A DNA stretch of 64,000 nt, taken from the NCBI GenBank assembly GCA_000004985.1, contig GG738874.1. One strand, 5' to 3'. How positions within the stretch are numbered: the first letter of the stretch is position 1; the number at the start of each line of letters is the position of its first letter. This DNA is from Naegleria gruberi. Its lineage: Eukaryota. The notes under the pieces are model-generated. The model ran no database searches. It was given only the letters and a program-made list of their open reading frames with translations, and was not told the origin of the DNA. The position numbers were made by a program, and so were the translations under genes. Positions 1 through 64,000 of this stretch are shown here, piece by piece.

Positions 1-174
1 AAGCAAATTGAAACACTTCCCGATGATATGTTCAATATTTTGGAGAAGGAAACTTGTTTGGTAATGATGGATACTCACCACAGGTTTAAGCAATCACTTG
101 CTTTCCAACGTGAAATGAAGATTGATAAGATTAAGATTGACAAACTGAAAAAGAAGAGAAATGTAGATTTTTAA
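1..174 (+). CDS. Partial 3' end of a membrane-anchored RGS-domain protein paralog (the gene continues upstream of the window). Encodes ...KQIETLPDDMFNILEKETCLVMMDTHHRFKQSLAFQREMKIDKIKIDKLKKKRNVDF*
   Basis: Open frame runs from nt 1 to TAA at 172-174. About 90% identical at DNA and protein level to the C-terminus of the RGS gene at 62788-64000(-). Clearly homologous to the C-terminus of the gene at 27303-28889(+). Confidence 0.6.
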   Translation, partial: KQIETLPDDMFNILEKETCLVMMDTHHRFKQSLAFQREMKIDKIKIDKLKKKRNVDF

Positions 175-324
175 TATAAAGCAAATAAAAACTTTTAGTG
201 ATAATTAGTGGGCATTCCCAAGTTTAAACATCTACAGCCTACAAATGTACTTACATCTCAATCTGGCCATTTCAATCTTCCAATCTAAATCCAAACACAA
301 TATTTTCTCACGTTAGAATTTGGT

Positions 325-2364
325 TTATTTACAAAAACATGTTAGGTCAGTGAATTTACAGGTTATATCTTGGTTAGAATCAGAACAGAAACGAAAGAGA
401 TTCTCTCTCATTCGTTTAGTGTACTTGCAGGTGAGTCCATCTATTTGTTCTTCATTGCTCAGGTAGGAATAATAGTCCAAAGATTCAATAGTTCTTTGAA
501 CTTCGTCCTCTTTGAGTTCAATATCAATACTATTATCATAGTAATTGGGAATGAGGGAGAGGAAACAACGTTGTTGTCCTCTCACTAGATAAATCAATCT
601 ATCAGATGTTGCTCTTTCCATTGCCATGTTCAAAATTCGTTTGAAAAGTACTTCAACTTGTTCAACAAATTTTTCCTCAGAAAGCAGGAAGAACCTATAA
701 CATAGGAGATAGAATTTTTCATTCATACTCTTAAAGATTGAAAAATTGTTAGGGTGTAATGAGATTGCTCTAGAGAAGAGTGTTTCAGATCGCTTATCCT
801 CACCATCCTTATAGAGACAATAGCCAAGTATTGAGAGGAGAACTGGATTGAATTTACCTTCCACTGGGAATAATCTCATTACTTTGGTAAGATTATTTGC
901 TACAAGGTTGGATTCACCCAGAGCACACTCAATCGATCCACAGAAAGATCCACGTCCATTCAGTAGAAATGAGTCCTGAAAGTATTGTTCAGGGAGGGAA
1001 ATTCTCTTATTGGATAGGTTAATGACCTCTCTTGGAGATTTAATCTTGGCAAAAATGTTGGCTTCTTTGAGAGATTTGAGTGATATCTGGTTCATCTTTT
1101 TGAGAGTATGGCCACCACTATCATGGAATACCAAATCGTGAATTTTGGCTCTCAACATGAGTTCTTCATCAGATGAAGTGCAGTTTGGTTGTTGGGGATG
1201 GTAATTTGAAACTGAGGATGAAGTATTGGTCAACTGTTCTAAAGTGTGACAAACGAGTGCAATTTGACACAGTACTCTCGATGGAATCAAATTACCAAAG
1301 GCCATACTCTTACACAGATATCTATATTGCATACGGAGTTGATCTGGTGGTACTGTTTCTGTGGAGACTTGTTGGCAATTCGATGCAATATATTGTAATC
1401 GCCACAATTCTCCCATTGTAACATCTCTATGGTGTTGGTAAATGAAATTAATATCCTTCTCGAAGTTATGTTGAAAGATGTGTTGCTGGTTGTGGTCTTT
1501 CATTTTACGAAGTGAGACAAAATCCAAATGAGAATGTTGTGAATGATTCAATGTTGAAGAATGATTTCTAGTATTTGTTCTGTGGTGATGTCGAGAACAA
1601 TTAAGCTTGGAGTAAACTTCCTCTCCAAGAGCTATTCCCTTTGAGGATGTCTTTTTCATTTCCTCAAAGTTTCCACAAATGTAATACTCTACTGAATCAA
1701 TCCATAATTCAATCCTCTTCAATATACTCTCCTGTGTTTGTTGTTGGACTTTTAGTGGAGAGAAGTGTATTACTGTTCCTTCCTCTTGATGGTTCTCTTT
1801 TGAATTCTGATACGATAGTGCAACCAATTTCATTTGTTTCAAATAATCTCTGGCAATTTCTATATAGTGCAGTGCTTCTTTTAATCTTTCTCTACACGGA
1901 CTCAACAATTCATTTCTCAGAGTTTCATCATGAATTGTATCTCCCAAAATCTGAGCATACAATAAGGGAGCAAGAAAATGTTTCTCCTCCTCTTTCGAAT
2001 ATTTACAAGTGGCTTGCTTTAAACATCCCAATGCAGATTCAATTTCCAACCTTTCGTATTGAATAATTGCTTCATCAATTAGTTTCCTATACTCCTCAAT
2101 CATTAAATTCCTCTTCTTCTTTCCATCAAATGCATTGATTGTATTACTGGTACAAACAGCAGTATTATGATGTATTGAATGATTAGAATGTTTCGTTAGG
2201 AGACAAGCAGAAGAAGAAGAAGAACCATAACATTGAAACAGAATTAAAAGAGGATCATCATGTGGACAACAATTACAATGATTTTTCGTAAAATCAAAAT
2301 AGAAAGGATTCAAATAGTGTTGGGATAGAATAACTCGAGAGGGTGAAGTAGGCGTTCTTCTCAT
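325..2364 (-). CDS. Hypothetical protein, 679 aa, no recognisable domain
   Basis: Long ORF with a true ATG at 2364-2362 and uniform coding-like composition. No family motif recognised by eye. Confidence 0.5.
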   Translation of the reverse strand: MRRTPTSPSRVILSQHYLNPFYFDFTKNHCNCCPHDDPLLILFQCYGSSSSSACLLTKHSNHSIHHNTAVCTSNTINAFDGKKKRNLMIEEYRKLIDEAIIQYERLEIESALGCLKQATCKYSKEEEKHFLAPLLYAQILGDTIHDETLRNELLSPCRERLKEALHYIEIARDYLKQMKLVALSYQNSKENHQEEGTVIHFSPLKVQQQTQESILKRIELWIDSVEYYICGNFEEMKKTSSKGIALGEEVYSKLNCSRHHHRTNTRNHSSTLNHSQHSHLDFVSLRKMKDHNQQHIFQHNFEKDINFIYQHHRDVTMGELWRLQYIASNCQQVSTETVPPDQLRMQYRYLCKSMAFGNLIPSRVLCQIALVCHTLEQLTNTSSSVSNYHPQQPNCTSSDEELMLRAKIHDLVFHDSGGHTLKKMNQISLKSLKEANIFAKIKSPREVINLSNKRISLPEQYFQDSFLLNGRGSFCGSIECALGESNLVANNLTKVMRLFPVEGKFNPVLLSILGYCLYKDGEDKRSETLFSRAISLHPNNFSIFKSMNEKFYLLCYRFFLLSEEKFVEQVEVLFKRILNMAMERATSDRLIYLVRGQQRCFLSLIPNYYDNSIDIELKEDEVQRTIESLDYYSYLSNEEQIDGLTCKYTKRMRENLFRFCSDSNQDITCKFTDLTCFCK

Positions 2365-2960
2365 CTCTATGGCTCTTCAATATTTAAATCTTCTCGATCC
2401 GAAATGCTCTTTGATGTTCAAATCATCAAGAATCAAACTTTACCGCGCAGAGTTTTCGTTACGTAAAAGGCAGCAGTTTGAGAGTTTTCTTTTTTTCTTT
2501 TGAGGTTCTTGTTGTAGTTTTTGGTAGAAATGCATTTTGAGAAACGTGATAGGAAGGAATGAGACCAATTTATCTCTCTTGTTTAATGTCTCACTTTGTA
2601 AGATGATTTTTAATCAGCATCAGCATCATAGGAATGAAAAATAATAAAAATCAATGATGAAGAATTAGATTTGTTCCGATGTAGAAGAATATGTAATAAT
2701 TAGTGAAGGAAGAATATTGTTCTTCTTTTTAGAATAACATGTAAGAGTAGGAAGAAATAACTGATAGATTATGCACCCGCTTAAGAGGAGAAATTATCTT
2801 CAATTATTTTTAGAGTTGACCAATCGCGTAGATTTAAAATGTGGGTCCTAAATTCATTTGTTCATCTCAATTCATCAAAAAAAACATCAACACGACATCT
2901 TTGTCATCTTTGTATTAAACCAATCATCTTTAAAAATCATTTAAAAATACAACCACAACA

Positions 2961-4091
2961 ATGAGATCATCAAGAAAATTACTCAAACTTGCTCCATTAT
3001 TTGCTGTAGCTTCGTATGGAGTTATATCAATGAAGGATACAGATCTTGTCTCTAAATTTTTTAATTATGATCGTAAACAGTTCTATCATCAATTCATGCC
3101 AAATCATCACTTTCTAGTTCAGGCCGAGGAAGAAACTTTGAAACCACAATCTGGTGTGGTGACTGGTAACTTCCCACAAATGGCAATTATCAGCATTAAA
3201 TTGAAAGATTACAAGAATTATGAAAAGGTTTTGAAAGCAGTTTCTCTTGTTCCTTCAATTGTTGAGGAATTGACAGGAGATAAACAAGTCGATGCAGAAG
3301 ATGAATTTGCATTGCCACCTGTCATGATTAATGTTGCACTGAGTACTAGATTTTGGAACTTTTTAAATTCAAAAGATGGAGCTACCTTCAAAAAGCCAGA
3401 AGGTTACACTAAGGATTATGAAACTAAAACAGGAGAGTTTGGTTCAATGCCATATAAGGAAACTGAAATTGTCTTGCATGTAAAGGCAGAGAATACCTCA
3501 ATTTGTTATCAAGCCATTGATCAATTTTTGTCCAATCTCCCAAAGGATGCACTTGAATCAGTGAATGAACATTACGGATTCCAATATCAAGATTCAAGAG
3601 ATTTGAGCAAATTCATTGATGGTATCAATAATCCATCCGGAAATGATGATCGTTCAGTAGCTGCTCTCAATTCACAAAAGGGAAGTTTCCTCATTCATCA
3701 AAAGTGGGTCCATCACCACCATTTAGATTCCAAATTTTCAGTTAAGGATCAGGAGGCATTCGTTGGAAGGGAGAGAGTTTCTGGAGCCGAATTACCAACT
3801 CTACCACCCTCTTCACACGTTGCCAGAATGAGACGACCAAATGGTGATATCATTCCAATTGTGAGACAGAGTTTCCCTTATGGTACAGTGAGTGGAGAAC
3901 ATGGATTATTGTTCATTGCTTACAGTAATAACATTGAAAAGTATGAAACTCTATTGGATGCCATGGTTGGTAAAGTGCACGGCAAACATAATGATGCCAT
4001 CATGAAATTCTCCAATTGCCACTACTCTAATTATTATTACGTTCCATCCATCAATGAATTGAATTCTATCAAGACAAAATTTAATAAATAA
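2961..4091 (+). CDS. Secreted DyP-type (dye-decolorizing) peroxidase-like protein, 376 aa
   Basis: True ATG. Hydrophobic N-terminus MRSSRKLLKLAPLFAVASYGVIS looks like a signal peptide. Motif RDLSKFIDGINNP matches the DyP fingerprint RDLTGFxDGTxNP (GxxDG). C-terminal ...FPYGTVSGEHGLLFIAYSNNIEKYE resembles the DyP C-terminal block. Confidence 0.5.
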   Translation: MRSSRKLLKLAPLFAVASYGVISMKDTDLVSKFFNYDRKQFYHQFMPNHHFLVQAEEETLKPQSGVVTGNFPQMAIISIKLKDYKNYEKVLKAVSLVPSIVEELTGDKQVDAEDEFALPPVMINVALSTRFWNFLNSKDGATFKKPEGYTKDYETKTGEFGSMPYKETEIVLHVKAENTSICYQAIDQFLSNLPKDALESVNEHYGFQYQDSRDLSKFIDGINNPSGNDDRSVAALNSQKGSFLIHQKWVHHHHLDSKFSVKDQEAFVGRERVSGAELPTLPPSSHVARMRRPNGDIIPIVRQSFPYGTVSGEHGLLFIAYSNNIEKYETLLDAMVGKVHGKHNDAIMKFSNCHYSNYYYVPSINELNSIKTKFNK

Positions 4092-4422
4092 TGAATACTT
4101 ATAATAAAGTGAAATAAGTAGCTATTCACAAGCCCTTAATCAGTAATTGATGGATAACCTTGTTGCTTCTACAGTTCATCGGTTATGAACCAGTCACAAG
4201 GCCATACAAGTTAAAGGACGAGCAAATCTCCTTAACGCCCGTAATCTCTACTACTGTAAAATCCAAAGTGCATTTTCTTATCTTTAAAAAAACGGCAAGT
4301 TTGTTCATCTGTTGCTGCTTAACAGAACCCTACCACTAGGCTAACTAAGAATAAGGGTCCTTCCTTATATTCTTCTACACACACTGAATAGATCAGATTA
4401 CGCGGTAGTTAACAAGAACACT

Positions 4423-7400
4423 ATGCTTAAAAATTCAAGAGCTGGTCTTTTGACCCTATTGTTGTTTATCGCATGCTTGATAATTAGCATGGAGGAGCAA
4501 CATGTTGAGGCTCGTGGTGGTAGATATTACAGATCACTTGTACAGGTAAATAATATTATAATATTTTATTGTATTAACATGAATAATAACAATAGAAATG
4601 TACATCTTGGGGAGATCCACACATTCGCAAGTTTGGGCGAGGTGGCTTTGACTATTATTCCATCAGTGAATATACACTGGCAGAGACTTCTGACAAGGCT
4701 TTTATTATGCAGGTCAGAACTGGTCGTCTTGTCAGTGTTAGTGGTAATACTGCATTTGTTATTAAATTTGATGGAGAAACAACTATTGAACTAATTGCTC
4801 AATGCAATTGTTTCAGATTGAATGGAGAACCTATTGATATTGCTCTCAACAAACCATTACAATTGACATCAAAGGGATCTACTCTCACGAGACCAAGTGA
4901 ATTTTTCGGTATTTTCAAATCAGCAAATGGTGCTACCATCATGTACTCATTCTTTTCGAGGGGAGAAACTCGTTATCTTGATTTCAGTATTGATGCACCA
5001 ACTAACCTTAATTTCTCACATGGTTTTTGTGTTAGTTCTGCTAAGGGAGCCATTAATGACAATCTCTTCTACAAGCCTCTTGAAAAGACTAGAACCATCA
5101 AGGCATCAAGTGTAAATAATAAGCTTTTCGATAAGGTAACCGATACCCAACAACAAAAAGCTGAGAATACTTGTAAGAAGGCAGGAATAGACCCTAAGAA
5201 ACATCCAAATGACTATAGTTCTTGTGTAATTGATGCTTTGATTGATCCAAAGAATGCCAAACAGATTGCCAAAGGAATGGTCAAGAATCAAAAGAGGGAA
5301 GAAAAAGCAGCTATTTCTGTCGCTAAGGATACTATTCGAACAATGGATAAGAAGGATCTGGTAAAATTTATTTCCAAAATAGTTGTTTCTGAGGAAAAGA
5401 AGAAGGCTGCTGTTCAAGAAACAAAAACTCCAAGTGCAAAAACTGTTTCCAAGACTTTGAAGGCATTGTCTGTTGATAACTTGATCAATACATTGGATAA
5501 GATTATTGACAATAAGAAGGTTACCGTAAAAACCATTAATTCTACAAAGAAGAAACAAGAAAAGGAACAACATAAGGCTAAAAACAATTCCGAAATGAAA
5601 CAAACTCAAGGTGTTTCTCCAAAAGTTACTGAAAACAAATTTAAACAAGAAGTTCAAAAAATTACTGAAGGAAAGAGTCCAGTCAAGAGATTGATTAAAA
5701 CCAAGTCAATTGATGACAAGCCAATAACAGTTGAAAAAAAGATTAAATCAAAGGTTGCTCAAGAGTCTCTCGTACCAAAGAAGAATGTTGAAAAGAGGAC
5801 ACAACAAACTTCAAAGATCAACTTTGGAAAGAATGACACCACCTTTAGAAAGAGAAAGAAGCAGACTTCTACAGCAACAAAGAAAGAAGCCAAACCAAAG
5901 AAGAAGTCAACCAAGGTTGAATCTGATTTCACTCAATCTTTTGATTCCAAACCAGTTGTCGAAAAGAAGAAGCCAAAAACTTTAAATATTGAATCTCAAT
6001 CTGTTTCAACTAAAAAGCCAGCAACCTCTCAAAAAATTACTGAGGGAAAGAGTCCTGTTAAGATATTGATTAAAACCAAGTCAGTTGATGACAAGTCAAT
6101 AACAGTTGAAAAAAAGATTAAATCAAAGGTTGCTCAAAAGTCTCTCGAACCAAAGAAGAATGTTGAAAAGAGGACACAACAAACTTCAAAGATCAAGTTT
6201 GGAAAGAGAAAGAAGCAGACTTCTCCTTCCACAAAGAAAGAAGCTAAATCAAAGAAAGCTGATGATGAAGAAATGAAACCAAAGAAGAATTCAACCAAGG
6301 TTGAATCCACTCAATCTTTTGATTCCAAACCAGTTGTCGAAAAAAAGATTAGTCCAGTTACGAGATTTATTACAACCAAGGCGGTTTCTACAAAGAGTGA
6401 TCAAGAAACTAAACCAAAGAAGAAAAAAGAGGTTGAAGCGCCAAAGAAGAACTCAAAAACTACTTCAGAAAAGTCCAAGAAACAATCAAAGAAATCAAAG
6501 AAGCAAGTTGAGCAAACATCTGAAAAATCAGGAAAGAAAAATACAAAGAAAGTTTCCAAGAAGACAACTGAAATCAGTGATTCTTCAAAGAAGACATCTG
6601 ACATCAAAGAAACTAAACCAAAGAAGGGTAAGAAGTTGGTCAAGGATAGCTCTGAAAAGAAGGTTAGTAAATCAGTGAAATCATCAATGAAGACAAAATC
6701 AAAGAAGGAAGTTGATTCTCAACAAGATATACCAAAGAAGACCTCTGAAGGCAAGGAAACAAAACCAAAGAAATCTGCCATTTCAAGTAAATCTGTCGAT
6801 TCATCTCCAACCATTAAGCAAGAAACAAAACCAAAGAAAGGGTCTTCTGGAAAGAATGGTAATGTTTCAAATGAAACACCACAGAAATCAAAGAAGGAGG
6901 ACTCCAAGATTTCTTATCAAGAAAAGAAGCAAAAAAAGAAGGTAAAAAAGGTAAAGAAGGGAGCTTCAACATCTAGCAAAAAATCAACCTCTGAAACAAG
7001 TGCTAAATCAAAGAAGGATAGTTCTCGAAATGAAGATGAAATTTCAATTCCTTCCAAGAAATCAAAGGGTGGAAAGAAAAAGGATTTAACTAGTTCAGTT
7101 GATGCTGCAAAAAAGCAAAAGAGCAAGAAGGAACAAGTTCAAAGTAATGATGAATCCACAACCATTCAAAACAAAAAGAAAAAGAGAAAGGACACAAGCA
7201 CTTCTAACTCTTCTGTCGAAACTCCAAAGAAGGACAAGGCTTCCAAGAAGAACGCTAATTCTGAAGATGAAGCACCAAAGCTTAGAATTCCAATTAGGAA
7301 ATCCAGACAAGCTCAAGGTAATGAAGAAACACCAATTCAATCAAAGAAATCAAAGGGTGGTAAGAAAAAGATTCCAAAGGTAGATAAATCCAACAAGTCG

Positions 7401-8426
7401 GAAAAATCACAAGATAAACCAAAGCTCAGAATTCCATCCAGAAAAACCAGTCCATCTCGAGATGATGAAGAAGTACCAAAACTTAGAATTCCAACTAGAG
7501 GTCAATCCAATTCTCCAAAGAATGCTCCAAAGCAAAGTGAAACTTCATCTCAACAAAGAATCGAATCAGGTATGATGACTATCAAGTCTGTTGATTCTGT
7601 TCCAGTTACTGTTGAAAGAACCCAAAAGAATACAATCTCTACACCAAAGGTTAGAATTCCAACCAAGAAAGGGAAAGATTCAAAGAAACAACCAAAGACT
7701 GAATCAATAAGTTCTTCTCAAAATGAAAGTGCAATTGACTTGGCTTCTGAGAGAGTGGAACCAACTCGTCGTCTTCGTGAAACAGCAACAACAGAATCAA
7801 GTGGTAAGAAGAAGAAGGAAACTGTTGAATCTGCTCAACAAATTCCTTCCGAAGAGGTTAGAGAAGTGAGCGAACCAGCCCTTTCTTCTGAAACATCAAA
7901 ACCAACATCCAAAGGTAAACCAAAGGAAAAGAAATCCAATAGAAGATCCAAGAGAACCTCTCACAATGTATCCCGTTATGTCCCAATTGAGAAAAGTCCA
8001 CAATCCAGAGCTGTAGAAAAACCAACATCTGTGAATCAATCTATTAAGACCATCATTAATGTTCCTACGCCTGCAGTTCCAAAACAAAAACAATGTAGAC
8101 CCTCCAAAGTACCATCCCCAGATAAGAAATTGATCTCACAATTGTCCAAGTTGAAGAGAAGAAACGAGAAATTAGCTCGTCATCTCAAGCAAGTTACTCG
8201 CTTCAATCAACAACAAACAGCTTGGAATAGAAAGATGTCCCAATCTCTTCGTTCTGAACATGAAAGTAAGGACAGATTAAAGCACTATCTCCAACGATTA
8301 AGACTTGAATTATCTGACCTAGAGAGAAGTAATCAATTTCAACAAAATCAACAACCAACTGCCGTTACAAATGATAACCAGCAATCTATCGTTCTCAATG
8401 TTGTAGGTTCACCAAATTTACAATAA
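4423..8426 (+). CDS. Giant secreted lysine-rich low-complexity protein with an N-terminal VWD-like GDPH domain (gene A), two exons: join(4423..4545,4596..8426)
   Basis: Exon 1 (ATG 4423, 41 codons, hydrophobic signal peptide) ends in phase 0 before GTAAAT at 4546. Acceptor is caatAG at 4594-4595. Exon 2 reads KCTSWGDPHIRKFGRGGFDYYSISEYTLAE..., the VWD consensus CxxWGDPHYxTFDGxxYxF. Then ~1100 aa of K/S/T/P-rich repeats (SPVKxLIKTKSxDDK, PKLRIPxRK) and a C-terminal coiled coil (LKRRNEKLARHLKQ..., RLRLELSDLERS). Confidence 0.6.
4546..4595 (+). other. Intron, 50 nt, GTAAAT...CAATAG, phase 0
   Basis: Donor and acceptor are positioned so that signal-peptide exon 1 joins in frame to the KCTSWGDPH exon. 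The same position and acceptor context (caatagAAATGT) occur in paralog B. Confidence 0.55.
5650..6350 (+). repeat. Intragenic tandem repeat of ~376 bp, two units (ITEGKSPVKxLIKTKSxDDKxITVEKKIKSKVAQxSLxPKKNVEKRTQQTSKIxFGK)
   Basis: Near-identical DNA blocks at ~5655-5835 and ~6031-6215, plus repeated TQSFDSKPVVEKK segments. Confidence 0.6.
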
Positions 8427-8908
8427 ACAGTAATTTACAACGGCGTATAATATACTTCCTACTGTTCCCATGAAGGGCGAGGATTTTTATTGTATTAATA
8501 AATAGAAAATATATCTAGTCCATCTCTTACATCACAATTAATTGGATTCACCACCACATAATGTGATCAAGAATATGATGAACTCCAGTTACCTTAAAAT
8601 TCCTTAGCTTTGAAGAATTACCTGTGTTGCTTATCCCGCAAAATCCTTATACACGTAACTCCCACAAAGCTAGAGATGGCTCAATATGGCAATTGAATGA
8701 TATTACTAGACCAAAAGAGGCTATTGAGGATTCACTTCAGCAGTTTGGTGTGCTATTTAGCAGCGAAAAACAAGTGAGCGAGATTCTAGATGTACAGTAA
8801 ATTGTTATCCGAACTCACAGTATAAATTCACTTTGTACATCTAAATTACCGTTCACTTTGTGATTCATCCTTATCATCTATAAAAAAACAACATAAAGCC
8901 ATACTAAG

Positions 8909-11900
8909 ATGTCATCGAGAGATTTATCCTATTCATTCTTGATTGTTTCCTTGTTGTTACTTGGCATGTTGCTGGGAGTACATGCTGCTGGTCCTGCAGT
9001 TATTAATGCTAAATCAGTCATCAATGCTGTTGTTAAGGTAAGTGTTGATAGTTGAAATTCTGTCGGTTGATATCGTGTTTTTATCTCATTCAACCTTACT
9101 CCTCATTAAATTCCATCCTTAATGTTTCCATTCAATGCCAATAGAAATGTGTTTCTTCAGGCGACCCTCACTTGAGAACATTTAGTGGTACAAGATTTGA
9201 CTATTATTCTGTTGGTGAATATGTCTTGGCTGAAGCTGCCGACAAATCCATCATGATTCATGCTCGTACTGGTAAATTGAATGCTGTTTCTGGTAACATT
9301 GCTGTTGCTTTAGCACTGGACCAGGAAACAGTTTTGGAATATCATGCTAACGGTGCTTACTTTGTTATTGATGGTAAGAACGCTACCATTAAATCTGGTG
9401 AAACTGTTTCATTGGGAACTAAGGGAGCATCTGTAACATATAACAAAGGAAACGTTGCTGTTAAGAGTAGTTCAGGAGCTTCTGTTGACTTGTATGGTTG
9501 GTCCGTCCCAAACCAACTCTCATATTTTGACATTTCCTTTGAAGCTCCAACCACACTTGATATTAATTATGGTTATTGTGTCAGTCAATCAATGGGTACT
9601 CAAAAGGATGGAAGTTACTTTAACAAGCCAATTAAGAGAGTTGCATTGATCAAGACTGCTAGTATTAATGCTGAGCTCAAGGAAGCAACTCCAGAAGAAA
9701 AGAAACAAGCTCGTGCAGCATGTTCTAAGATTTCTGAAAAGGACCATCCAAATGATTTCAAATCGTGTTACACTGATGCCTTGCTCAACCCAGAACTTGC
9801 TTCAAAGTTTGCTAAGGGTATTGTTGGTATGCAAAACATGCAAAAGGTATCAATGAAGGAAGTTGCTAAGGATGCCCTTTCACAAATGGATAAGAAGGAT
9901 ATTGTCAAGCTTGTAGCTAAGGCTACTGTTTCAGAAGCTAAGAAGAATGAAGTTCCAACCGCTTCCACTCAAAAGATTACTTCTGCTTTGAACACCTTGT
10001 CAACTGACAAGTTACTTTCAACATTGGATAAGGTTATTGATAATAAGGCTACTGTAAAGATTGATCCAAAGGCCACCAAACCAGTCGAAAAGAAGATTAC
10101 TCCAGCAAAGGTTGCCGTCAAGTCTGTTGATGCTAAGGTTCCAGTTGTCATGTCTTCCACCACTCAATCTTTAAAGCCAATTAAATTGGTGGAAACTCAA
10201 AAGGTTGTTGAAAAGAAGGTTGAACAAGTTGAAAAGAAGACTGAAACCCCAAAGGTTGTCGAAAAGAAGGTTAAAACTAAGGCTGAAAAAGTTGAAACAA
10301 AACCAGTAGAGAAGAAGACCAAGCCAGTCGAAACTCCAAAGGTTGTTGAAAAGAAAACAGTTGAATCCAAGCTAGTTTCTTCACCAAAGAATTCTACTCA
10401 AACTGTTTCCAAACCAGTTTCTACTGTTAAACCAACTAGTCAGCCAAAGAAACCAGCTACCAAGCCAAGTACTAAGAATGAACAACCAAAGAAGGTACAA
10501 CCAAAGATCAGTAAGCCTGCAGCAAAGACTTCAACCTCTCCAAAAGTTGCTGCCAAGTCTGTTAACTCCAAGCCAGTTTCCGCTCAACCAAAGAAGCCAA
10601 CTTCTTCTAAGCCAATTACCAAGCCAACAATTCCAGTTATTGAAAAGAAGAATACAGCTGTTCCAAAGACAAATTCTACTCAAACTGTAAAGACTGAAAC
10701 CAAGCCAGTCTCAGAAATTAAGATTTCTTCTGTTCAATTCAAGTCAGTCAAATCACCAAAGGTTGTTTCCAAGAGTACTGAAACTATCAAACCAATTAAA
10801 CAGAAGTCTGAAAAAACGAAACTAGTAACAAAGATCGTTTCTGCTCAACCAAAGCCAACAACCAAAATATCCAAACCAGCCTCTAAAACAGAAACTCCCA
10901 AGCCTGCTGCTAAGAGTTCATCCTCTACAAAGGTTGCTGTGAAGTCTGTTAAATCAGTTGCTCCAAAGAATGCTCCTGTCAAGTCAGTTTCTCCAAAGTC
11001 TTCAACCAAGAAGCCAGTTACTGAAAAGAAGGCAACCACTTCTAAGCCTACTATCAAGACTTCAACTTCTCCAAAGGTTTCTGTAAAGTCTGTAAAATCA
11101 GTTCCAGTTAAAAAGGCTCAACCAAAGAAGTCAACCTCTTCAAAGCCGGCTACTTCTAAACCTATTACCAAACCAGTTTCTACTAAATCAACTAGTCAAC
11201 AAAAGAAGCCAACTGCTACCAAGACAAGCACTAAGAATGAACAACCAAAGAAGTCTTCAACAACTCCAAAGGTTGAGACAAAATATTTTGAAAAGAAGTC
11301 TGAAACTTCACCTATTAAGGTTGCCTCTGTTTCATCACCAAATGTTGTCAAGTCAGTTGCTGAAAAGAAGCCAGTTACTAAACCAGCTACTCCAAAGAAG
11401 ACAACTACTTCTAAGCCAGCTACAAAGACCTCTCCAAAGGTTTCTGTAAAGTCTGTAAAATCAGTTCCAGTTAAGAAGGCTCAACCAAAGAAGTCAACCT
11501 CTTCAAAGCCAGCTACTTCTAAACGTGTTACCAAACCAATTTCTACTAAACCAAGTAGTCAAGCAAAGAAGCCAACTGCTACCAAGAGTTCATCCTCTCC
11601 AAAGGTTGTTAAATCAGTTCCAGTTAAGAAGGCCCAACCAAAGATCAGTAAGCCTGCAACAACGACTTCAACCTCTCCAAAAGTTGCTGCCAAGCCAGTT
11701 TCCGCTCAACCAAAGAAGTCAACAACCTCCAAGTCTTCTGCTTCTAAATCTGCTACCAAGACTTCATCTCCAAAGGTTGCTGTAAAGTCTATCAAGTCAG
11801 TTCCAGTTAAGAAGGTTGAAGATTCAATTAAGGTTGCTTCTGTTTCATCACCAAAGATTGCTGTAAAATCTGTAAAGCCAGCTTCTCCAAAGAAACCAAC

Positions 11901-13434
11901 CAAGAAGTCAGTTGCTTCAAAGCTTGTTAAGTCAAAGACTGCTGAAAAGCTAGTTTCTCCAAAGAAGTCAACTACTAAAACAGATACTCCAAAGAAGGCC
12001 CAACCAAAGAAGTCAACCTCTTCAAAGCCGGCTACTTCTAAACCTGTTTCCAAACCAGTTTCACCAAAATCAACTAGTCAACAAAAGAAGCCAGCTACCA
12101 AGCCAAGCACTAAGAATGAACAACCAAAGAAGTCTTCAACAACTCCAAAGGTTGAGACAAAATATTTTGAAAAGAAGTCTGAAACTTCACCTATTAAGGT
12201 TGCCTCTGTTTCATCACCAAATATTGTCAAGTCAGTTGCTGAAAAGAAGCCAGTTACTAAACCAGCTACTCCAAAGAAGTCAACATATTCTAAGCCTGCT
12301 ACAAAGACTTCATCCTCTCCAAAGGTTACTGTAAAGTCTGTCAAAACCGTTGCTCCAAAGAAAGCTACTCCAAAGAAGTCAGAAAAGAAATTAGAGGAAA
12401 AGAAATCAAAGACTGTCTCAAACCCAAAGAAACAAGTTTCCAAGACTGAAAAGCCAAAAGCTAAACCAACTTCTCAACAAAAAAAGCAAGATACCAAACC
12501 AAAGAAAAGTTCAACAACTCCAAAGGTAGAAACAAAACCATTTGAAAAGAAGTCTGAAACTTCATCAATTAAGGTTGCTTCTGTCTCCTCATCAAAGCTT
12601 GCTGTAAAGTCTGTTTCTACTAAACCAAAGATTGCTGTTTCTCCAAAGAAACCAACCAAGAAGCGAGTTGTTGAAAAGAAGTCAACTACTAAGAAGGCTC
12701 AACCAAAGATCACTTCTCCTAAATCTGCTACCAAGACTTCCTCTCCAAAGGTTGCTGTTAAACCTCAATCAGTTACTCCTAAGTTTGCTGTAAAGCCTGT
12801 TGCTTCCAAATCAAAGATTGCTGTCAAGCCAGTTTCTCCAAAGAAACCAACCAAGAAGCCAGTTATTACAAAGCCTACTGCTCCAAAGATTTCAGGTAAA
12901 TCAAAAGTAACTCCAATGCAATCAGGTGTCAAGATTCCAATTCACAATGCTCCAATGCAAGTTGTAAAGAAGCCAGCTGGAACAGTCAAGAAGTCAAACA
13001 AGAAGTCACCAAAGAAGCCACACAAGAAGTCACAAAAGAAGAGAGATGCCAAGAAGAGTTCACAAGCCAAGCCTGCCAGACCATCTTCTCAAAATGTTAA
13101 CACTCAACAAGTTAATGCTTCTCCAGTAGTCAACGTTCCAGTCTCTGTTCAATTGCCAGCTCAACCAATTTTGGAACAACAAGAAAGATTCAACAAAAGA
13201 CAATCTTCTTGGAATCAATATGTTCAAAACACTTTCAGAAATGAAGCATCTATCAAGGGACAAATTAAGAATTATTTGCTTAAATTGAAGCAAGATGTTG
13301 AACAATTAAGAAGAGATAACACTGCTCAAAAGGAAGCTCTTCAAAGATTGAGAGCCCAACAAAGTGTTAGACCAAGTGGCGCCAACTTTAGTGAAAAGGT
13401 TCATGATTTGATTGGAGCCATCAAGAGTATTTAA
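8909..13434 (+). CDS. Giant secreted lysine/proline/serine-rich protein with an N-terminal VWD-like GDPH domain (gene B, tandem paralog of A): join(8909..9037,9145..13434)
   Basis: Exon 1 is ATG 8909 ... AVVK, with GTAAGT at 9038. Acceptor is AG at 9143-9144. Exon 2 reads KCVSSGDPHLRTFSGTRFDYYSVGEYVLAE.... Long K/P/S/T repeats follow with SPKK/TPKK/KPxTKP motifs resembling histone H1 tails. C-terminal coiled coil (LKLKQDVEQLRRDNTAQKEALQRLRAQQ). Confidence 0.6.
9038..9144 (+). other. Intron, 107 nt, GTAAGT...CAATAG, phase 0
   Basis: Canonical donor directly after the signal-peptide exon. Acceptor context is identical to gene A. Confidence 0.55.
11101..12300 (+). repeat. Intragenic ~300-bp near-identical repeat units (11101-11410 and 11990-12300), with a shorter third copy near 10441
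   Basis: Blocks encoding QPKKSTSSKPATSKP...TSQQKKPxATK...TKNEQPKKSSTTPKVETKYFEKKSETSPIKVASVSSPN recur with very few nucleotide differences. Confidence 0.6.
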
Positions 13435-13692
13435 ATAAATGTATTGTTTATTCTCTCATTGTTCTTTTTTGAGTGGCAATGTTGTTGATATTTTAAATTT
13501 TTGATTCTGATTGAATAATCAATCCATAAATGTTAAAATTATCCAAACTCCAAGGCAGTGTTATGGTATTAAGGGTATTAAGTAATCTCTCCAAATGCAG
13601 GTGATTTCACAATATCCAAGGTTTCATCAGTTTGCAATAGAACTATTATGTAAACTTTGATTAATTTAAAATAAGGGTACTCTCAACCTTTT

Positions 13693-15489
13693 TCAGTCAA
13701 CTGAATGTCGGATTCTGTAAAAGCTGTACTCATCAAGAAGGTGTTTGATATTTGGTAACAGCTTAGCCTTATTGATCTTTTTACACCCATTGATATAAAT
13801 CTTTGAAATATTATTACATTTTTTAACAATACTATTAATTGTCTTCTCAGTAATTTCACAATACTGAAGATCTATTTCTTCTAGGTTAGGTAAATTGGAA
13901 AGAGTCATACCACTCTCATCATGTATTTGATCTTGACTCAAATTTAAAAGGAAAACCTTTTTCAAACTTGTTATCATTGAAATATGCTTTGTTCCGATAT
14001 CTCCACAAGTTGAGCTTTGTGTAACAGATAATAGCTCAAGGTTAGGGAGGTTCTTAAGGTATTTGAAATCATCTCTTTCATGTCCACGTGTACAATCAAG
14101 ATACAGACTTTTAAGAGACACTAATTCTGAAATACCTTCAAACAATTGTGAATTAATCTTTGTGTGTTCTAAATCAAGGAAAGTAAGCGTTGAAGGTAGT
14201 CTATTAAAGGTCGAAAGACAAATTGAGTCGTGTCGAACAGTCAGCTTTTCAATTTTCAAGTCGCTGAGAGCTTTTAAGAACTCTGTTTGTTCATCTCCTA
14301 TTGCTACTTCAATTGAGCGTGAGTAAGAAGATTGAATTGATACATTCACTTCCTTCAATTCTTGCCAGTTTCCAATAAAATTTCCACATTTTCCAATGGA
14401 GACAGAAGATTCAATTATTAGTTTTTGAAGTTTAGGGGTTGATTTGGAAATTTTCTCCATGCTTTCAACAGAAAAATAATCTCCCAAATAAGCAAATTCC
14501 TTCATGTTTTGAATTTTACAGATGGAATCAGAAGCCTCAGCCATGCTGAAAGATTTTTGATACATGTACCCTTTCGTAGGCATGTTGGTGTATCCAAGTC
14601 TTACTATTTCAAGGTTTGGAAAATTATTTGCTCCAAACTCAACAGCACTTTCAAAGGTCTCCAATCTTTGCAAATCAATTTTGGTTACCTTTTCACAAAG
14701 TGACTTATCCTTTTCAAAAACATTTGAAATATAGGTGAGTCTTTTGGAAATTCTTTCTTCTAAATCTGTTGGTGCTTTTCTTCTATCTACAATATTCAGC
14801 CAACACATCGTTCTAAAGTAGTCGTCAATTGGTAAATTAAGACTTGTCATTATTGTTAACAAGCGGTGATATTCAGTTGCAGAACGACGATCATCAATAG
14901 AAACTACTGCAGCTCTCTTGAAAATCAATTTTGGGGCAGTGTCTGTTCCTCTGTTTGTGAACTTTCCAAAATATTGCTTATAAAACAATGATTCATCAAA
15001 TTTCAATGAATTTAAATCTATTTCTCTAGTAGGAATCACTACAGGATTCAAACAAACTTTAAATCCTGGTCCAACATAATAATCTAAAATTTCTAAAACA
15101 ATTTCTGGAGGAAGAATACTCAACAACTCTTTATCCAAACCCTTCTTCACTGGCTTTTTTGTTTCCTTGTTTGCTTGATTAGTAGTACTTGCAGTTTTAG
15201 TAATCTTCTTTCTAACTACAACCGGATGTTTTTTAGATTGTTGAGGAAGTGGATTTGATGTACGTGAGGGTGAATTTACCTTACTTGATCCGCCATAAAT
15301 AGAGACTGCCTTCTTATGAGAAGTTTCTGGTTGAAAGTTTGGCTTTGAATCTCCATCTCTTGCCTTGATAAATTTATTGTTGGGTGATGGCTCTACAGTT
15401 TTTTTCATATTTTTTTTGAGCATGAACTTGCCTTGATGTTTTAACTTGTGCGTTACGCAAAATAGGTTTAGAATGGTAATATCACACAT
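13693..15489 (-). CDS. F-box / leucine-rich-repeat protein, 598 aa
   Basis: LSILPPEIVLEILDYY is an F-box-like motif. It is followed by multiple LxxLxLxxC/N LRR units (LTFLDLEHTKI, LKSLYLDCT, LELLSVTQSS, LKKVFLLNLS). ATG at 15489; an internal ATG (MLKKNMKK) is an alternative start. Confidence 0.5.
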   Translation of the reverse strand: MCDITILNLFCVTHKLKHQGKFMLKKNMKKTVEPSPNNKFIKARDGDSKPNFQPETSHKKAVSIYGGSSKVNSPSRTSNPLPQQSKKHPVVVRKKITKTASTTNQANKETKKPVKKGLDKELLSILPPEIVLEILDYYVGPGFKVCLNPVVIPTREIDLNSLKFDESLFYKQYFGKFTNRGTDTAPKLIFKRAAVVSIDDRRSATEYHRLLTIMTSLNLPIDDYFRTMCWLNIVDRRKAPTDLEERISKRLTYISNVFEKDKSLCEKVTKIDLQRLETFESAVEFGANNFPNLEIVRLGYTNMPTKGYMYQKSFSMAEASDSICKIQNMKEFAYLGDYFSVESMEKISKSTPKLQKLIIESSVSIGKCGNFIGNWQELKEVNVSIQSSYSRSIEVAIGDEQTEFLKALSDLKIEKLTVRHDSICLSTFNRLPSTLTFLDLEHTKINSQLFEGISELVSLKSLYLDCTRGHERDDFKYLKNLPNLELLSVTQSSTCGDIGTKHISMITSLKKVFLLNLSQDQIHDESGMTLSNLPNLEEIDLQYCEITEKTINSIVKKCNNISKIYINGCKKINKAKLLPNIKHLLDEYSFYRIRHSVD

Positions 15490-16230
15490 CTACTCTACTG
15501 TGGGTATTATTAAATCATTATTTGATTCTACAGGAACGTTCAGGAGAAATTCTTGTCCTTTCAATCCTTTGGAAAAATCATTTTCTGAAATTTCTGATAA
15601 TTCCATAATTGGAGGAGATTAATTGTACCTTTGAAACCAAAAAAAAAGAAATAAAAATAAGGAAAATGAAGAATATTATCCTGCTATTGATTTGTAAAAA
15701 GAGTATTTTTTGTTGTAATAATATTAAACTTATATTCTTTCCAATTTTCAATTCTTAAAAAAAAAGCAAAACAATCCAAAGGCTTCCAATATCATCAAGC
15801 CTAACAAAAATTACAAAGCCTTTAAATTCCTCCAAACCATCAACAACTTCATCATCGACAACTATTGATAGTCGTGATGTAATTAAATTAATGTTACAAG
15901 TTTGTAGGGGAAATACCATGATTGAAGGTTATATTTGAATGGATAGAATTATCGGAAGGTTTTTAATGAATATTCATGTGATTTCTAATGATTTTAAGAG
16001 AGGAAGAACCTGCTAGATTTAAAAAGTTGGAACATGTTGTAAATAATGCAAAACATTTTGATAATTTAATTGCCTATGATATAAATATTATTGGAAACGC
16101 AATTCAATATCAAAAAGTTAAACAAGGGTGATGATTTTATTAGATCATACTATTAAGAATGTTAAAAAAGCATCGGAGAAGTCCATTATTACTCCACACC
16201 TGAAAACCTTTTCTCAAGAATTTTCACCAT

Positions 16231-16270
16231 TGTAGTGTAGCAGTTATTGTTGTAGTGTAGCAGTTGTTGT
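16231..16270 (+). promoter_or_regulatory. Tandem 20-bp direct repeat (tgtagtgtagcagttRttgt x2) ~200 bp upstream of gene C
   Basis: Exact duplication read directly in the sequence. It lies in the divergent intergenic region between the F-box gene (-) and K-rich gene C (+). Confidence 0.25.
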
Positions 16271-16471
16271 GTTTCCAGAAACCATTCTAATTTTGCTCTT
16301 TTGCAAACAACTAACATCTGACCTTCAGCATTTTAAAACGATCTCTTCCTATACTACAATACCCTTATTGTGTTCAATGCTCTCGTTAATGGCCCACTGT
16401 AAATGCCACACCCCAAAGCAATGTTCAAAAAAAGAACACACACAACGTTTCTCTCTATAGTGTATGCAAAA

Positions 16472-19400
16472 ATGATTAAGGCTAGAAGGAGTAACTTTTC
16501 ACTTTTAATTGGGGTTGTCTTGGTGTGCATGATTGCATTCTTGAGCATGTATGCACATGCCGGTAAGAGCTCATCAGCACCACCACGAACTGCTGCTCCG
16601 TCCGTGGCTAGAGCTCAACTACCTCCACAGCCAGTTTCAAGAGCACCTCCGATGGCACAACCAATTTCAAGACAGGCAACTCCACAACCTGTATCAAAAC
16701 CAACTCCAGTTTCTAAACCAGCTGCTGCTCAACCTATTGTTGCCAACGTTAATGAAAAGAAATCTTTCCCAAAGAAAGGAGATCCATCTTTTGTTGGACC
16801 TGTTCAACCAAAGAAACAATCATCAACACCAGCTACTTCTAAACCAGAAGTTCCAAAGGCAGGCGCCAAGAACAAGCCTGTCGTGGATATCAAGAAATCT
16901 AATGATGTTATAGTAGCAAATGTTAATGATAAGAAATCTGGTAGAAAGAAGGAAGAAACAAAACCTGAAAAGACTGTTGAACACAAGAAAGACAGTACAT
17001 CTAGCAAGATTGAAAAGAAATCTGAAGAATCAAAGCCAGACACCAAGGTGGAACACAAATTTGATGAAAAGAAACCTGATATCAAGTCAAAGACTGAAAA
17101 AAAGAAAGAAGAAAAGACATCTTCTCATAAGGATGATGTAAAGAATTCTGAAAAGAAGGCCCAGAAATCTGAACTTAAGGAAGATAAGAAATCTGAAAAT
17201 TATAATAAGATGACCAATGAGAAAAACAAGATGAATGATAAGAAATCTGATGTAAAGAAATCTTCAAAGAATTTAGAAGAAAATAAGAAGGAATCCGTTG
17301 AGCATAACAAGGCTAATAAGGATTCTGAAACTTCCAAACCAGATTCCAAAATGCAAGTCAAATCATCAGAAAAATCAAATTTAAAAAAGGATGAAAAAAA
17401 ATCCGAACATAAGGAGGATAAGAAATCTGATAAGAAATTTGATAAGAAAAAGAAATCTGATAACAAGAAGGATGAAAAGAAATCTGATGACAAGAAATCT
17501 ACCGAAATCAAATCTGATAAGACTGATCATAAGAAATCCAATAAGGATGATAAGAAATCAGAAAAGAAGGGTTCAACCGATAAGAAGAAGACTGATGGTG
17601 AAAAGTCAGATAAGAAGACTAAGGATGTAAAGTCTGATAATCCTGATTCTAAGAATACTAGTAAATCAAAGAAGTCTGTTGATAAGAAGAAGACTAACAC
17701 AAAGAAGGATAAGAAGACCAATAAGGAAGAAAAGAAATCTGTAGAAAAGAATGAAAAGAAAATAGGAAAGAAGTCTACAAATACAGCCACAAAGAAGGAT
17801 ACTACCAAGTCCACTAAGAAAACTGATAAGAAATCCTCTGAAAATAAGAAGACAAGTGGATCCAAAAAGGCCGAGCCTAAAAAGAAAACCAATTCAACCA
17901 AACCTGGAAAGAAATCTAGCACAAAGAAGCTCTCTAGTACGAAATCAAAATCTATTGGAAAGAAATCTGATATTAAGGAGGGTAACAAGAATGCTAAACC
18001 AAAGACCACTGATACCGGTAAGAAATCAGCTTCTGATAAGAAATCCAAGTCAGACAAGAAATCTGAAAAGAGCCCAACAAGTGTAAAAAAGGATAAGAAG
18101 AGTACCAAATCAAAAACTGAAAAAAAGTCAACAACTAGAATGAAATCCAAGGATGTTAAAAAGCCAGGAATGACACCAAAATCATTTGATAACATGTTTG
18201 CTCAACAAGCTAAAAAGTTGTCTCAACCAACAAGTCCAGTCAAACCAAACACAAAGTCTGACAAGAAGTCCAACAAGCCAAAGAAATCAAACACTGGTAA
18301 GAGGACCTATTCCAAGAAGAATGATAAGTCAAAAACTAGTTCCAAGAAACCTGGAAAGAAATCTAGCACAAAGAACCTAGCTGGTAAGAAATCAAAATCT
18401 ATTGAAAACAAATCTGATGTTAAATCCACAAAATCAGGAAAGAAGTCTTCAAAAAATACTGGCAAAAAATCTGGAAAGAAATCTACCAACAAGTCTGGAA
18501 AGAAATCAACTAAAAAGAGTAAGAACACTACTAAGTCTGGAAAGATATCCAATACTGGAAAGTCTGGAAAGAAATCAAAGAATGGTAATACGAAATCAGA
18601 TAAGAAGACCAAGAAATCAGAAACTGGTAAGAAATCAAAAAATTCCAAAGGAAAGAAGGATAGTAAGAAATCAAAGAAATCTACCAAAAAATCAGTAACG
18701 TCAACTAAAACAACTAGTAAGAAATCTAACAAGTCTGGAAAGAAGGCTTCTAAGAATACTGGCAAGAAATCAGGAAAGAAATCCAATAAGCCTGGAAAGT
18801 CAAAGAAGATACCCAAGAAATTAGGTAAGAAGGGTTCTAAAAAGGCTAACCAACCAAGCAAATCCAGTAACAAGTCTGGAAAGACCTTAAAGAATGGTAA
18901 ACCAAAGAAATCCAATACTGGAAAGACATTAAAGAATGACACATCAAAGAAATCAACTAAAAAGGGCAAGAACGGTACTAAGTCTGGAAAGAAATCAAAA
19001 TCTGGTAAGAAGACTAAGAAATCAGAAACTGGAAAGAATTCTGGAAAGAAATCAAATACTGGAGAGAAAAACAACAATTCTTCTAAGAATAATAAGAAAA
19101 AGAACTTGAATGGAAAGAAGGACAAGTCCAAAAACAAATCAACTAATTTAAAGAATAATAAGAACACCAATAAGAAGAGTGCAAACAAATCAAGGAATAA
19201 CAAGAACATGACTGAACAAAAGGAAGAATCTGAATCATCTTTTGGCACACCAGATTCTGAGGAGAGAGAAACTCCATATTCTGAAGATGGACCAATAATA
19301 TTATTAAGAGATGATAACATCTTATCTAATTCTTACAAACAAAGAGGAATTGAAATTGAAGATGAACCAGTTAAAGTAGTTGAAAAGAATAGTATGAAGG

Positions 19401-20608
19401 TCAAGCAAGTCGATAGTGAAATTGAACTATCTAGTGATCAAGATGAAGAAAGGCCACTCCAAATTTCTAAGAGGCAAGTTGAAAAGTCAATTCAAAGAAA
19501 CGATTTTGAAGACAATGAGGAACCAAAGGTCTCTAAATCTAAACAAGACGCTGAAAAATCCGAAGTTGAAAAGACCATTCAAAGAAAAGAGAAACACCAA
19601 GTTGAAGATGAAGAAGAAGCCCCTCAAAAGAAGTCTGTAAAAGGAAAGCATGATAAGAAATCTGGAAAGAAATTGAAGAATGAAAGATCAAAGAAGTCTG
19701 GAAAGTCTGTTGCTAAGAAAGGCAACAGGTCTGGAAAGAAATCAAATAATTCCACAGGAAAGAATGGCAATAAGAAATCAAAGAAATCTGGAAAGAACAC
19801 CAAAACAACAAGTAAGAAGTACGGAAAGAAGCTCACTAAAAAGAATACCAAGAAATTAGGTAGGAAGGGTTCTAAGAAATCTGTAATTAAACCAAAGAAA
19901 TCCAATCTTTCTTATGGTAAGGATTCTGGAAAGAAATCTTCCAAACAATCCAGAAAAGTGGAATATGAAGATGTTGAATATCCAATTCAAAGAAACCAAA
20001 AAAAAAGAAAACAACAAGTTGATGAAAAACCTCCTCAAAAGAAGTCTAGAAATATTTCAAAGAGACAGCAGCAAGATGAAGAAAGATTTATTCTACAATA
20101 TGAAAAGAAATCTGGACACAGAAAGGTTAATAAGAAATCATCCAAGCAAGAATTCGAAGAAAACCGAGCTCCAAAGAGGCAATATGTTGAATTTGATGAA
20201 GAAGTTCCTCAAGAGAATTCCAAATCTGGAATGGATATCTTGACCTATAGAACAAATCCAATCAATATCAATAACCATCAACCTCAAAAAAGAATGATCA
20301 ATAGAATTACCCCTCAAACAGTATCTCAATTAAGACCAATCGAATCAAATGCCCCAGCTATTACTAATCCACAAATTTATCATCCATTTGTTAGACCAAA
20401 TAACTTTGTTACCACTGCTCCACCAGCTATTGCTCGACCAAATAACTTTACTCCTCAAACACAATCTCATGATGAAACTATGAATCTGCAAAATATTGGT
20501 ATCAATCTTGTCACCAACAATCCAACTCCTACAGCTCCAAATCATAATGTTAACAGAGCCAGAGTTGTACAAGCTTTGAGAAAATTGATTGCCTCTATGA
20601 AGAAATAA
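16472..20608 (+). CDS. Giant lysine-rich low-complexity protein C (~1378 aa) with a signal/anchor N-terminus, Pro-rich segment, KKSxKK repeats and a conserved C-terminal motif
   Basis: First true ATG at 16472 (MIKARRSNFSLLIGVVLVCMIAFLSMYAHA); the ORF track start at 16403 is upstream of it. Long KKSDKKS/GKKSxK repeats follow. The C-terminal ...NLVTNNPTPTAP...RARVVQALRKLIASMKK* is conserved with gene D. Confidence 0.5.
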   Translation: MIKARRSNFSLLIGVVLVCMIAFLSMYAHAGKSSSAPPRTAAPSVARAQLPPQPVSRAPPMAQPISRQATPQPVSKPTPVSKPAAAQPIVANVNEKKSFPKKGDPSFVGPVQPKKQSSTPATSKPEVPKAGAKNKPVVDIKKSNDVIVANVNDKKSGRKKEETKPEKTVEHKKDSTSSKIEKKSEESKPDTKVEHKFDEKKPDIKSKTEKKKEEKTSSHKDDVKNSEKKAQKSELKEDKKSENYNKMTNEKNKMNDKKSDVKKSSKNLEENKKESVEHNKANKDSETSKPDSKMQVKSSEKSNLKKDEKKSEHKEDKKSDKKFDKKKKSDNKKDEKKSDDKKSTEIKSDKTDHKKSNKDDKKSEKKGSTDKKKTDGEKSDKKTKDVKSDNPDSKNTSKSKKSVDKKKTNTKKDKKTNKEEKKSVEKNEKKIGKKSTNTATKKDTTKSTKKTDKKSSENKKTSGSKKAEPKKKTNSTKPGKKSSTKKLSSTKSKSIGKKSDIKEGNKNAKPKTTDTGKKSASDKKSKSDKKSEKSPTSVKKDKKSTKSKTEKKSTTRMKSKDVKKPGMTPKSFDNMFAQQAKKLSQPTSPVKPNTKSDKKSNKPKKSNTGKRTYSKKNDKSKTSSKKPGKKSSTKNLAGKKSKSIENKSDVKSTKSGKKSSKNTGKKSGKKSTNKSGKKSTKKSKNTTKSGKISNTGKSGKKSKNGNTKSDKKTKKSETGKKSKNSKGKKDSKKSKKSTKKSVTSTKTTSKKSNKSGKKASKNTGKKSGKKSNKPGKSKKIPKKLGKKGSKKANQPSKSSNKSGKTLKNGKPKKSNTGKTLKNDTSKKSTKKGKNGTKSGKKSKSGKKTKKSETGKNSGKKSNTGEKNNNSSKNNKKKNLNGKKDKSKNKSTNLKNNKNTNKKSANKSRNNKNMTEQKEESESSFGTPDSEERETPYSEDGPIILLRDDNILSNSYKQRGIEIEDEPVKVVEKNSMKVKQVDSEIELSSDQDEERPLQISKRQVEKSIQRNDFEDNEEPKVSKSKQDAEKSEVEKTIQRKEKHQVEDEEEAPQKKSVKGKHDKKSGKKLKNERSKKSGKSVAKKGNRSGKKSNNSTGKNGNKKSKKSGKNTKTTSKKYGKKLTKKNTKKLGRKGSKKSVIKPKKSNLSYGKDSGKKSSKQSRKVEYEDVEYPIQRNQKKRKQQVDEKPPQKKSRNISKRQQQDEERFILQYEKKSGHRKVNKKSSKQEFEENRAPKRQYVEFDEEVPQENSKSGMDILTYRTNPININNHQPQKRMINRITPQTVSQLRPIESNAPAITNPQIYHPFVRPNNFVTTAPPAIARPNNFTPQTQSHDETMNLQNIGINLVTNNPTPTAPNHNVNRARVVQALRKLIASMKK

Positions 20609-20714
20609 ACAATTAAGATTTGGTGTGTTTGAAAATTTAATTTTAACGGCTCTGGGAATATTTAAGAAAATTCACACAAGTGATTAATAATTAAGTTATG
20701 ATAAGAATTAGTGA

Positions 20715-22805
20715 ACGTTCATTACACATTCACTTGAATGGCTATCGTATCTTAAACCAGTAGCACAACCAACTGTTGAAAAGAAATCTGTTGCCAAGAC
20801 TGACAAGAGTCAAGTCAAATCAGCANCTGAAAAGAAGAAGGCCGATGTAACACCAAAAGAAATTGCTAAACCAACAAAGAAGCCAGTTGATACCAAGCCA
20901 GCTAAACCTGTTGTCGATACCAAGAAATCTGATGCCAAGAAGTCAACTGATAAATCTGGTAAGCCAAAGACTGGTGCCAAGAAAACTACTGGTAAGAACA
21001 CTGATGCCAAGAAGTCAACTAATAAGAAGACTGATGCAAAGACAGGAAAGTCTGCTACTGCCAAGAAGACTCCAGCTATGGCAACCAAGTCTGTTCAAAA
21101 TAAGACTATTGCCAAGAAATCTGATGCCAAGAAGTCAACTGATAAAACTGGAAAGCCAAAGACTGCTACCAAGAAGACTGCCAAGAAAACCATTGATAAG
21201 GCAAAGTCTGGTGTAAAGACTAATGCCAAGAAGACTGGTTTGAAGGGAAAGTCAACAAAGAAAGATGTCACCAAGTCAACTAAAAAGTCTGACAAGAAGC
21301 CATCTGCCAAGAAGGATAAGTCTGCCAAGAAGTCATCTGATAAGACTGTAAAATCAAAGAAATCATCTGAAAAGAAAACCGGTAAAAAATCCAAGAAAAC
21401 TGGTGTAAAGAAGACTGATAAGAAGGGAAAGAAGGATAAAAAGCCAACTAAAAAGACTCATAAGAAAACCAAGTTAAGTGCATTGACTAGAGCTAGAGGC
21501 CACGTCTTTAAGAAAAAGAAGAAGAATTTGACAACTGAAAACCCATCCCAATCATCCCAATCTCCAATTCTTGAACATATTCCAATGGAATCAGATGGTT
21601 TGTCAAGAAGACAAAGATATGAACGTTCACTTAAAGAAAAATCAAAGAAATCCGAAAACAATGAAGAGAATGTCCAAAAGGAATCTGAAGTTATTGCAAC
21701 TCCTAGTTCTGAAGACATTTCCTCACCAATTAATTCTGAAAGAGTAGCTACTTCTGAAGATTCACCGGTCCAAAACAATTCCGAAGAAAGATCTTCCTCA
21801 AACGATAACATCTCATCCAATTCTGTTAATCAAAGAGGACTTGAAATTGAAGATGATGTTAAAGTTGAAAAGAAACAACGTGTTGGAGTCAAGCAAGTTG
21901 ATGAAGAAATTGAATCTAAGGAAGAAATCAAGTCTGACGAAAAGAAATCTGCTAAGGTTTATGGAGAGTCTGATAAGAAACCTAGAAAGGATGAATCTGA
22001 AGAAGAATTGGAAGAGCCAACCTCTGTCCAAAAGAAATCCAAGAAGTCAACTAAGAAATCAAGAAATCTTACGAAGAAGACTGGTAAGAAGGGTGAGAAA
22101 TCAACCAAAAAGACTGCTCCAAAGAAGAATAGCAATAAGACAGGTAAGCAGACAGGTAAGAAGGGTAAGAAATCTGGAAACAAATCAAGAAAGGTTGTTA
22201 AGAAATCTGGAAACAAGTCAAACAAGAATGAAAAGAAACCAACCAAGAAGACTGATAAGAAGGGTAAGAAATCTGGAAACAAGTCTAACAAGGGTGCTAA
22301 GAGATCCACTAAGAAATCAGGAAAGGGTGAAAAGAAATCCATGAATACTCAAAATAGAAGAATCAATAGAATTGCTCCTCAATCAGTAACTCAATTCAAA
22401 CCAATGGAAATTGTTGATACTCCAGCTATCAGTAAGGCACAAATTTCCCAACCAGTTATCACTCAACAAGATGTCGAACCAACTACTGGTACTCAAAGAC
22501 AACTTCCAACTGGTGCAATGAATGTTCAAAACATTGACATTAATCTCATCACAAACAATCCAACTCCTACTGCTCCAGATAGTCCATCTCCATCCGAGAT
22601 TGCATTGGTCAGAAGATTTTTGGCTAATAGAAGAAGATTGGAAAAGAAGCAAGCTCCACAACAACCAAAGGAAGAACCAATGAATGTTTCTAATGTTGTC
22701 ACTGTTGGTATGCCTCAACCTGCTCAAAAGCCAACCAAACAAAATATTGATAGAGCTAAAGTTGCTGCTGCTTTGAGAAATTTGATTGCTTCTGTTAATA
22801 AATGA
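20715..22805 (+). CDS. Lysine-rich low-complexity protein D (tandem paralog of C); 5' end unresolved
   Basis: Frame is open from 20715 with K-rich coding from ~20763. The first in-frame ATG is at 21078 and a single N sits at 20826. C-terminal ...NLITNNPTPTAP...RAKVAAALRNLIASVNK* matches gene C. No signal-peptide exon was found, so an upstream exon or an assembly defect is likely. Confidence 0.4.
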   Translation, partial: TFITHSLEWLSYLKPVAQPTVEKKSVAKTDKSQVKSAXEKKKADVTPKEIAKPTKKPVDTKPAKPVVDTKKSDAKKSTDKSGKPKTGAKKTTGKNTDAKKSTNKKTDAKTGKSATAKKTPAMATKSVQNKTIAKKSDAKKSTDKTGKPKTATKKTAKKTIDKAKSGVKTNAKKTGLKGKSTKKDVTKSTKKSDKKPSAKKDKSAKKSSDKTVKSKKSSEKKTGKKSKKTGVKKTDKKGKKDKKPTKKTHKKTKLSALTRARGHVFKKKKKNLTTENPSQSSQSPILEHIPMESDGLSRRQRYERSLKEKSKKSENNEENVQKESEVIATPSSEDISSPINSERVATSEDSPVQNNSEERSSSNDNISSNSVNQRGLEIEDDVKVEKKQRVGVKQVDEEIESKEEIKSDEKKSAKVYGESDKKPRKDESEEELEEPTSVQKKSKKSTKKSRNLTKKTGKKGEKSTKKTAPKKNSNKTGKQTGKKGKKSGNKSRKVVKKSGNKSNKNEKKPTKKTDKKGKKSGNKSNKGAKRSTKKSGKGEKKSMNTQNRRINRIAPQSVTQFKPMEIVDTPAISKAQISQPVITQQDVEPTTGTQRQLPTGAMNVQNIDINLITNNPTPTAPDSPSPSEIALVRRFLANRRRLEKKQAPQQPKEEPMNVSNVVTVGMPQPAQKPTKQNIDRAKVAAALRNLIASVNK

Positions 22806-22810
22806 ATTCT

Positions 22811-23974
22811 TTAAAATTGACAATTTATCATTAAATCTGTTAGTTTCTGAGCTATCATTGATTGATAGCATCTTTTCAATGTTGTCTTCTCGAATAAACA
22901 ATTAGAAATATAGTGGTTATTTTTCTCGTTACTATTCACTACATATTTAACCACTTGTGAAATGTCAAAATCAGATATCGACTTGATAATGTGATATTCT
23001 GACACATTTCCATTACCTGTTCGTAAATAGTTAGATATAATTGTATTGACAACATCCCTCTCGTGATAATCGTTTACAATTTGTTCAAGTTCTGGCATTA
23101 ATTGAGCTTCAAAAGGTCTTTCAAATTTGATATAATTCCTCAACTTTTTCATCATTAAATCTGGTTTGGTAAAGAGAAGAATTATTCTCGTATTCGAATG
23201 ATTTCCAATCAATTCCTTGTAGAGTTTCAAACTTTCGTCCATTCTATTAACCTTCTCATCTCCATAACATGTTTGATTAAATTCTGAAAGAGAAACTACA
23301 TAAATCAAAACTGAAACTTGATTTTCCAAACAATATCTCCACTTTCGTCTTTCATGAATTTTTCCACCTGCTGTCACAAATGTCAATCTATTCTTATTAA
23401 AAATAACACTATAATCAATTATTCCAGAAGATCCTCCCTTAATATAAATATCTGGAATAAACCTCTCTCGATTCTTAATTTTTGACACAAAAATGTCAAC
23501 ATTCTCAAATAAATTCAATGTATCCTGATTAGTTCTATAAATCTTTCTAAATCTATCATCATTCCACAATGCAACAAGTGCATGATCATCAAAATTTCCA
23601 TTCGGTACCTTTTCATTAATAATAAACTCAACTGTCCTATCACTCGATGACGATGACGATGAGTACAAAATTTGTTGAATGATAATTCGTGAAATTGTAT
23701 TCGTATCGACGTGATAGAAAGAGTCGGAAGTTTTATCGATGGAAGTAAAATGTTCCTTCTTTCTATTTTCATATCGAATCATTTCACAGATGGTTGTCTT
23801 TCCACTTGATGTGTTTCCAAGGAGGACGAATCTCTTTTCTTCCACGTCGTCATTAGCAAGATTATTCGAATGGTTATTCGAAGGAGAAGACGAAATAAAC
23901 GTGTTTTGAATTGCGTTACTGTTAACGACGTTGGCGTGTTGCTGTTGTTGAAGTGTTGAGAGCTTCCCACCCAT
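22811..23974 (-). CDS. Divergent heterotrimeric G-protein alpha-subunit-like protein 1 (387 aa), probable pseudo-GTPase
   Basis: MGGKLST N-terminus fits the MGxxxS myristoylation consensus. P-loop-like LLGNTSSGKTTICEMIRY. G-alpha-specific block TAGGKIHERRKWRYCLENQVSVLIYVVSLSEFN aligns to [32 protein letters not shown]. TKPD aligns to NKKD. The switch II Gln is replaced by Lys and the switch I Arg is absent. Confidence 0.6.
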   Translation of the reverse strand: MGGKLSTLQQQQHANVVNSNAIQNTFISSSPSNNHSNNLANDDVEEKRFVLLGNTSSGKTTICEMIRYENRKKEHFTSIDKTSDSFYHVDTNTISRIIIQQILYSSSSSSSDRTVEFIINEKVPNGNFDDHALVALWNDDRFRKIYRTNQDTLNLFENVDIFVSKIKNRERFIPDIYIKGGSSGIIDYSVIFNKNRLTFVTAGGKIHERRKWRYCLENQVSVLIYVVSLSEFNQTCYGDEKVNRMDESLKLYKELIGNHSNTRIILLFTKPDLMMKKLRNYIKFERPFEAQLMPELEQIVNDYHERDVVNTIISNYLRTGNGNVSEYHIIKSISDFDISQVVKYVVNSNEKNNHYISNCLFEKTTLKRCYQSMIAQKLTDLMINCQF

Positions 23975-24728
23975 TTTTTTTTATCTGATTCTTTTCGAAA
24001 GGTTTCACTAGTAATGCTCGAATTGGAAGGAAGAGTCCAAAGATGGTCTTCCAGCTGCTGTTGGAATCTGTAAATCTTTAGCTTAATATTTATTACTGTT
24101 CGATACCAGCTTGGCTAGACAGTAAATTTTATTATTAAAAAATGGCGGGAAAAGCTGTGAACGAATGTTTCTTCCCCATTTCGTTCACTATTGAGCAAAA
24201 GGAACTGAAAAACTCGTCGACACCAGATGTGGTGGTGGCAAAAAAGCGCAGAAAAAAACGACACAAATATATATCAGGTGCATATCAAAGGTTGTTTGAT
24301 TTTGAAACCAACTTGTTCACTCGCTTTTTATCAATTGTCTTACCAAATGATGAAGATTTGAAAATAGTCCAGTGGTCATATATCCTTAGTGTCATTGTAT
24401 TCCATCTAGTCTTCCAATTTATTTTACCGTGTTACCTCGCTTGCAAAGTGGAAGAAAAAGATATTTTGCAAGGGAAGCTATTGTGATTTTGTGTGGCTTG
24501 GTCAATTATTCACTAGAAGAAAAAAAGGTGATTGAAAGGGAAGAAAATATTTTCACGCTTTTTCTGTCCACGTGTGTTCATCATTAGAGAAGAGAACACT
24601 TTCAACATCACGTTCATCAATTTATAGAATATACTTCTTCCTTTTTGTGTGAGTATTCAGAAGTGTAACAACAAAAGAAAAAGAAGAATTTTAAACAATT
24701 TTGCCTACTACACTACTTCATCATCATT

Positions 24729-26698
24729 ATGTCCATCGGAAAGTTAATACAGTCATCAGCCTTGTTAAGTCAAGTTGCTGGACAGGCTAATCAATTGTTT
24801 GATTCAATACTTTCCTATTTATTAATTAATTTAGGTTCTTCATCATCTTTATCAACAACAACTATAGCACAACAAGATACAAACTTGTTGCACAATATCA
24901 TCAATAACAACAACAATATTATTGGATCATCCTTTGGAACAACAACCAATGATATAAATAATAGGACTGAAGAAATAATTTTGGTGAGAGGAGTAACACT
25001 TACAATGGATATTACCTTCTTGTTGGTTCCTTTAATAATCTCGATTGCCATTCCGATCCTCTATGAAATGCTTGTTGTTCGACAATTCCTGGATAAGATT
25101 AAAAAGAAGTTTAAAAGAAAGGCAAGAACACGTTCAACCTATTACGATAAGTTTGGTCAATATCAAGATAGTATTGAGGCATTTGCACTTCAAGATATTG
25201 AAAAGGAGGAGAATGCTAGAAGCACATTGTTTTGGAAATTGGTTTGCTTTTGTGGATGGAGAAATTTCAAAAACTTTTTCTTTACTACTCCATTAGGTGC
25301 AGATAATTCATTGGCAGCAATCAATGAGAATGGAAGCTTTGTAATGTATCATTCAACACCCTTTCAATTATTGGATAGAATGTGTTCCAGTTGCTGCACA
25401 ACTGTCAGTACATCATCCAGTGAAGATCTCGCACCACTCTTTCCATCAGAAAACAATGTGAAAATTCGATCTGTTACATCCAAAAGCGTTCATCAATATA
25501 ACATTTCATGCTGGATTTCTAGTTCAATACTCTTGCTAATACGTATTGGTAATTTCGTATTGGCAGTAGTGACAGCTGTCTACTTGGGAAAGGATGAAAT
25601 ATTCAAGAAGGGCAATCACAATCCTTGGTTCGAATATACCAAATATCTTACCAACAATACTTTCAATCTCTTCCTTGTCTATTCATCACTCGTGCTATTC
25701 TACCATATTATTCTAATGATGACTGCAGGTGTTCTTGTGATCAAGAAGAGAAAACCAACAAGTGGTAACACAGCTACAGTTACTTTTCCATATCATGACA
25801 TTATGCCAAGAAATTTGGAAAAAGTTTTAGAGGTAATTGGTAACATGTTGTGGTTCTTATCAGAGATGAACCTTGTAACTTCTGCTCTTGTTTCTATTGG
25901 GTATGTTATTATTGCTATTGTATAATATTTACCATTAACCTGAAAATTATTTTGAATAATTATTATAATTATTAATGAACTTGCTGAATGATTATCTTAA
26001 GTTTTTGGACAATCATCATACCAACAGGAAATTTCCCAACGGATAGAATTAACTTTATCATTATATCATCACATGGATTGACATTTATTGGAAGTTTTAT
26101 AGAGGCCTTCATGTCAGACTTTTATTTTAAATTCTGGCATGTCTTCATCATTGGCCTTTATTCACCAATTTATCTTCTCTATGTTATTGGATTGAAAGAA
26201 GGTGGATACATTACATCATTCCCATACGGAAATCTTCTCGATTATGACAAGGGAGATTTAGCTTTGGCTGGACATTTCACATTCATCATTGGCATTTATT
26301 TACTCTTCGCCTTGTTCTGGCTCGTCTTGACAGTTTTTAAAAAGTTGATGGTCATCAAGTTTTGTGCCAGTTATGCCTTCCCTTCAACACTTGGACATCG
26401 TTCTTCTATTCCTCATAGTGCATCATCAGGATCATTGGAAAGAAGAGCCAGTTCGACCCCATACTATCAATCCACTTTTAAAGTTGGTTCTCCCGATAGA
26501 ACAATTTCACCAACTCTTCTCCAACAACATGCTCGTTCCATCAGTTTATCGAGTAGTGGTTATGGTGATGAAGAGGAGGAACAATTTACATCACTCCCAG
26601 CCAATTCAACCCTACAAACAACACCTACTCCATCCTCTACAGCTCAGCATCACAAGAGAACCTTTTCTTATGGCAGTACAAGCCATAGCCAGCAATAA
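24729..26698 (+). CDS. Multi-pass (~7 TM) membrane protein with a Ser/Thr-rich C-terminal tail, probably two exons: join(24729..25900,26002..26698)
   Basis: Two adjacent ORFs with similar hydrophobic-segment architecture. GTATGT at 25901 (phase 2) and AG at 26000-26001 give a phase-compatible 101-nt intron joining ...LVSIG to FWTIIIP.... About seven predicted TM helices. Start lies 754 bp head-to-head from the G-alpha-like gene. Confidence 0.35.
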
Positions 26699-27302
26699 TT
26701 TTACATCATCAGCCCACAGTACAATAATTTCAAGTGAAATTAGCCCAACAAAATAGAATGTGAGAAGGGCTTTAAAGTGTTAAAGGGTTGGCTAGAAACT
26801 GGACCATTCGAAGTTTGTGTGTCACTGCTTGTTGCTTTGTGATATCTTGTATTTGGAAAGACTTCTCTTCTGGAGCCGTGAGTGTTACGCGATGACAGTT
26901 TGGGTAATACAAATCTGTCAGAAAGGTGTAACAAATTCGAAACTTTTGCCAAGTTAACAACGCACGTTGCTGCATCAATGTTGCCAAAATGATCCAATGA
27001 AGTTATTCACCTCCTAATCGTTTCATGAATCTGCTTGTAACGATACTTTTCACATCTCTTGAGGTAACAAAACAATCATTTGTTGTCTCTTGTTGAGAAA
27101 GATGATTCACCATCATTTCAAAACAAATACCCCAACCAACAACAACTAGAGCAAATTACTCTTAGCCGAGTTGTAGCAGTAATTTGTAAATCTTCATTAA
27201 CAACAACAACAAGAATACCTTTCTTCTCTAAAATCATTAAAATTATTATTAACCAACTTTCGGTAGCTCTTTCTAACACTTTCTCACAACACCATTTTCT
27301 AA

Positions 27303-28889
27303 ATGTCAAGCGATAACACTAATGGTGGAACAACCTCAAGTGGTCCAGTTCTCTCCCAATCGGCAACTGATGTCTCATCTCCAACCGAAATTAAAGCCAA
27401 AAAGAAGGTTGTCATTAATGCTGAACCAACCCACGGTCCAATGTCAGTAGCTTCCAACACTACAAAAACCTCTGCCTCTGCTAAAGGAGCTCTCAAAGTC
27501 AATACATGTTGTGGTGTTGTTGAACTGACACCTATGAAATTAGCCTGTTTGATTGGTATGGCTATTACTGTCGTTGCCTTTGTTGCTTTGGGTGTTATTT
27601 CAATTACAAGCTTTGTTTATTCGAGCAGTAAGAAAATTGACCTTTTAATTACCTATGCAGATATCAGATATTACAGATCACAAGCTATGGCTGCTGTCAA
27701 GATGGCTGCTTATTCTAATGTATGTTTTATAATTATTTGATCAAACTGAACTGTTATTTCCACAAATTAACAATGTTGTCAACCTTTTAACAATGATGAC
27801 AACTAACATTAATTGATAACCAATAATTTAATGATGACAATTCAATAGGATTTTAATCAATACTATGATATCTACACTTCCAACAATAACAATTTAACAA
27901 ACCTCATCACGTCGATCAGAACAATTTTCCAAAATGATGCCACAGCCAATGCCCTCTTCACCAAGACCACTCTGACAGCAAAGAGTAAATTGGAAGGTTT
28001 TAATACCTATATCTTTGGTTTATTGAGACAAGGCAGTTATCAACAAGATGCTATTGACACAGTGAATAGTCAAGATTATAAGGACACTGATAATCTTTTC
28101 TATTCTGGTTTAACTTCCCTATTGAACTATGTCGTTACTTCGGAACAATCCAAAGACAATAGTGTCATTGCTTCCAACCTAGTTCAATTGGTAATTATTG
28201 TGATTGCCTTGGTGATTGTTTTGCCAGTTTTAGTATTCGTCTTTACTTATGCCATCAATCGTGACTCACTCTATTTGGAAAAGATTAGACGTGCCAATTC
28301 CATCATGTTATTGGATACAATTGCTGATAGTAATTTACGTTCTCTCTTCAAAGCTCATTGTGAAAAGGAAAAGTCAACTGAAAACTTTTTACTCTTAGAA
28401 AAGATTCACAACTATAAGGCCATGTGTGAAAGAGTCGACGATTTAAATATGAAATTATATGGAGATAGCACAATTTCTGATACTGCTAGTGCTTCTTCAA
28501 AGACTGATTCAACTGCCACTGCTGAGTCAGTTCCAAAACTCAAGAAGGAACAAGTTGCCAAGTATGAAAAAGAGCTCAATGAAATGGAAGGTAAAAAGTA
28601 TGAATTGGCCTTTGAAATTTACTCCTATCACTTGGATATCAACGGTGACATGGCTGCCAACGTAACCAAGAGCAAGTGTGACAAGGTTAAGGTTCAACTC
28701 GATAATTACAATACCAAACAAATCGAAAGTTTACCACTCGATTTATTCAAACAAATTGAAAAGGAAGTTTGTTTGACCATGATGGACACTCACAATAGAT
28801 TCAAATCATCCATTGCCTTCCAAAAGGAAATGAAAATTCACAAGCTTAACGTTGAAAAGATTAAGGCTAAGCATAAGAATAAGTTTTAA
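27303..28889 (+). CDS. Membrane-anchored RGS-domain protein (2 TM + RGS), two exons: join(27303..27719,27849..28889)
   Basis: Exon 1 (ATG 27303) encodes an N-terminal region with TM1 (ACLIGMAITVVAFVALGVISI) and ends in phase 0 before GTATGT at 27720. Acceptor is ttcaatAG at 27847-27848. Exon 2 contains TM2 (VQLVIIVIALVIVLPVLVFVFTYAI) and an RGS-like core (LRSLFKAHCEKEKSTENFLLLEKIHNYK). Collinear with the paralog at 62788-64000(-), which encodes the same architecture in a single ORF. Confidence 0.5.
27720..27848 (+). other. Intron, 129 nt, GTATGT...CAATAG, phase 0
   Basis: Donor immediately follows codon N139. The downstream exon is in frame and homologous to the continuous paralog. Confidence 0.45.
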
Positions 28890-29267
28890 ATTTTTGAGAG
28901 GAGAGAAAAATAATTACCCACCAAGTAGAATATATCTGATACCTTGCTGCTGCTGTGTGTGTAATTAATATTGTATCATAATAATATTAAAATAATGAAT
29001 TTTTGTAAATTGTAATAGAACATCATATTCTCCTCGGGTTGCCTTTTTTGATCAAACTGAATCTGTAAAAAATGGCGTTAATCAAACCGCGGGAAATCGT
29101 TAGTTGATTTTAGAAGGCTTGTTGTTGTATGGAAAGTGCATGGAGATATTACCATAACTCTCATGATTGGAGAAATATTAAAGTGGAAAGGAAGGCTATT
29201 TTGAATGTGAAAATATTCCATCCGATAATTTTATTATTTAATATTATTTTTAAAATTTAAATTTAAT

Positions 29268-32200
29268 TTATTGGGTATTGGCAAAGAGGTTGGAAACACT
29301 TCTATTGTTTGAGTAGAGGAGTGGATTGTTTTTCAAGTGTCTGTGATGTTTGTCATTGAGCAAATAGGTCTTGACAATTCCCTTTCCTTTCACATCAACT
29401 TCTCTCTCTTCAAAATCATATCCCAAATCGAAAACTCTTTCATAAGTTGATCTGGAGATTTGAATTCGTCCATTCTTTGAAGTGGATTCCATTCGAGAAG
29501 CAATATTGATGGTATCACCCCATAAATCGTAGGCAAACTTTTTCATTCCAATCACTCCAGCAACAACTGATCCTGTATTAATTCCAACTCGAATATTGAT
29601 TTGTTGAGGTGGTGGAGAGGATGATTTCACCTTTAATTCATTATCTGTTTCCTTAACAACCTCCTCTTGTTCATTATTATCAACAGATTTGAGTCGATTT
29701 GAATTGAAATCATTTATCACTCCAAATGTTTCAATTGCAAATTTTAAAACTCTTTCAGGATGATCACTTGTTGCAGCTCCAGGTAATCCACCCACTGCAA
29801 AATAGGCATCTCCAATTGTTTTGATCTTTTCCAAATCATATTTTTCAGTCAACATGTCAAATCCATTCACAATTGAGTTCAACATCATTACTAAATCAGT
29901 GGCTTGCATATTACTACTTATGGCTGTAAATCCAACCATATCTGAAAAGAAACAAGTGATATCATCCAATTTTTCAGCAATGAATGTATGTCCACTTTTC
30001 AATCTTGAAGCAACACTTGTTGGTAAGATATTCTTCAAGAGATTATCCGATTTTTGTTTCTCTTCACTCAATAAGGCATTTTGTTTCTTTTCAGAAGTTA
30101 AATCTTTCATTGTGACAATCAGAATATTTCTCATTGAACCTCTTTCACCTTGAATTTTGACAGTGAAGAGTGTTATTTTGCAAGGGAATTTGGTTTGATT
30201 TCTTCTGATACAATCTAATTCAACAATTTCACATTTTCCATTTCCTTCTTCACTCTCCTTGCTGGATTGTTTCAATTGAACATCTTCATCATCTTGATCT
30301 TCATCCTTCTTATCAGAATCTTTTCCACTCTTTTTGAAAATATACTTGATACACTTGTTGAGTTCATCTTGGTGTGTTGATTCAACCAATTGTGAAATTG
30401 AAGTTCCCAAAACATCAATTGGTTTCATTCCAAACATTTTCAATGCAGAATAATTCAAAAATTCAATTTCATGATTCTCATTACAAATAATACTTCCTTC
30501 AACACTTGAATTGAAAACATTCTTCAAATCAGAAATGGATGAAGCGGAAGATGATGATGATTTGTCCTTCTTTTTCATTCTTGTACTCAATGAATTGGTA
30601 TTGTTATAGAGGATAAAGTTTCTCAATGTTTCATTCCTCTCTAAAACTTCAACTGGAATATATTGTGACATTAATCGAAGTGAATGTAATTGACCACAAT
30701 AATTGGAGTAGATGATATACATCAGAAAGAAGAAAACCATACACCCAACAATTTCCACACCTGCAAAGCTTATTACTACATCATAAGAGGGAGCTGTAGA
30801 GGAGGAAATGAATGCCTTGATGAAAATTGTGAACTTGTTACTCAATGCTAGTGCCATTCTCATAGCAAGGTTATGCCGTATCCCTAAATCAGCTATTGGA
30901 AGAAGAATACCTTTTGGAGTTGCTGCCTTTTGAAGAGAATTTTGCTTTCTGGAGTCAGTCAATAATTGAGGAACCAGGGTCATGTAATCATTCAAAAGTG
31001 TTTCCAAACCGATGCAGTACATCATATTTGTTTCTATTGTAAGAGTCATATTATTTTCTTGCAAATAGTCAGAGCAATTAGATGAAACGCCATGATTAAT
31101 AAGTGAGTCAACACCTGGATACATTCCTAAAATTGGTCTGGTACCAACAGAGGCATCCCCATAAATTAATCTTGACCACATACTACTAAGAGTTGGTAAT
31201 CTATTTGTTGCTCTGTCAAAGAGTACATTGAAATTTGTAACAGTATTGAATAATCTTGGATCACCATATGTAACATTTCTTTTGAAATTAACTGCCAATG
31301 GAGAAATATTGTTTGAAATTTCACTTGCAACAAAGTAGGTCATTACTTCACCTGTGTTAAATGCGATTCTCTGTACAGATGTTGCAGCTTGAATACTTAA
31401 TCTTACATTGTTCATCACTCTACCAGCAGTTTGGGCATTGAAGTCGCTTTCATAATAGAACATGGCAATACTTGCACATGTAAATAAGGTAATCAGCGAA
31501 ATCAAAATAATTGTTGAAATGTTTGATTTCATTTTGGCAAGTGAGAAAGTATTGTCAGCATTATTGGCAGTATCAGTTGTTTTGTTGTTGAGAGAGTGAA
31601 ATATTTTTCCAATCACATCTTTGCTCAAATGTTTTTCATATATTTTCACAATTTTTGTCATATGACTCATTTCAAATATCATATAACTCAAATAAGCAAT
31701 ACTGATCAAAAAGAATGCAACTAGAACTGCACCTGAATAATACACCAAATTTTGAGTTGTTAGATCTACTGCATCTGTTGATCTATCAAGATAACGGGCG
31801 CAAAAAGTATCAAAAGCCAGTGAAGCAGTTTCTCTATTCGCAAACAGGAACATGAAATTGTAATTCTTCAATGGGTGAAAGTACAAATCAGTTGCTGCAA
31901 TATTTAGCAATAGAGTTTGATAGGACGGATCATAGTTATGGCTTGAAATATTTGTCAACAAGTTAATTGGAAAGGTGTCAATCATATTTTGGGTATACTT
32001 GATCATGTGGTTTGTAAATTCAAGAATGGATATATTCTTTTGACTTGCACTTCCTAAATCATACAAATTCAAATCTTTTGAATTTTCATTTGGAAAGTTA
32101 CAAGTGTAAATGTTAGCAGAATAATCTGAATATACATCTACATCGAAAGAATTACTTTGACTCAATTTGATAAGATTCTTGTAAATATCAATATTGTCTT

Positions 32201-34748
32201 GCAATCGTTTGTAGGAATTCTTGATATATTCAGTTTTGGAAAGAGTCTCATATCCTTGATAGGTATTTGGCCATGGATATTCAAAAAACATGAAGGTATT
32301 AATGAAGTTCTGTGTTGCCCTAATGTTTCTAAGTACAGAGTAAGGAGAAATACTTGGTTGACAAACTTGTTGGAGGTAAGGAACTCCTGATTTTACCATA
32401 TTTGAATAATAGGCACTGAGAGCCAGTGATGCAACAAACAGAGCAACAACAACCAGGGCGTAAATGCAAGTGATAGATAGTGTGAGAGTATTTGATCTTT
32501 GTGATGAAATGGCATTCTTGAAAATTTGCTCCTTTTTAATCTTTGGATTTTCAAATGCACTTGCCATATCATCTTCATTTGGTTCCTCTTGAGCCAAGTA
32601 CATTTCATAAGTATTTTTTACCTCTGACACAAGTGGCATAATTCTATTTCCTCTCTTATTGACTGTATTATTTGCAAATGAAGCTTTCCTTCTCTTTTTA
32701 ATTTCCTCTTCTTCAATGGAGGACGCTTCATTGTAATAGTATTGTGCTAATTCTGAATTGAATTCAAAATTTTCCAAAAAGTTTCCATATAATCTGAGAA
32801 GTGTCTTGTTATTCTTATTGTTGAAAATTAAATTTTGCAACGTATTTCTACATTGAGTGGTCAAAGCATAAATGGAACGATTAATCTTTTCAACAGATGA
32901 ATAATTAATTCTTTCAGAGGCCATTTCTTTCCAAAAGTTTCTGTGAAGAACCAACAAGTTATTTTGATTCTTTTCTAGAATATCTAATTGAGAGGTTAAT
33001 TCAAATGAATTGCTTGTTGATTTGGATTTTAAATTGAATGATTCAATTTGTTTCATTTTCTCTCTGATTTTAAATTGTTGGAAAATGTTTGGATGTTGTG
33101 ATGAGGCTCTTTTCAATAAACTCATTGAAAAGACACAATTATTTGAATCTAACCATTGTGTTTGAATCAAGAGTGCAGAATAGATTAATAGATCAACATT
33201 ATTGAATGATTTTTGATGAGCTGCACCTCTTATGAAAGACATGGCCAATTCACAATCTTTCAATATTTGATTATTTTCAGTAGTGCTATTATTGTTAGTA
33301 TTATTGGATGATTTGTTTAGTGTAGAATTGGATAAACATGATTTGATGAATAATTTCAATAATGATAACTTGTTGAAATCTTCAAACATGTAATATAAAT
33401 TCATTGCATTCTTTTCAATTAAAATAAGTGATGAAATGGTTCCATAATTTTCATGACCTTCAATTCCATTCAATATCATATTTCTTGCTCTCTTCAATTG
33501 TAAACGTTGATACAGTTCCATTGTCAATGTGCCAACAGTAAAGAAAATGATAATAAGAGCAAGTGTCATTAATGAAAATGCAATTCCCATCATTTCAAAA
33601 TTGGCCCTCTCAGAATCTGAAGATGAAGATGTTATCGATGATGAATTGACCAATGAAGAAACGAGTGAACCAATACTCGCACCAACTCTTGCTGACATTA
33701 CACCAAAATACAATGAATTTTCAAATCTTCTCAAACATGGCATGCTATAGAATACCAAAACACAACAAATTAGTGAAACTAGTAAATGAAAAATTGCTGA
33801 TATGAAAATATAATTGGTTGGTAATAATTGAGACAATACCAATTGTAAAATACTCAGACAACCAATCAAACTAAAAATGAATGGATTTTCAATCAACATT
33901 GGAATTTGAGATTCTGGATTTGAATTGCATGTTATAAATTCTGATAATGGAAAGACAAAAGTGACCAAAACTAAAATTGAAATAATTGAAAGAATTAACA
34001 TGATCAAATTGGTGGTGTCATTAATACATGCTTGATTCGGATATCTCATCAATGAAGCAATCATATCAGAAGATTCATCAGCATCATTCATCATCATTGT
34101 TGAACTACAATTGAGAAAACCAAGCAACACATAAACAAACAACAAGGAGAATGGTTTTACAATCAAAGCACAATAAAAAGTAAACCATTTCAATTTCTTA
34201 TAATACTTGTTCTGTTTGTTGGCTAATCGAATTGAAATTACATAAAAAACAGCCATAATCAATATAATTGCAATGAAAACAGAACCAATTCCAACAACAC
34301 CCAAATAAGGAATCATTCTTGCAATCAAAGTCGTTGGAAAATTGAAAGCATCAATTAAAATATAACTTCCAACATGTCCCCATTTAAAATCTGAAAGAGT
34401 TGTCATGAAAATTAAACACCACATCCAATAAACATTCACAAATAAAAAGATTGAATAATTTTTCCATCCCTTCTTTGCCTCACAATCTTGTAAAGTGATA
34501 ATACTATTGGTGAGTAATATCTTTGCCTGATAAGTGATTGAATTAGTTTCGGTTGTGGTTGTATGAGTGTTGGCACTGTGCAAACTTTCAGAGCCAACAT
34601 GAGATGGTGTTGGTTGTAAGAGATTAGATGGATGTTGTTGCTGAGCATTGAAGGAGAAGGCAGCGCTGTAGGAATCGAATAAATTATTGGAAGAAATGTT
34701 TCGTGTTGTTTCGTTTGGATTGGAATGATTTGAGTTGGATTCCTCCAT
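29268..34748 (-). CDS. Multi-TM PAS-domain class III nucleotidyl (adenylyl/guanylyl) cyclase, copy 1, 1826 aa
   Basis: True ATG at 34748. Two clusters of TM helices, a PAS-like segment (EGSIICNENHEIEFLNYSALKMFGMKPIDVLGTSISQLVE) and a catalytic CHD domain (FFSDMVGFTAISS...IKTIGDAYFAVGGLPG...GINTGSVVAGVIG...WGDTINIASRMEST). Confidence 0.7.
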   Translation of the reverse strand: MEESNSNHSNPNETTRNISSNNLFDSYSAAFSFNAQQQHPSNLLQPTPSHVGSESLHSANTHTTTTETNSITYQAKILLTNSIITLQDCEAKKGWKNYSIFLFVNVYWMWCLIFMTTLSDFKWGHVGSYILIDAFNFPTTLIARMIPYLGVVGIGSVFIAIILIMAVFYVISIRLANKQNKYYKKLKWFTFYCALIVKPFSLLFVYVLLGFLNCSSTMMMNDADESSDMIASLMRYPNQACINDTTNLIMLILSIISILVLVTFVFPLSEFITCNSNPESQIPMLIENPFIFSLIGCLSILQLVLSQLLPTNYIFISAIFHLLVSLICCVLVFYSMPCLRRFENSLYFGVMSARVGASIGSLVSSLVNSSSITSSSSDSERANFEMMGIAFSLMTLALIIIFFTVGTLTMELYQRLQLKRARNMILNGIEGHENYGTISSLILIEKNAMNLYYMFEDFNKLSLLKLFIKSCLSNSTLNKSSNNTNNNSTTENNQILKDCELAMSFIRGAAHQKSFNNVDLLIYSALLIQTQWLDSNNCVFSMSLLKRASSQHPNIFQQFKIREKMKQIESFNLKSKSTSNSFELTSQLDILEKNQNNLLVLHRNFWKEMASERINYSSVEKINRSIYALTTQCRNTLQNLIFNNKNNKTLLRLYGNFLENFEFNSELAQYYYNEASSIEEEEIKKRRKASFANNTVNKRGNRIMPLVSEVKNTYEMYLAQEEPNEDDMASAFENPKIKKEQIFKNAISSQRSNTLTLSITCIYALVVVALFVASLALSAYYSNMVKSGVPYLQQVCQPSISPYSVLRNIRATQNFINTFMFFEYPWPNTYQGYETLSKTEYIKNSYKRLQDNIDIYKNLIKLSQSNSFDVDVYSDYSANIYTCNFPNENSKDLNLYDLGSASQKNISILEFTNHMIKYTQNMIDTFPINLLTNISSHNYDPSYQTLLLNIAATDLYFHPLKNYNFMFLFANRETASLAFDTFCARYLDRSTDAVDLTTQNLVYYSGAVLVAFFLISIAYLSYMIFEMSHMTKIVKIYEKHLSKDVIGKIFHSLNNKTTDTANNADNTFSLAKMKSNISTIILISLITLFTCASIAMFYYESDFNAQTAGRVMNNVRLSIQAATSVQRIAFNTGEVMTYFVASEISNNISPLAVNFKRNVTYGDPRLFNTVTNFNVLFDRATNRLPTLSSMWSRLIYGDASVGTRPILGMYPGVDSLINHGVSSNCSDYLQENNMTLTIETNMMYCIGLETLLNDYMTLVPQLLTDSRKQNSLQKAATPKGILLPIADLGIRHNLAMRMALALSNKFTIFIKAFISSSTAPSYDVVISFAGVEIVGCMVFFFLMYIIYSNYCGQLHSLRLMSQYIPVEVLERNETLRNFILYNNTNSLSTRMKKKDKSSSSSASSISDLKNVFNSSVEGSIICNENHEIEFLNYSALKMFGMKPIDVLGTSISQLVESTHQDELNKCIKYIFKKSGKDSDKKDEDQDDEDVQLKQSSKESEEGNGKCEIVELDCIRRNQTKFPCKITLFTVKIQGERGSMRNILIVTMKDLTSEKKQNALLSEEKQKSDNLLKNILPTSVASRLKSGHTFIAEKLDDITCFFSDMVGFTAISSNMQATDLVMMLNSIVNGFDMLTEKYDLEKIKTIGDAYFAVGGLPGAATSDHPERVLKFAIETFGVINDFNSNRLKSVDNNEQEEVVKETDNELKVKSSSPPPQQINIRVGINTGSVVAGVIGMKKFAYDLWGDTINIASRMESTSKNGRIQISRSTYERVFDLGYDFEEREVDVKGKGIVKTYLLNDKHHRHLKNNPLLYSNNRSVSNLFANTQ

Positions 34749-34787
34749 CTTTCTTTTGGTTTTTTTTTGAAAATTGTAGTTTTTGTG

Positions 34788-34799
34788 CCGCCCGGGCGG
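34788..34799. promoter_or_regulatory. 12-bp perfect GC palindrome CCGCCCGGGCGG ~45 bp upstream of the cyclase copy-1 ATG
   Basis: An isolated GC-rich palindrome containing a SmaI site in an otherwise AT-rich 5' flank. It is absent upstream of copy 2. Confidence 0.2.
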
Positions 34800-36125
34800 G
34801 TAAGTTGTCAGAAGTTTCAGATTCGAATAACTTCAACTATACTTCTGTACTGAACTTTAGATGTTGAACATAATTTCCTTCTTGAAATTTGTTTAGTTCG
34901 ACCGATAGTGAAATTACTTTGTTGAGATAAGTTCGCAATGTCTATCAGAATTACATCATGAGATTTCAAATAAAAAAATTATTCGAAATATGGTTATATC
35001 ATTCACTAGAATAAATGTTTGTAAACTATATAGTTTGATTTCTAGTGATTGGTCATTAATTTTGCAACCAGGTTCATGCTCCTTATGATAAGTTTACTTT
35101 CGAATATATACAATTACAAATGAAAATGGAAATAAAAATTCTCAATTAATTTTGATGTTTGTAATTAATGACAGGTTTTGAGATAATGGTGGGCTAGGAA
35201 CATAACGAAAATGATTTTCTTGCCGTTTGCCCTCTTGATGTGTTTTGAAGCCAAGCGTCATCTTTTAAATTTACTTTAATGTCCAACATTTTAGAGGATA
35301 GAACGTTTATTCCCACTAGTAATATCACCATCAAGAGTTCTTCATCAGATATCTCGAAATCCTTTCTTTTGTTCTTCAAGTTCATGTTTGATTTTTTCTT
35401 GCCTTTTTGAGAGTTGTTTTTGGTTTTTTCAATTTTTTCATATTTATTTTCAAAGGCCACATCAAAGCATCGAAGGAGATTGGCTTCACACAAGATTTTA
35501 AGCAATTTGGAAATACAGGTAAAGTGCTTTATTTTGAAACATCACAAAAAATCAAACAACAATCTTTTAATAATTAGCTGAAGATTGAGCCTTTTCAAAT
35601 AATATCAAGTCTTTATTCAATAATTGCCAAATCCTTACAATTTTTATCTCACGATCTGGCAAACATTGAAATTGTTAATTAATCATGATCGATTGTTTAA
35701 TAGATTGATCAAAAAACAGATTGATTAGATGGATTTTAATCGATCAACATGGATGAGATGGAAAAATGATTGGTGTTGAGTGAAAAAATTGTTTCTGGAA
35801 AACTGCAATATTCATCGAGTGGCAAATTTCACTTCATGGTGAATTTTCCAACATGGCAAAGTTCATGTTTAAGAGATTTTCTCCTAAGGTCCATATAAGG
35901 GTTGTGGCATTATCTTCCTCACGAATAAAATCATCAAAGTTGAGCATATATTTTTTCAACTGTAAAAGGGGAATAATGTGTTCAATGTAACCTCATTGAG
36001 CACTGAAACAGAAAGTTTATTCTCTTAATGTACAAATTCAGCGTAAAACGATTTTCTTTGCTTGTATTAATATTATAATAAAATTATAGGAATATATAAA
36101 TATTATTTTAATCTTTCAACATGGT

Positions 36126-39100
36126 TTAGTTGGAGAAAAGTATTGGCATGCTTCTATTGTTTGAGTAGAGGAGTGGATTGTTTTTCAAGTGTCTGTGATG
36201 TTTGTCATTGAGCAAATAGGTCTTGACAATTCCTTTTCCTTTCACATCAACTTCTCTCTCTTCAAAATCATATCCCAAATCGAAAACTCTTTCATAAGTT
36301 GATCTGGAGATTTGAATTCGTCCATTCTTTGAAGTGGATTCCATTCGAGAAGCAATATTGATGGTATCACCCCATAAATCGTAGGCAAACTTTTTCATTC
36401 CAATCACTCCAGCAACAACTGATCCTGTATTAATTCCAACTCGAATATTGATTTGTTGAGGTGGTGGAGAGGATGATTTCACCTTTAATTCATTATCTGT
36501 TTCCTTAACAACCTCCTCTTGTTCATTATTATCAACAGATTTGAGTCGATTTGAATTGAAATCATTTATCACTCCAAATGTTTCAATTGCAAATTTTAAA
36601 ACTCTTTCAGGATGATCACTTGTTGCAGCTCCAGGTAATCCACCCACTGCAAAATAGGCATCTCCAATTGTTTTGATCTTTTCCAAATCATATTTTTCAG
36701 TCAACATGTCAAATCCATTCACAATTGAGTTCAACATCATGACTAAATCAGTGGCTTGCATATTACTACTTATGGCTGTAAATCCAACCATATCTGAAAA
36801 GAAACAAGTGATATCATCCAATTTTTCAGCAATGAATGTATGTCCACTTTTCAATCTTGAAGCAACACTTGTTGGTAAAATGTTCTTCAAGAGATTATCC
36901 GATTTTTGTTTCTCTTCACTCAATAAGGCATTTTGTTTCTTTTCAGAAGTTAAATCTTTCATTGTGACAATCAGAATATTTCTCATTGAACCTCTTTCAC
37001 CTTGAATTTTGACAGTGAAGAGTGTTATTTTGCAAGGGAATTTGGTTTGATTTCTTCTGATACAATCCAATTCAACAATTTCACATTTTCCATTTCCTTC
37101 TTCACTCTCCCTCTTCACTTGTTTCAATTGAACATCTTCATCATCTTGATCTTCATCCTTCTTATCAGAATCTTTTCCACTCTTTTTGAAAATATACTTG
37201 ATACACTTGTTGAGTTCATCCTGTTGAGTGGATTCAACTAATTGTGAAATTGAAGTTCCCAAAACATCAATTGGTTTCATTCCAAACATTTTCAATGCAG
37301 AATAATTCAAAAATTCAATTTCATGATTCTCATTACAAATGATACTTCCTTCAACACTTGAATTGAAAACATTCTTCAAATCAGAAATGGATGAAGTTGA
37401 AGATGATGATGACTTGTCCTTCTTTTTCATTCTTGTACTCAATGAATTGGTATTATTATAGAGGATAAAGTTTCTCAATGTTTCATTCCTCTCTAAAACT
37501 TCAACTGGAATATATTGTGACATTAATCGAAGTGAATGTAATTGACCACAATAGTTCATATAGATAGTGTAAAGCAGACTAAATATAACCAAACATGCCA
37601 AAAATTCTAAACAAGCAAAAACAATGGTAACACCAAACGAAGGATTTGATGATGAGCTCACAAATACCTTCATAAATGTAACGAACTTGTTGGTAAGAGC
37701 TACACTCATTCTCAACGCTTGGTTATGTGATAGAGCAACATCTGTTGGTGCAAGAAGAATACCTTTTGGAGTTGCTGCCTTTTGAAGAGTGTTTTGCTTT
37801 CTAGATTCGGTCAATAATTGAGGAATCAATGTCAAATAATCATTTAAAAGTGTTTCCAAACCAACACAATACATCATATATGATTCCATTGTTAATGTAA
37901 TATTATTCTTTTGAAGGTAGTCAGAGCAATTAGATGATACACCTTGAGTAACAAGAGAGTCAACATCAGAATATCTTCCCAATATCTGGTCATCTCCAGT
38001 GTTTGGATCACCATAAATTAGTCTTGACCACATACTACTAAGAGTTGGAAGTCTTGTTGTCACTCTGTCAAAGAGTACATTGAAATTTGTAACAGTATTG
38101 AATAATCTTGGATCACCATATGTAACATTTCTTTTGAAATTCACTGCCAATGGAGAAATTTTGTTAGAAATTTCACTTGCAACAAAGTAGGTCATTACTT
38201 CTCCACTGTTAAATCCAATTCTTTGAATAATTGTGGCAGCTTGAATACTCAATCTTACATTCTTCATAACCTTAGAACTGCTGAAAGCGTTGGCATTACT
38301 TTCATAATAGAACATGGCAATACTTGCACATGTAAATAAGGTAATCAGAGAAATCAAAATAATTGTTGAAATGTTTGATTTCATTTTGGCAAGTGAGAAA
38401 GTATTGTCAGCATTATTGGCTGTATCAGTTGTTTTGTTGTTGAGAGAGTGAAATATTTTTCCAATCACATCTTTGCTCAAATGTTTTTCATATATTTTCA
38501 CAATTTTTGTCATATGACTCATTTCAAATATCATATAACTCAAATAAGCAATACTGATCAAAAAGAATGCAACTAGAACTGCACCTGTATAATACACCAA
38601 ATTTTGAGTTGACAATTCAATTGAATCAATAGATCTATCAAGATAACGGGCACAAAAAGTATCAAAAGCCAGTGAAGCAGTTTCTCTATTCGCAAACAGG
38701 AACATGAAATTGTAATTCTTCAATGGATTGAAGTACTTGTCGCTAGCAACTAAATCCAACAACGCTGATTGAGTAAATGCATCATTGTTGTTATTGGAAA
38801 TATTTTGTAGTAAATCCCAAGGAAATTCATTGATTACATTCTGAGTATATTTGATCATATTGTTTGTAAATTCAAGAATTGAAACATTCTTTTGAGATGA
38901 ACTTCCCAAATCGTATATCGTGACATCTTTCGAATTTTCATTTGGATAATTGATGGTAAAATTATTAATAGAATAATCTGAATATACAGTCTCATCAAAT
39001 GAATTACTCTGACCTAATTTGATCAAAGTCTTATAAACCTCTAGCTCTTCTTTAAGTCTTTTCAAAGAGTTGGCAAAGTAATTAGGTTTTGTAGAAATAA

Positions 39101-41386
39101 TATTTCCCTGATAACTAATAGGCCATGGATACTCAAATAACATGAAGGTATTTACAAAATTTTGAGTGGCTCTAACATTTCTTAGAGCAGAATAAGGAGA
39201 AATACTTGGTTGACAAACTTGTTGAAGGAAAGGCACTCCTGAAATTACTGCATCAGAGTAGTATGAACTCAGTGCTATGGAAGAAACAACAAGGCACAAG
39301 CAAACAAATATGTAGAGTAAACTAATTATAACTGTTGTAGAATTTGACCTTTGTGATGAAATTGCATTCTTGAAAATTTGCTCTTTCCTCATCTTGGGAT
39401 TTTCAAATGCACTTTCCATATCATCTTCATTTGGTTGTTCTTCTACTGGGAATAAGTATGGTTCAAAGTTGGCCTTGGTTTCGTGGAGAGGCATTACACG
39501 GTTAGTTCCTCTCTTATTACTAGTAGCATTACTAAACACAGAAGCTCTTCTCTTCTTTTTCATTTCCTCTTCTTCAATGGAGGAAGCTTCATTGTAATAG
39601 TATTGTGCTAATTCTGAATTGAATTCAAAATTTTCCAAAAAATTTCCATATAATCTGAGAAGTGTCTTGTTATTCTTATTGTTGAAAATTAAATTTTGCA
39701 ACGTATTTCTGCATTGAGTGGTCAAAGCATAAATGGAACGATTAATCTTTTCAACAGATGAATAATTAATTCTCTCAGAGGCCATTTCTTTCCAAAAGTT
39801 TCTGTGAAGAACCAACAAGTTATTTTGATTCTTTTCTAGAATATCTAATTGAGAGGTTAATTCAAATGAATTGCTTGTTGATTTGGATTTTAAATTGAAT
39901 GATTCAATTTGTTTCATTTTCTCTCTGATTTTAAATTGTTGGAAAATGTTTGGATGTTGTGATGAGGCTCTTTTCAATAAACTCATTGAAAAGACACAAT
40001 TATTTGAATCCAACCATTGTGTTTGAATCAAGAGTGCTGAATAGATTAATATATCAACATTATTGAATGATTTTTGATGAGCTGCTCCTCTTATGAAGGA
40101 CATGGCCAATTCACAATCTTTCAATATTTGATTATTTTCAGTAGTGCTATTATTGTTAGTTGGATGATTTGTTTAGTGTAGAATTGGATAGACATGATTT
40201 GATGAATAATTTCAATAATGATAACTTGTTGAAATCTTCAAACATGTAATATAAATTCATTGCATTCTTTTCAATCAAAGTAAGTGGAGAAATGGTTCCA
40301 TAATTTTCATGACCTTCAATTCCATTCAATATCATATTTCTTGCTCTCTTCAATTGTAAACGTTGATAAAATTCCATTGTCAATGTGCCAATAGTAAAGA
40401 AAATGAAAATAAGAGCAAGTGTCATTAATGAAAATGCAATACCCATCATTTCAAAATTGGCCCTCTCAGAATCTGAAGATGAAGATGTTATGGATGATGA
40501 ATTGACCAATGAAGAAACGAGTGAACCAATACTCGCACCAACTCTTGCTGACATTACACCAAAATACAATGAATTTTCAAATCTTCTCAAACATGGCATG
40601 CTATAGAACACCAAAACACAACAAATCAGTGAAACTAGTAAATGAAAAATTGCTGAAATGAAAATATAATTGGTTGGTAATAATTGAGACAATACCAATT
40701 GTAAAATACTCAAAGAACCAATCAAACTGAAAATGAATGGATTTTCAATCAACATTGGAATTTGAGATTCTGGATTTGAATTGCAAGTTATGAATTCTGA
40801 TAATGGAAAGACAAAAGTGACCAAAACTAAAATTGAAATAATTGAGAGAATTAACATGATCAAATTGGTGGTATCATCAATACATGCTTGATTAGGATAT
40901 CTCATCAATGAAGCAATCATATCAGTAGATTCATCAGCATCATTCATCATCATTGTTGAACTACAATTGAGAAAACCAAGCAACACATAAACAAACAACA
41001 ATGAGAATGGTTTTACAATCAAAGCACAATAAAAAGTGAAGTATTTCAATTTCTTATAATACTTGTTCTGTTTGTTGGCTAATCGAATTGAAATTACATA
41101 AAAAACAGCCATTATTAATATAATTGCAATAAAAACAGAACCAATTCCAACAACACCCAAATAAGGAATCATTCTTGCAATCAAAGTCGTTGGAAAATTA
41201 AACGCATCAATTAAAATATAACTTCCAACTTTTCCCCAATTAAAATCTGAAAGAGTTGTCATGAAAATTAAACACCACATCCAATAAACATTCACAAATA
41301 AAAAGATTGAATAATTTTTCCATCCCTTCTTTGCCTCACAATCTTGTAAAGTGATAATACTATTGGTGAGCAATATCTTTGCCTGA
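36126..41386 (-). pseudogene. PAS-domain nucleotidyl cyclase copy 2 (tandem paralog), disrupted as assembled. Body 36126..40124 plus N-terminal portion 40156..41386, separated by a frameshift
   Basis: The 3' half (36126-~38850) is nearly identical to copy 1 while the middle is divergent. Relative to copy 1, 5 nt (attat) are missing at ~40129 in an Asn-rich tract, creating ...LNKSSN* and then a frame change. The 5' coding continues into the N gap at 41387. Confidence 0.5.
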
Positions 41387-41436
41387 NNNNNNNNNNNNNN
41401 NNNNNNNNNNNNNNNNNNNNNNNNNNNNNNNNNNNN
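41387..41436. other. Assembly gap (50 N)
   Basis: Run of n characters. Confidence 0.95.
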
Positions 41437-42507
41437 GTGGCAAATGTTGAGAGTGTACCATTAATATCAATCTTTTTGATAGACCAAGTTGGATTGTTTT
41501 CAACAAAGTAAATATCACCAGTCATTAACGAAACTGTGACTGTGTTTGGATTGGTCAACTTGACAGTATTAGCTGGAAGGCCATCAGTGTTTTCATTAGA
41601 TGATGAACCTGATGCTGCAACACCAGCAATGGTTGATACAACAGTAGGAATGTTATCGAAAACTTCTTGTTCAGGATCAACAATAACACCAGTCCAATTA
41701 TAAGTTAATTTTCTGATTAAATTATTTGCTCTGTCAATAATGATCAAATCTTGAGGTCTTTCATCTTCTACCAAATTTACAAGAGGTGTAGGAATTGTTC
41801 TAGGATAGAATGCAATAGCGTGTGGATGACCGATTGGTGTATCAAGTCCATTATAGCCATCACCAAGATTACCTCCAGCGATGGTTTCCAATTTGTATGT
41901 AGGAGCCAAGTTGTTATCTGAAGATGTTGCATTGATGGTAGTAGTACTAAACAACAACATCATCAAGAGAAGGCTACTAATAAATAAAGATAATAAATAT
42001 TCGTGATGAGAAAAAGATTTTACTCTCCCTGCAGAGTCGAAAAACCTCTTCATTTTTGTGCCTTTTTTTCTTCTTGTCGATTCACTCTACTTGTGCATAA
42101 GAGAAGAATGTTTGATGGATGGGAAGTAATTTTGGAAGGGCAAGGGCAGAAAGTATGTTGTTTGATGCTAAGAAGTGATCTCCGCATTTTGATTTTGTTG
42201 GAGTAAATTTAATTGGCTGATTATTTTTTGTTAGTATTCTTTTTGTCTTCCATTTACGAGGAAGATCTTCATGAAAGATTATTTATCTGATATTAAAGAT
42301 AGCATTGTGATGAACAGATGAAAGCAACACATTTTTATTTTTTTTAAATTATGAATTGTTTATTCTTGTAACGGTAACTTTTACTGCCCGCCACGTTTAA
42401 AAAATGAAAAGAAAGCAAGAAACAAAAAACACCAAGAAATTATCTTCATCATCCAATGAAGGACCAACAAAAAAGTTGAAGCAATCCAACCTTCTCTCCC
42501 TATTCAA
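41437..42507. repeat. 1.07-kb block duplicating 48065-49147 (5' end of the NHL/EGF gene, intergenic region, first 104 nt of the AP-endonuclease gene), inserted between two 50-N gaps inside cyclase copy 2
   Basis: Fragment ORF 41292-42053(-) matches the first 250 aa of the 43142-48688 protein. It differs slightly: an extra Ser, V vs I, and DNA variants in the upstream region. 42404-42507 matches 49038-49141. The cyclase sequence at 41381-41386 (gcctga) continues seamlessly at 42558 when aligned with copy 1 (34545-34555). Confidence 0.7.
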
Positions 42508-42557
42508 NNNNNNNNNNNNNNNNNNNNNNNNNNNNNNNNNNNNNNNNNNNNNNNNNN
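42508..42557. other. Assembly gap (50 N); single N at 42581
   Basis: Run of n characters. Confidence 0.95.
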
Positions 42558-42757
42558 GCCTGATAAGTGATTGAATTAGTNTCGGTTGTGGTTGTATGAG
42601 TGTTGGCACTGTGCAAACTTTCAGAACCAACATGAGATGGTGTTGGTTGAAGCATTGAGGAAGAGAAAGCTACGTTGGTATTTTGTTCGAGCAGGTTATT
42701 GGAAGAGGAGGATGAACCATTACTTGCATTAGGTACTGCAAGTAAGTCTTCGTTCAT
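42558..42757 (-). pseudogene. 5' coding end of cyclase copy 2 (MNEDLLAVPNASNG...LQPTPSHVGSESLHSANTHTTTT.TNSITYQ), separated from the rest of the gene by the inserted block
   Basis: True ATG at 42757. Downstream sequence is identical to the copy-1 N-terminal region from QPTPSHVGSE onward. It ends at the gap. Confidence 0.5.
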
Positions 42758-43141
42758 TGTGTTGTTTTTCTTTTGATTTGATGAAGTGGAAGGAATTTGC
42801 TTTGAAAGAAAAGATGATGAAATCCAAAAATGGTAGTAAAACTGAGTTTGTGCGAAACCTGTAGAAAGCTTTCAAATCGAATTTATGTTCCAATATGGGT
42901 TAGATTGGTTCTATAGGTAAATTCTATTTCGTGTATGGTATTGTTGTACAGGGATATTTCCTTTTGTATTTGCCCTACCAACCCATCATGAAAACGCAGT
43001 TTCATGTTGTACTGTTTGCCCTGATGATGGCGCCAGACATTACAAGACTTCAATTTTGTATTACATTTGAAACGTATTGATGCAACAAGGTTTTTATTTT
43101 ACAATATACGTATAATTGTAAAATAGAAATTTATAAATCTC

Positions 43142-46100
43142 TTAAGGTTCTTCAGTGAGTGTTGCGTAATTTCCATTTCCATCATTTTGATTTTGTGGAG
43201 CGGTTTGTCCTTGTTTCTTCTTGTAAATGTAATATCCAACACCAATGACAATTGCAATAATTATCATCAAAATAAATCCTACAAGAACAACGATATATGA
43301 TTTGTCACCCTTTTCTGTAATAATTGTTCCAGCACTACTTGATGTTGGCTTATTGCTTGATGTGCTTGGTTTGTTTGGGGATGGAGTTGGTTTGTTTGGA
43401 GATGGAGTTGGTTGAGGAGTCTTACCACTGCTAGATGTTGGTGGAGTTATTGGTTGAGCAATAAGGGCAAAAGATGAAGGCCAATGAGTAGTTGAGCATA
43501 CAACTGAATAAGTGCTTGCTGTTGCTCCTTGTTGTGAACTCAAAATGGTGGTTGTAACTCTGTCAGTCTTCCAAGAATCAGTGGCTTTATCGTAATATGC
43601 ACAAGCAATTCTGGACAAGGCGACACTATGTCTTGCTAATGCAGATGTTGGAACGACTATATTGTGCATGTTTAAAAGGATTGGATCAGGAAGGTTATTT
43701 AATTCTACTCTTTGGTTGTTTCCTTGTTGAGTAATGATGAATGTAACAGCAGGGCTCAATACTTTAGAGTTAACACTTCTAATATCAGAAACTGATGAGG
43801 CCATATTGAGTGGAATCTCTTCATCTCTGAGAATAGTTTCCAAATAATCAGAAATTGATGCAGGAAGAGTAATGAAAATATCCTTGAATTTGGTAAATGT
43901 AATATTAAAGCTCTCCATATCTTCCATATCTTGTACGTCTATAATGTTTGTTTCTGTCAAATTCTTCAAAGCAGTATTGTTTACAACAGAACAGAAGAGG
44001 GAAGTATCTCCTGGTGGACAAATAATATTTGTAGCACATTGAGGACCATTATATCCATAAGCACATTGACATGAATCAGGAGATTCACAAACACCATTTC
44101 CAGAACATACATTAGGATCAGAATAATGAATACCATAACAATAGTAATTCTCACAATTATTACCAGAGAATCCACTTGTGCAATTACACTTGTTTGGAGA
44201 TGAACAAATACCATTACCTGAACAAACTTGAGGATCATTCTTATCCAAGCCATTACAAGAGAAGCTTTCACAATTTTCTCCTTCATATCCAAGAACACAA
44301 GTACAATTATTTCCAGATGAGCAAACACCATGACCTGAGCACACATTGGTATCGTTTGAAGGAATACCATGGCATTTGAATGCTTCACAAGTGTGTCCAT
44401 AGTATGGTTCAGTACATTCACAGAGGTCAGGTTTTGAACAAACACCCTTTGATGAACATACTTGTGTATCATTGTGCATAATTCCAAAGCAGTCAAAATG
44501 TTCACAAACATTTCCGTAATATCCAGCTTGACATTCACACTTGTCTACAGATTTGCAAATACCATTACCAGAGCATACTTGCTTGTTAGAATTGAGTACA
44601 CCAAAGCATTGATAATTTTGACATTCCTTTCCTGAATAGCCAGCTTGACAAGTGCAATTGTTTCCAGATGAGCAAACACCATGCCCTGAGCAAACAGTTG
44701 AAGTATTAGTTGAGGAAATACCATAACATGTGAATGATTCACAATTAACTCCTTCATAAGCCTCCTTACATTCACAACGACCTGGGGCTGTGCAGTATCC
44801 ATTTGCTGAACACACATTTGGATCGGCGTGTTCTACTCCATTACAGTAATAAAATTCACAACTAGAACCGTTAAAGTTTTGTTCACATACACACTTATCA
44901 ATTGCTTCACAAACACCATGTGAGGAACATACTTTCTCATCGTTGTGGGCCAATCCAAAGCATCCATAATTCTCGCATTCGTTTCCATAGTATCCAGGTT
45001 TGCAGGTACAATTATTTCCAGATGAACAAACACCATGACCTGAGCAAACAGTGGAGTCATTTGATTGTTTTCCGAAACAGGTAAAATATTGGCAAGTTTC
45101 ACCAGAGTGACCATCGCGGCATTCGCACTTGTTTGGCAAACTACAGAGACCAGCTTGAGAACAAACTGATGGATTTGAGTGCTCTACACCAAAACAGTCA
45201 TAATGCTCGCAATTATTTCCATAATATCCATTGTTACAAGTACAATTATTGGCAGAAATACAAACACCTTGAGATGAACAAACGTTTGGATCTTCCTTTG
45301 GAATTCCATTGCAACCAAATAATTCACATTGCTCGCCATAATAACCTGCGAAACATGAACAATTATTGTAAGACTCACAAACACCATTGCCCGAACAGAC
45401 AGTTTCATTTGAAGGGAGCAAACCAAAGCAAATTCTCGGTAATTTTTCACATTCAGCAGCATCATTAAGTCTGTAACCCTTTGGACACATTGCTGTCAAC
45501 TTTCTAACTCTAGAATTACCACTGTCAGCAATATAAACAGTACTTCCGTCTGGTGAGATATCAGCAAACAATGGTCTGTTCAAAAGTGCGAGCCTTGAAT
45601 CTAAAACAACTTCTCCATTGAATCCATTAATACCAGTTTTACCAGCAATAGTAGAGATGGTAGCGTTTTCTTCCTTAAGATTAAATCTTATAATTGTGCT
45701 ATCTCCATTACAAACAACAATAAAATCACCCTTTGGAGAAACTGAAACAGATCTTGGATAGTAAATAGTATCATCAGATTCAGAACCTTCCAAAACGGTG
45801 GAAATAATTCCGTCATTTGAAACTTTTCTAATTCTATGACTGGCAAAGTCAGAAATGAATACTTCTCCTTCTGGGGATAAGGCAACTGAAGTAGGATTAG
45901 CCAATGAAGCAAGTGTAGCCTTAATATTATCAGCATTATAACCATAATTGTAGTTACCAGCAATAGTTGAAATAACACCCTCTGCGGATACTTTTCTAAT
46001 TCTGTTAGCAACATTATCAGCAATGTAAATTTCACTTGATGCAGAAACAACAAATGAAGATACACTTGACAAAGCAGCTTGTGTAGCCAATAATCCATCA

Positions 46101-48688
46101 CCAATACCACCAGCAATAGTTTCAATTACATTGTTGGAGAGTTTTCTAACTCTATTATTGCCACTATCAGCAATAAAGATATTATCAGAACTATCCATAG
46201 ACAATGAAGAAGGATAATTGAGATAAGTTGTTGTGGCCAAACCATCACCATTAAATTCATAGTTTGAGTCAGATCCAGCAATTAATTGAAGAGAACCATT
46301 ATCATACTTGCTTATCATATTACCATGGGCAATATAGATTTCATCACTGCTGGAAATAACAATACTAGCAGGACTTGAAACCTCAACAAGTGTGGTAATA
46401 TTTCCATCGAGGCCAATTTTTCTGATTCTATCATTTCTGGTATCGGCAATAAACATTTCACCAATTGAATTGATAGCAATAGAATTTGGGGCATTGAGAG
46501 AGGCACAACAAGCCTTTGAACCATCTCCAGCAAAAGTTGGTGAACCATTTCCAGATACAGAAGTAATAATTCCATTAGAAATCTTTCTAATTCTATTATT
46601 GTTAGTATCTGCAAAATAAATATCACCATTAGAGGATATGTGCAAACCATTTGGATTGTTCAACAAGGCATCGGTAGCGCTAATGTTGTTTCCATTATAA
46701 CCTGTAACGGTTTGATTACCAGCAATAATAGTGACAACACCATCTGGAGACAATTTACTGATTGTGCTAAGTCCTGTAAAGTAAATATCATCTCCAAATT
46801 CATTGACACTGGTTGGGAACTCTACCACATTAGTAATAGTAGAAATGATACCGGTTGTTTGATTGATCATTCTAATTCTATTATTTCCACTGTCACAAAT
46901 GTAAATGTTGCCAGAAGTCTTTGAGGCAAAAACACCAGATGGATAGAAGAGAATTGATGAGGTAGCAACTTGTCCATCTCCTGCAAAATTATTGAGGATA
47001 CCACCAGCAACACGCTTAATAATACCATTTGAAAGAATCTTGTAAATGACATTTTCTACATTAAAGTAGGTCTCTCCTGTACCGGCAATGTAGAAGGAAG
47101 CAGATGGATTGGAAATTAATGTTGCATTGGCCAATTTACCATCCAAATCAGTTAATGTGTTTACAGGTTCTGACGAACCAATGACTGTAGAAATAATGCC
47201 TTGTTGATTAATTCTTCTAATTCTATTGTTACTTCCATCGGCAATGGTAATAATATCGGCTCCATCCTTTTGGGCGACATGAACATGATTAGGTGAGAGT
47301 GCAGACTGAATTGCTGGGCCATTATCTCCCAAATATGTTGGTTGTCCATTACCAAAAATTGTTGAAATGATTCCTTCCTCAGTAATCTTTCTAATTCTAT
47401 TGTTCATGCAGTCGGCAATAATAATCTCCTCAGCAGAAATAGCAATGAATGAAGGATTGTTCAAAGTTGCAGCAGTAGCTAAGCCACCATCTCCAATTGG
47501 TCCGATATTAGATCCAGTACCGGCTACAATGGAAATTGTATTGGTTGCTGGATTTAACATTTTGAGAATGTGTTGGGATTGTTCCAAAAAGTAGACTTCA
47601 CCCTCCTCACCAACAGCAATACTGGTTGGAGCAATGGTTGCATTGAGAGCATCAATAGGAATTGGTTGGATTGGAGAACCTGGAATTGGTTGAGCACCTG
47701 AACCTGCAACTGTTGTAATAATTCCATTGACAATCTTTCTAATGTAAAACTTGTCGGCAATGTAAATTTCTGGGATGGTATTAATTGGAGCATCTTCCAT
47801 TCTAAAAAGAGCAAGTCCTGTTGGTTGAGAAAGGAGAGCATCAGTAGCATTGATACCATTGCCAAAGTATCCCTCTTGTCCACATATACCAGCAATGGTA
47901 GTGATGGTCTTGTTGGAAATTGATAACTTTCTAATTCTAAAGTTTTGAGTATCTACAATATAGATAAACTCCTCTACACCTTCCATTGAATAGACAATTT
48001 GACTTGGAGCAGACAATTGTGCATCACTCAAAGGAGAAGGAACATTATCAGAACAAATAGAGTCCAAATTGTTAGTGGCAAATGTTGAGAGTGTACCATT
48101 AATATCAATCTTTTTGATAGACCAAGTTGGATTGTTTTCAACAAAGTAAATATCACCAGTCATTAACGAAACTGTGACTGTGTTTGGATTGGTCAACTTG
48201 ACAGTATTAGCTGGAAGGCCATCAGTGTTTTCATTAGATGAACCTGATGCTGCAACACCAGCAATGGTTGATACAATAGTAGGAATGTTATCGAAAACTT
48301 CTTGTTCAGGATCAACAATAACACCAGTCCAATTATAAGTTAATTTTCTGATTAAATTATTTGCTCTGTCAATAATGATCAAATCTTGAGGTCTTTCATC
48401 TTCTACCAAATTTACAAGAGGTGTAGGAATTGTTCTAGGATAGAATGCAATAGCGTGTGGATGACCGATTGGTGTATCAAGTCCATTATAGCCATCACCA
48501 AGATTACCTCCAGCGATGGTTTCCAATTTGTATGTAGGAGCCAAGTTGTTATCTGAAGATGTTGCATTGATGGTAGTAGTACTAAACAACAACATCATCA
48601 AGAGAAGGCTACTAATAAATAAAGATAATAAATATTCGTGATGAGAAAAAGATTTTACTCTCCCTGCAGAGTCGAAAAACCTCTTCAT
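43142..48688 (-). CDS. Giant type I membrane protein, 1848 aa: signal peptide, ~12+ NHL-type beta-propeller repeats, ~17 tandem EGF-like modules, Pro/Thr-rich stalk, single TM, short cytoplasmic tail
   Basis: True ATG at 48688 with hydrophobic signal peptide (LLSLFISSLLLMMLLFSTTTINA). Recurrent ADxxNNRIRKI/ADSGNNRVRKL units are NHL-like. Repeated CSGHGVCSSGNNCTCxxGYxGxxCExxxC units are EGF-like with 6 Cys per ~32 aa. C-terminal KTPQPTPSPNKPTPSPNKPSTSS, then YIVVLVGFILMIIIAIVIGVGYYIY (TM), then KKKQGQ.... Confidence 0.7.
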   Translation of the reverse strand: MKRFFDSAGRVKSFSHHEYLLSLFISSLLLMMLLFSTTTINATSSDNNLAPTYKLETIAGGNLGDGYNGLDTPIGHPHAIAFYPRTIPTPLVNLVEDERPQDLIIIDRANNLIRKLTYNWTGVIVDPEQEVFDNIPTIVSTIAGVAASGSSNENTDGLPANTVKLTNPNTVTVSLMTGDIYFVENNPTWSIKKIDINGTLSTFATNNLDSICSDNVPSPLSDAQLSAPSQIVYSMEGVEEFIYIVDTQNFRIRKLSISNKTITTIAGICGQEGYFGNGINATDALLSQPTGLALFRMEDAPINTIPEIYIADKFYIRKIVNGIITTVAGSGAQPIPGSPIQPIPIDALNATIAPTSIAVGEEGEVYFLEQSQHILKMLNPATNTISIVAGTGSNIGPIGDGGLATAATLNNPSFIAISAEEIIIADCMNNRIRKITEEGIISTIFGNGQPTYLGDNGPAIQSALSPNHVHVAQKDGADIITIADGSNNRIRRINQQGIISTVIGSSEPVNTLTDLDGKLANATLISNPSASFYIAGTGETYFNVENVIYKILSNGIIKRVAGGILNNFAGDGQVATSSILFYPSGVFASKTSGNIYICDSGNNRIRMINQTTGIISTITNVVEFPTSVNEFGDDIYFTGLSTISKLSPDGVVTIIAGNQTVTGYNGNNISATDALLNNPNGLHISSNGDIYFADTNNNRIRKISNGIITSVSGNGSPTFAGDGSKACCASLNAPNSIAINSIGEMFIADTRNDRIRKIGLDGNITTLVEVSSPASIVISSSDEIYIAHGNMISKYDNGSLQLIAGSDSNYEFNGDGLATTTYLNYPSSLSMDSSDNIFIADSGNNRVRKLSNNVIETIAGGIGDGLLATQAALSSVSSFVVSASSEIYIADNVANRIRKVSAEGVISTIAGNYNYGYNADNIKATLASLANPTSVALSPEGEVFISDFASHRIRKVSNDGIISTVLEGSESDDTIYYPRSVSVSPKGDFIVVCNGDSTIIRFNLKEENATISTIAGKTGINGFNGEVVLDSRLALLNRPLFADISPDGSTVYIADSGNSRVRKLTAMCPKGYRLNDAAECEKLPRICFGLLPSNETVCSGNGVCESYNNCSCFAGYYGEQCELFGCNGIPKEDPNVCSSQGVCISANNCTCNNGYYGNNCEHYDCFGVEHSNPSVCSQAGLCSLPNKCECRDGHSGETCQYFTCFGKQSNDSTVCSGHGVCSSGNNCTCKPGYYGNECENYGCFGLAHNDEKVCSSHGVCEAIDKCVCEQNFNGSSCEFYYCNGVEHADPNVCSANGYCTAPGRCECKEAYEGVNCESFTCYGISSTNTSTVCSGHGVCSSGNNCTCQAGYSGKECQNYQCFGVLNSNKQVCSGNGICKSVDKCECQAGYYGNVCEHFDCFGIMHNDTQVCSSKGVCSKPDLCECTEPYYGHTCEAFKCHGIPSNDTNVCSGHGVCSSGNNCTCVLGYEGENCESFSCNGLDKNDPQVCSGNGICSSPNKCNCTSGFSGNNCENYYCYGIHYSDPNVCSGNGVCESPDSCQCAYGYNGPQCATNIICPPGDTSLFCSVVNNTALKNLTETNIIDVQDMEDMESFNITFTKFKDIFITLPASISDYLETILRDEEIPLNMASSVSDIRSVNSKVLSPAVTFIITQQGNNQRVELNNLPDPILLNMHNIVVPTSALARHSVALSRIACAYYDKATDSWKTDRVTTTILSSQQGATASTYSVVCSTTHWPSSFALIAQPITPPTSSSGKTPQPTPSPNKPTPSPNKPSTSSNKPTSSSAGTIITEKGDKSYIVVLVGFILMIIIAIVIGVGYYIYKKKQGQTAPQNQNDGNGNYATLTEEP
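44000..45480 (-). repeat. Intragenic tandem array of ~96-99-bp units encoding the EGF-like modules
   Basis: Periodic recurrence of tgttcatctgg(a/t)aataattgtac-type segments. The many short ORFs on both strands here are by-products of this periodicity. Confidence 0.6.
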
Positions 48689-49037
48689 TTTTGTGCCTTT
48701 TTTTCTTCTTGTCGATTCACTCTACTTGTGCATAAGAGAAGAATGTTTGATGGATGGGAAGTAATTTTGGAAGGGCAAGGGCAGAAAGTATGTTGTTTGA
48801 TGCTAAGAAGTGATCTCCGCATTTTGATTTTGTTGGAGTAAATTTAATTGGCTGATTATTTTTTGTTAGTATTCTTTTTGTCTTCCATTTACGAGAAGAT
48901 CTTCACGAAAGATTATTTATCTGATATTAAAGATAGCATTGTGATGAACAGATGAAAGCAACACATTTTTATTTTTTTTAAATTATGAATTGTTTATTCT
49001 TGTAACGGTAACTTTTACTGCCCGCCACGTTTAAAAA

Positions 49038-50150
49038 ATGAAAAGAAAGCAAGAAACAAAAAACACCAAGAAATTATCTTCATCATCCAATGAAGGACCA
49101 ACAAAAAAGTTGAAGCAATCCAACCTTCTCTCCCTATTCAAGGCACCTTCATCACCACCAGCCTCATCGCAATCCTCTACTGATACTGACTCATTGACAA
49201 TAGTAGAGGAGAGTAAAACCTTCTTGGGCACGAATAATAGCTATGAATTGAACAAGCAATTTAAATTCATCAGCTGGAATGTGAATGGAATATCTGCCGT
49301 CTTTAGGAAGGAACCCAATTATTTGAAAATGTTGGTAGAGAAGGAAGAACCTACTTGTCTTTGTTTGCAAGAGACTAAGCTTTCTGAAGATGTAAAATTA
49401 TCGGAAATGGCACAATATAAATTCAAGAATTATATTGGACACTTTAACACTTCTAGGGCAAGAAAAGGATACTCTGGTACTGCTTGTTTTGTTCTAAAGC
49501 ATGGTCCAAAAGTATTGAATGTCAAGTTTGGTATTGGTAAGGATAAGCATGATTTGGAGGGAAGAACTATTACTGTTGAATATGAAGACTTTTATTTGGT
49601 CAAGTAAGTTAATATTTACACATGTGTAATCTCATGCCTTATTATTGAATGAATTGATTCAAAATGATAATCATTTTGTTGACATAATAATAGTACTTAT
49701 TGTCCCAATTCTGGACAAAATCTCGATCGATTGGAATATAGAACAAAGGAATGGGATGTGGATCTACTCAAATACTTTGAAAAATTGGAAAAGAAAAAGC
49801 CAATCATTTGGGGTGGTGATCTTAATGTTGCCATTTCAGAGATGGATATTCATGATCCTCTTACATTATCCAAAAGTCCTGGTTTTACATTGGAAGAACG
49901 GCAATCTTCTCCTCTCGTAACAAAGGCCTCACCTCCTTTTATTGATTCTTTCAGATATAAAAATCCATATAAGAAACAATACACATACTATGGTTACATT
50001 AATGACATGAGATTACAAAAGAAAGGATGGAGAATTGATTATTTTGTTTGTAGTAATTCTCTAAAAGACAAGATTGTAAATTCTTACATTCTTGAGGAAT
50101 ACTTTGGCAGTGACCATCTACCAATTGGTTTAATCATTAATAAGGAGTAG
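49038..50150 (+). CDS. APE1/exonuclease III-family AP endonuclease, two exons: join(49038..49603,49694..50150)
   Basis: True ATG 49038. Exon 1 ...TVEYEDFYLV ends in phase 2 before GTAAGT at 49604. Acceptor is aataAG|... at 49692-49693. The spliced product ...[26 protein letters not shown]...IIWGGDLNVA...GSDHLPI aligns to the human APE1 blocks [34 protein letters not shown] and SDHCPI. The ORF-track second half starts at a TTG inside exon 2. Confidence 0.7.
49604..49693 (+). other. Intron, 90 nt, GTAAGT...AATAG
   Basis: Only this splice restores the conserved YVPN(A/S)G motif of the ExoIII fold and keeps the reading frame. Confidence 0.65.
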
Positions 50151-50370
50151 ATAACAACTTGGTTTGGAATGTTCATCTCAATGGTCTTTTCGAATAGGTG
50201 TTTATGCAAAATGATAATGAAAACATTCACAAAACATCAAGACAAATCACCAAACCTTAAATGTACGGTTTTATCTCAGGGCATCAAGCTTCATTCTATT
50301 ACACTTTAATCTCTTGACGAACAGACAATTAATTGAAAAAATTATTCAAACATATTAGAGAAGAAGAAGA

Positions 50371-51960
50371 ATGGGCAACATTTCTGGCTCGACAGCCTGT
50401 GACTACTCCAACACAACTGATTATGCATCACCTCGACAACGAAGATTTACCTGTAAATCAACAACATTGGAAAGACATTATTCTATTGCCTCTCAACCAC
50501 CAATATCTTTACCGAATTCATATACTAATGTATCCTCACTGCAGACCAATAATAATACGAGTATTCTTTCAAGCAGTCCTCATAGTCCTAAAGAATGTCA
50601 GCAACAATCTGCCATTACTCAAAAATTAATGACGTTCCTTAGATTTAATCCTCATTATTCGGCAAGAACAATACCAGAAGAACAAGAATTATGGAGAACT
50701 ATTATTGCTCAATCGGGAATTTCATGTATTCTTTCTACTCCATCCAAGATGAGGGACTTTTACTTGTCCGGATATGATTCTTCGTTTTTAATATTGAAAC
50801 CAAAAATTGAAGAATTGGAGTATGAATTACGGCCAGTCCTCAAACACTTTGGAAGTTTTGATGCGACTAACAATGATGTAGATGAAAGTAGAGCAGAATT
50901 ATGGCAATTGATTGACACTCCAGATTATGACAGTGCTGATGTTGTTCAAATGGCCAAACTCAATAAGAATGTCACTGGTTTAAAGTTATTACTCTTGCCT
51001 TCTTATCCGAGCATTCCTAAAAACTCCAAGGTTGGTTCAATTCCTGACAAGAATGAATCCCTCACAAAAACCATGAGATACCTATTATCACCATTGGCTG
51101 TTGATTTGATTTTTGATACGAGAGAAGAAATTCACTTCAAACCAGTTGTAGCCATTGGCTCTTTATTGTTGGAATGGGATTCTACCGTAGGTCTGTGTAT
51201 TCCTAGACACTCATTACAATTGTCCAAAATGCTTATCCAAGAAAATTGCATTTACAGCAATGATAAGATCAACATGGAGGAAGCTCTCAATATTGCAAGT
51301 GAGCTTATTTGTGAGTGGAACTTGAGAAAACCTGCAATCTTTTCCAGTTTTGCTCCAACTAAGGGCGAAAGACCAAGAAAGCAATCCATTGGTTCTTATT
51401 ATCCACCTGAACAAAAGATTTTTGAAAATAGGGAGAGAACAGTTGATTCATCAGCTATTCACTTTGCATACGATTTATTGGAAAATATTATCAAGCATTG
51501 TAGCACCAATATGGCTAGAAACAATGAGGAGGAAGAGAATGAAATTACCCAACTCTTTTTCCCACAAACTGAGACCTGTACATCACTTCTCATTAAAGAA
51601 TTACTGCAATATTCAAGTGGAAATACATTGAAATTATTTGATGGTGGCGATTCCATTTCATTACGCTTTCCAGTGACTGAATATTTCAGGGAGAGCTTTG
51701 ATTTACCAGTGACAAGTCCAAAATTTATTGAGTTCAATTCACATAAGGAATTTGATGAATTTGTTTTGGGATTGTTAGATAAGGAAGATGATTTGGCTAA
51801 AAAGTTTCCATCAGAATATGCCATGTTAAAATGCATTGATAGATGCTTTTGGGTAGGTCATTTACACGATGATGAGGAGTATGCATTTGCGCCTAAACGA
51901 GATTGCCCCTTCACAGATCCGAGTAACCTTATTGGTATTACACTAACAATGGATCGTTAA
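50371..51960 (+). CDS. Hypothetical protein, 529 aa
   Basis: True ATG at 50371 and a long ORF. No recognisable domain; the N-terminus MGNISGS is only a weak myristoylation-like context. Confidence 0.45.
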   Translation: MGNISGSTACDYSNTTDYASPRQRRFTCKSTTLERHYSIASQPPISLPNSYTNVSSLQTNNNTSILSSSPHSPKECQQQSAITQKLMTFLRFNPHYSARTIPEEQELWRTIIAQSGISCILSTPSKMRDFYLSGYDSSFLILKPKIEELEYELRPVLKHFGSFDATNNDVDESRAELWQLIDTPDYDSADVVQMAKLNKNVTGLKLLLLPSYPSIPKNSKVGSIPDKNESLTKTMRYLLSPLAVDLIFDTREEIHFKPVVAIGSLLLEWDSTVGLCIPRHSLQLSKMLIQENCIYSNDKINMEEALNIASELICEWNLRKPAIFSSFAPTKGERPRKQSIGSYYPPEQKIFENRERTVDSSAIHFAYDLLENIIKHCSTNMARNNEEEENEITQLFFPQTETCTSLLIKELLQYSSGNTLKLFDGGDSISLRFPVTEYFRESFDLPVTSPKFIEFNSHKEFDEFVLGLLDKEDDLAKKFPSEYAMLKCIDRCFWVGHLHDDEEYAFAPKRDCPFTDPSNLIGITLTMDR

Positions 51961-51962
51961 AT

Positions 51963-53132
51963 TTATTCTAAAGGTTTGTAAGCTGGTCTACGACGATTCT
52001 TCAAGTAAATAAACATCCAATAACCAATGACTGCCAAAATTACACAAACCAAAACAAGGGCAACAACAGAAATAGCTACAGCAAGTTCAAGATCATTGTT
52101 GTCACATGGCTGAGAAGGCTGTGATTCAAATTCTTTAGGAATAGGTGGGTCGAACGCTCTCGAGATACGAAGAGCAGAATACTTGTCAGAAAGGTTTTCC
52201 ACTTGTAATGTTGTTGCTCCACAATTCCCAGAATCAAAAGAAACAATTGATGATAAGCCAAATAATTGCTCCCTTTTGTTGCAAATATTGCAATCTATCA
52301 CATCTTGAACCCAATATTGGAGATCAGTGCAAACTGATCTAGTTGCCAAAAGAATACCAAGTTCAGCAATGTATTGATATTTCCCCTTAATTTTCATAGC
52401 CAAGAAGTTTTCTTGCAATTTACATACACTTCTAGCCTTTCCAAAATCAATAGCTTCGTTAATTTGTATGGTATAGGTACCATCACTATTGAAAACTACA
52501 TATCCAGATTCTGATAACCTTCCAAACATGTCGTTATTGTCCAATTTCCAATTTTCTGACATTGGGCAAATACTAGCTAATTGGTTTACTTGATAAATTG
52601 GACCTTTCCACATTATTGATGCTTTAGATTCCTCATTCCTAATATTAACATAATAATTAACTTGATTATCTTCATCAACATCAAAAAGTGAATACCAATA
52701 ACTGGCTCCACTCAACCAAAGTGATGAATATTGCTGACAGCCAGTAGGATCTGCCAACCCATTTGGTAAAGCCAAATTTTCACATTGCACATTAAAAACA
52801 CTCAAATCAATAGAATCTGTCAAATTATCTTTCAATTCATATTCTCCTTTCAAGTGCACATAAACAGGATATTTCCTAATCACATGTTCATTATCACTCG
52901 TTTTCACAATATAAACATCAATCATTCTCGTACTATTATTAACCTTGACTGCAAATATATGACTTTTATATGATTGTGTATCATCATCCAAAAATCCTCT
53001 CCAAACCTTATTAAACACTTCATCCCGAAGATTGTTCACTCTAGCCTCCATCTGTACATTCATCATGACGATTACTACTAACATGATCAAAACCACATAA
53101 AGGCTTACTAATCGATATATCCGCCGCGTCAT
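51963..53132 (-). CDS. Type I membrane protein, 389 aa, with an N-terminal signal/anchor, unknown ectodomain and a C-terminal TM
   Basis: True ATG at 53132 (MTRRIYRLVSLYVVLIMLVVIVMM). C-terminal LAVAISVVALVLVCVILAVIGYWMFIYL followed by KNRRRPAYKPLE*. Confidence 0.45.
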   Translation of the reverse strand: MTRRIYRLVSLYVVLIMLVVIVMMNVQMEARVNNLRDEVFNKVWRGFLDDDTQSYKSHIFAVKVNNSTRMIDVYIVKTSDNEHVIRKYPVYVHLKGEYELKDNLTDSIDLSVFNVQCENLALPNGLADPTGCQQYSSLWLSGASYWYSLFDVDEDNQVNYYVNIRNEESKASIMWKGPIYQVNQLASICPMSENWKLDNNDMFGRLSESGYVVFNSDGTYTIQINEAIDFGKARSVCKLQENFLAMKIKGKYQYIAELGILLATRSVCTDLQYWVQDVIDCNICNKREQLFGLSSIVSFDSGNCGATTLQVENLSDKYSALRISRAFDPPIPKEFESQPSQPCDNNDLELAVAISVVALVLVCVILAVIGYWMFIYLKNRRRPAYKPLE

Positions 53133-53480
53133 TATTGTTTAAAATTAATATTGTTGTTATTGTTCTAATAAATAAATTGTTGTATTATTTGATGATATGA
53201 TGAAAATTGTCCCGCACTGTAATTTGTTATTTTATCCAAATCTTTTGGTAGTAGAAGAGCGTGCGGGTAATGGCGGAGATTATGATATTTTTTTCTGTTG
53301 AATTTTTACACTTTTTTATGGATTTTTAAAATTGTAAAGATTCCAAAATAAATCATGAAGGATTTTGGATGGATATGGAATGGACACAGGTGGATTGGAG
53401 GTTGTATTTGAGGATTTTTGAGGTTTAGCATTTGGGAAGTTTCAATTTGGGTTCAAAAATTGTTTGAAATTTTAACAAAT

Positions 53481-55487
53481 TTAGATATAATCCAAATCTG
53501 AATATTGTGAACTAGTCAAAATGTTGACATCCGTGAAATGATTATTCTCCAATTTGTAAAGTAATCTCCTCCCCATCAAATTTTCAAACTTTTTATCCAA
53601 ATTCCAATTCACAAATGATTCTCTCACATTAAATAACATTGAATTCATTACCTGATTGACATCAAATTCATCCAAAGTATTAATGGCATGGAAAGTGATT
53701 GAAGATTCGTATTCTGCTTCACTTTCTCCATAGTAATGTGAATGATAGCTGATTGAGTATCGATTTTGGATTTGTTTGAATCGTTCGAGGATGTAATTGA
53801 AAACTTGTTTTGGGTTTTTACGATTTCCATTGAAATCTGAAAAGTATTGAGAAAGTGCATTGGATGCTTCACCTTTGGAAACCTTTCGAATGAAGGAATC
53901 GACCTTTGTGAAGAGAACAATCTTTCGAATAGATGATTCGCCAAGTTCCTTCTTGGAAAACACTTGTTCGAAATAGGTTAAACTATCTAGCAATCTATTA
54001 CCTGGTTTGGTTTCTGATTTGGAAGGTGAAATTAAATCTTCAAAACTTAACATGTCAATATCCGAAAGTGAAACTGTGAATATAATACATTTCAAATTTT
54101 GTTTTTCCAAATATGGAAGATAGAGAGCTCGTTTTTCTTTCCATCCAAAAGTTTCCAATAACAATAGCTTTCTAGTCACCAATTCTCTATTTTCCAAAGT
54201 TGGTTTTGTAATATCCTTCACTGGCATACTTTCCAAAGATAGAATTTTAGCCCTCACAATATCTTGTTTGGTCAACTCGGTAATTTTCTTCAATTTTTCA
54301 ACTCTGCCATCATTTAAAAAGTATTCAATATTCTCTCCCAATAGTGGAATTGGAGTTTTCCTCGAATTTCTCTCTCTATACGATTTTTGGACGAAAGGAT
54401 GTTTCCACAATTGATCCATCACTTTGAAAAATTCCTTCTGCTTCCATAATCGTCTTAGAATTTGTTGAGATGATGAAACTGAGTTGTTATCTGATGAATT
54501 AACTGTCATTGAAGAACTTCCATTATTCGAATTTTGGCTTGTTTGAGGATTTAATGAGAAAATATTCGAAGGAGATTGGTTTCCATTCGGTGATGTCTTT
54601 CCATTCGTAGAATTCACATTCGTATTCATTGAACTATTCGATAAATAATTAATTCTTGGAGAAACTGACTCTGGATGAATCATATTTTGAAATTGTTGAA
54701 TTAAATCTGAAAATTGTTGAGTAAATTCTGGTGAAGAATTTTGAATTTCCTCAAAATTGACTTCATGTTGTGAATGTACAAGGATTTTTAAACAGTAAAT
54801 GCAATAGAGAAGTATTGAATCTCTATAGAATTTCAATTCTTCAGTTTTGTAATTGTAATCTCTCAAAATTTCCATCAAAGTTGCTAAAATAGGAAACTGT
54901 CAGAATTCAAAATTATATTGACACTTACTTTTACCGCTATCTACACCTCCAAGAATGAGAACTAATTTACAATCTTGTAATCTTTTCAAATGTTCTTGAT
55001 GTGAAATGCCACTAATCAATTTTGAATAAATATTGAACTGGGTAGCTCTTGGAGTTTTCATTGCAGAACTTGAACTTCCAATATTTAATAATGAAGTTGA
55101 TAAAGATTTACTCTTCCTGTCAGAATTGATGACTGACAGTTGTTCGACATTTGTTAGATTGAGTGTTGGCACTTTCGACACTTCGGAAGATTTTGTATTT
55201 TTCAAAGCATCAAAAACAGGATCTTCTGTTTTGACATCCGAAGTATTATTTGATGTTATCATGGATGTCAAAATAAATCTGCCAACTGACTGGCTTCTTT
55301 GATGTTTGGCAGGTTTTAATCCTTCCCTTCCGTTCTGTTGTTGTAAATTTGCAAGATTTGAATTCGAATTATTTAAAGTAAACGAAGACGAATCTACTTC
55401 TATTCGAATCAGACTTTCAATTCCATTTGATAGAGAATCTCCAGCATTTTGTTGGTCAAGATCTGGTGATGAAAGTTTTATTCCCAT
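53481..55487 (-). CDS. Divergent G-alpha-subunit-like protein 2 (probable pseudo-GTPase), two exons: join(complement 54929..55487, complement 53481..54883)
   Basis: ATG at 55487 with MGIKLSS (MGxxxS myristoylation context). Exon 1 ends ...KLVLILGGVDSGK in phase 1 before GTAAGT on the minus strand (+ coordinates 54928 down). Acceptor is ...cctattttAG. Splicing yields LILGGVDSGKTTLMEILRDY, paralleling SSGKTTICEMIRY of paralog 1 and the GxGESGKST P-loop of G-alpha. ETFGWKEKRALYLPYLEKQNLKCIIFTVSLSDID aligns to [32 protein letters not shown], so the DVGGQ motif is lost. TKVD aligns to NKKD. Confidence 0.55.
54884..54928 (-). other. Intron, 45 nt, GTAAGT...TTTTAG, phase 1
   Basis: Removes an in-frame stop and restores P-loop continuity (GK|TT). 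The short length is a caveat. Confidence 0.45.
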
Positions 55488-55828
55488 TTTTTTTGATTGT
55501 TTTCTACGACCTGTCAGTGACCTAGTCCACCAATCAAATAATTAATGACATTTCGCAGATTATCAACGTTTATCTCTGCAGTGAACACCATGCAGTTTTC
55601 AACACCATCACTGCAGAGATTATCTGGTACATCAGTAAAAAAACTGTAAATTGTTGCTGATTGAGTAATTTCCTCTTTGAGAATCTTTCAATAATTACAA
55701 TACCAGAAATTGTTATAAGCAGGGTTCTCCACGTGGTTATAAGTTGCCAAGGTTGTGGCGATTTTTGCGCATATCCCAAGCGAATATCTTAAAGTTGTGC
55801 GGCATTTCATCAAAAAAAACGACTCTAC

Positions 55829-57446
55829 ATGACTTTTGGCATTTCATTGATGTCTTCAGAGACAATGGCCAATTCAACAATCTATGCTAATCAGACATAT
55901 TGTGATGAAGCTCTTTTCAACTTGCCGTCATCAATATATTTGGACTCTATTCCACAAATCATAAACGGAGTTTGTCCTGACACCATTTTCACACCAATTT
56001 CATCGAGCTTGGTCCTATTGAACCATCTTATCATTGTCTTTGTGGGGCTAGCTGGTGTCATTTACAAACGCAACAATGCTCATATAAGATATAGAAGTCC
56101 AGTTTATTTGTATTGGAGTATGTTTGCTAGTACTCTCCTTGTGGGTATTAGTTGTTTGAGGTTTATGATTGGGAGGACTATCTTTCCATGCCCGTTGCAT
56201 GCTGTTACCTTCTTTATATTTCCACAAGTTTTAATGATGCCGTCCATTCTGAAATGTTTTAGAGTGTTTCTTCTATATAGGATAAATTTGGAAAAAAGTA
56301 AAGTTCACAATGAGGCTAGATTTTCAATTGCTGTTAAAGAAAAAGGCATAGAATTGGAGTCAAAGGAATTATCTGAAGGCTCTCCTGCTGTTGGTACGCC
56401 TGAATTGAATACCAGTTCATCAAATATCATGTCAATTGCCACCGATGATGACAGATCAAGTGAAGCAGGTGAAGCACTGTCTGAAATTTCCACAACCCAA
56501 ACTAGAAAAATCAAAATCCTTGAATTTCTAGCCAGTACCAAATTTGCCACCATCATTTACATATCCTTACTCATTTTCCATCTTTGTTTTTGGTTAATTT
56601 TTTCAGGAATTGACCAAGCAATTTCCAATTCAGGAAATCCAGGCAAAACCATCGTTCTACAAGTTGGTTTACTAGATTTCACCAAAGGATGTGTCTCCTC
56701 ATCCAATGCAGTCCTCCTCGTAGCAGCTCAATGCATCTTTTACTTGATTATTGAAATAATCGTCTTTGTCTTGTTTGCTTTTTTCACAGATCGAGATACT
56801 TGGGGAATGAAGAGAGAAACCTTTGTTCTGATTTCGTTTCAAGTGGTGGCTGCCATTTTATACATTGCTTTGGGGAGTATTGGGATTATTAAGACTCTGG
56901 TTGATTATTTTGTGGCGTATGCTCATGTGATTTTGATTTATGTTGGATTGGAATTGTGTGTGAATGTTGTGGCACCTGTTGGATATGCATTTATGATGGA
57001 TTGGAAGGAGGGAAGAGGAGAGGAGATGGATACAGTTGGAGGGTTTTTGCAGGATAAAAAGAATGTTGAAAATTTGTTGGATTTTGCCAGAAGAAGGTAA
57101 TTATTTTTTAATTTTTTAATTTTTTTTTATTTTAATTTCCAAAATTAGTTATTGTCCAGAAAATGTCTTATTTTGGAGAGATGTTCAAAGATTTAAAAAA
57201 TCCAACAAGAAGAATAGAAACAAAATGGCCCAAGTCCTCATTAACACCTACATGAAGCAAACTTCTCCTGTCGAATTGAATTTACCAAGTGAATTGAGTA
57301 AATTAATTCCAAATTTAGAAATTCAAGCTAATGAAACAACTCCAGTCGATGCAAATATCTTCCAACAATTTGAATTGCATTGCTTGAATGATTTGTGTGA
57401 TATTTTCACAAGATTTAAGGCCTCCACCAAATATGGAAATAATTAA
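55829..57446 (+). CDS. 7TM-RGS fusion protein (seven-transmembrane domain with C-terminal RGS domain), two exons: join(55829..57096,57149..57446)
   Basis: True ATG 55829. Seven predicted TM helices, with a ~100-aa hydrophilic loop between TM3 and TM4. Exon 1 ends ...ENLLDFARRR in phase 2 before GTAATT. The 52-nt AT-rich intron ends ...aaattAG. Exon 2 begins SYCPENVLFWRDVQRFKK..., the RGS signature (FSxENLxFWxAxExFKK), and continues ~95 aa to a TAA. Confidence 0.6.
57097..57148 (+). other. Intron, 52 nt, GTAATT...AATTAG, phase 2
   Basis: Joins the 7TM ORF to the RGS-encoding ORF in frame; the intron is extremely AT-rich. Confidence 0.55.
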
Positions 57447-57478
57447 TATGTAACAATTTTATTTTTTTATGGAATAAT

Positions 57479-58981
57479 TTACAATTTACTGGCAAATCCT
57501 GAGAATGAATTTGTTTCAGATGAATGGAAATTAATTTCATCACGAATGGAATTGGACCAAACCATAGGTTTACCTGTCAAATCTCTGACATCTGTAAATA
57601 ATAGTTTAGAATAGTTTCTACTGGATGCTTGAGTAATCTTCATCAATGGACTCTTTCTTACTTGTTTAGGATCCAAGAGTTTCAAATCTTGGAAGCTGTA
57701 ATACAATTTGGCGAAACTCAAGTTTGAGTTTTCATACGAATCTAGAATAAACTTGTTGAAATCGTAATCACCCAATGTAACGAAGATAATATTTGCTACT
57801 TGTGCATTGTTCTCCAACTTTGAGTTTTCCAATTTGGAAAAGACAATATTCTTGACATCTGAAACTAGTTTCGAATATTGTGAACGATTCAATGGCATTG
57901 GACCTTCATGGCTTTCATCCATCGAATGAGAAACAATGTTGTTCACCATGAAACTTGGAATTCTTTCACCAGTTTCTTTCATTTCTGCATATTTACACTT
58001 CCATAATTGGAAAGTAAAGTTTTCTTTCGTATTTACATAACAACCAGCAAATGAATCATGTAAATAAACACAATCTAAATCCTGAATCAAGAATCCATCA
58101 TTACCATAAACATCTTTCATTGTAGAAACATAATCTTGCACATCATCAATTTCCCTCACATTCGTCTCGTTTTTTTCTTCACCTTCTCTCTTAACATTCA
58201 TACCAATAAATGTCAATTTCTGATCACCAACGAACATGCCACAATTCCTAGTCATACCAACACTCTTCATATTATCTTCAAAGATGTTACAGTATCCATA
58301 TCTAGCACCCATCCTTTTTTGGATAAGTACTGCCAAATACATCATTAAATATTTGGAATCAAAGTTTGCTCTCATCCTCGTATTAACCCATCCACTGCCA
58401 TTAACTCCTACTTTCATTTGTTTTCCATTGATGAAGGCATCTTTGATGGAGAAGGCATAAATGCTTGCTGGAATGGCTTGGAATAGGTCAACTGAAGAAA
58501 GTGGAGAATTGAGTGGTGTTGCATCTTGTGGAAGTTCTTTAATGTAGACGATGAAGTGATGGGCTGAATGTTTGAATTGAGAGTATTGAGACCATCTTTC
58601 GTATAGATTCTCATGGACCTTTAGCATGGAAACAAGTTTCTTATCGTTGAGATAGTAAAAGTATTCGTCGAAACATTCCTTTTGTTTGTCGATGGCAGCT
58701 AATTCTTGTTGGAACCATGATTGGAGAGGGGAGTTGTTTTGATTCGTCTTGTTTCCAATATCTTTCATTGTCTTGATTGATGCGCTGTGGTAAATCTTGG
58801 CCAACATGGGATTTTGTGGATGTAAGAGAAAGACCAAATAGAAAGGTTTCTCGCTCACTGTATTCTTCGAATCTAAACTTGGCGAAACTACTTTAAAATC
58901 TTTAGTGTAGAATAAGTATTGATGAGTGAGCAACATGTCCACATGTTGTTCTGTAATAACATTCTGATAAGCTGCCTCCAT
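57479..58981 (-). CDS. Hypothetical protein, 500 aa, ending in -SKL (PTS1-like peroxisomal targeting tripeptide)
   Basis: True ATG at 58981 and a long ORF. C-terminus ...FSGFASKL*. No other domain recognised. Confidence 0.45.
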   Translation of the reverse strand: MEAAYQNVITEQHVDMLLTHQYLFYTKDFKVVSPSLDSKNTVSEKPFYLVFLLHPQNPMLAKIYHSASIKTMKDIGNKTNQNNSPLQSWFQQELAAIDKQKECFDEYFYYLNDKKLVSMLKVHENLYERWSQYSQFKHSAHHFIVYIKELPQDATPLNSPLSSVDLFQAIPASIYAFSIKDAFINGKQMKVGVNGSGWVNTRMRANFDSKYLMMYLAVLIQKRMGARYGYCNIFEDNMKSVGMTRNCGMFVGDQKLTFIGMNVKREGEEKNETNVREIDDVQDYVSTMKDVYGNDGFLIQDLDCVYLHDSFAGCYVNTKENFTFQLWKCKYAEMKETGERIPSFMVNNIVSHSMDESHEGPMPLNRSQYSKLVSDVKNIVFSKLENSKLENNAQVANIIFVTLGDYDFNKFILDSYENSNLSFAKLYYSFQDLKLLDPKQVRKSPLMKITQASSRNYSKLLFTDVRDLTGKPMVWSNSIRDEINFHSSETNSFSGFASKL

Positions 58982-60015
58982 TTTCTTTTTTTTGTGTTAC
59001 CAATAATTATTCGAAACAGAGAAACTGTATTAAGGTGGATTGCACTGGATTGTTCTAGTTGATTGGGTGGTGCCAATGATTATCTCTGATTTCCTTTTTT
59101 ATCATGTTTAAAAACAATCTTATAGATAAAAACGAAAAGATTCTATTGATTGAAGAAAAATTTTTACAAGCTGGAAGATCTAGTAATCAAAGATCAGCAG
59201 ATCTATTGGTTGACCAAAAGATTGACGTGTGCTATTCATTTTAAATAGTGTATTGTTTGTGAGACGGTGTTACACTTTCAAAATCTCGCGAATTAATTGT
59301 ATTGGCTATTGGATGTTGTAAATTCAATGTCCAATTACAAAAAGTGGACGGTTGAACATTCATTTGATGATGATTAGAAATTTTTAACATTTGTGTGGTT
59401 TTTGTCTGTCGTTCATTCTACTTGATCCTTAATGCCGCAGTTGCTCTTGTCAATGTGGAGAGTTTCTGCAGGACTTGTCTGCGTTACTAATCTGGATCAT
59501 GAGTTCTTTGAAAAATTAGTTTGCTCTTCTGTGCATATAGTTAGTTTGTATGTCAGACAACTCTTTCATAGGAATCTTTATGTTGGGGAAATTTGTTCTT
59601 CTATTGATCATGGCATGAGATGATCATCAAGATTACATGAAATGTAAAGGATTTGATCAAGGATATATTAGAAATGAAGTCTTTAAGATATAAAAGAAGA
59701 AACTGGTCTTTTTGGAATTAATTAAATAATTATTTACAAAATTCTCAATTAATTTTGCATTTCTAATTTTCAAACAAAGCTGTAAAGGTGGATTTGACTC
59801 AAATATTTCAGAATTTCACAAACAAGAACCTAAAATAATTGAAATGCTATAGTACTAATTGTCATGATAATTTCCTATTATGTATTCTGTTGCCGTAGGA
59901 TTGACCTATTCGAATTCTTTCGGCTAACACTAAAAAGGGATATCCGTGTCTTGTTAGCGACCTCACAAATCAAATTTATTATTTAAACACAAAACTTAAA
60001 AACAACAACATCAAC

Positions 60016-62632
60016 ATGGTTACCCAACTCGTTTTTACTTTTCTCTTCTTTTTCTTGTGTTTGGTTTCTTCTTCCTTCTCCTTTCCAACAAAAATTATTC
60101 ACTTTACAGAAATTAGTACAACAACACAAAATGTAGAAATTTACGGAGCATTCAACTACTTTTCGATATTTACATGGAAAGGGCTGGGAATTAAATCACT
60201 TTCACAATTAAACATTTCGTCCAATGCACAACTTTCCGAAATATTTTCAAAATATCAAAGTTATGCATTACAACGAATAACAACAAACCAGCATGACAAC
60301 CAGCAGCAGCAGAATAGTAAATTCACAATTGTTTGCTCTCACTTGTATCCATGTCGTAGAATTTGGAAAATTCTCGACTTGAATAGTAATTATTTCGAAT
60401 TACTAATAATACCCAACATGTATCCTGATTGTGTCCGTGGATCAGTATTGGAATTGGGTGATGGATTTTTGGCAACTTCAATGGATTTTGCTCGACTTGT
60501 TAGAGTGAATCAAGTTGCAACGAGGAAGGGTTTATTTAGAGAACATTATGATAATAGTATGATACAAATAGATACAAGGTATGATCCTTATGATTTCTAT
60601 TCGATTCCACTTGTGCCCACACAATTACTTCTGTCTGTGCATGCAGCAGCAGCCATCATCAGCAACAAGTGTTGACATGTCAACAATATCTGAGAATGAA
60701 ATCAGATCATTCTCAGATATTGTTGAGGATCATCTTCATTTCATTAACGATCAGGGATTGAGTTGTAAAAGTAGTCAAATTCATGATTCGTATGTTTGGG
60801 ATAAATTACATGGTCTAGTAGATGTAGGATCGAGTCATTTGACCTTCCTCAACAATCTCACAACATCTATAGTGGGATTTCCTGTCAATATTACATATAA
60901 TAGAGATCCATTAGTAGAATATAGAACATTTATAATTGAGGGAGGAGGAAGAAATGTCTTTAGACTAAGTACTCCAGATTATGTCAACACATTGTTATGG
61001 AATTCTACATGTCACTTTTGTTCATCCACTGAATGTTTGGCAGAATCTATGGCAAGTAACGATTATTTCATTTTCGTATATTCTGTACCTAGTATTATAT
61101 ATTATTTGAGTTTTTTTGGATTGGGAATGTTCAGAAAACCATCAATGAGAAATAGATTATTAATTCCTTATATATTACCAATATGTATAATTGTCTTTGA
61201 AGTTTGCTGGTCGGCATTCATTGTGAATACTTGTAAATCAGTATTCTCAATTGTTTCCTTGTTAATTCTTGGATTTTTTACAATTCTAAATGGAATTGTT
61301 GTTCTTCGAATTAAGGGAGCACAAATATTGTATCATAGAATGATTGGGAGGGAAAATAGTTCCAAATTAATCAAATTACTAGTTTCGGAAAGGCTGGGAT
61401 GGATATTATGTATTATCATTCCAAGTATTTTCATGTTGATTTATGGAATACCTCCATTGTTTGTTTCCATCTTTGATTTCCACAAGATTTTATACATTAA
61501 TAATTTGATATTTGTTGCCTTTGCATGTATTGGATCAATTACTGCCTTGTTGTATAACACTATTGATTTACTATTTAATTGGAATCATCTCCGAGAAAAA
61601 GGTTTGTTAATTATATTATAATAATATTTAAATTAATAATTACTATAATTATTATTATTATTATTATTATTGTAAATTAATTTAGGAATATTTTACTATT
61701 TGTTTTTCCAAGATCCTCTCTATCTTCGATTAGATACTCTATCAATATCCTTAACAATTGTTCCCCTAGCCATCTATATCGGAATTAATGTCATCTACTC
61801 ACTTTCCTACCAATCTGTTGCTAGTAATATTATACGATTAATTATCTCAACATGGCTCTTACTATCATGTGGCGGCTTTGCAATGATTGTTGAGATGGTT
61901 TACATGTTATTAAACTCGAGGAAAGTATCATCCCCGAATAGAGATTCAAAAACTGATGATATCAAATATCTACTATTGAAGAATGAAAAGTTTACCTCTC
62001 TTTTCAAAGAGTATTGTGAAGGAGAATTAAGCGTTGAAAATTACTTCTTCTATCAGGAATTGATCAATATTCAGAATGCAAATTGTGTTTCCAAAGAACA
62101 ATTACAAAAGTTGGAATCCAAATTCATCAACACTTATGCAGTATTCCGTGTAAATATTTCAAATAATTGTAGGAAGGAATTCTACAAGACTTTAAAAGAG
62201 GTTAAGCAATCTACAACCTCTAGTTTTGTTCTTGATCGTTATCTTGAAGAGAAACCAAAAAGTGATCAAGACAGGAAACGAGAATTTAAAAGCTTAATTG
62301 TACATCAATCCCAAGATAACCTAATGGAGCATGTTGACATTTCAGAGAATGTTGTAAATACTCCACTCTCATCACCACCAATAAGGAGTCACAGCAGTAG
62401 CAATGCTTCTTATCTGAAGGATAGTTTGAGTATTAAAGTTTGTGGCACGATTGAAAATTTACTGCTCGGCATTCAATTGAATATTCAAGAGACTTTCACC
62501 CGATTCCAAAATACTAGAGAATACAGACAATGTCTTGCTGAGAGCAGTGAATTATCAGCAGTGGCCTCTACATCAACTACGCCCAACTCCAACAACAGGA
62601 AGAACCTTGCAGTAAGATTTGATGATGAATAA
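60016..62632 (+). CDS. Second 7TM-RGS protein: signal peptide and extracellular N-domain, seven TM helices, C-terminal RGS domain. At least three exons, approx. join(60016..~60578, ~60650..61601, 61686..62632)
   Basis: ATG 60016 with signal peptide MVTQLVFTFLFFFLCLVSSSFS. A +1 frame change between ~60579 and ~60670 (GTATGA donor at 60579; several possible acceptors) implies an intron or a sequence error. The 7TM region ends ...NWNHLREKG in phase 1 at GTTTGT 61602. An 84-nt AT-rich intron containing a (tta)n tract ends ttaatttAG at 61685. The last exon has TM6-7 and FTSLFKEYCEGELSVENYFFYQELINIQ, the RGS signature. Confidence 0.5.
61602..61685 (+). other. Intron, 84 nt, GTTTGT...TTTAG, containing a (TTA)7 microsatellite at 61649-61671
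   Basis: Phase-1 junction joins ...REKG to G-IFYYLFFQDPLYL... in frame with the downstream ORF. Confidence 0.5.
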
Positions 62633-62787
62633 AATCATCGTGATGAGGTTTTTTTAAGGAATTTTTTGTTAAGGTTTTTTTGAAGTTGCAACAACACTGT
62701 GTAAAGTTTTGATGGCCATTATTACGACCTAAAAGACTTCATAAGGAACCAAGAGTGGAACATTTTTGTACTGTATCAATGATTTAT

Positions 62788-64000
62788 TTAAAAATCGTAT
62801 TTCTTCTTTTTGAGTTTATCAACCTTAATCTTATCAATCTTCATTTCACGTTGGAAAGCAAGAGATTGTTTGAATCTGTGGTGAGTATCCATCATTACCA
62901 AACAAGTTTCCTTTTCCAAAATATTGAACATATCTTCTGGTAGTGTTTCAATTTGCTTATCGTTGTAACTGTCAAGCTTATCCTTGACAGCATCAGTAAG
63001 AACATGAGAAATATTGACAGCCATATCACCAGTAACTTCCAAAAATTCAGTAAATATCTCAAAAGCAACTTCATACTTTTTGGCTTCAACTTCAGCATAT
63101 TCTTTTTCAAGTGGGGAAAGCTTCTTTTTTCCAGAGTGGGCTGAATCACCTGAAACACCTGAAATTTCACTAGAAACATCACTTTGTACATTGCTTTCTC
63201 CGAATAATCTCATTTGCAAGTCAATGGAACGTTCGCACAATGATCTATAATAATGAATCTTTTCCAAGAGTAAAAAGTTTTCAGTTGACTTTTCCTTTTC
63301 ACAATGTATCTTAAATAATGTTCTCAATCCATCATCCTCCATAGTGTCCATCAACATGACAGCATTGGCACGACGAATCTTCTCCAAATATAATGAGTCA
63401 CGGTTAATGGCATAAGTAAAGACAAATACAATGATTGGCAAAATGACGAATAGTGAAACGGCAATGACAATCAATTGAACCAAAGTAATGGCCAGAACAT
63501 TCTTGTCTTTGGTACTTTCTTTCTCTTGTACAAAGGTGACCAATTTATCGAGACCTTCTTGGAAAGTTGTCTTGATTGTATTGTATGATGTTGAACTCAG
63601 TCTTGTTTTGGCATCTTCTGGTTGTGTTCTGATAATTAGTAATATCTGAGAATTTGCTCCATCCCAATTATTTGAAGCCTCAACAGTTGTAGAGTTAAAC
63701 ATGGTCTGAATGGAAGCATCATCCACGTTCTTTAAAATTGTTTGTAAGGTTTTTTTCAGTGTTTGAGTAGAGTTTTTATACTCTTCCTGAACTAGTAATC
63801 TCTGATCTTCTGATGAGTAACCAGTATAAGTATACTTTAAAACTAGAGCATTGGAGCTTTCAAAGATGGAAGTAACTTTACCAACAGCAATTAAAATATC
63901 GGTTGACTTGGTTGTGGTAGCAACGAATGCAGCAACAGCTACGCCAGCCAATACTAACAAACCAATAACTGTCACCATCATACCTAGTAAACAAGCCAAT
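62788..64000 (-). CDS. Membrane-anchored RGS-domain protein paralog (2 TM + RGS), 5' partial; the start lies beyond the window end
   Basis: Single ORF encoding TM1 (ACLLGMMVTVIGLLVLAGVAVAAFV), an extracellular segment, TM2 (ITLVQLIVIAVSLFVILPIIVFVFTYAI) and RGS core (LRTLFKIHCEKEKSTENFLLLEKIHYYR). Stop at 62788. No ATG within the window (the ORF-track start is TTG). Confidence 0.55.
   Translation of the reverse strand, partial: LACLLGMMVTVIGLLVLAGVAVAAFVATTTKSTDILIAVGKVTSIFESSNALVLKYTYTGYSSEDQRLLVQEEYKNSTQTLKKTLQTILKNVDDASIQTMFNSTTVEASNNWDGANSQILLIIRTQPEDAKTRLSSTSYNTIKTTFQEGLDKLVTFVQEKESTKDKNVLAITLVQLIVIAVSLFVILPIIVFVFTYAINRDSLYLEKIRRANAVMLMDTMEDDGLRTLFKIHCEKEKSTENFLLLEKIHYYRSLCERSIDLQMRLFGESNVQSDVSSEISGVSGDSAHSGKKKLSPLEKEYAEVEAKKYEVAFEIFTEFLEVTGDMAVNISHVLTDAVKDKLDSYNDKQIETLPEDMFNILEKETCLVMMDTHHRFKQSLAFQREMKIDKIKVDKLKKKKYDF

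What the first reader, a model, noticed from the sequence alone, without database searches (positions are those of the whole stretch)
4423..13434. Tandem giant secreted proteins combining a VWD-like GDPH autoproteolysis motif with histone-H1-like lysine-rich tails; conserved intron position
Both genes have a short signal-peptide exon. A phase-0 intron ends in the same caatagAAATGT context. The next exon starts KC..(W/S)GDPH(I/L)R.F.G..FDYYS, the hallmark of VWD/GDPH domains, which autocleave between D and P in mucins and RGM. More than 1000 aa of K/P/S/T low-complexity repeats with SPKK/TPKK-like motifs follow, then a C-terminal coiled coil. A polycationic secreted protein with a GDPH domain is an unusual combination. 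Roles in a cyst wall or extracellular matrix, or in binding polyanions, are speculative.
Basis: partly seen in the sequence, partly recalled or inferred. Interest (0 to 1): 0.6.

Follow-up and report, generated by a model that had tools for sequence, protein, structure and literature searches.

The report
Naegleria secreted VWD proteins, lysine-rich tails
Two neighbouring genes of the amoeba Naegleria gruberi encode large, probably secreted proteins that join a mucin/RGM-type VWD domain carrying the self-cleaving GDPH motif to a roughly 900-1000-residue strongly positively charged tail; this combination recurs across related amoebae, has not been described, and its function is untested.

Summary
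The window is Naegleria gruberi. Two same-strand genes, G1 (4423-8426) and G2 (8909-13434), each have a short exon with a signal-peptide-like start. Each has a phase-0 intron ending caatag, then an exon that begins KC..GDPH.

After the VWD beta-sandwich comes a small two-cysteine helical module that resembles the end of RGM_C. Then come 864 aa (G1) or 1038 aa (G2) of K/S/T/P low-complexity sequence with net charge +138 and +217. A short heptad segment shared by both proteins closes each one.

The RefSeq model of G1 skips the GDPH-encoding 39 codons and the signal peptide. All full-domain relatives (Naegleria, Willaertia, environmental protists) are also strongly basic, so VWD-GDPH plus polycation is a family trait.

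The best reading is a secreted, self-cleaving, matrix- or wall-forming "cationic mucin analogue". Secretion, cleavage and role are inferred, not shown. The histone H1 likeness is compositional only. I class this as a new variant of a known kind, of moderate interest.

The parts
4423..4545 (+). G1 exon 1: Met1 plus a signal-peptide-like segment (MLKNSRAGLLTLLLFIACLIISMEEQHVEA|RGG...)
   Evidence: The VE(A/S/G)|(R/K) context is shared with homologues P0003, P0008, P0009 and P0010.
4546..4595 (+). G1 intron: 50 nt, phase 0, gtaaat...caatag
   Evidence: It is needed to join the frames. The family profile starts at the first codon after it.
4596..5042 (+). G1 VWD-type beta-sandwich (residues 42-190), with Cys43 and Cys186 at the positions of the beta1-tethering disulfide
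   Evidence: 152 bits to a profile built without G1 and G2.
4611..4622 (+). G1 GDPH motif (residues 47-50); predicted Asp48|Pro49 autocleavage site
   Evidence: P and H are invariant and D is at least 90% conserved in the family.
5085..5519 (+). G1 helical region (residues 205-349), including the two-cysteine module C234...C251 (CKKAG...HPNDYSSCVIDAL)
5520..8111 (+). G1 polycationic low-complexity tail: 864 aa, K 24%, S 15%, T 9%, net charge +138; contains one 179-nt direct repeat pair
8112..8426 (+). G1 C-terminal module with heptad pattern (residues 1220-1286 = 8130-8330) and stop codon
8909..9037 (+). G2 exon 1: Met1 plus a signal-peptide-like segment (MSSRDLSYSFLIVSLLLLGMLLGVHA|AG...)
9038..9144 (+). 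G2 intron: 107 nt, phase 0, gtaagt...caatag, at the same position as in G1
9145..9591 (+). G2 VWD-type beta-sandwich (residues 44-192), with Cys45 and Cys188
   Evidence: PF00094 above threshold; AF2 pLDDT 88; fold matches.
9160..9171 (+). G2 GDPH motif (residues 49-52); predicted Asp50|Pro51 autocleavage site, in the beta1-beta2 turn of the model
9655..10047 (+). G2 helical region (residues 214-344), including the two-cysteine module C236...C251
10048..13161 (+). G2 polycationic tail: 1038 aa, K 25%, S 16%, V/P/T 12% each, net charge +217; built from many diverged and some near-identical direct repeats (for example 233 nt at 94% identity)
13162..13434 (+). G2 C-terminal module with heptad pattern (residues 1400-1448 = 13213-13359), homologous to the G1 C-terminus, and stop codon

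Best explanation
G1 (NAEGRDRAFT_49892, mis-modelled in RefSeq) and its downstream paralogue G2 are Naegleria gruberi genes for large secreted extracellular-matrix-type proteins.

Architecture, in order:
- a signal peptide;
- an RGM_C/mucin-type VWD beta-sandwich with GDPH in the beta1-beta2 turn, and a cysteine pair placed to tether beta1;
- a small two-cysteine helical module;
- a 0.9-1.0 kaa extended, disordered, polycationic S/T/P/K spacer;
- a short C-terminal heptad (oligomerisation) segment.

Proposed mechanism:
1. The protein enters the ER and the VWD folds.
2. The Asp-Pro bond of GDPH cleaves autocatalytically, as in FCGBP, MUC2 and RGM.
3. The resulting 18-24-residue N-terminal peptide stays disulfide-linked.
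4. After secretion, the two terminal modules mediate self-association, and the long cationic spacer binds polyanionic partners such as wall or coat polysaccharides or other negatively charged surfaces.
5. The result is a gel, coat or cyst-wall matrix: a 'cationic mucin analogue'.

Shown here: domain identity, motif and cysteine conservation, the gene models, and family-wide basic character.
Inferred: secretion, cleavage, oligomerisation, and the matrix or wall role.
For: Identity of the domain:
- Pfam VWD hit for G2 above threshold; 18 of 20 relatives hit VWD.
- Family profile against PDB: FCGBP E=2.8e-40, MUC5B E=1.7e-8.

Cleavage competence:
- P and H of GDPH are invariant and D is at least 90% conserved, across domains that are only about 25% identical.
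- D-to-A/N and H-to-N mutations abolish cleavage in FCGBP, and GDPH sits in the beta1-beta2 turn (PMC10880436). The model places GDPH between strands 2-5 and 9-11.
- The Cys five residues before the Asp, and a Cys 143 residues later, match the spacing of FCGBP C472-C611.

Secretion:
- Signal-peptide-like N-termini are seen in G1, G2 and most complete homologues.
- The environmental homologue P0010 is one uninterrupted ORF from signal peptide to VWD.

Matrix-like design:
- The N- and C-terminal modules are conserved between G1 and G2 while the tails have diverged.
- S+T+P makes up about 40% of the G2 tail.
- The heptad pattern is strongest at both C-termini.
- Every full-domain homologue has pI 9.6-11.8.
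Against: - There is no expression, proteomic or localisation evidence. No paper mentions these loci.
- No signal-peptide predictor or coiled-coil predictor was run.
- There is only one VWD unit, with no TIL, E or CK modules, so the known mucin polymerisation chemistry (D3 and CK disulfides) cannot apply.
- The mature G2 protein has only four cysteines, all plausibly used in intramolecular bonds.
- The Gln that assists cleavage in FCGBP D10 is Tyr here.
- A polycation is the opposite of normal mucin charge. Glycosylation is unknown.
Confidence: 0.5

Rival explanations
1. Secreted polycationic adhesin or binder rather than a structural matrix. The tail sticks the amoeba to negatively charged substrata (clay, glass), or coats and agglutinates bacterial prey in an antimicrobial-polycation-like way. 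The VWD end serves only as a folded anchor or handle.
For: Net charge is +138 and +217 with almost no aromatic or hydrophobic content in the tails. The whole family is basic. Two further secreted-looking K/S-rich genes without VWD lie just downstream, which suggests that the polycation itself is the functional part.
Against: No direct data. Conservation of both terminal modules between G1 and G2 fits assembly better than a simple coating agent.
Confidence: 0.2
2. Self-crosslinking matrix. The Asp anhydride created by GD|PH cleavage is attacked by lysine epsilon-amines of the tails (isopeptide), or by sugar hydroxyls of a wall polysaccharide (ester, as in inter-alpha-inhibitor heavy chains). 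This would covalently insolubilise the protein.
For: The anhydride chemistry, an ester link to chondroitin sulfate in ITIH3 and a proposed Lys isopeptide are described in the literature (PMC8267560). Here the GDPH motif is under strong constraint, and it always co-occurs with an extreme excess of lysine in the family.
Against: In FCGBP the anhydride is buried and simply hydrolysed, and no crosslinks were found. Cleavage may serve only to stabilise the fold (PMC10880436). Nothing here tests the chemistry.
Confidence: 0.1
3. Intracellular nucleic-acid or chromatin-binding proteins (true H1-like function). On this reading the signal-peptide exon is a modelling error.
For: K/S/T/P composition, and 9 [ST]PKK motifs in G2. 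The RefSeq model of G1 starts at Met23 without the hydrophobic segment.
Against: VWD is an extracellular disulfide-bonded fold. The RefSeq model deletes 39 conserved codons that the family profile requires. Signal peptides recur in homologues, including an intronless one. There is no linker-histone or other nuclear domain.
Confidence: 0.03
4. Non-functional low-complexity ORFs or pseudogenes, with a GDPH motif present by chance.
For: The tails are repetitive and evolve fast.
Against: Open frames of 1276 and 1429 codons in 35% GC DNA cannot arise by chance. The full 240-residue domain matches an independent profile at 152-157 bits. GDPH occurs nowhere else in the window.
Confidence: 0.02

Closest known systems
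Repulsive guidance molecule C-terminal domain (Pfam RGM_C, PF06534; RGMB structures 4ui2, 7ndg)
   Different: There is no RGM_N domain and no GPI-anchor-type C-terminus. Instead there is a 0.9-1 kaa polycationic tail and a coiled-coil-like end. G1 and G2 score below the RGM_C gathering threshold (14.7 bits against 27 for G1). The lineage is a protist, and no neogenin/BMP system is implied.
D assemblies of gel-forming mucins, VWF and FCGBP (VWD-C8-TIL-E)
   Different: There is one VWD only. The post-VWD helices keep 2 of the 8 C8 cysteines and have no significant C8 sequence similarity (E 0.14-0.34). There are no TIL, E, CysD or CK domains. The spacer is strongly cationic, not neutral or anionic. 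Lang et al. 2016 note VWD in Naegleria but not together with C8 or TIL (PMC4948705).
Histone H1 C-terminal tails
   Same: K/S/T/P/A-rich, disordered and highly basic. S/TPKK-type motifs are present in G2 (9 copies).
   Different: No linker-histone globular domain and no Pfam hit. The protein is predicted to be secreted. Only one such motif occurs in G1. This is a likeness of composition, not homology.
Lysine-rich proline-rich or extensin-type plant cell-wall proteins (own knowledge; analogy only)
   Same: Secreted, basic, repetitive K/P/V/T/S structural proteins that interact with acidic wall polymers. The tails of G2 and its paralogue P0002 (KPV.., TPKV.. repeats) look similar.
   Different: No sequence homology was tested or claimed. 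There are no Tyr crosslink motifs (aromatics about 1% of the tails). The N-terminal VWD is absent from the plant proteins.

Membership tests
VWD domain (PF00094) | Match to the curated profile at or above the gathering score | tested here: met
   G2 scores 23.8-24.4 bits against a cut-off of 22.9. G1 alone does not reach it, but it is 39% identical to G2 over the domain and scores 152 bits against the family profile. 18 of 20 relatives hit VWD.
VWD domain (PF00094) | VWD beta-sandwich fold | tested here: met
Autocleaving GDPH-type VWD (FCGBP, MUC2-C, MUC5AC, RGM) | Intact G-D-P-H in the beta1-beta2 turn, with Asp and His present | tested here: met
   GDPH is at G1 residues 47-50 and G2 residues 49-52, between model strands 2-5 and 9-11. 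P and H are invariant and D at least 90% conserved in the family. The requirement for D and H comes from PMC10880436.
Autocleaving GDPH-type VWD (FCGBP, MUC2-C, MUC5AC, RGM) | Actual Asp-Pro cleavage of the protein | not testable with these tools
   This needs reducing against non-reducing SDS-PAGE, or mass spectrometry of native or recombinant protein.
Autocleaving GDPH-type VWD (FCGBP, MUC2-C, MUC5AC, RGM) | Cysteine pair that keeps beta1 attached after cleavage | tested here: inconclusive
   The cysteines are at the right sequence positions: C is five residues before the Asp, its partner is 143 residues later, and both are at least 90% conserved. FCGBP C472-C611 has the same spacing.
Mucin/VWF D assembly (VWD-C8-TIL-E) | C8 module with eight cysteines after the VWD | tested here: not met
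   Only two cysteines are present. There is no significant C8 sequence match (C8-3_MUC4 E=0.14; FCGBP E=0.34). The structural alignment does extend about 60 residues past the VWD, so the module occupies the place of C8 but is not a C8.
Mucin/VWF D assembly (VWD-C8-TIL-E) | TIL and E modules | tested here: not met
   There are no such Pfam hits and no further cysteines.
Gel-forming mucin | Several N-terminal D assemblies, an O-glycosylated PTS domain, and C-terminal CK dimerisation | tested here: not met
   There is a single VWD and no CK. The composition is PTS-like (S+T+P about 40% in G2, about 30% in G1), but with 25% Lys. Glycosylation cannot be tested here.
Repulsive guidance molecule | RGM_N plus RGM_C above threshold, and a GPI anchor | tested here: not met
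   The RGM_C match in G1 is only 14.7 bits against a cut-off of 27. There is no RGM_N. The C-terminus is hydrophilic and heptad-patterned.
Linker histone H1 | Winged-helix globular domain (Linker_histone) flanked by basic tails | tested here: not met
   The tails have no Pfam hit at E<=0.01. The N-terminal domain is a VWD.

The most novel reading that the evidence does not exclude
Heterolobosean amoebae have an undescribed class of extracellular polymer: cationic mucin analogues. In these, a GDPH-autocleaving VWD head, a very long lysine-rich spacer and a coiled-coil end build the cyst wall, pore plug or surface coat. The Asp anhydride released at GD|PH may be captured by the protein's own lysines or by wall sugars, giving a covalently self-curing matrix. 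If so, VWD-based extracellular polymer assembly would predate animals and exist in Discoba in a chemically inverted (polycationic) form.
Probability: 0.2. Interest if true: 0.7.

Novelty: new variant of a known kind. Interest (0 to 1): 0.45.

Why it matters
VWD domains are central to animal mucus, haemostasis and RGM signalling. [quoted passage not shown]

This work adds four points:
- Corrected gene models put an intact GDPH-VWD and a signal peptide on proteins currently annotated only as 'predicted protein'.
- The protist domain is RGM_C-like: a VWD plus a reduced two-cysteine helical module.
- It is systematically fused to, or embedded in, extreme polycations across Naegleria, Willaertia and uncultured relatives.
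- The overall layout parallels gel-forming mucins but with opposite charge.

If the proteins prove to be cyst-wall or coat components, they would be candidate targets or markers for the resistant stage of Naegleria, including homologues in the pathogen N. fowleri. They would also give a simple single-VWD system for studying what GDPH cleavage is for, which is still unknown in animals (PMC10880436, PMC8267560).

Tried and rejected
- The search for homologous proteins found nothing with the G2 N-terminal domain and only one weak hit with the 20-sequence alignment. Exact look-ups show the Naegleria relatives are in the collection, so the word index misses this family. The exhaustive representative search was what worked.
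- The look-up of encoding contigs had no record for the DyP ORF or for P0001.
- The first AF2 run, with only the two paralogues, was unusable (pLDDT 51). It was redone with 20 sequences.
- The afdb50 fold library was unavailable, so the structural neighbours among predicted protist proteins are unknown.
- True H1 homology of the tails is rejected: no Pfam hit.
- A canonical C8 module is rejected on sequence.
- The exact spliced G2 protein is not in the protein collection, so I could not establish its public annotation.
- Literature searches for the locus tags, for 'VWFD' with Naegleria, and for Naegleria cyst-wall proteomes gave nothing specific.
- From memory only: an early chemical analysis of N. 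gruberi cyst walls (Werth and Kahn 1967) may bear on lysine content. I could not retrieve it and it is not used as evidence.
- The bacterial promoter/terminator scan is irrelevant for a eukaryote and was ignored.
Full report
**Source and setting.** The window is AT-rich (33-39% GC), with long ORFs and few short introns. An exact protein look-up shows that the ORF at 2961-4088 is XP_002676075.1 of Naegleria gruberi, on a 401,612-bp scaffold. The best database match to the first gene of the finding is the next accession, XP_002676076.1 / NAEGRDRAFT_49892. Neighbouring genes fit Naegleria: PAS-adenylate cyclases, G-alpha subunits, an LRR protein, an NHL/EGF protein and a DyP-type peroxidase.

**Checking the observation.**
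- G1: exon 1 4423-4545, intron 4546-4595, exon 2 4596-8426; 1317 aa.
- G2: exon 1 8909-9037, intron 9038-9144, exon 2 9145-13434; 1472 aa.

Both introns are GT...AG and phase 0, end in caatag, and are followed by AAATGT. Both are required to join the reading frames. Exon 2 begins KCTSWGDPHIRKFGRGGFDYYS in G1 and KCVSSGDPHLRTFSGTRFDYYS in G2. GDPH occurs only at these two places in all six frames of the 64 kb. Open frames of 1276 and 1429 codons in DNA of this composition cannot be chance.

The N-terminal 335 residues are 39% identical between G1 and G2, and a C-terminal 54-residue stretch is 35% identical. The long middles have diverged. The tails are as follows:
- G1: 864 aa; K 24%, S 15%, T 9%; net charge +138.
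- G2: 1038 aa; K 25%, S 16%, V, P and T 12% each; net charge +217.

[ST]PKK occurs 9 times in G2 but once in G1. The G2 tail is a patchwork of direct repeats, some 94-99% identical at the DNA level. A crude heptad scan puts the strongest a/d pattern of each protein at its C-terminus.

**What the N-terminal domain is.** Pfam gives G2 a VWD hit just above the gathering score. G1 alone gets only a short RGM_C match on the motif. The word-indexed homologue search found nothing. An exhaustive HMMER search with the two-paralogue profile found 439 proteins. Matches over the whole roughly 240-290 positions come from N. gruberi, N. fowleri, N. lovaniensis, Willaertia magna and unnamed environmental sequences. 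UniProt already labels the N. fowleri and N. lovaniensis proteins 'VWFD domain-containing protein'.

From these I built a 20-sequence alignment (A2). In it:
- 18 of 20 members hit Pfam VWD and 5 hit RGM_C.
- The profile hits FCGBP at E=2.8e-40 and MUC5B at E=1.7e-8 in the PDB.
- A profile built without G1 and G2 matches G1 residues 42-283 (152 bits) and G2 residues 44-285 (157 bits). In both cases the match starts at the first codon of exon 2.

AlphaFold2 with this alignment gives a confident model (pLDDT 88, pTM 0.74): a beta-sandwich at residues 1-145 followed by helices.
- Foldseek's top PDB hits are MUC2, MUC5AC, VWF and FCGBP D assemblies, and RGMB also appears.

- Sequence similarity to C8 is not significant (E 0.14-0.34).
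- The module does hit positions 178-226 of the RGM_C profile in 6 of 20 members (best E 3.9e-4).
- Some environmental relatives carry four cysteines here, including a C..D.C motif.

The globular unit is best described as RGM_C-like: a GDPH-VWD plus a reduced two-cysteine helical module. It is not a canonical D assembly.

**Cleavage competence.** In FCGBP the GDPH lies in the beta1-beta2 turn, D-to-A/N and H-to-N mutations abolish cleavage, and beta1 stays attached through one disulfide (PMC10880436; PMC8267560). In this family:
- P and H are invariant and D is at least 90% conserved, although the domains are only about 25% identical overall.
- The model places GDPH between the first two strands.
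- A cysteine lies five residues before the Asp, with a conserved partner 143 residues later. This is the same spacing as FCGBP C472-C611.

Cleavage would release an 18-residue (G1) or 24-residue (G2) N-terminal peptide that stays tethered. This is a well-founded inference, but it is not shown.

**Gene models.** The RefSeq protein for G1 (1256 aa) starts at Met23 and uses an acceptor at 4712. It therefore lacks both the hydrophobic leader and 39 codons (4596-4712) that encode beta1, GDPH and beta2. The paralogue on another scaffold (NAEGRDRAFT_48959; 53% identical to G2) is annotated from the same internal point. This may be why VWD is not annotated on these proteins.

Signal-peptide-like leaders with a shared VE(A/S/G)|(R/K) context occur in P0003, P0008, P0009 and P0010. 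P0010 comes from an environmental heterolobosean (41% identical to an N. fowleri protein). It is a single uninterrupted ORF from leader into VWD, so the architecture does not depend on any splice model.

**The polycation is a family trait.** Every homologue with a full domain has pI 9.6-11.8 and a large positive net charge outside the domain. The basic regions vary in kind:
- K/R/A-rich helical tails in N. fowleri, Willaertia and NAEGRDRAFT_59485;
- S/K-rich regions before the VWD in N. fowleri FDP41_005632 and N. lovaniensis C9374_012355;
- K/P/V/T repeats in the G2 paralogue.

The tails have no Pfam match. 'Histone-H1-like' is therefore a statement about composition only.

**Interpretation.** The conserved N-terminal VWD/helical head and the conserved C-terminal heptad module flank a fast-evolving, extended, S/T/P-rich spacer. 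This parallels the logic of gel-forming mucins, but with a single VWD, no TIL or CK, and opposite charge. I favour a secreted, self-associating extracellular matrix, coat or cyst-wall protein whose spacer binds polyanions.

Alternatives are a substrate or bacterial-binding polycation, and a self-crosslinking matrix that uses the Asp anhydride. That chemistry is documented for ITIH3 and has been proposed for lysine, but it was not seen in FCGBP. An intracellular H1-like role and an artefact are both very unlikely.

No literature deals with these loci. The only relevant published statement found is that VWD occurs in a few protists such as Naegleria, without C8 or TIL (PMC4948705).

**Verdict.** These are members of a heterolobosean family of VWD-GDPH proteins. 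They represent a new variant of a known domain class, with an unusual and conserved polycationic partner. Function is untested. Interest is moderate.

Noticed in passing
window 4423-4712: The RefSeq/JGI model of G1 (XP_002676076.1, NAEGRDRAFT_49892, 1256 aa) starts at Met23 and splices 4545|4713. It therefore omits the signal-peptide-like leader and the 39 codons that encode the conserved KC..GDPH start of the VWD domain. The paralogue NAEGRDRAFT_48959, on another scaffold, is truncated at the same point.
   Followed up: yes
window 16472-20605 and 20715-22802 (+ strand): Two more large K/S-rich ORFs (K 23-26%) lie downstream on the same strand. The first has a signal-peptide-like start (MIKARRSNFSLLIGVVLVCMIAFLSMYAHA), then a proline-rich stretch, then SGKKS-type repeats. 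The two share an acidic middle and a C-terminal ...INL(V/I)TNNPTPTAP...RA(R/K)V..ALR.LIAS module. Neither has a VWD or any Pfam hit. The second has no obvious start codon and contains an N. Together with G1 and G2 they form a cluster of four polycationic, probably secreted proteins.
   Followed up: partly
window 2961-4091 (+ strand): A DyP-type peroxidase gene (Dyp_perox_C, E=1.7e-30) lies immediately upstream of G1. Its N-terminus is moderately hydrophobic (MRSSRKLLKLAPLFAVASYGV). Any functional link to the matrix-like proteins, such as oxidative cross-linking, is pure speculation, and the tails are very poor in tyrosine.
   Followed up: no
window 29271-34832, 36129-40172, 40159-42086, 43145-48721 (- strand): Two paralogous TPR-PAS-adenylate/guanylate cyclase genes sit in tandem. 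An assembly gap (a run of N/X) lies near 40.2-41.4 kb. The N-terminal peptide SESTRRKKGTKMKRFFDSAGRVKSFSHHEY appears twice, at 41295-42086 and at the start of the 1859-aa NHL/EGF teneurin-like ORF at 43145-48721. This suggests a local duplication or an assembly artefact.
   Followed up: no
locus L001 1930-3741: An environmental metagenome contig (ENA ERZ27315067, 6.7 kb, about 40% GC) carries an intronless homologue (P0010) next to two CitMHS-type transporter gene fragments. P0010 has a signal peptide, GDPH-VWD, helical module and K/R/A-rich tail, and is 41% identical to N. fowleri FDP41_012263. This indicates uncultured heteroloboseans with the same family.
   Followed up: partly
proteins P0020, P0027, P0038, P0073, P0046 (environmental relatives): Some unnamed environmental relatives have tandem GDPH-VWD units and four cysteines in the post-VWD module, including a C..D.C motif. 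They look intermediate between a canonical C8 and the two-cysteine Naegleria form. P0046 (1572 aa) adds many basic cysteine-rich repeats. Their source organisms are unknown.
   Followed up: no

What the first reader, a model, noticed from the sequence alone, without database searches (positions are those of the whole stretch)
22811..26698. Second G-alpha-like pseudo-GTPase, also divergently paired with a ~7TM membrane protein
G-alpha-like protein 1 has MGGKLST and a P-loop-like GKTT. It carries the G-alpha-specific ERRKWxxCxxxVxxxIYVVSLSE block, but TAGGK replaces DVGGQ and the switch-I Arg is absent. Its start (23974, minus strand) faces a multi-pass membrane protein gene starting at 24729 (plus strand). 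That protein has about seven TM helices and an S/T-rich tail but no RGS domain. Repeating the Galpha-like/7TM head-to-head arrangement at two loci suggests a functional module rather than chance.
Basis: partly seen in the sequence, partly recalled or inferred. Interest (0 to 1): 0.6.

Follow-up and report, generated by a model that had tools for sequence, protein, structure and literature searches.

The report
Dead-site G-alpha beside unrelated membrane enzyme
A Naegleria-type amoeba gene for a G-protein alpha subunit with a degenerate catalytic site lies head-to-head with a seven-helix membrane protein, but that protein folds like a lipid-remodelling enzyme rather than a receptor, and the pairing is absent from four related genomes, so it looks like coincidence.

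Summary
ORF 22811-23974(-) is a 387-aa Pfam G-alpha protein (E 1.2e-43). It has an MGGKLST myristoylation motif and an intact P-loop (GNTSSGKT). Its other motifs deviate: switch-I Arg->Lys, DVGGQ->TAGGK, NKxD->TKPD. A 55-61%-identical partial homologue keeps the deviant P-loop, switch I and TAGGK, and dN/dS is about 0.1, so it is a constrained gene. Gene 24729-25900 + 26002-26698(+) (intron confirmed by orthologues) encodes a 622-aa, 1+6-helix membrane protein with a Ser/Thr-rich tail.

Degenerate G-alphas within N. gruberi's 44-member expansion are already documented. Verdict: two ordinary lineage-specific genes, adjacent only here. Low interest.

The parts
22811..23974 (-). G-alpha-like 1 coding sequence: single exon, 387 aa, N-terminal MGGKLST (N-myristoylation consensus MGxxxS)
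   Evidence: ORF. Pfam G-alpha E 1.2e-43. Best solved relative is N. fowleri Galpha7, 6ne6, E 2e-16. dN/dS about 0.10 against the partial homologue P0007.
23795..23818 (-). P-loop / G1 motif GNTSSGKT (res 53-60): intact Walker A
   Evidence: Aligned to GTGESGKS of Gq and GAGESGKS of Gi. Identical in P0007.
23420..23443 (-). Switch I / G2 region IKGGSSGI (res 178-185): catalytic Arg replaced by Lys179, and TT replaced by SS
   Evidence: HMMER alignment to Gq 4ekc and MAFFT alignment to Gi-type sequences. Identical in P0007.
23360..23374 (-). Switch II / G3 motif TAGGK (res 201-205) in place of DVGGQ: the Mg-site Asp and the catalytic Gln are lost
   Evidence: TAGGK is conserved in P0007.
23282..23353 (-). 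Conserved G-alpha switch II / alpha2-beta4 block ERRKWRYCLENQVSVLIYVVSLSE (res 208-231)
   Evidence: Aligned to [23 protein letters not shown] of Gq.
23159..23170 (-). G4 motif TKPD (res 269-272) in place of NKxD
   Evidence: The same N->T change (TKVD) is seen in G-alpha-like 2 and its N. fowleri and N. lovaniensis orthologues.
22814..22930 (-). C-terminal extension of about 39 aa beyond the canonical G-alpha end (res 349-387)
   Evidence: The Pfam match ends at residue 347, at profile position 331 of 333. The extension aligns loosely with the extension of G-alpha-like 2 and its orthologues.
23975..24728 (.). 754-bp intergenic region between the two divergent start codons
   Evidence: Read directly from the sequence. 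No conserved element was tested. A TAA lies two codons upstream of the G-alpha ATG, followed by an A-run.
24729..25900 (+). Membrane protein exon 1 (codons 1-390 plus 2 nt): glycosylatable N-terminus, N-terminal helix TM0 (25005-25073), a 144-aa basic cytoplasmic loop, and core helices 1-3
25901..26001 (+). 101-nt intron, GTATGT...AG
   Evidence: Restores the reading frame. The junction ..VSIG|FWTIIIPTG.. matches uninterrupted N. fowleri and N. lovaniensis orthologues.
26002..26698 (+). Membrane protein exon 2: end of core helix 3, core helices 4-6, a Ser/Thr-rich cytoplasmic tail (26348-26695), and the stop codon
25650..25652 (+). Thr308 (YLTNN), at the start of core helix 2: the candidate nucleophile position of the AIG1/TMEM164 superfamily
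   Evidence: Invariant in all 14 family members that cover the column. Helix boundaries come from the AF2 model. The dyad position is taken from bioRxiv 10.1101/2022.07.06.498872.
26072..26074 (+). His415 (SSHGLTF), within core helix 4: the candidate general-base His. Glu425 (26102-26104) lies ten residues later.
   Evidence: His is invariant in all 12 members covering the column. Glu is found in 11 of 12.

Best explanation
Two unrelated genes that are neighbours only in this amoeba's genome.

(1) G-alpha-like 1 is a member of the large Naegleria-specific G-alpha expansion.
- It keeps the G-alpha fold, a myristoylation signal and a complete P-loop.
- It has lost the Arg/Gln catalytic pair, the DxxG Asp and the NKxD Asn.
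- Inferred: it sits on a membrane by its myristate and cannot run a normal GTPase cycle. It is either locked with bound nucleotide or nucleotide-independent.
- Inferred: it acts as a scaffold or competitor for G-protein partners, in the manner of plant extra-large G proteins (XLGs).

(2) The facing gene encodes a Heterolobosea-restricted membrane protein.
- It has one N-terminal helix plus a six-helix core with the TMEM164/AIG1 ('ATGY') fold.
- It has an invariant Thr on core helix 2 and an invariant His on core helix 4.
- Inferred: it is an intramembrane lipid acyl-hydrolase or transacylase that uses a Thr/His dyad, not a G-protein-coupled receptor.

The head-to-head arrangement is a lineage-specific rearrangement with no demonstrated functional meaning.
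For: G-alpha identity and motif changes:
- Pfam E 1.2e-43.
- Residue-level alignments to Gq/Gi.

Constraint on the G-alpha-like gene:
- The partial homologue P0007 is 54-61% identical, depending on the aligner. It keeps GNTSSGKTT, IKGGSSGI and TAGGK exactly.
- dN 0.31 against a saturated dS gives a ratio of about 0.10.

Membrane protein fold:
- AF2 model of the N. fowleri orthologue: pTM 0.68, helical core pLDDT mostly 80-95.
- Foldseek finds no significant GPCR similarity: best E 0.32, TM-score 0.29 or below.
- No Pfam 7tm family matches any of 18 family members, even at E<=10.
- The invariant Thr and His sit on the helices where the ATGY dyad lies.
- TMEM164 is itself a 7TM enzyme (PMC12830759).

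No conserved linkage:
- Orthologues in N. fowleri and N. lovaniensis are flanked by Exo_endo_phos and Peptidase_M24.
- Two metagenomic orthologues have a PCC-domain gene upstream, and one of them has Peptidase_M24 downstream.
- A paralogue has no G-alpha nearby.
- G-alpha-like 1 has no detectable close orthologue in N. fowleri or N. lovaniensis, whereas the membrane family is present there and in Willaertia.

Background:
- N. gruberi has 44 G-alphas, and deviant catalytic motifs in Naegleria have already been noted (PMC8584482).
- N. fowleri has 13 G-alpha, 28 7TM-RGS and 79 other RGS genes (PMC9283941). Neighbouring signalling genes are therefore common.
Against: - The protein does have GPCR-like gross topology by the positive-inside rule: N-out with an NxT site, C-in, 7 helices and a Ser/Thr-rich cytoplasmic tail.
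- An RGS-domain gene lies immediately downstream (27303-28889).
- A second G-alpha-like gene in the same window faces a genuine 7TM-RGS protein.
- Sequence-level tests give no support for AIG1/TMEM164 homology. hhalign against AIG1 gave probability 0.25%, and there is no Pfam TMEM164 or Far-17a hit.
- The fold assignment rests on one predicted model of an orthologue (57% identical) built from an 18-sequence alignment.
- Spatial proximity of the Thr and the His could not be measured, because no coordinates were available.
- No biochemical or expression data exist for either gene.
- Only two well-separated lineages with long contigs, plus two short metagenomic contigs, were available for the synteny test.
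Confidence: 0.72

Rival explanations
1. The 7-helix protein is a divergent receptor (or receptor-like regulator) that works with the G-alpha-like protein. The two are co-expressed from a shared bidirectional promoter as a module, and the module is repeated at 53-57 kb.
For: - Divergent orientation with only 754 bp between the start codons.
- Seven helices, predicted N-out/C-in, with a Ser/Thr-rich tail.
- A second G-alpha-like gene faces a true 7TM-RGS gene.
- An RGS gene lies just downstream.
- Naegleria G-alphas are known to work with 7TM-RGS proteins (PMC9283941).
Against: - There is no 7tm Pfam hit.
- There is a conserved Thr/His pair typical of the enzyme superfamily.
- A 144-aa first cytoplasmic loop is unlike GPCRs.
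- The pairing is absent in four related lineages and in a paralogue.
- The two genes have different phyletic distributions.
- The membrane partners at the two loci are unrelated, and the two G-alpha-likes share only about 21% identity, so nothing was duplicated as a unit.
Confidence: 0.08
2. A species-specific functional link of a different kind. The lipid-remodelling enzyme and the myristoylated G-alpha-like protein are co-regulated in this lineage. For example, the enzyme could make or remove a lipid that controls membrane binding or signalling of the G-alpha-like protein.
For: - Head-to-head arrangement with a short shared upstream region.
- Both products are predicted to be membrane-associated.
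- The region is enriched in G-protein signalling genes: 2 G-alpha-like and at least 3 RGS-domain genes in 64 kb.
Against: - No conservation of the adjacency.
- No expression data.
- About a quarter of neighbouring gene pairs are divergent by chance.
- No known precedent linking ATGY enzymes to G-alpha proteins.
Confidence: 0.1
3. G-alpha-like 1 is a decaying pseudogene or an annotation artefact, and its motif changes are simply degeneration.
For: - Five nucleotide-binding or catalytic positions deviate from consensus.
- No orthologue was found in N. fowleri or N. lovaniensis.
Against: - An uninterrupted 387-codon ORF with a canonical start motif.
- A near-identical copy in an independent metagenome: 99.7% identity over all 387 residues, one residue different.
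- The deviant motifs are identical in a homologue that is 55-61% identical over about 215 residues.
- dN/dS is about 0.1.
- The same TKxD change and C-terminal extension are shared with G-alpha-like 2, whose degenerate switch II (ET[FL]GW) is kept across three Naegleria species.
Confidence: 0.04

Closest known systems
Naegleria heterotrimeric G-alpha expansion (N. fowleri Galpha1-13, e.g. Galpha7, PDB 6ne6; 44 G-alphas reported for N. gruberi)
   Same: - Pfam G-alpha domain with a helical-domain insert.
- An MGxxxS N-terminus.
- The ERRKW switch II helix, including the conserved Trp.
- The best solved-structure hit is N. fowleri Galpha7.
- The genus is known for lineage-specific G-alpha diversification.
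   Different: - The biochemically characterised N. fowleri subunits exchange and/or hydrolyse nucleotide.
- This protein lacks the Arg/Gln pair, the DxxG Asp and the NKxD Asn.
- Its N-terminal segment is low-complexity where the alpha-N helix normally lies.
- It carries a C-terminal extension of about 39 aa.
- No close orthologue was found in N. fowleri or N. lovaniensis.
Plant extra-large G proteins (XLG1-3), atypical G-alpha subunits
   Same: G-alpha-fold proteins with deviant catalytic motifs. They are thought to act without a normal nucleotide cycle while still engaging G-beta-gamma and RGS partners (PMC8584482). This is the best functional analogy for what a dead-site G-alpha may do.
   Different: - XLGs carry a large N-terminal Cys-rich/NLS extension and arose within plants.
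- This protein is of canonical length, is myristoylated and arose independently.
- There is no evidence here for G-beta-gamma binding.
- It is an analogy, not membership.
TMEM164 / AIG1-ADTRP / GPC1 / YwaF / YpjA ('ATGY') superfamily of intramembrane acyl-hydrolases and transacylases
   Same: - A six-helix core, plus an extra N-terminal helix as in 7TM TMEM164.
- An invariant hydroxyl nucleophile candidate (Thr) at the start of core helix 2 and an invariant His in core helix 4. [quoted passage not shown]
   Different: - No detectable sequence similarity: hhalign probability 0.25% to AIG1, and no Pfam PF14808 or PF04750 hit.
- A 144-aa conserved cytoplasmic loop and a long Ser/Thr-rich tail that the known families lack.
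- The family is restricted to Heterolobosea (Naegleria, Willaertia).
- Activity is untested.
- Reed et al. mention loose 'protozoan hypothetical' clusters with divergent active sites. Whether this family is one of them is unknown.
7TM-RGS proteins (AtRGS1; the 28 N. fowleri 7TM-RGS proteins)
   Same: Seven helices, a cytoplasmic C-terminal tail, and a location next to a G-alpha-like gene. The other locus in this window (55829-57436) is a genuine example.
   Different: The protein at 24729-26698 has no RGS domain, has an enzyme-type fold rather than a receptor-type fold, and is unrelated in sequence to the 7TM-RGS genes of the window.

Membership tests
Heterotrimeric G-protein alpha subunit (Pfam PF00503) | Significant match to the G-alpha profile across both the Ras-like and helical domains | tested here: met
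   E 1.2e-43, 150 bits against a cutoff of 48.8. Residues 35-347 match profile positions 7-331 of 333. 308 PDB G-alpha sequences match at E<=1e-5.
Heterotrimeric G-protein alpha subunit (Pfam PF00503) | G1 P-loop GxxxxGK[ST] | tested here: met
   GNTSSGKT, res 53-60.
Heterotrimeric G-protein alpha subunit (Pfam PF00503) | Catalytic switch-I Arg and Mg-binding Thr (RxxTxGI) | tested here: not met
   IKGGSSGI: Lys179 is at the Arg position and Ser at the Thr position.
Heterotrimeric G-protein alpha subunit (Pfam PF00503) | G3 DxxGQ, with the catalytic Gln | tested here: not met
   TAGGK: Asp->Thr and Gln->Lys. Conserved in the homologue P0007.
Heterotrimeric G-protein alpha subunit (Pfam PF00503) | G4 NKxD guanine-specificity motif | tested here: not met
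   TKPD: the Asp is kept and the Asn is replaced by Thr.
Heterotrimeric G-protein alpha subunit (Pfam PF00503) | GTP binding and hydrolysis, and G-beta-gamma binding | not testable with these tools
   Requires recombinant protein assays.
G-protein-coupled receptor (any class) / cAR-like receptors | Sequence match to a 7tm family profile | tested here: not met
   No 7tm family for the spliced protein at E<=10, nor for any of 18 family members. The only PDB sequence hit is a PAF-receptor fusion at E 0.27, which is not significant.
G-protein-coupled receptor (any class) / cAR-like receptors | GPCR 7TM-bundle fold | tested here: not met
7TM-RGS proteins | C-terminal RGS box | tested here: not met
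   No RGS hit in the 622-aa product. By contrast, the locus-2 protein has RGS at E 1.4e-15.
ATGY superfamily (AIG1/ADTRP, TMEM164, GPC1, YwaF, YpjA) | Shared six-helix core fold | tested here: met
ATGY superfamily (AIG1/ADTRP, TMEM164, GPC1, YwaF, YpjA) | Nucleophile (Thr/Ser/Cys) on core helix 2 opposite an invariant His on core helix 4 | tested here: inconclusive
ATGY superfamily (AIG1/ADTRP, TMEM164, GPC1, YwaF, YpjA) | Detectable sequence or profile homology to a member family | tested here: not met
There is no PF14808, PF04750 or PF09529 hit. The known member families themselves share only 10-15% identity.
ATGY superfamily (AIG1/ADTRP, TMEM164, GPC1, YwaF, YpjA) | Lipid acyl-hydrolase or acyltransferase activity | not testable with these tools
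   Needs a biochemical assay.

The most novel reading that the evidence does not exclude
Two readings remain open.

(1) G-alpha-like 1 and G-alpha-like 2 may belong to one old, conserved clade of myristoylated, catalytically dead G-alpha-fold proteins in Heterolobosea.
- They share TKxD, an SxxDFD(I/V)xQV G5 region and a C-terminal extension.
- The degenerate switch II is kept across three Naegleria species.
- Such a clade could signal without a GTPase cycle, as an independent protist counterpart of plant XLGs.

(2) The neighbouring protein may found a new Heterolobosea-only branch of the TMEM164/AIG1 enzyme superfamily, with a Thr/His dyad and a large regulatory loop and tail.

In this species the two might be co-regulated.
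Probability: 0.2. Interest if true: 0.5.

Novelty: new member of a known kind. Interest (0 to 1): 0.22.

Why it matters
- It removes a tempting but false lead. In Naegleria, a seven-helix protein next to a G-alpha gene is not necessarily a receptor.
- This matters because true GPCRs are scarce in this genus, and people look for them as drug targets against N. fowleri.
- It gives a first fold-based functional hypothesis for a family annotated only as 'hypothetical protein' in Naegleria and Willaertia: an intramembrane Thr/His lipid hydrolase or transacylase.
- It adds a documented example of a constrained, hydrolysis-dead G-alpha in a protist, which is useful for comparison with plant XLGs.
- None of this changes current understanding of G-protein signalling.

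Tried and rejected
- First AF2 run with a 6-sequence alignment gave pLDDT 36 and was unusable. It was replaced by an 18-sequence run.
- The spliced 622-aa protein could not be submitted to the structure or representative searches because it is not an exact window translation. Exon translations and orthologues were used instead, so the model is of N. fowleri P0003 (57% identical).
- The third word-indexed homologue search, run with the family alignment, returned only 4 already-known proteins and added nothing.
- The AFDB fold libraries were unavailable.
- Sequence-profile tests for AIG1/TMEM164 homology were negative.
- phmmer of each protein against all window ORFs found no paralogues. BLASTP shows only about 21% identity between the two G-alpha-likes, at E 2e-4.
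- Segmental duplication of the two loci was rejected. The only shared DNA is between the two 2TM-RGS genes: 68% identity over 649 bp.
- The pseudogene reading was rejected on dN/dS and motif conservation.
- I could not reach the region upstream of the N. fowleri or N. lovaniensis orthologue of G-alpha-like 2. Conservation of the second (7TM-RGS) pairing therefore remains untested.
Full report
**Source and setting.** The window is eukaryotic, with about 34% G+C and short spliceosomal introns. The membrane protein's best named relatives are N. lovaniensis and N. fowleri proteins at 56-57% identity, and metagenomic contigs carry 98-100% identical copies. The window therefore comes from a Naegleria-type heterolobosean amoeba that is neither N. 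fowleri nor N. lovaniensis.

**Checking the observation.**
- ORF 22811-23974(-) encodes 387 aa beginning MGGKLST.
- It matches Pfam G-alpha at E 1.2e-43 over residues 35-347.
- Its best solved relative is N. fowleri Galpha7 (6ne6), followed by mammalian Gq, Gs and Gi.

Residue-level alignments give the following motif states:

| Motif | Canonical | Here |
|---|---|---|
| G1 / P-loop | GxxxxGK[ST] | GNTSSGKT (complete) |
| Switch I | catalytic Arg, TT | IKGGSSGI: Lys179 at the Arg position, SS for TT |
| G3 / switch II | DVGGQ | TAGGK |
| G4 | NKxD | TKPD |
| G5 | TCAT | KSIS |

About 39 residues also extend beyond the usual C-terminus.

The plus-strand gene starts at 24729.
- The proposed intron 25901-26001 has GTATGT...AG ends and restores the frame, giving a 622-aa product.
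- It is confirmed by orthologues that read straight through the junction.
- The product has one N-terminal hydrophobic helix, a 144-aa basic loop, six further helices and a tail that is 34% Ser/Thr.
- It has no RGS domain.

The second locus is real too.
- G-alpha-like 2 runs 55487-54929 and 54883-53481 on the minus strand, with Pfam G-alpha at E 8e-37.
- It faces a gene at 55829-57096 + 57149-57436 whose second exon is an RGS box at E 1.4e-15.

**Is the G-alpha-like gene alive?** Yes.
- A partial homologue from another metagenome (P0007) is 55-61% identical over about 215 residues.
- It keeps the deviant P-loop, switch I and TAGGK motifs letter for letter.
- dN is 0.31 against a saturated dS, giving a ratio of about 0.1.
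- The altered active site is therefore under purifying selection, not decaying.
- G-alpha-like 2 shows a parallel pattern: GGVDSGKTT, ETFGW for DVGGQ, and TKVD.
- Its N. fowleri and N. lovaniensis orthologues keep ETLGW and TKVD.
- The two window proteins also share the G5-region pattern and a C-terminal extension. They are otherwise only about 21% identical.

At the sequence level, 'hydrolysis-dead G-alpha' is justified. 'Does not bind nucleotide' is not, because the Walker A and the NKxD Asp remain. The literature already records that N. gruberi has about 44 G-alphas, and that some Naegleria G-alphas deviate in catalytic motifs (PMC8584482; lineage-specific diversification in PMC3971589).

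**What is the membrane protein?**
- Sequence methods are silent. There is no Pfam family above threshold for it or for any relative.
- An exhaustive HMMER scan of 1.84 billion representatives found only 15 proteins at E<=0.001.
- The named ones are 'hypothetical' proteins of Naegleria spp. and Willaertia magna.

With these 18 sequences AlphaFold2 gave a usable model of the N. fowleri orthologue, with pTM 0.68 and a helical core pLDDT of mostly 80-95.
- Foldseek found nothing significant. Its GPCR hits had E 0.3 or worse, TM-scores of 0.29 or below and rmsd of 15-25 A.

TMEM164 is a 7TM intramembrane acyltransferase (PMC12830759).
- It was placed by Reed et al. in a superfamily with the AIG1/ADTRP lipid hydrolases, GPC1, YwaF and YpjA.
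- That superfamily is defined by a six-helix core with a variable nucleophile on helix 2 and an invariant His on helix 4.
- In the present family a Thr (window Thr308, YLTNN) at the start of core helix 2 is invariant.
- A His (His415) in core helix 4 is also invariant, with a near-invariant Glu ten residues later.
- This fits the AIG1-type Thr/His dyad.
- I could not verify residue equivalence or proximity in three dimensions.
- A profile-sequence comparison with AIG1 was not significant.
- The enzyme assignment is therefore fold-level inference. The rejection of a GPCR fold is a direct, if model-based, result.

**Is the pairing conserved?** No.
- In N. fowleri and N. lovaniensis the orthologue's divergent upstream neighbour is an Exo_endo_phos gene, and Peptidase_M24 lies downstream.
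- In two further metagenomic relatives (54-55% identity) the upstream neighbour is a secreted PCC-domain protein. One of them again has Peptidase_M24 downstream.
- A paralogue in N. lovaniensis has no G-alpha nearby.
- The N. fowleri and N. lovaniensis block G-alpha / methyltransferase / 409 aa / 544 aa / Exo_endo_phos / membrane gene is syntenic with window 49038-55487, which ends at G-alpha-like 2.
- In the window's lineage the membrane gene has therefore been displaced by about 22 kb and inverted. That is how it came to lie next to G-alpha-like 1.
- G-alpha-like 1 itself has no detectable close orthologue in those two species.
- The two genes thus have different evolutionary distributions and no conserved linkage.

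**Chance.**
- In N. fowleri, 13 G-alpha, 28 7TM-RGS and 79 other RGS genes have been counted, and N. gruberi has more G-alphas.
- About one in four adjacent gene pairs is divergent.
- The two loci are not duplicates. Their membrane partners are unrelated, and the only shared DNA lies between two 2TM-RGS paralogues.
- The second pairing (G-alpha-like 2 with a true 7TM-RGS) may well be meaningful given Bosch et al.. I could not test its conservation.

**Mechanism, and what is shown versus inferred.**
- Shown: G-alpha fold membership, the motif substitutions and their conservation, the gene structure, the helix count, the TMEM164-like predicted fold, the invariant Thr and His, and the lack of synteny.
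- Inferred for G-alpha-like 1: it is myristoylated, and either locked or nucleotide-independent, acting as a scaffold or competitor by analogy with XLGs.
- Inferred for the membrane protein: it is a Thr/His lipid hydrolase or transacylase with a phospho-regulated tail.
- Confidence in 'unrelated neighbours, not a receptor module' is about 0.7. Confidence in the specific biochemical roles is lower.

**Verdict.** Both genes are new members of known kinds, and interest is low.

Noticed in passing
window 53481-55487 (-); intron 54884-54928: G-alpha-like 2 is about 653 aa, with a long low-complexity N-terminus and helical-domain insert. It has MGIKLSS, a P-loop GGVDSGKTT split by a 45-nt intron, ETFGW in place of DVGGQ, and TKVD in place of NKxD. 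The N. fowleri (830 aa) and N. lovaniensis orthologues keep ETLGW and TKVD, so this degenerate state is old. It shares TKxD, the G5-region pattern and a C-terminal extension with G-alpha-like 1, which hints at a common dead-site clade.
   Followed up: partly
window 55829-57096 + 57149-57436 (+): A 7TM-RGS gene lies head-to-head with G-alpha-like 2, with a 341-bp gap. The RGS box (Pfam E 1.4e-15) sits entirely in a second exon after a 52-nt intron, so the single-ORF translation misses it. Conservation of this pairing in other Naegleria species could not be tested.
   Followed up: partly
window 27303-28889 (+) and 62788-63999 (-, runs off the window end): Two paralogous RGS-domain genes, each with two predicted TM helices upstream of the RGS box. 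They are 52% identical in protein and 68% in DNA over 649 bp. The first lies immediately downstream of the TMEM164-like gene and has an intron at about 27719-27848.
   Followed up: partly
window 60016-62632 (+): Three consecutive ORF pieces probably form one multi-exon gene: a signal-peptide-like start, several TM helices, then a weak RGS-like region (Pfam RGS E 0.099, below the cutoff). This is possibly a further divergent 7TM-RGS gene.
   Followed up: partly
window 49038-55487 vs L001 and L002: This block (Exo_endo_phos, 529-aa, 389-aa, G-alpha-like 2) is syntenic with N. fowleri and N. lovaniensis. Those species have one or two methyltransferase genes between the G-alpha and the 409-aa gene, and these have no match anywhere in the window. 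Their TMEM164-like gene abuts Exo_endo_phos, whereas here it lies 22 kb away and inverted.
   Followed up: yes
window 23975-23990 vs L003: An A-run lies directly upstream of the G-alpha-like 1 ATG. In the window a TAA stop sits two codons upstream. In the near-identical metagenomic contig the upstream frame stays open (..SDKKKMGG..), apparently because the A-run is one base longer, and a gene caller produced a 408-aa product with a false 21-aa N-terminal extension. This is a length polymorphism or a homopolymer error.
   Followed up: partly
window 21078-22805 (+): A 575-aa ORF is extremely rich in Lys, Ser and Thr (KKS/KKT/KKG repeats at both ends), with no Pfam hit. Its stop is only 5 bp from the stop of the convergent G-alpha-like 1 gene, so the 3' UTRs must overlap or be minimal.
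   Followed up: no
window 25245-25373 (membrane protein residues 173-215): The motif CGWRNFKNF..TPLG.DNSLA.INENGSF.MYHSTPFQ lies in the long cytoplasmic loop between the N-terminal helix and the six-helix core. It is strongly conserved among the Naegleria-type members but absent from the Willaertia-type members and from TMEM164. Its function is unknown and the model confidence there is low.
   Followed up: no
window 2961-4091 (+): An ORF with a Dyp-type peroxidase C-terminal domain (Pfam E 1.7e-30). This family is mostly bacterial and fungal. It was not examined further.
   Followed up: no

What the first reader, a model, noticed from the sequence alone, without database searches (positions are those of the whole stretch)
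41387..42557. Probable scaffold artefact or haplotig: 1.07-kb copy of the NHL/EGF-gene 5' region inserted between two 50-N gaps inside cyclase copy 2
Removing 41387-42557 makes cyclase copy 2 continuous and collinear with copy 1 (gcctga|taagtgattg). The inserted block duplicates 48065-49147 but has an extra Ser codon, V/I changes and upstream substitutions, so it is a divergent copy rather than an exact repeat. The likeliest explanation is an allelic contig wrongly placed into the scaffold of a heterozygous or polyploid genome. A real insertional duplication that disrupts the cyclase is also possible.
Basis: seen in the sequence. Interest (0 to 1): 0.5.

Follow-up and report, generated by a model that had tools for sequence, protein, structure and literature searches.

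The report
Misplaced allelic contig in Naegleria scaffold
A 1,071-base piece sitting between two 50-N gaps inside a cyclase gene of the Naegleria gruberi draft genome is almost certainly the second allele of a region 6.6 kb away that the scaffolder put in the wrong place, so it is an ordinary assembly error and not a real insertion.

Summary
Window 41437-42507 (1,071 bp, between two 50-N runs) is a same-strand, end-to-end copy of 48075-49141. It differs at four events only: a 3-bp indel (an extra Ser), one V/I transition, one 1-bp indel and one transition in the intergenic spacer.

The cyclase flanks do more than abut. They overlap by 6 bp (gcctga). Once the block, both gaps and one gcctga are removed, cyclase copy 2 is collinear with copy 1 and reads in frame through the join.

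New evidence:
- The window is Naegleria gruberi, from a 401,612-bp scaffold.
- A near-identical strain in an ENA metagenome carries the block's state at all four differences. The block has no private differences. Its variants are therefore real alleles, not read errors.
- An annotated N. gruberi protein on a different 43,173-bp scaffold carries the block's allele.
- The block has no terminal repeats and no sequenced junction.

Verdict: a misplaced haplotype contig (a "duplicated contained contig") in a heterozygous Sanger draft. It splits cyclase copy 2 and creates a false partial duplicate of two gene starts and their shared promoter. A real insertion with a 6-bp target duplication is not excluded (about 7%). 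Interest is low.

The parts
41387..41436 (.). Scaffold gap 1 (50 N), left boundary of the block
   Evidence: N-run scan; sequence
41437..42507 (+). The misplaced contig: a 1,071-bp second-allele copy of window 48075-49141
   Evidence: blastn 99.44% over 1,071 columns, same strand. Four differences only. All four are shared with the independent strain L002, and the block has no private differences. No terminal direct or inverted repeats.
41437..42053 (-). Within the block: codons 1-205 of the NHL/EGF (teneurin-like) gene, allele with V138 and SSS
   Evidence: Translation and alignment to the 48688-48075 copy. Amino acids 1-178 are 100% identical to P0004 = XP_002668715.1, which lies on another scaffold.
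42054..42403 (.). Within the block: copy of the 350-bp spacer between the divergently transcribed NHL/EGF and Exo_endo_phos genes (presumed shared promoter). Carries the 1-bp indel and the T/C difference.
   Evidence: Alignment. The promoter role is inferred from the gene arrangement only.
42404..42507 (+). Within the block: first 34 codons of the Exo_endo_phos (AP-endonuclease-like) gene NAEGRDRAFT_68804
   Evidence: ATG at 42404 corresponds to ATG at 49038. The full spliced gene 49038-49603 + 49694-50150 equals EFC43334.1 exactly.
42508..42557 (.). Scaffold gap 2 (50 N), right boundary of the block
   Evidence: N-run scan
41381..41386 (.). gcctga at the end of the left cyclase contig. The same six bases open the right contig.
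   Evidence: Sequence. Both copies align to copy 1 at 34525-34530.
42558..42563 (.). gcctga at the start of the right cyclase contig (6-bp contig-end overlap)
36126..41386 (-). Cyclase copy 2, main part (TPR_TmcB, PAS, Guanylate_cyc domains). Cut by the artefact at 41386. Carries a 5-bp frameshifting deletion near 40160.
   Evidence: ORFs, Pfam, alignment to copy 1
42558..42757 (-). Cyclase copy 2, first 65 or so codons (ATG at 42757). Continues in frame into 41386 once the block is removed. Single N at 42581.
   Evidence: Translation through the joint
29268..34748 (-). Cyclase copy 1 (intact 1,826-aa ORF = EFC43411.1, NAEGRDRAFT_68800). Serves as the collinearity reference.
48075..49141 (+). 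The true locus of the block's sequence: 5' end of the NHL/EGF gene (43142-48688, minus strand), the spacer, and the 5' end of the Exo_endo_phos gene. It lies inside an uninterrupted contig.
   Evidence: The same arrangement is collinear in the independent 9,371-bp contig L002.

Best explanation
The block is not inserted in the cyclase gene in the organism. It is a small contig assembled from reads of the other haplotype (allele B) of the NHL/EGF-Exo_endo_phos intergenic region at 48075-49141. The sequenced Naegleria gruberi strain is heterozygous there.

What is shown:
- The block is a true second allele.
- Both of its borders are N placeholders.
- The cyclase contigs on either side overlap by 6 bp.
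- Deleting 41387-42563 restores an in-frame copy 2 collinear with copy 1.

What is inferred (the mechanism):
- High-quality differences (a 3-bp indel, a 1-bp indel, two SNPs) kept these reads from merging into the main contig.
- The scaffolder placed the leftover contig from mate-pair links. Its true position was already occupied by a continuous contig, so it went into the only contig break nearby.
- That break lies inside cyclase copy 2, within a roughly 1.9-kb stretch that is 96-100% identical to tandem copy 1. Assemblers often stop in such stretches.
- One tandem-repeat period (6,852 bp) to the left of the true site falls almost exactly on that break. Mates assigned to the wrong cyclase copy may therefore have caused the shift.

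Consequences: cyclase copy 2 is falsely split, and a false partial duplicate of two gene starts and their shared spacer appears in the scaffold.
For: 1. Both borders are fixed 50-N runs, and no block-cyclase junction is sequenced.
2. The flanks overlap by 6 bp and both map to copy 1 at 34525-34530. The joined copy 2 gives a single 5,349-column HSP with copy 1 and the in-frame peptide TNSITYQAKILLT, identical to copy 1.
3. The block aligns over all 1,071 bp, in the same orientation, to sequence 6.6 kb away. Its 0.4% divergence contrasts with about 10% between the real tandem cyclase paralogues.
4. In a three-way comparison with the independent strain L002 (ENA ERZ929261, 99.26% identical and collinear over 43147-52512), all four block-versus-reference differences have the block state in L002. 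The block has no private difference.
5. P0004 (XP_002668715.1, NAEGRDRAFT_82325) lies on a different 43,173-bp N. gruberi scaffold. It is 100% identical to the block over amino acids 1-178 (V and SSS) and 98% identical to the C-terminus of the window's NHL/EGF protein. A second allele of this gene was therefore assembled separately in this assembly.
6. The window is N. gruberi, from a 401,612-bp scaffold. The species is reported as heterozygous (PMC9928731) and strain NEG as normally diploid (PMC4819266).
7. The block has no terminal repeats and no mobile-element content.
8. The contig break lies about 90 bp from the end of a 96-100% identical stretch shared by the two cyclase copies. An ambiguous base (N at 42581) sits 24 bases into the right contig.
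9. The case fits the published class of falsely duplicated 'contained' contigs in Sanger assemblies of diploids: mostly under 2 kb, median identity 98.1%, placed near their true site (PMC2864568).
Against: - No read-level data (mate pairs, depth, long reads) could be examined, so the misplacement is inferred from the consensus sequence alone.
- The 6-bp repeat gcctga on both sides is also what a target-site duplication of a real insertion would look like.
- The B allele of the same 5' region seems to be present a third time, on the 43-kb scaffold. That is a little unexpected for a diploid and would fit a genuine extra copy.
- Copy 2 already carries a 5-bp frameshift, so a real disruption would not necessarily be selected against.
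- The identity (99.4-99.6%) is at the high end of what Kelley and Salzberg report for such contigs.
- Searches for an independent contig crossing the copy 2 junction found nothing.
Confidence: 0.8

Rival explanations
1. The insertion is real. A copy of at least 1.07 kb, covering the NHL/EGF 5' end, the spacer and the Exo_endo_phos 5' end, was pasted into the 5' coding region of cyclase copy 2. This could have happened by templated repair of a staggered break, possibly on one haplotype only, and it left a 6-bp target-site duplication (gcctga). The assembler broke at the heterozygous branch point, which would explain the gaps.
For: - gcctga is present on both sides.
- The donor is close by and in the same orientation.
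- Copy 2 has an independent frameshift, so it may be a dispensable pseudogene.
- The B-type 5' region also exists on another scaffold, so the block could be a third, real copy.
Against: - Neither junction is sequenced, and the block ends carry no cyclase bases. At Sanger coverage, reads crossing a real junction would have joined the contigs or at least extended them across it.
- Both cyclase contigs stop exactly where collinearity with copy 1 ends.
- The block has no transposon features.
- The block shows no difference from the ancestral state shared with L002, so any duplication would have to be extremely recent.
- Small, near-identical contigs between gaps close to their source are far more often artefacts.
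Confidence: 0.07
2. The block is a misplaced contig, but it does not come from the allele of this locus. It belongs to a very recent paralogous copy of the NHL/EGF gene region located elsewhere in the genome (the 43,173-bp scaffold that encodes P0004). Sequence similarity or mate links drew it into this scaffold.
For: - P0004 lies on a different scaffold and matches the block's allele exactly over 178 aa.
- The neighbouring genes Exo_endo_phos, the 529-aa ORF and cyclase copy 1 have no second N. gruberi member in their 90% clusters. The 43-kb scaffold therefore does not look like a plain haplotype copy of the whole region.
Against: - The divergence between the window's copy and the block/P0004 (about 0.4% DNA, 1-2% protein) is smaller than that between either one and the other strain L002. 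L002 shares states with the block/P0004 at 4 of 4 DNA sites and 2 of 3 protein sites. That is the pattern expected of alleles segregating in one population.
- P0004 skips about 1,500 residues of the gene. This suggests it sits on fragmentary haplotype contigs rather than on a complete second locus.
- The DNA of that scaffold could not be fetched.
Confidence: 0.12
3. The block is a redundant contig made of one or two error-rich reads from the very same allele. On this reading the four differences are sequencing errors.
For: - The size (1,071 bp) is about one Sanger read or a pair of overlapping reads.
- Two of the four differences are indels.
Against: - All four differences are reproduced in an independent strain.
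- The two coding differences are reproduced in an annotated protein from another scaffold.
- The coding indel is in frame.
- The block has no private difference in 1,071 bp.
Confidence: 0.01

Closest known systems
Falsely duplicated 'contained' contigs caused by haplotype differences in Sanger whole-genome assemblies (Kelley and Salzberg 2010, PMC2864568)
   Same: - A small contig (under 2 kb) bounded by gaps.
- It aligns over its whole length at over 98% to the interior of a nearby contig in the same scaffold.
- The differences are true polymorphisms of a diploid.
- It creates an apparent recent segmental duplication and disturbs gene annotation.
   Different: - The defining mate-pair test could not be run here.
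- The identity (99.4-99.6%) is at the high end of their distribution.
- Here the contig was dropped into a break inside another gene, so it mimics an insertional disruption rather than a plain tandem duplicate.
False gene gains from haplotype duplication in draft assemblies (Ko et al. 2022, PMC9516828; title and abstract seen only)
   Same: A heterozygous region represented twice yields spurious extra gene fragments. Here these are a second NHL/EGF 5' end and a second Exo_endo_phos start, and probably the odd gene model P0004.
   Different: That work concerns vertebrate assemblies and uses read depth and k-mers. I did not read it beyond its abstract.
Insertion with target-site duplication (transposition or templated break repair)
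   Same: A 6-bp direct repeat (gcctga) flanks the inserted material, and the donor lies nearby.
   Different: - There are no terminal repeats and no transposase or reverse-transcriptase content.
- The cargo is an arbitrary slice through two host gene starts.
- Neither junction is sequenced.
- The repeat is equally explained by two contig ends overlapping by 6 bp.

Membership tests
Haplotype-derived falsely duplicated contained contig (assembly artefact) | A separate contig inside a scaffold, bounded by gaps on both sides | tested here: met
   50-N runs at 41387-41436 and 42508-42557
Haplotype-derived falsely duplicated contained contig (assembly artefact) | Aligns over its entire length at high identity to the interior of a nearby contig, in the same orientation | tested here: met
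   Positions 1-1071 align to 48075-49141 at 99.44%, plus/plus, 6.6 kb away, inside uninterrupted sequence
Haplotype-derived falsely duplicated contained contig (assembly artefact) | Removing it leaves the flanking sequence complete and continuous | tested here: met
   Flanks overlap by 6 bp. Joined copy 2 is collinear with copy 1 and in frame
Haplotype-derived falsely duplicated contained contig (assembly artefact) | The differences from the nearby copy are real allelic polymorphisms, not errors | tested here: met
   All four differences are shared with the independent strain L002. Both coding differences are shared with P0004 on another scaffold
Haplotype-derived falsely duplicated contained contig (assembly artefact) | The organism sequenced is heterozygous | tested here: met
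   Identified as N. gruberi. The literature reports heterozygosity and a normally diploid strain NEG. Two alleles of the NHL/EGF gene are seen within the assembly
Haplotype-derived falsely duplicated contained contig (assembly artefact) | [quoted passage not shown] | not testable with these tools
   Read placements and the trace archive are not available here
Haplotype-derived falsely duplicated contained contig (assembly artefact) | Read depth about half the genome average on both copies | not testable with these tools
   No reads available
Mobile-element or break-repair insertion with target-site duplication | Short direct repeat of target sequence on both sides | tested here: inconclusive
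   gcctga is present on both sides, but it is separated from the block by N runs and is equally explained by overlapping contig ends
Mobile-element or break-repair insertion with target-site duplication | Sequenced junctions between insert and target | tested here: not met
   Both junctions are N placeholders, and the block ends carry no cyclase sequence
Mobile-element or break-repair insertion with target-site duplication | Terminal inverted or long terminal repeats, or element-encoded proteins | tested here: not met
   No terminal repeats. The content is two host gene 5' ends plus the spacer
Genuine segmental duplication (like the tandem cyclase pair in this window) | Copies embedded in continuous sequence, with divergence accumulated on both copies | tested here: not met
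   The block is isolated by gaps and has no private difference. The real tandem cyclase copies are contiguous with their flanks and 90% identical overall

The most novel reading that the evidence does not exclude
On one haplotype of N. gruberi NEG-M, a cassette of about 1.1 kb was really copied 6 kb sideways into the 5' coding region of a tandemly duplicated PAS-adenylate/guanylate cyclase paralogue, leaving a 6-bp target duplication. The cassette holds a bidirectional promoter and the first exons of two divergent genes. The event would be a very recent templated insertion that kills or rewires cyclase copy 2, and the assembler broke at the heterozygous branch.
Probability: 0.06. Interest if true: 0.35.

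Novelty: not a real feature. Interest (0 to 1): 0.08.

Why it matters
The value is mainly for curation.

- In the public N. gruberi scaffold, the artefact splits one member of the large cyclase family.
- It adds a false partial copy of a teneurin-like NHL/EGF gene start, of an AP-endonuclease-like gene start, and of their shared upstream region.
- It is linked to at least one doubtful gene model elsewhere (XP_002668715.1, which joins the N- and C-termini of the NHL/EGF allele and skips about 1,500 residues).
- Counts of paralogues, pseudogenes or recent duplications in this genome would be slightly inflated by such cases.
- The block does document real heterozygosity at this locus (four events in 1,071 bp).

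If the insertion were real, it would be a modest example of local templated insertion. It would not be a new kind of system.

Tried and rejected
- **Exact look-ups.** Look-ups of the window's NHL/EGF ORF and cyclase copy 1 ORF in the gene-position index found nothing. The same was true for P0004 and the 529-aa ORF. The DNA of the 43-kb scaffold could therefore not be read.
- **Protein search across the junction.** A search with the joined N-terminus of cyclase copy 2 found nothing, so no independent contig crossing the junction was available.
- **JGI metagenome scans.** One used the joined copy 2 N-terminus as protein; the other used a 24-mer spanning the joint.
- **Copy 2 gene model.** Three guessed start variants for the annotated copy 2 model were not in the collection, so I could not see how the annotators handled the gap.
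- **Papers not held.** Fritz-Laylin et al. 2010 (Cell) and the 2011 review are not in the library. Heterozygosity and ploidy are therefore cited second-hand from PMC9928731 and PMC4819266. A search for the metagenome project PRJEB11402 found no paper.
- **Withdrawn reading.** I first read tblastn as showing P0004's C-terminus to be only 91.5% identical to the window. The BLASTP alignment showed that figure was inflated by a spurious overlap. The real exon differs at 3 of 171 residues.
- **Rejected explanations.** The error-rich-read explanation is rejected. The mobile-element explanation is rejected.
- **Faulty comparison.** The register of my first three-way C-terminal comparison was off by one. 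The three variable sites were read from the printed sequences instead.

Full report
**What is in the sequence**

The window has two runs of exactly 50 N, at 41387-41436 and 42508-42557, and two single Ns at 20826 and 42581. Between the two long runs lie 1,071 bases (41437-42507). A self-comparison of the window shows that they match 48075-49141 on the same strand, end to end, at 99.44%.

The alignment has four differences:
- A GAT triplet is present in the block and absent in the other copy. This adds one Ser (SSS versus SS).
- A C/T transition gives Val versus Ile at residue 138.
- One extra G lies in the non-coding spacer.
- One T/C transition lies in the non-coding spacer.

The block contains three elements:
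- On the minus strand, codons 1-205 of a 1,848-residue teneurin-like NHL/EGF protein.
- The 350-bp spacer.
- On the plus strand, the first 34 codons of an Exo_endo_phos gene.

**The flanks**

Two tandem cyclase genes lie to the left. Copy 1 (29268-34748, minus strand) is an intact 1,826-aa ORF with TPR_TmcB, PAS and Guanylate_cyc domains. Copy 2 starts at 36126 and runs into the first gap.

Copy 1 at 29299-34530 aligns with 36151-41386, and copy 1 at 34525-34616 aligns with 42558-42649. The left flank ends in gcctga and the right flank begins with gcctga, so the two contig ends overlap by 6 bp relative to copy 1.

Removing 41387-42563 gives one uninterrupted 5,349-column alignment with copy 1 at 90.2%. 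It also gives an ORF that starts at ATG 42757 and reads through the joint as ...TNSITYQAKILLT..., identical to copy 1. Removing only 41387-42557 would duplicate a QA dipeptide. Nothing of the cyclase is missing, and no base of the block is joined to a base of the cyclase in sequenced DNA.

**Source organism**

Five window ORFs and one spliced protein deduced from the window are exact matches to annotated proteins of Naegleria gruberi (taxid 5762). Examples are EFC43411.1 for cyclase copy 1 and EFC43334.1 for the Exo_endo_phos gene with its 90-nt intron. All lie on a record of 401,612 bp, and they come from both sides of the gaps, so that record is the scaffold.

N. gruberi is reported to be heterozygous (PMC9928731, citing the genome paper). 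Strain NEG is reported as normally diploid, often becoming tetraploid in culture (PMC4819266). I could not read the genome paper itself. From memory only, it was a JGI Sanger shotgun assembly with plasmid and fosmid mate pairs.

**Are the block's differences real?**

An ENA metagenome assembly (ERZ929261) contains a very close relative. Contig L001 is 99.4% identical to the G-alpha gene at 22803-24006. Contig L002 (9,371 bp) is collinear with window 43147-52512 at 99.26%. L002 shows the normal arrangement: NHL/EGF gene, spacer, Exo_endo_phos gene, next gene.

In a three-way alignment over the block's interval, the 16 variable columns fall into two classes only:
- Ten columns where L002 alone differs.
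- Six columns (the four events) where the block and L002 agree against 48075-49141.

The block has no private difference in 1,071 bases. Its variants are therefore genuine and ancestral, and the copy in the main contig carries the derived states. This rules out an error-rich read.

**A second allele elsewhere in the same assembly**

A protein search with the NHL/EGF N-terminus returned P0004 (XP_002668715.1, NAEGRDRAFT_82325, 349 aa), annotated on a different N. gruberi record of 43,173 bp.
- Residues 1-178 are 100% identical to the block's translation, including V and SSS, and 98.9% identical to the main copy.
- Residues 179-349 correspond to the last 171 residues of the window's NHL/EGF protein, with three substitutions. 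At two of these three sites L002 agrees with P0004.

The assembly therefore holds a separately assembled second allele (or a very recent copy) of this gene. Its gene model skips about 1,500 residues, which suggests fragmentary haplotype contigs. I could not fetch that scaffold's DNA.

The neighbouring genes have no second N. gruberi member in their 90% clusters. The 43-kb scaffold is therefore not an obvious full-length haplotype copy of the region. This, together with the apparent triple representation of the 5' end, is the main loose end.

**What it is not**

The block has no terminal inverted or direct repeats and encodes nothing but the two host gene starts, so it is not a mobile element. 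Its 0.4% divergence contrasts with the real tandem duplication next to it, which is 90% identical overall.

**Most likely mechanism**

Shown:
- The block is a second allele.
- Both borders are placeholders.
- The flanks overlap.
- Removing the block restores the gene.

Inferred:
- The reads of allele B could not be merged with the main contig because of the indels and SNPs, and they formed a roughly 1-kb contig.
- The scaffolder placed it by mate links. Its true site was inside a continuous contig, so it went into the only contig break in the neighbourhood.
- That break is itself understandable. It lies about 90 bp from the end of a roughly 1.9-kb stretch in which the two cyclase copies are 96-100% identical, and an ambiguous base (42581) sits 24 bases into the right contig.
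- In artefact-free coordinates the block was moved about 5.5 kb to the left. One tandem period (6,852 bp) to the left of its true site is 40046-41117, right next to the break at 41386. Mates falling in the near-identical cyclase stretches and assigned to the wrong copy would produce just this shift. This last step is speculation and can be tested with the trace data.

**Comparison with known cases**

This is the class described by Kelley and Salzberg (PMC2864568). In that class, contigs align wholly to nearby sequence because two haplotypes were assembled separately. Most are under 2 kb, with median identity 98.1%, and they are detected by mate-pair consistency. The structural criteria are met here. 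The mate-pair and depth criteria cannot be tested with these tools.

**Rivals**

- *A real insertion with a 6-bp target duplication* remains possible (about 7%). The gcctga repeat, the nearby donor, the independent 5-bp frameshift in copy 2 and the third representation of the B-type sequence speak for it. Against it are the absence of any junction sequence, the exact stop of both cyclase contigs at the point of collinearity, the lack of private changes in the block, and the prior for such contigs.
- *A misplaced contig of paralogous rather than allelic origin* (about 12%) differs only in where the contig belongs.
- *Read error* is refuted.

**Verdict**

The 'insertion' is most likely not a real feature of the genome. 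Interest is low. The useful outcome is a curation note for this scaffold and for the gene models around it.

Noticed in passing
window 29268-34748 versus 36126-41386 + 42558-42757: The two tandem cyclase paralogues (period 6,852 bp) have a mosaic identity profile. Identity is about 99-100% over 29348-30100, 31448-31650 and 32739-33100, but only 65-79% over 30650-31150 and 31750-32640. This looks like repeated gene conversion between tandem copies. Less likely, it reflects partial assembly collapse.
   Followed up: partly
window about 40156-40165 (copy 2) versus about 33300 (copy 1): Copy 2 lacks five bases (ATAAT) present in copy 1. This shifts the frame and splits the ORF into 512-aa and 1,348-aa pieces. 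It may be a real pseudogenising deletion or a consensus error. Three guessed start variants of an annotated model were not found in the protein collection.
   Followed up: partly
P0004 = XP_002668715.1 (NAEGRDRAFT_82325), on a 43,173-bp N. gruberi scaffold outside the window: This 349-aa gene model joins the first 178 and the last 171 residues of an allele of the window's 1,848-aa NHL/EGF protein and skips about 1,500 residues. It is probably another product of fragmentary haplotype contigs. The DNA could not be fetched.
   Followed up: partly
L001 1-1572 and L002 1-9371 (ENA ERZ929261, run ERR1078381, project PRJEB11402): A metagenome assembly contains a Naegleria strain 99.3-99.4% identical to the window. 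L001 has about 200 extra bases at window position 24006-24012, and these extend the G-alpha ORF from 387 to 408 aa.
   Followed up: partly
window 47429-48688 (N-terminal NHL domain of the NHL/EGF protein): Apart from the N. gruberi allele, all the best database hits are bacterial or metagenomic NHL/'sugar lactone lactonase YvrE'-type proteins of about 700 aa at 27-35% identity, for example from Spirosoma and Acidobacteriota. This may only reflect the composition of the database. Origin by transfer was not examined.
   Followed up: no
window 20826 and 42581: There are two single ambiguous bases (N) in the consensus. The one at 42581 lies 24 bases inside the contig that starts after the second gap, where copy 1 has T.
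   Followed up: partly
window 10394-12618, 5654-6348, 1-183 versus 62958-62780, 28219-28858 versus 63443-62816: Other internal repeats in the window: degenerate tandem repeats inside the ORFs 9172-13434 and 4707-8426, and two inverted paralogous matches (90% over 183 bp and 68% over 649 bp) between the window's ends and the middle. None is near-identical, so there is no further haplotype-type duplicate in this window.
   Followed up: no
window 22811-23974 and 53481-54878: Two G-protein alpha subunit genes lie in the same 64 kb as the two PAS-cyclases. This fits the large signalling repertoire of this organism.
   Followed up: no

What the first reader, a model, noticed from the sequence alone, without database searches (positions are those of the whole stretch)
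43142..48688. 1848-aa NHL-propeller plus 17x EGF-array type I membrane protein
The architecture is receptor- or adhesion-like: signal peptide, many NHL repeats, a long perfectly periodic EGF-like array, a P/T-rich stalk, a TM helix and a short tail. It is reminiscent of teneurin/tenascin-type molecules but in a protist context and with a different domain order. EGF module DNA is highly periodic, implying expansion by unequal crossing-over.
Basis: partly seen in the sequence, partly recalled or inferred. Interest (0 to 1): 0.5.

Follow-up and report, generated by a model that had tools for sequence, protein, structure and literature searches.

The report
Naegleria NHL–EGF–GAIN single-pass surface receptor
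This is a real, very large cell-surface protein of the amoeba Naegleria gruberi, with about 18 NHL propeller blades, 12 (not 17) EGF modules and a previously unnoticed GAIN/GPS-type domain next to the membrane, so it resembles the outer half of an animal adhesion GPCR on a single membrane anchor and is not a teneurin.

Summary
The 1848-aa ORF at 43142..48688 (-) is real, and the window is Naegleria gruberi NEG-M. Pfam supports NHL (TEN_NHL 6e-57, NHL 3e-43) and EGF (EGF_Teneurin 6e-49, EGF_2 6e-41).

- There are 12 EGF units, not 17. Eleven are 39 aa and one is 40 aa.
- The EGF DNA is not periodic. TRF finds nothing there, and unit-to-unit DNA identity averages 57% (maximum 72.5%). Only an old 3-unit super-repeat is detectable (p≈0.004).
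- In this protein the H-L-T cleavage triad reads H-W-P-S in both alleles, so self-cleavage is doubtful.

It is not a teneurin: it is type I and has no FN-plug, YD shell or Tox-GHH. It belongs to a Naegleria family in which NHL–EGF–GAIN ectodomains are joined to a short tail, a kinase or a 7TM-RGS. The most likely function is an adhesion/recognition receptor with a conserved YxxL tail motif. A 1,071-bp near-identical copy of the 5' end at 41437–42507 is a mis-scaffolded haplotig.

The parts
43142..48688 (-). Complete single-exon CDS, 1848 codons plus stop (stop codon at 43142-43144).
   Evidence: ORF listing. Homologs align along the whole length.
48563..48688 (-). N-terminal signal-peptide-like segment, aa 1-42. 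It has a basic n-region and a hydrophobic core at aa 18-40 (LLSLFISSLLLMMLLF), followed by TTTINA/TS.
   Evidence: Kyte-Doolittle scan. Cleavage was not tested; no signal-peptide predictor was available.
45479..48523 (-). NHL-repeat region, aa 56-1070, with about 18 blades. Eleven blades carry the strong '[IV]ADxxNxR[IV]RK[ILV]' strand. This probably forms three six-bladed beta-propellers (inferred).
   Evidence: Pfam TEN_NHL 6.3e-57, NHL 2.8e-43, SGL 3.5e-8. Motif and self-HMM segmentation. PDB sequence hits to bacterial teneurin-like protein 9ifo (3e-58), Pizza6 designer propellers in 3 stretches, and PknD sensor 1rwi.
45431..45487 (-). Conserved two-cysteine hairpin linking the last NHL blade to EGF1, aa 1068-1086 (LTAMCPKGYRLNDAAECEKLPRI).
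   Evidence: Cys positions. The same 'LTPYC..GY......C' element is present in relatives P0122, P0123, P0128, P0131 and P0133.
44024..45430 (-). Array of 12 EGF-like modules, aa 1087-1555. Consensus CxGxxxxDxxVCSGxGVCxSxNxCxCxxGYxGxxCExxx. The period is 39 aa, and unit 7 is 40 aa. There are 12 N-glycosylation sequons in the array.
   Evidence: Pfam EGF_Teneurin 5.6e-49, EGF_2 5.9e-41, EGF_TEN 1.4e-40. Unit tables. Sequon count.
43454..44023 (-). GAIN-B-type juxtamembrane domain, aa 1556-1745. It starts with a small Cys loop (C1557-C1566) and a few short helices, followed by a beta-sandwich.
43454..43603 (-). GPS-like motif, aa 1696-1745: C1696-AYYDKATDS-W1706-KTDRV…VV-C1731-STT-H1735-W-P-S1738-SFALIAQ. 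This corresponds to the five C-terminal strands of the model. The canonical H-L-T triad is replaced by H-W-P-S.
   Evidence: C1696, W1706 and C1731 are invariant in A2. 10 of 13 family members hit Pfam GPS but the query does not. The same residues occur in the second allele, P0121. Model strands at 139-145, 150-152, 156-165, 169-178 and 184-189.
43298..43453 (-). P/T/S-rich mucin-like stalk, aa 1746-1797, including a 21-nt tandem repeat (43366-43413) encoding about 2.3 copies of PTPSPNK.
   Evidence: Composition. TRF.
43220..43297 (-). Single transmembrane helix, aa 1798-1823 (YIVVLVGFILMIIIAIVIGVGYYIY).
   Evidence: Kyte-Doolittle maximum 3.46 over 19 aa. This is the only hydrophobic segment other than the N-terminal one.
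43145..43219 (-). 25-aa cytoplasmic tail KKKQGQTAPQNQNDGNGNYATLTEEP, with a C-terminal Y-x-x-L-x-E-E motif.
   Evidence: Read from the sequence. The motif is kept in the allele P0121 (YATLAEEP) and in the closest relative P0131 (EYSNLQEEI).

Best explanation
The ORF encodes a large, heavily glycosylated type I cell-surface receptor of Naegleria gruberi. It belongs to a family, so far seen mainly in Naegleria, with an NHL–EGF–GAIN ectodomain.

Shown here:
- About 18 NHL blades lie at the membrane-distal end.
- A conserved Cys hairpin follows, then a rod of 12 non-calcium-type EGF modules.
- A GAIN-B-type beta-sandwich with a GPS-like motif comes next, followed by a P/T/S stalk, one TM helix and a 25-aa tail.

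Inferred:
- The blades close into three six-bladed propellers that act as the ligand-binding heads.
- The disulfide-rich EGF rod holds the heads roughly 30 nm from the membrane.
- The GAIN-type domain is a structural, force-bearing juxtamembrane module. In this paralog it probably does not self-cleave, because the H-L-T triad reads H-W-P-S. Sister paralogs with an intact HLT probably do cleave.
- The tail has no enzymatic domain, so its output is adhesion and/or adaptor-mediated internalisation through the conserved C-terminal YxxL-x-EE motif.
- Overall it would act as an adhesion, recognition or uptake receptor for substrate, prey or other cells. Paralogs couple related ectodomains to a cytoplasmic protein kinase or to a 7TM-RGS module.
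For: - ORF and topology.
- NHL and EGF profile hits far above the curated cut-offs.
- Blade segmentation.
- 12 EGF units.
- GAIN homology from four independent lines:
  1. phmmer against 1.84 billion representatives finds 11 relatives of aa 1556-1767 beyond the allele P0121 (E 1.8e-9 to 9e-4). All have EGF → this domain → TM. All but P0132, whose N-terminus shows no NHL by eye, have NHL upstream (P0131 is a fragment retaining only the last blade). All but P0126 and P0131 end the domain in C.T.HLT[ST]F.
  2. 10 of 13 family members match Pfam GPS.
  3. The family profile hits aGPCR GAIN domains in the PDB over about 105 positions.
- Family identity: relatives are N. gruberi, N. lovaniensis and N. 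fowleri proteins. UniProt auto-names two of them 'GAIN-B domain-containing' and 'GPS domain-containing'.
- Alternative outputs: P0011 has NHL + EGF + a sub-threshold GPS + TM + kinase. P0132 has EGF + GAIN + TM + kinase. P0094 has NHL + EGF + Pfam GPS + 7TM + RGS. Published work notes that N. fowleri 7TM-RGS proteins carry EGF and GPS ectodomains (PMC9283941).
- The degenerate triad is present in both alleles. The canonical motif is H-X-S/T (abstract of PMC13062082).
- Tail motif conservation.
Against: - No experimental data exist on expression, localisation, ligand or cleavage.
- The query alone gets no Pfam GPS hit. Its pairwise BLASTP to GPS-bearing paralogs is weak (E 0.05-0.16), so the GAIN assignment rests on family-level and structural evidence.
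- The AF2 model used only 13 sequences, most of which carry a GPS.
- The domain is about 190 aa, against about 320 aa for a full GAIN. The helical subdomain A is at best vestigial.
- A 52-aa stalk separates the domain from the TM. Arac et al. found that GAIN domains immediately precede the first TM.
- S1738 and H1735 are still near the GPS turn, so atypical cleavage cannot be excluded.
- The three-propeller arrangement and the rod length are inferences.
- YxxL as a sorting signal in Naegleria is an extrapolation from other eukaryotes.
Confidence: 0.6

Rival explanations
1. It is a self-cleaving, force-sensing receptor that works like an adhesion GPCR or polycystin-1. The GAIN domain would autoproteolyse at the GPS, and pulling on the NHL/EGF ectodomain would shed the N-terminal fragment and expose or release the C-terminal stub as the signal.
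For: GAIN-type fold and GPS strands. Paralogs keep a textbook HLT-SFAV site. A His (H1735) and two Ser (S1738, S1739) remain in the GPS turn. The family includes signalling outputs, kinase and 7TM-RGS.
Against: No register gives H-x-S/T: the sequence reads H-W-P, and W-P-S lacks the His. The change is in both alleles. The closest relative, P0131, has lost the His altogether (F-W-L-T). This suggests that the sub-clade has relaxed the cleavage chemistry. The protein has no 7TM or channel for a tethered agonist to act on, and the 25-aa tail has no signalling domain.
Confidence: 0.2
2. It is a protist teneurin or tenascin homolog, that is, a member of those families rather than a look-alike.
For: The best-scoring Pfam models are the teneurin-derived ones: TEN_NHL, EGF_Teneurin and EGF_TEN. 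The best PDB sequence match of the NHL region is a teneurin-like protein (9ifo, 3e-58).
Against: 9ifo is a bacterial protein from Bacillus inaquosorum, and teneurins are defined by the FN-plug + NHL + YD-shell superfold (PMC13018210). This protein has no RHS/YD, FN-plug, TTR, Ten_N, ABD or Tox-GHH hit even at E≤1, and no unassigned sequence that could hold an ~800-aa shell. Topology is type I rather than type II, and the NHL region precedes the EGF array. No FN3 or fibrinogen domain is present, which rules out tenascin.
Confidence: 0.03
3. It is a surface-tethered enzyme: the NHL/SGL-type propellers would act as a lactonase, lyase or PAL-like catalytic domain rather than a binding domain.
For: Pfam SGL (SMP-30/gluconolactonase) scores 33.8 bits, above its 26.3 cut-off. 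There are weak Vgb-lyase and ScyF/ScyE hits. Many bacterial hits are auto-named 'sugar lactone lactonase YvrE'.
Against: These are generic six-blade-propeller cross-hits, far weaker than the NHL/TEN_NHL hits. All NCBIfam hits are far below their cut-offs. The architecture of 18 blades, an EGF rod, GAIN and a TM, together with paralogs carrying kinase or 7TM-RGS outputs, is that of a receptor family.
Confidence: 0.05
4. It is not a functional gene but a pseudogene or an assembly artefact created by collapsed repeats.
For: The assembly nearby is imperfect, with a mis-placed haplotig and N gaps at 41387-42557. No full-length public gene model was found.
Against: The reading frame is intact over 5.5 kb with no N inside it. 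All domains are complete and in the same order as in relatives. The repeats are too diverged (57% DNA identity) to collapse or mis-assemble. The second allele has the same N- and C-terminal protein sequence, with a few substitutions.
Confidence: 0.02

Closest known systems
Naegleria paralogs with NHL–EGF–GAIN–TM architecture: N. gruberi XP_002678376 ('NHL repeat domain-containing protein'), XP_002678052, XP_002680294, XP_002672731; N. lovaniensis XP_044547599 ('GAIN-B domain-containing protein'); environmental P0133
   Same: Same domain order, including both flanking Cys hairpins, the single TM and a short tail. The juxtamembrane domain is homologous (E 1.8e-9 to 1.5e-4).
   Different: They have 1-4 EGF units against 12 here and a canonical HLT GPS triad against H-W-P-S here. 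They have about 25 aa between the GPS and the TM instead of a 52-aa P/T/S stalk, and most lack the YxxL-x-EE tail. Identity is only about 25-33%.
Adhesion GPCR ectodomains (CELSR1, BAI3, latrophilin-3, GPR56, GPR126, CD97) and their GAIN domains
   Different: It has one TM helix instead of 7TM. The GAIN is reduced to about 190 aa (subdomain B, with little of helical subdomain A). It has one conserved Cys pair instead of two and a degenerate cleavage triad. A stalk lies between GAIN and TM. NHL propellers are not an aGPCR module.
Naegleria fowleri 7TM-RGS proteins with EGF repeats and GPS motifs (Bosch et al. 2022, PMC9283941), and P0094 (NHL+EGF+GPS+7TM+RGS)
   Same: Same genus-level toolkit. 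The ectodomains combine EGF repeats with a GPS, and P0094 also has NHL repeats.
   Different: Those proteins signal through a 7TM and an RGS box. This one has a single TM and a 25-aa tail.
Receptor-kinase paralogs: N. gruberi P0011 (2807 aa) and N. fowleri XP_044566999 (P0132/P0137)
   Same: P0011 is the best same-architecture hit (37% identity over 77% of the query). It has NHL, 13 EGF units, a GPS-like motif (Pfam GPS E=0.006) and a TM.
   Different: There is about 900 aa of extra sequence between the EGF array and the GPS, and a cytoplasmic protein kinase domain.
Teneurins (animal) and bacterial teneurin-like proteins
   Same: NHL propeller and EGF modules of the same Pfam sub-types. Both are large adhesion-type surface proteins.
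   Different: See the membership test. This protein has no FN-plug or YD shell, no Tox-GHH, the opposite membrane topology and the reversed domain order, and it has 18 blades rather than 6.
LDL-receptor family (YWTD propeller + EGF + single TM + tyrosine-based endocytic tail); functional analogy only, from general knowledge
   Same: Six-bladed propellers combined with EGF modules, an O-glycosylated stalk next to the membrane, a single TM, and a short tail with a tyrosine-based motif.
   Different: The propeller family differs: NHL here, with no Ldl_recept_b hit. There are no LDL-A repeats, and the motif is YxxL rather than NPxY. No homology is implied.

Membership tests
NHL-repeat beta-propeller proteins | Repeated ~40-55-aa NHL blades recognised by the Pfam NHL / TEN_NHL profiles | tested here: met
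   PF01436 scores 144.3 bits (cut-off 20) over 7 stretches. PF25021 scores 193.6 bits (cut-off 27.1) over 12 stretches. The self-HMM finds 16 blades and 2 more degenerate ones are readable.
NHL-repeat beta-propeller proteins | Blades close into six-bladed propellers (here 3 x 6) | not tested
   This is inferred from 18 blades and from three separate matches to the 256-aa Pizza6 propellers.
EGF-like domain | Six-cysteine module recognised by EGF profiles | tested here: met
   There are 12 units of C-x10-C-x5-C-x5-C-x-C-x8-C. EGF_Teneurin scores 164.3 bits, EGF_2 138.9 bits and EGF_TEN 139.8 bits, all above their cut-offs.
Calcium-binding EGF (cbEGF) | D/N-x-D/N-E/Q-C N-terminal consensus; Pfam EGF_CA | tested here: not met
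   No EGF_CA hit even at E≤1. The inter-unit linker is E-x-[FY]-x-C-x-G.
Teneurin | Superfold of FN-plug + NHL + YD (RHS) shell (PMC13018210) | tested here: not met
   Only the NHL part is present. There are no RHS/YD or FN hits at E≤1. All 1848 residues are accounted for by other parts.
Teneurin | Type II topology with an N-terminal intracellular domain, and EGF repeats N-terminal to the NHL | tested here: not met
   The protein has an N-terminal signal-like segment and a C-terminal TM + KKK. The NHL region (56-1070) precedes the EGF array (1087-1555). There is no Ten_N hit.
Teneurin | C-terminal ABD / Tox-GHH domain | tested here: not met
   No hit. The C-terminus is a TM plus a 25-aa tail.
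Tenascin | EGF array followed by FN3 repeats and a fibrinogen globe; secreted oligomer | tested here: not met
   No fn3 or Fibrinogen_C hit. The protein is membrane-anchored.
GAIN domain | Subdomain B beta-sandwich whose last five strands are the GPS motif | tested here: met
GAIN domain | Helical subdomain A (~6 helices; whole domain ~320 aa) | tested here: not met
GAIN domain | GPS sequence motif (Pfam PF01825): conserved Cys pairs and Trp | tested here: inconclusive
   The query alone gets no Pfam GPS hit, while 10 of 13 aligned relatives do (best 6.7e-6). C1696, W1706 and C1731 are invariant in the family, which makes one Cys pair rather than two.
GAIN domain | Cleavage triad H-x-S/T (HL|T) and autoproteolysis | tested here: not met
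   The sequence is T-H1735-W-P-S1738-S-F in both alleles. The canonical motif is taken from PMC13062082. Actual cleavage cannot be tested with these tools.
GAIN domain | Immediately precedes the first TM helix (Arac et al. 2012) | tested here: not met
   A 52-aa P/T/S stalk separates the last GPS strand (ends at 1745) from the TM (starts at 1798). The paralogs have about 25 aa there.
Adhesion GPCR | GAIN domain followed by a 7TM domain | tested here: not met
   There is only one hydrophobic segment after the ectodomain and no 7tm_2 hit.
Polycystin-1 / REJ family | REJ module + GAIN + PLAT + 11 TM (or a REJ-type ectodomain) | tested here: not met
   No REJ, PLAT or PKD_channel hits at E≤1. The protein has a single TM.

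The most novel reading that the evidence does not exclude
Naegleria (Discoba) has a modular receptor system in which NHL–EGF–GAIN or EGF–GAIN ectodomains are plugged onto at least three different outputs: a bare single-pass anchor with a YxxL tail, a receptor kinase, and a 7TM-RGS. On this reading, single-pass GAIN receptors would be a third class of GAIN membrane proteins beside adhesion GPCRs and PKD1-like proteins. GAIN-based adhesion or mechanosensing would then have been a free-standing juxtamembrane device before, or independently of, its coupling to 7TM domains. This paralog, with its naturally degenerate GPS, would be a built-in cleavage-deficient comparator to sister genes with an intact HLT.
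Probability: 0.3. Interest if true: 0.6.

Novelty: new variant of a known kind. Interest (0 to 1): 0.4.

Why it matters
GAIN domains are the hallmark of animal adhesion GPCRs and polycystins, and how they sense force is actively debated. A deep-branching amoeboflagellate carries the same fold beneath NHL propellers and EGF rods, on single-pass, kinase and 7TM-RGS chassis. That widens the known repertoire of GAIN-bearing receptors. It also offers natural cleavable and non-cleavable paralog pairs for testing what the domain does without a 7TM partner.

For Naegleria biology, including the pathogen N. fowleri, which has relatives of this family, these are candidate adhesion or prey/host-recognition receptors.

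There is also a practical annotation point. In the collections searched, this 5.5-kb gene has no full-length public protein model. The only overlapping public model (349 aa) is a chimera spliced across an assembly gap in an allelic scaffold.

Tried and rejected
- Dictyostelid origin, guessed from 34% GC. Rejected: neighbouring genes are exact matches to N. gruberi NEG-M models on a 401,612-bp scaffold.
- A real tandem duplication of the gene's 5' end at 41292-42053. Rejected: the 1,071-bp piece is 99.5% identical to the main copy, sits between two exact 50-N gaps and interrupts cyclase-2 where only about 17 codons are missing. It is a haplotig.
- Single-sequence AF2 of aa 1517-1767 gave pLDDT 39 and was unusable. 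This cost one of the two structure jobs.
- Word-indexed homolog searches with the C-terminal region and with alignment A2 returned only the allele-derived P0121. Only the exhaustive HMMER search found the relatives.
- The look-up of encoding contigs for P0121 found nothing on record.
- Pfam GPS on the query segment alone gave no hit. BLASTP to P0011 and P0094 gave only E 0.16 and 0.05.
- TRF on the CDS found only the 21-nt stalk repeat and a 9-nt repeat, and nothing in the EGF DNA.
- Literature searches for Naegleria + NHL/EGF/teneurin/'NHL repeat' found nothing on this family.
- HGT of the NHL region from bacteria, suggested by the top hits being bacterial. Not pursued, because summed scores over many repeats favour long bacterial NHL proteins and are not phylogenetic evidence.
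Full report

The ORF listing returns an ATG-to-stop ORF of 1848 aa on the minus strand at exactly 43142..48688. The window is about 34-37% G+C in this region. About 7% of random codons would therefore be stops, and an open frame of 1848 codons has a chance probability near 1e-59 (my arithmetic). There is no N inside the ORF. The N runs are at 20826, 41387-41436, 42508-42557 and 42581.

A Kyte-Doolittle scan finds only two hydrophobic segments:
- aa 18-40 lies behind a basic N-terminus and looks like a signal peptide.
- aa 1794-1824 is followed by KKK and a 25-aa tail.

This gives type I topology. The segment aa 1746-1797 is 23.5% P, 21.6% S and 17.6% T. TRF finds a 21-nt repeat in it (43366-43413).

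**2. NHL and EGF assignments**

They do not:

| Pfam model | E-value | Score detail |
|---|---|---|
| TEN_NHL | 6.3e-57 | |
| NHL | 2.8e-43 | 144 bits against a cut-off of 20 |
| EGF_Teneurin | 5.6e-49 | |
| EGF_2 | 5.9e-41 | |
| EGF_TEN | 1.4e-40 | |

A regex for the strong beta-strand finds 11 copies of '[IV]ADxxNxR[IV]RK'. An HMM built from them finds 16 blades. The two gaps it leaves each contain a readable degenerate blade: aa ~500-561 with '…GETYFNVENVIYKILSNG', and aa ~615-656 with '…DDIYFTGLSTISKLSPDG'. This gives about 18 blades. That count, together with three separate matches to the 256-aa six-bladed Pizza6 proteins, suggests three six-bladed propellers. This is an inference and was not tested structurally.

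**3. The EGF count and the 'periodic DNA' claim**

Cysteine positions show a 39-aa period with six Cys per unit from aa 1087 to 1555. Extraction gives 12 units, eleven of 39 aa and one of 40 aa. An independent regex also gives 12.

At DNA level the claim fails:
- TRF at minimum score 30 reports nothing in the EGF-coding DNA.
- Mean pairwise DNA identity between units is 0.57, with a maximum of 0.725.
- Third-codon-position identity is 0.45 against 0.37 expected from composition.

What remains is an old higher-order structure. Similarity is higher at lags 3 and 6. Units 4, 7 and 10 are 62-72% identical to each other (69-74% in the multi-protein MAFFT alignment). Shuffling the unit order 20,000 times gives p≈0.004 for both variable protein columns and DNA. 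Among relatives the regex finds 1, 1, 4, 4, 11 and 13 units. The array therefore grew by tandem duplication, partly in 3-unit blocks, but long ago. There is no sign of recent unequal exchange or gene conversion.

**4. Organism and the state of the public annotation**

The C-terminal 293 aa hit a single database protein, P0121. It is a 349-aa 'predicted protein [Naegleria gruberi]'. Exact look-ups show that neighbouring window ORFs equal N. gruberi NEG-M models XP_002676155, XP_002676075 and XP_002676079 on a 401,612-bp scaffold. Our ORF is not in the collection. No near-identical protein appeared among the hits to the full-length query.

P0121 is a chimera. Its aa 1-178 are our N-terminus in a variant form (V138 and an extra Ser). 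They are joined directly to our last ~170 aa, which carry 3 substitutions. It comes from a 43-kb scaffold. A second, gapped allelic copy therefore exists in the assembly, and the gene model was spliced across the gap.

**5. The duplicate 5' end in the window**

The ORF at 41292..42053 starts with the same ~200 aa. The piece 41437-42507 is 99.5% identical to the main copy: 2 substitutions, a 1-bp indel and a 3-bp indel. It matches our gene's first ~615 nt, its whole upstream region and the first codons of the divergent neighbour gene. It carries the same V/SSS variant as P0121. It lies between two exact 50-N gaps.

The flanking sequence belongs to one gene, the second of two tandem PAS-adenylate/guanylate cyclases. 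That gene's aa ~1-60 are at 42584-42757, and its aa 78 onward resume at 41373, 97% identical to cyclase-1. Only about 17 codons are missing where 1,071 bp have been inserted. The piece is therefore a mis-scaffolded haplotig and not a biological duplication.

**6. The unassigned 190 aa: a GAIN-type domain**

Between EGF12 and the stalk, aa 1556-1745 have no Pfam hit. They end in '…CAYYDKATDSWKTDRV…VVCSTTHWPSSFALIAQ', which resembles a GPS motif.

The evidence was built in steps:
- **(a) Pairwise sequence.** BLASTP aligns the motif positions with N. gruberi P0011 ('CIYYDTTLSKWST…CRSSHLSVFSV') and with P0094 ('CQYWSESDNMWKSDGC…CACNHTTSFSAF'), but weakly (E 0.16 and 0.05). Pfam GPS scores 39.8 bits for P0094, 17.4 bits for P0011 (E 0.006), and nothing for our segment.
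- **(b) Exhaustive search.** phmmer with aa 1556-1767 against 1.84 billion representatives gives P0121 plus 11 relatives (E 1.8e-9 to 9e-4). All have EGF → this domain → TM. All but P0132 have NHL upstream. P0132 has no NHL by eye and carries a cytoplasmic kinase, and P0131 is a fragment that retains only the last blade. The rest have a short tail. In all but P0126 and P0131 the domain ends in 'C.Y.D….W..DG…C.T.HLT[ST]F'.
- **(c) Family alignment.** In the 13-sequence alignment A2, C1696, W1706 and C1731 are invariant. 10 of 13 members hit Pfam GPS (best 6.7e-6).
- **(d) Profile against the PDB.** The A2 profile gives 12 hits at E≤10. All but one, a viral VP7 at E 0.19, are adhesion-GPCR chains. 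The significant ones are ADGRL3 (7e-5), ADGRG3 (2e-3) and ADGRG1 (4e-3); ADGRE5, G6, F1 and B2 follow at E 0.1-1.9. The best hits align over about 105 positions, well beyond the 45-aa GPS and into GAIN subdomain B.

The last five strands of the model (aa 1694-1744) correspond to the five-strand GPS described by Arac et al. (PMC3321182).

Caveats:
- The domain is about 190 aa, not about 320. It has only short helices in place of subdomain A.
- It has one conserved Cys pair rather than two.
- It is separated from the TM by a 52-aa stalk, whereas Arac et al. found GAIN immediately before the first TM.

**7. The cleavage site**

The family consensus H-L-T-S-F is H1735-W-P-S1738-S-F in our protein. 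P0131, the relative sharing its W insertion and tail motif, has F-W-L-T-S-F. The canonical GPS is H-X-S/T (abstract of PMC13062082), and no register satisfies it here. The allele-derived P0121 has the same residues, so this is not a sequencing error. I infer that this paralog probably does not self-cleave, while its sisters with HLT probably do. Neither point is testable with these tools.

**8. Family context and likely mechanism**

The relatives are:
- N. gruberi: XP_002678052, XP_002680294, XP_002678376, XP_002672731.
- N. lovaniensis: XP_044547599, auto-named 'GAIN-B domain-containing'; and XP_044553884.
- N. fowleri: XP_044566999, auto-named 'GPS domain-containing'.
- Unnamed environmental sequences.

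P0133, in the same 90%-identity cluster as P0131 and environmental in origin, is 32% identical across the NHL region. It has the same domain order but 4 EGF units.

Related ectodomains are joined to other outputs:
- P0011: NHL + 13 EGF + GPS-like motif + TM + protein kinase.
- P0132: EGF + GAIN + TM + kinase.
- P0094: NHL + 4 EGF + Pfam GPS + 7TM + RGS.

Bosch et al. reported 28 7TM-RGS proteins in N. fowleri. [quoted passage not shown] I found no paper describing the single-pass NHL–EGF–GAIN form.

I therefore read the protein as an adhesion/recognition receptor:
- Propeller heads sit on a rigid EGF rod. There are 29 N-glycosylation sequons in all, 12 of them in the rod.
- A GAIN-type juxtamembrane module and a mucin-like stalk follow.
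- The tail has a C-terminal Y-A-T-L-T-E-E. The motif is conserved as Y-A-T-L-A-E-E in the allele and Y-S-N-L-Q-E-E in P0131. From general knowledge of YxxΦ signals, it may be an adaptor or endocytic sorting motif.

The ligand is unknown.

**9. Comparison with known families**

Teneurins are defined by the FN-plug + NHL + YD-shell superfold, type II topology and a C-terminal ABD/Tox-GHH (PMC13018210). Only the NHL criterion is met here. The best PDB sequence match of our NHL region is the bacterial Bacillus inaquosorum teneurin-like protein (9ifo, 3e-58), far ahead of animal teneurins (about 1e-13). PknD's sensor propeller also matches. This reflects a bacterial-type NHL repeat and not teneurin membership.

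Tenascin, adhesion GPCR and polycystin/REJ membership each fail on defining features. The EGF and GAIN part has only weak PDB sequence hits: WIF-1, HHIP and DLL4 EGF modules.

**10. Verdict**

The finding is real, and the receptor-like reading holds. The EGF count and the DNA-periodicity argument do not. The main addition is the GAIN-type domain and the Naegleria receptor family it reveals. In terms of novelty it is a new variant of a known kind: a GAIN-bearing adhesion-type receptor on a single-pass chassis, with NHL heads and a degenerate GPS. Interest is moderate (0.4).

Noticed in passing
window 41437-42507 (ORF 41292..42053, minus strand), flanked by N runs 41387-41436 and 42508-42557: A 1,071-bp piece is 99.5% identical to 48080-49140, which covers the 5' end of the NHL-EGF gene, its promoter region and the start of the divergent neighbour gene. 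It is inserted inside the second cyclase gene at a point where only about 17 codons are missing. It is a mis-scaffolded allelic contig.
   Followed up: yes
public protein P0121 (N. gruberi 'predicted protein', 349 aa, from a 43,173-bp scaffold): This is a chimeric gene model. The N-terminal 178 aa of this gene (haplotig variant) are spliced directly to its C-terminal ~170 aa, skipping about 1,500 aa. It is the only public model overlapping this gene that the searches found.
   Followed up: yes
window 29268-34748 (-) and 36126-42757 (-): Two tandem paralogous multi-TM adenylate/guanylate cyclases, each with TmcB-type TPR, PAS and cyclase domains. They are 97% identical in the N-terminal membrane part. 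The second is broken by the gaps and the haplotig, and by an apparent stop or intron near 40124-40156.
   Followed up: partly
window 22811-23974 (-) and 53481-54878 (-): Two G-protein alpha subunit genes lie in the same 64 kb (Pfam G-alpha 1e-43 and 8e-37). This fits the known lineage-specific Gα expansion in Naegleria.
   Followed up: no
window 4707-8426, 9172-13434, 16403-20608, 21078-22805 (all + strand): A cluster of four ORFs encodes extremely K/S/T-rich low-complexity proteins (K 21-26%) with no Pfam hit. They account for the strong positive AT skew at 6-8 kb and 16-22 kb. The first two share a structured N-terminal domain.
   Followed up: partly
window 49038-49607 and 49731-50150 (+): The divergently transcribed neighbour is an endonuclease/exonuclease/phosphatase-family (ExoIII/APE-like) gene. 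It is split by a gap of about 120 bp between the two ORFs, presumably an intron. It shares a ~350-bp intergenic region with the NHL-EGF gene.
   Followed up: partly
window 45431-45487 and ~43994-44023 (aa 1068-1086 and 1557-1566): Two small two-cysteine loops flank the EGF array: 'LTAMCPKGY…C' before EGF1 and 'ICPPGDTSLFC' after EGF12. Similar Cys-containing linkers occur at both positions in several Naegleria relatives, so they look like family hallmarks.
   Followed up: partly
window 43366-43413: A 21-nt tandem repeat (2.3 copies, 96% match) in the stalk encodes PTPSPNK repeats. It is the only clear DNA-level tandem repeat in the gene and a plausible site of allelic length variation.
   Followed up: no
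window 2961-4091 (+): A Dyp-type peroxidase gene (Pfam Dyp_perox_C 1.7e-30) that exactly equals N. gruberi XP_002676075. This is a mostly bacterial/fungal enzyme family.
   Followed up: no
window 43981-44538 (-), 45133-45468 (+), 45688-46125 (-), 46315-46650 (-), 47554-47895 (-): ORFs of 111-185 aa in other frames lie inside the CDS. They are by-products of the long ORF's composition and not genes.
   Followed up: no
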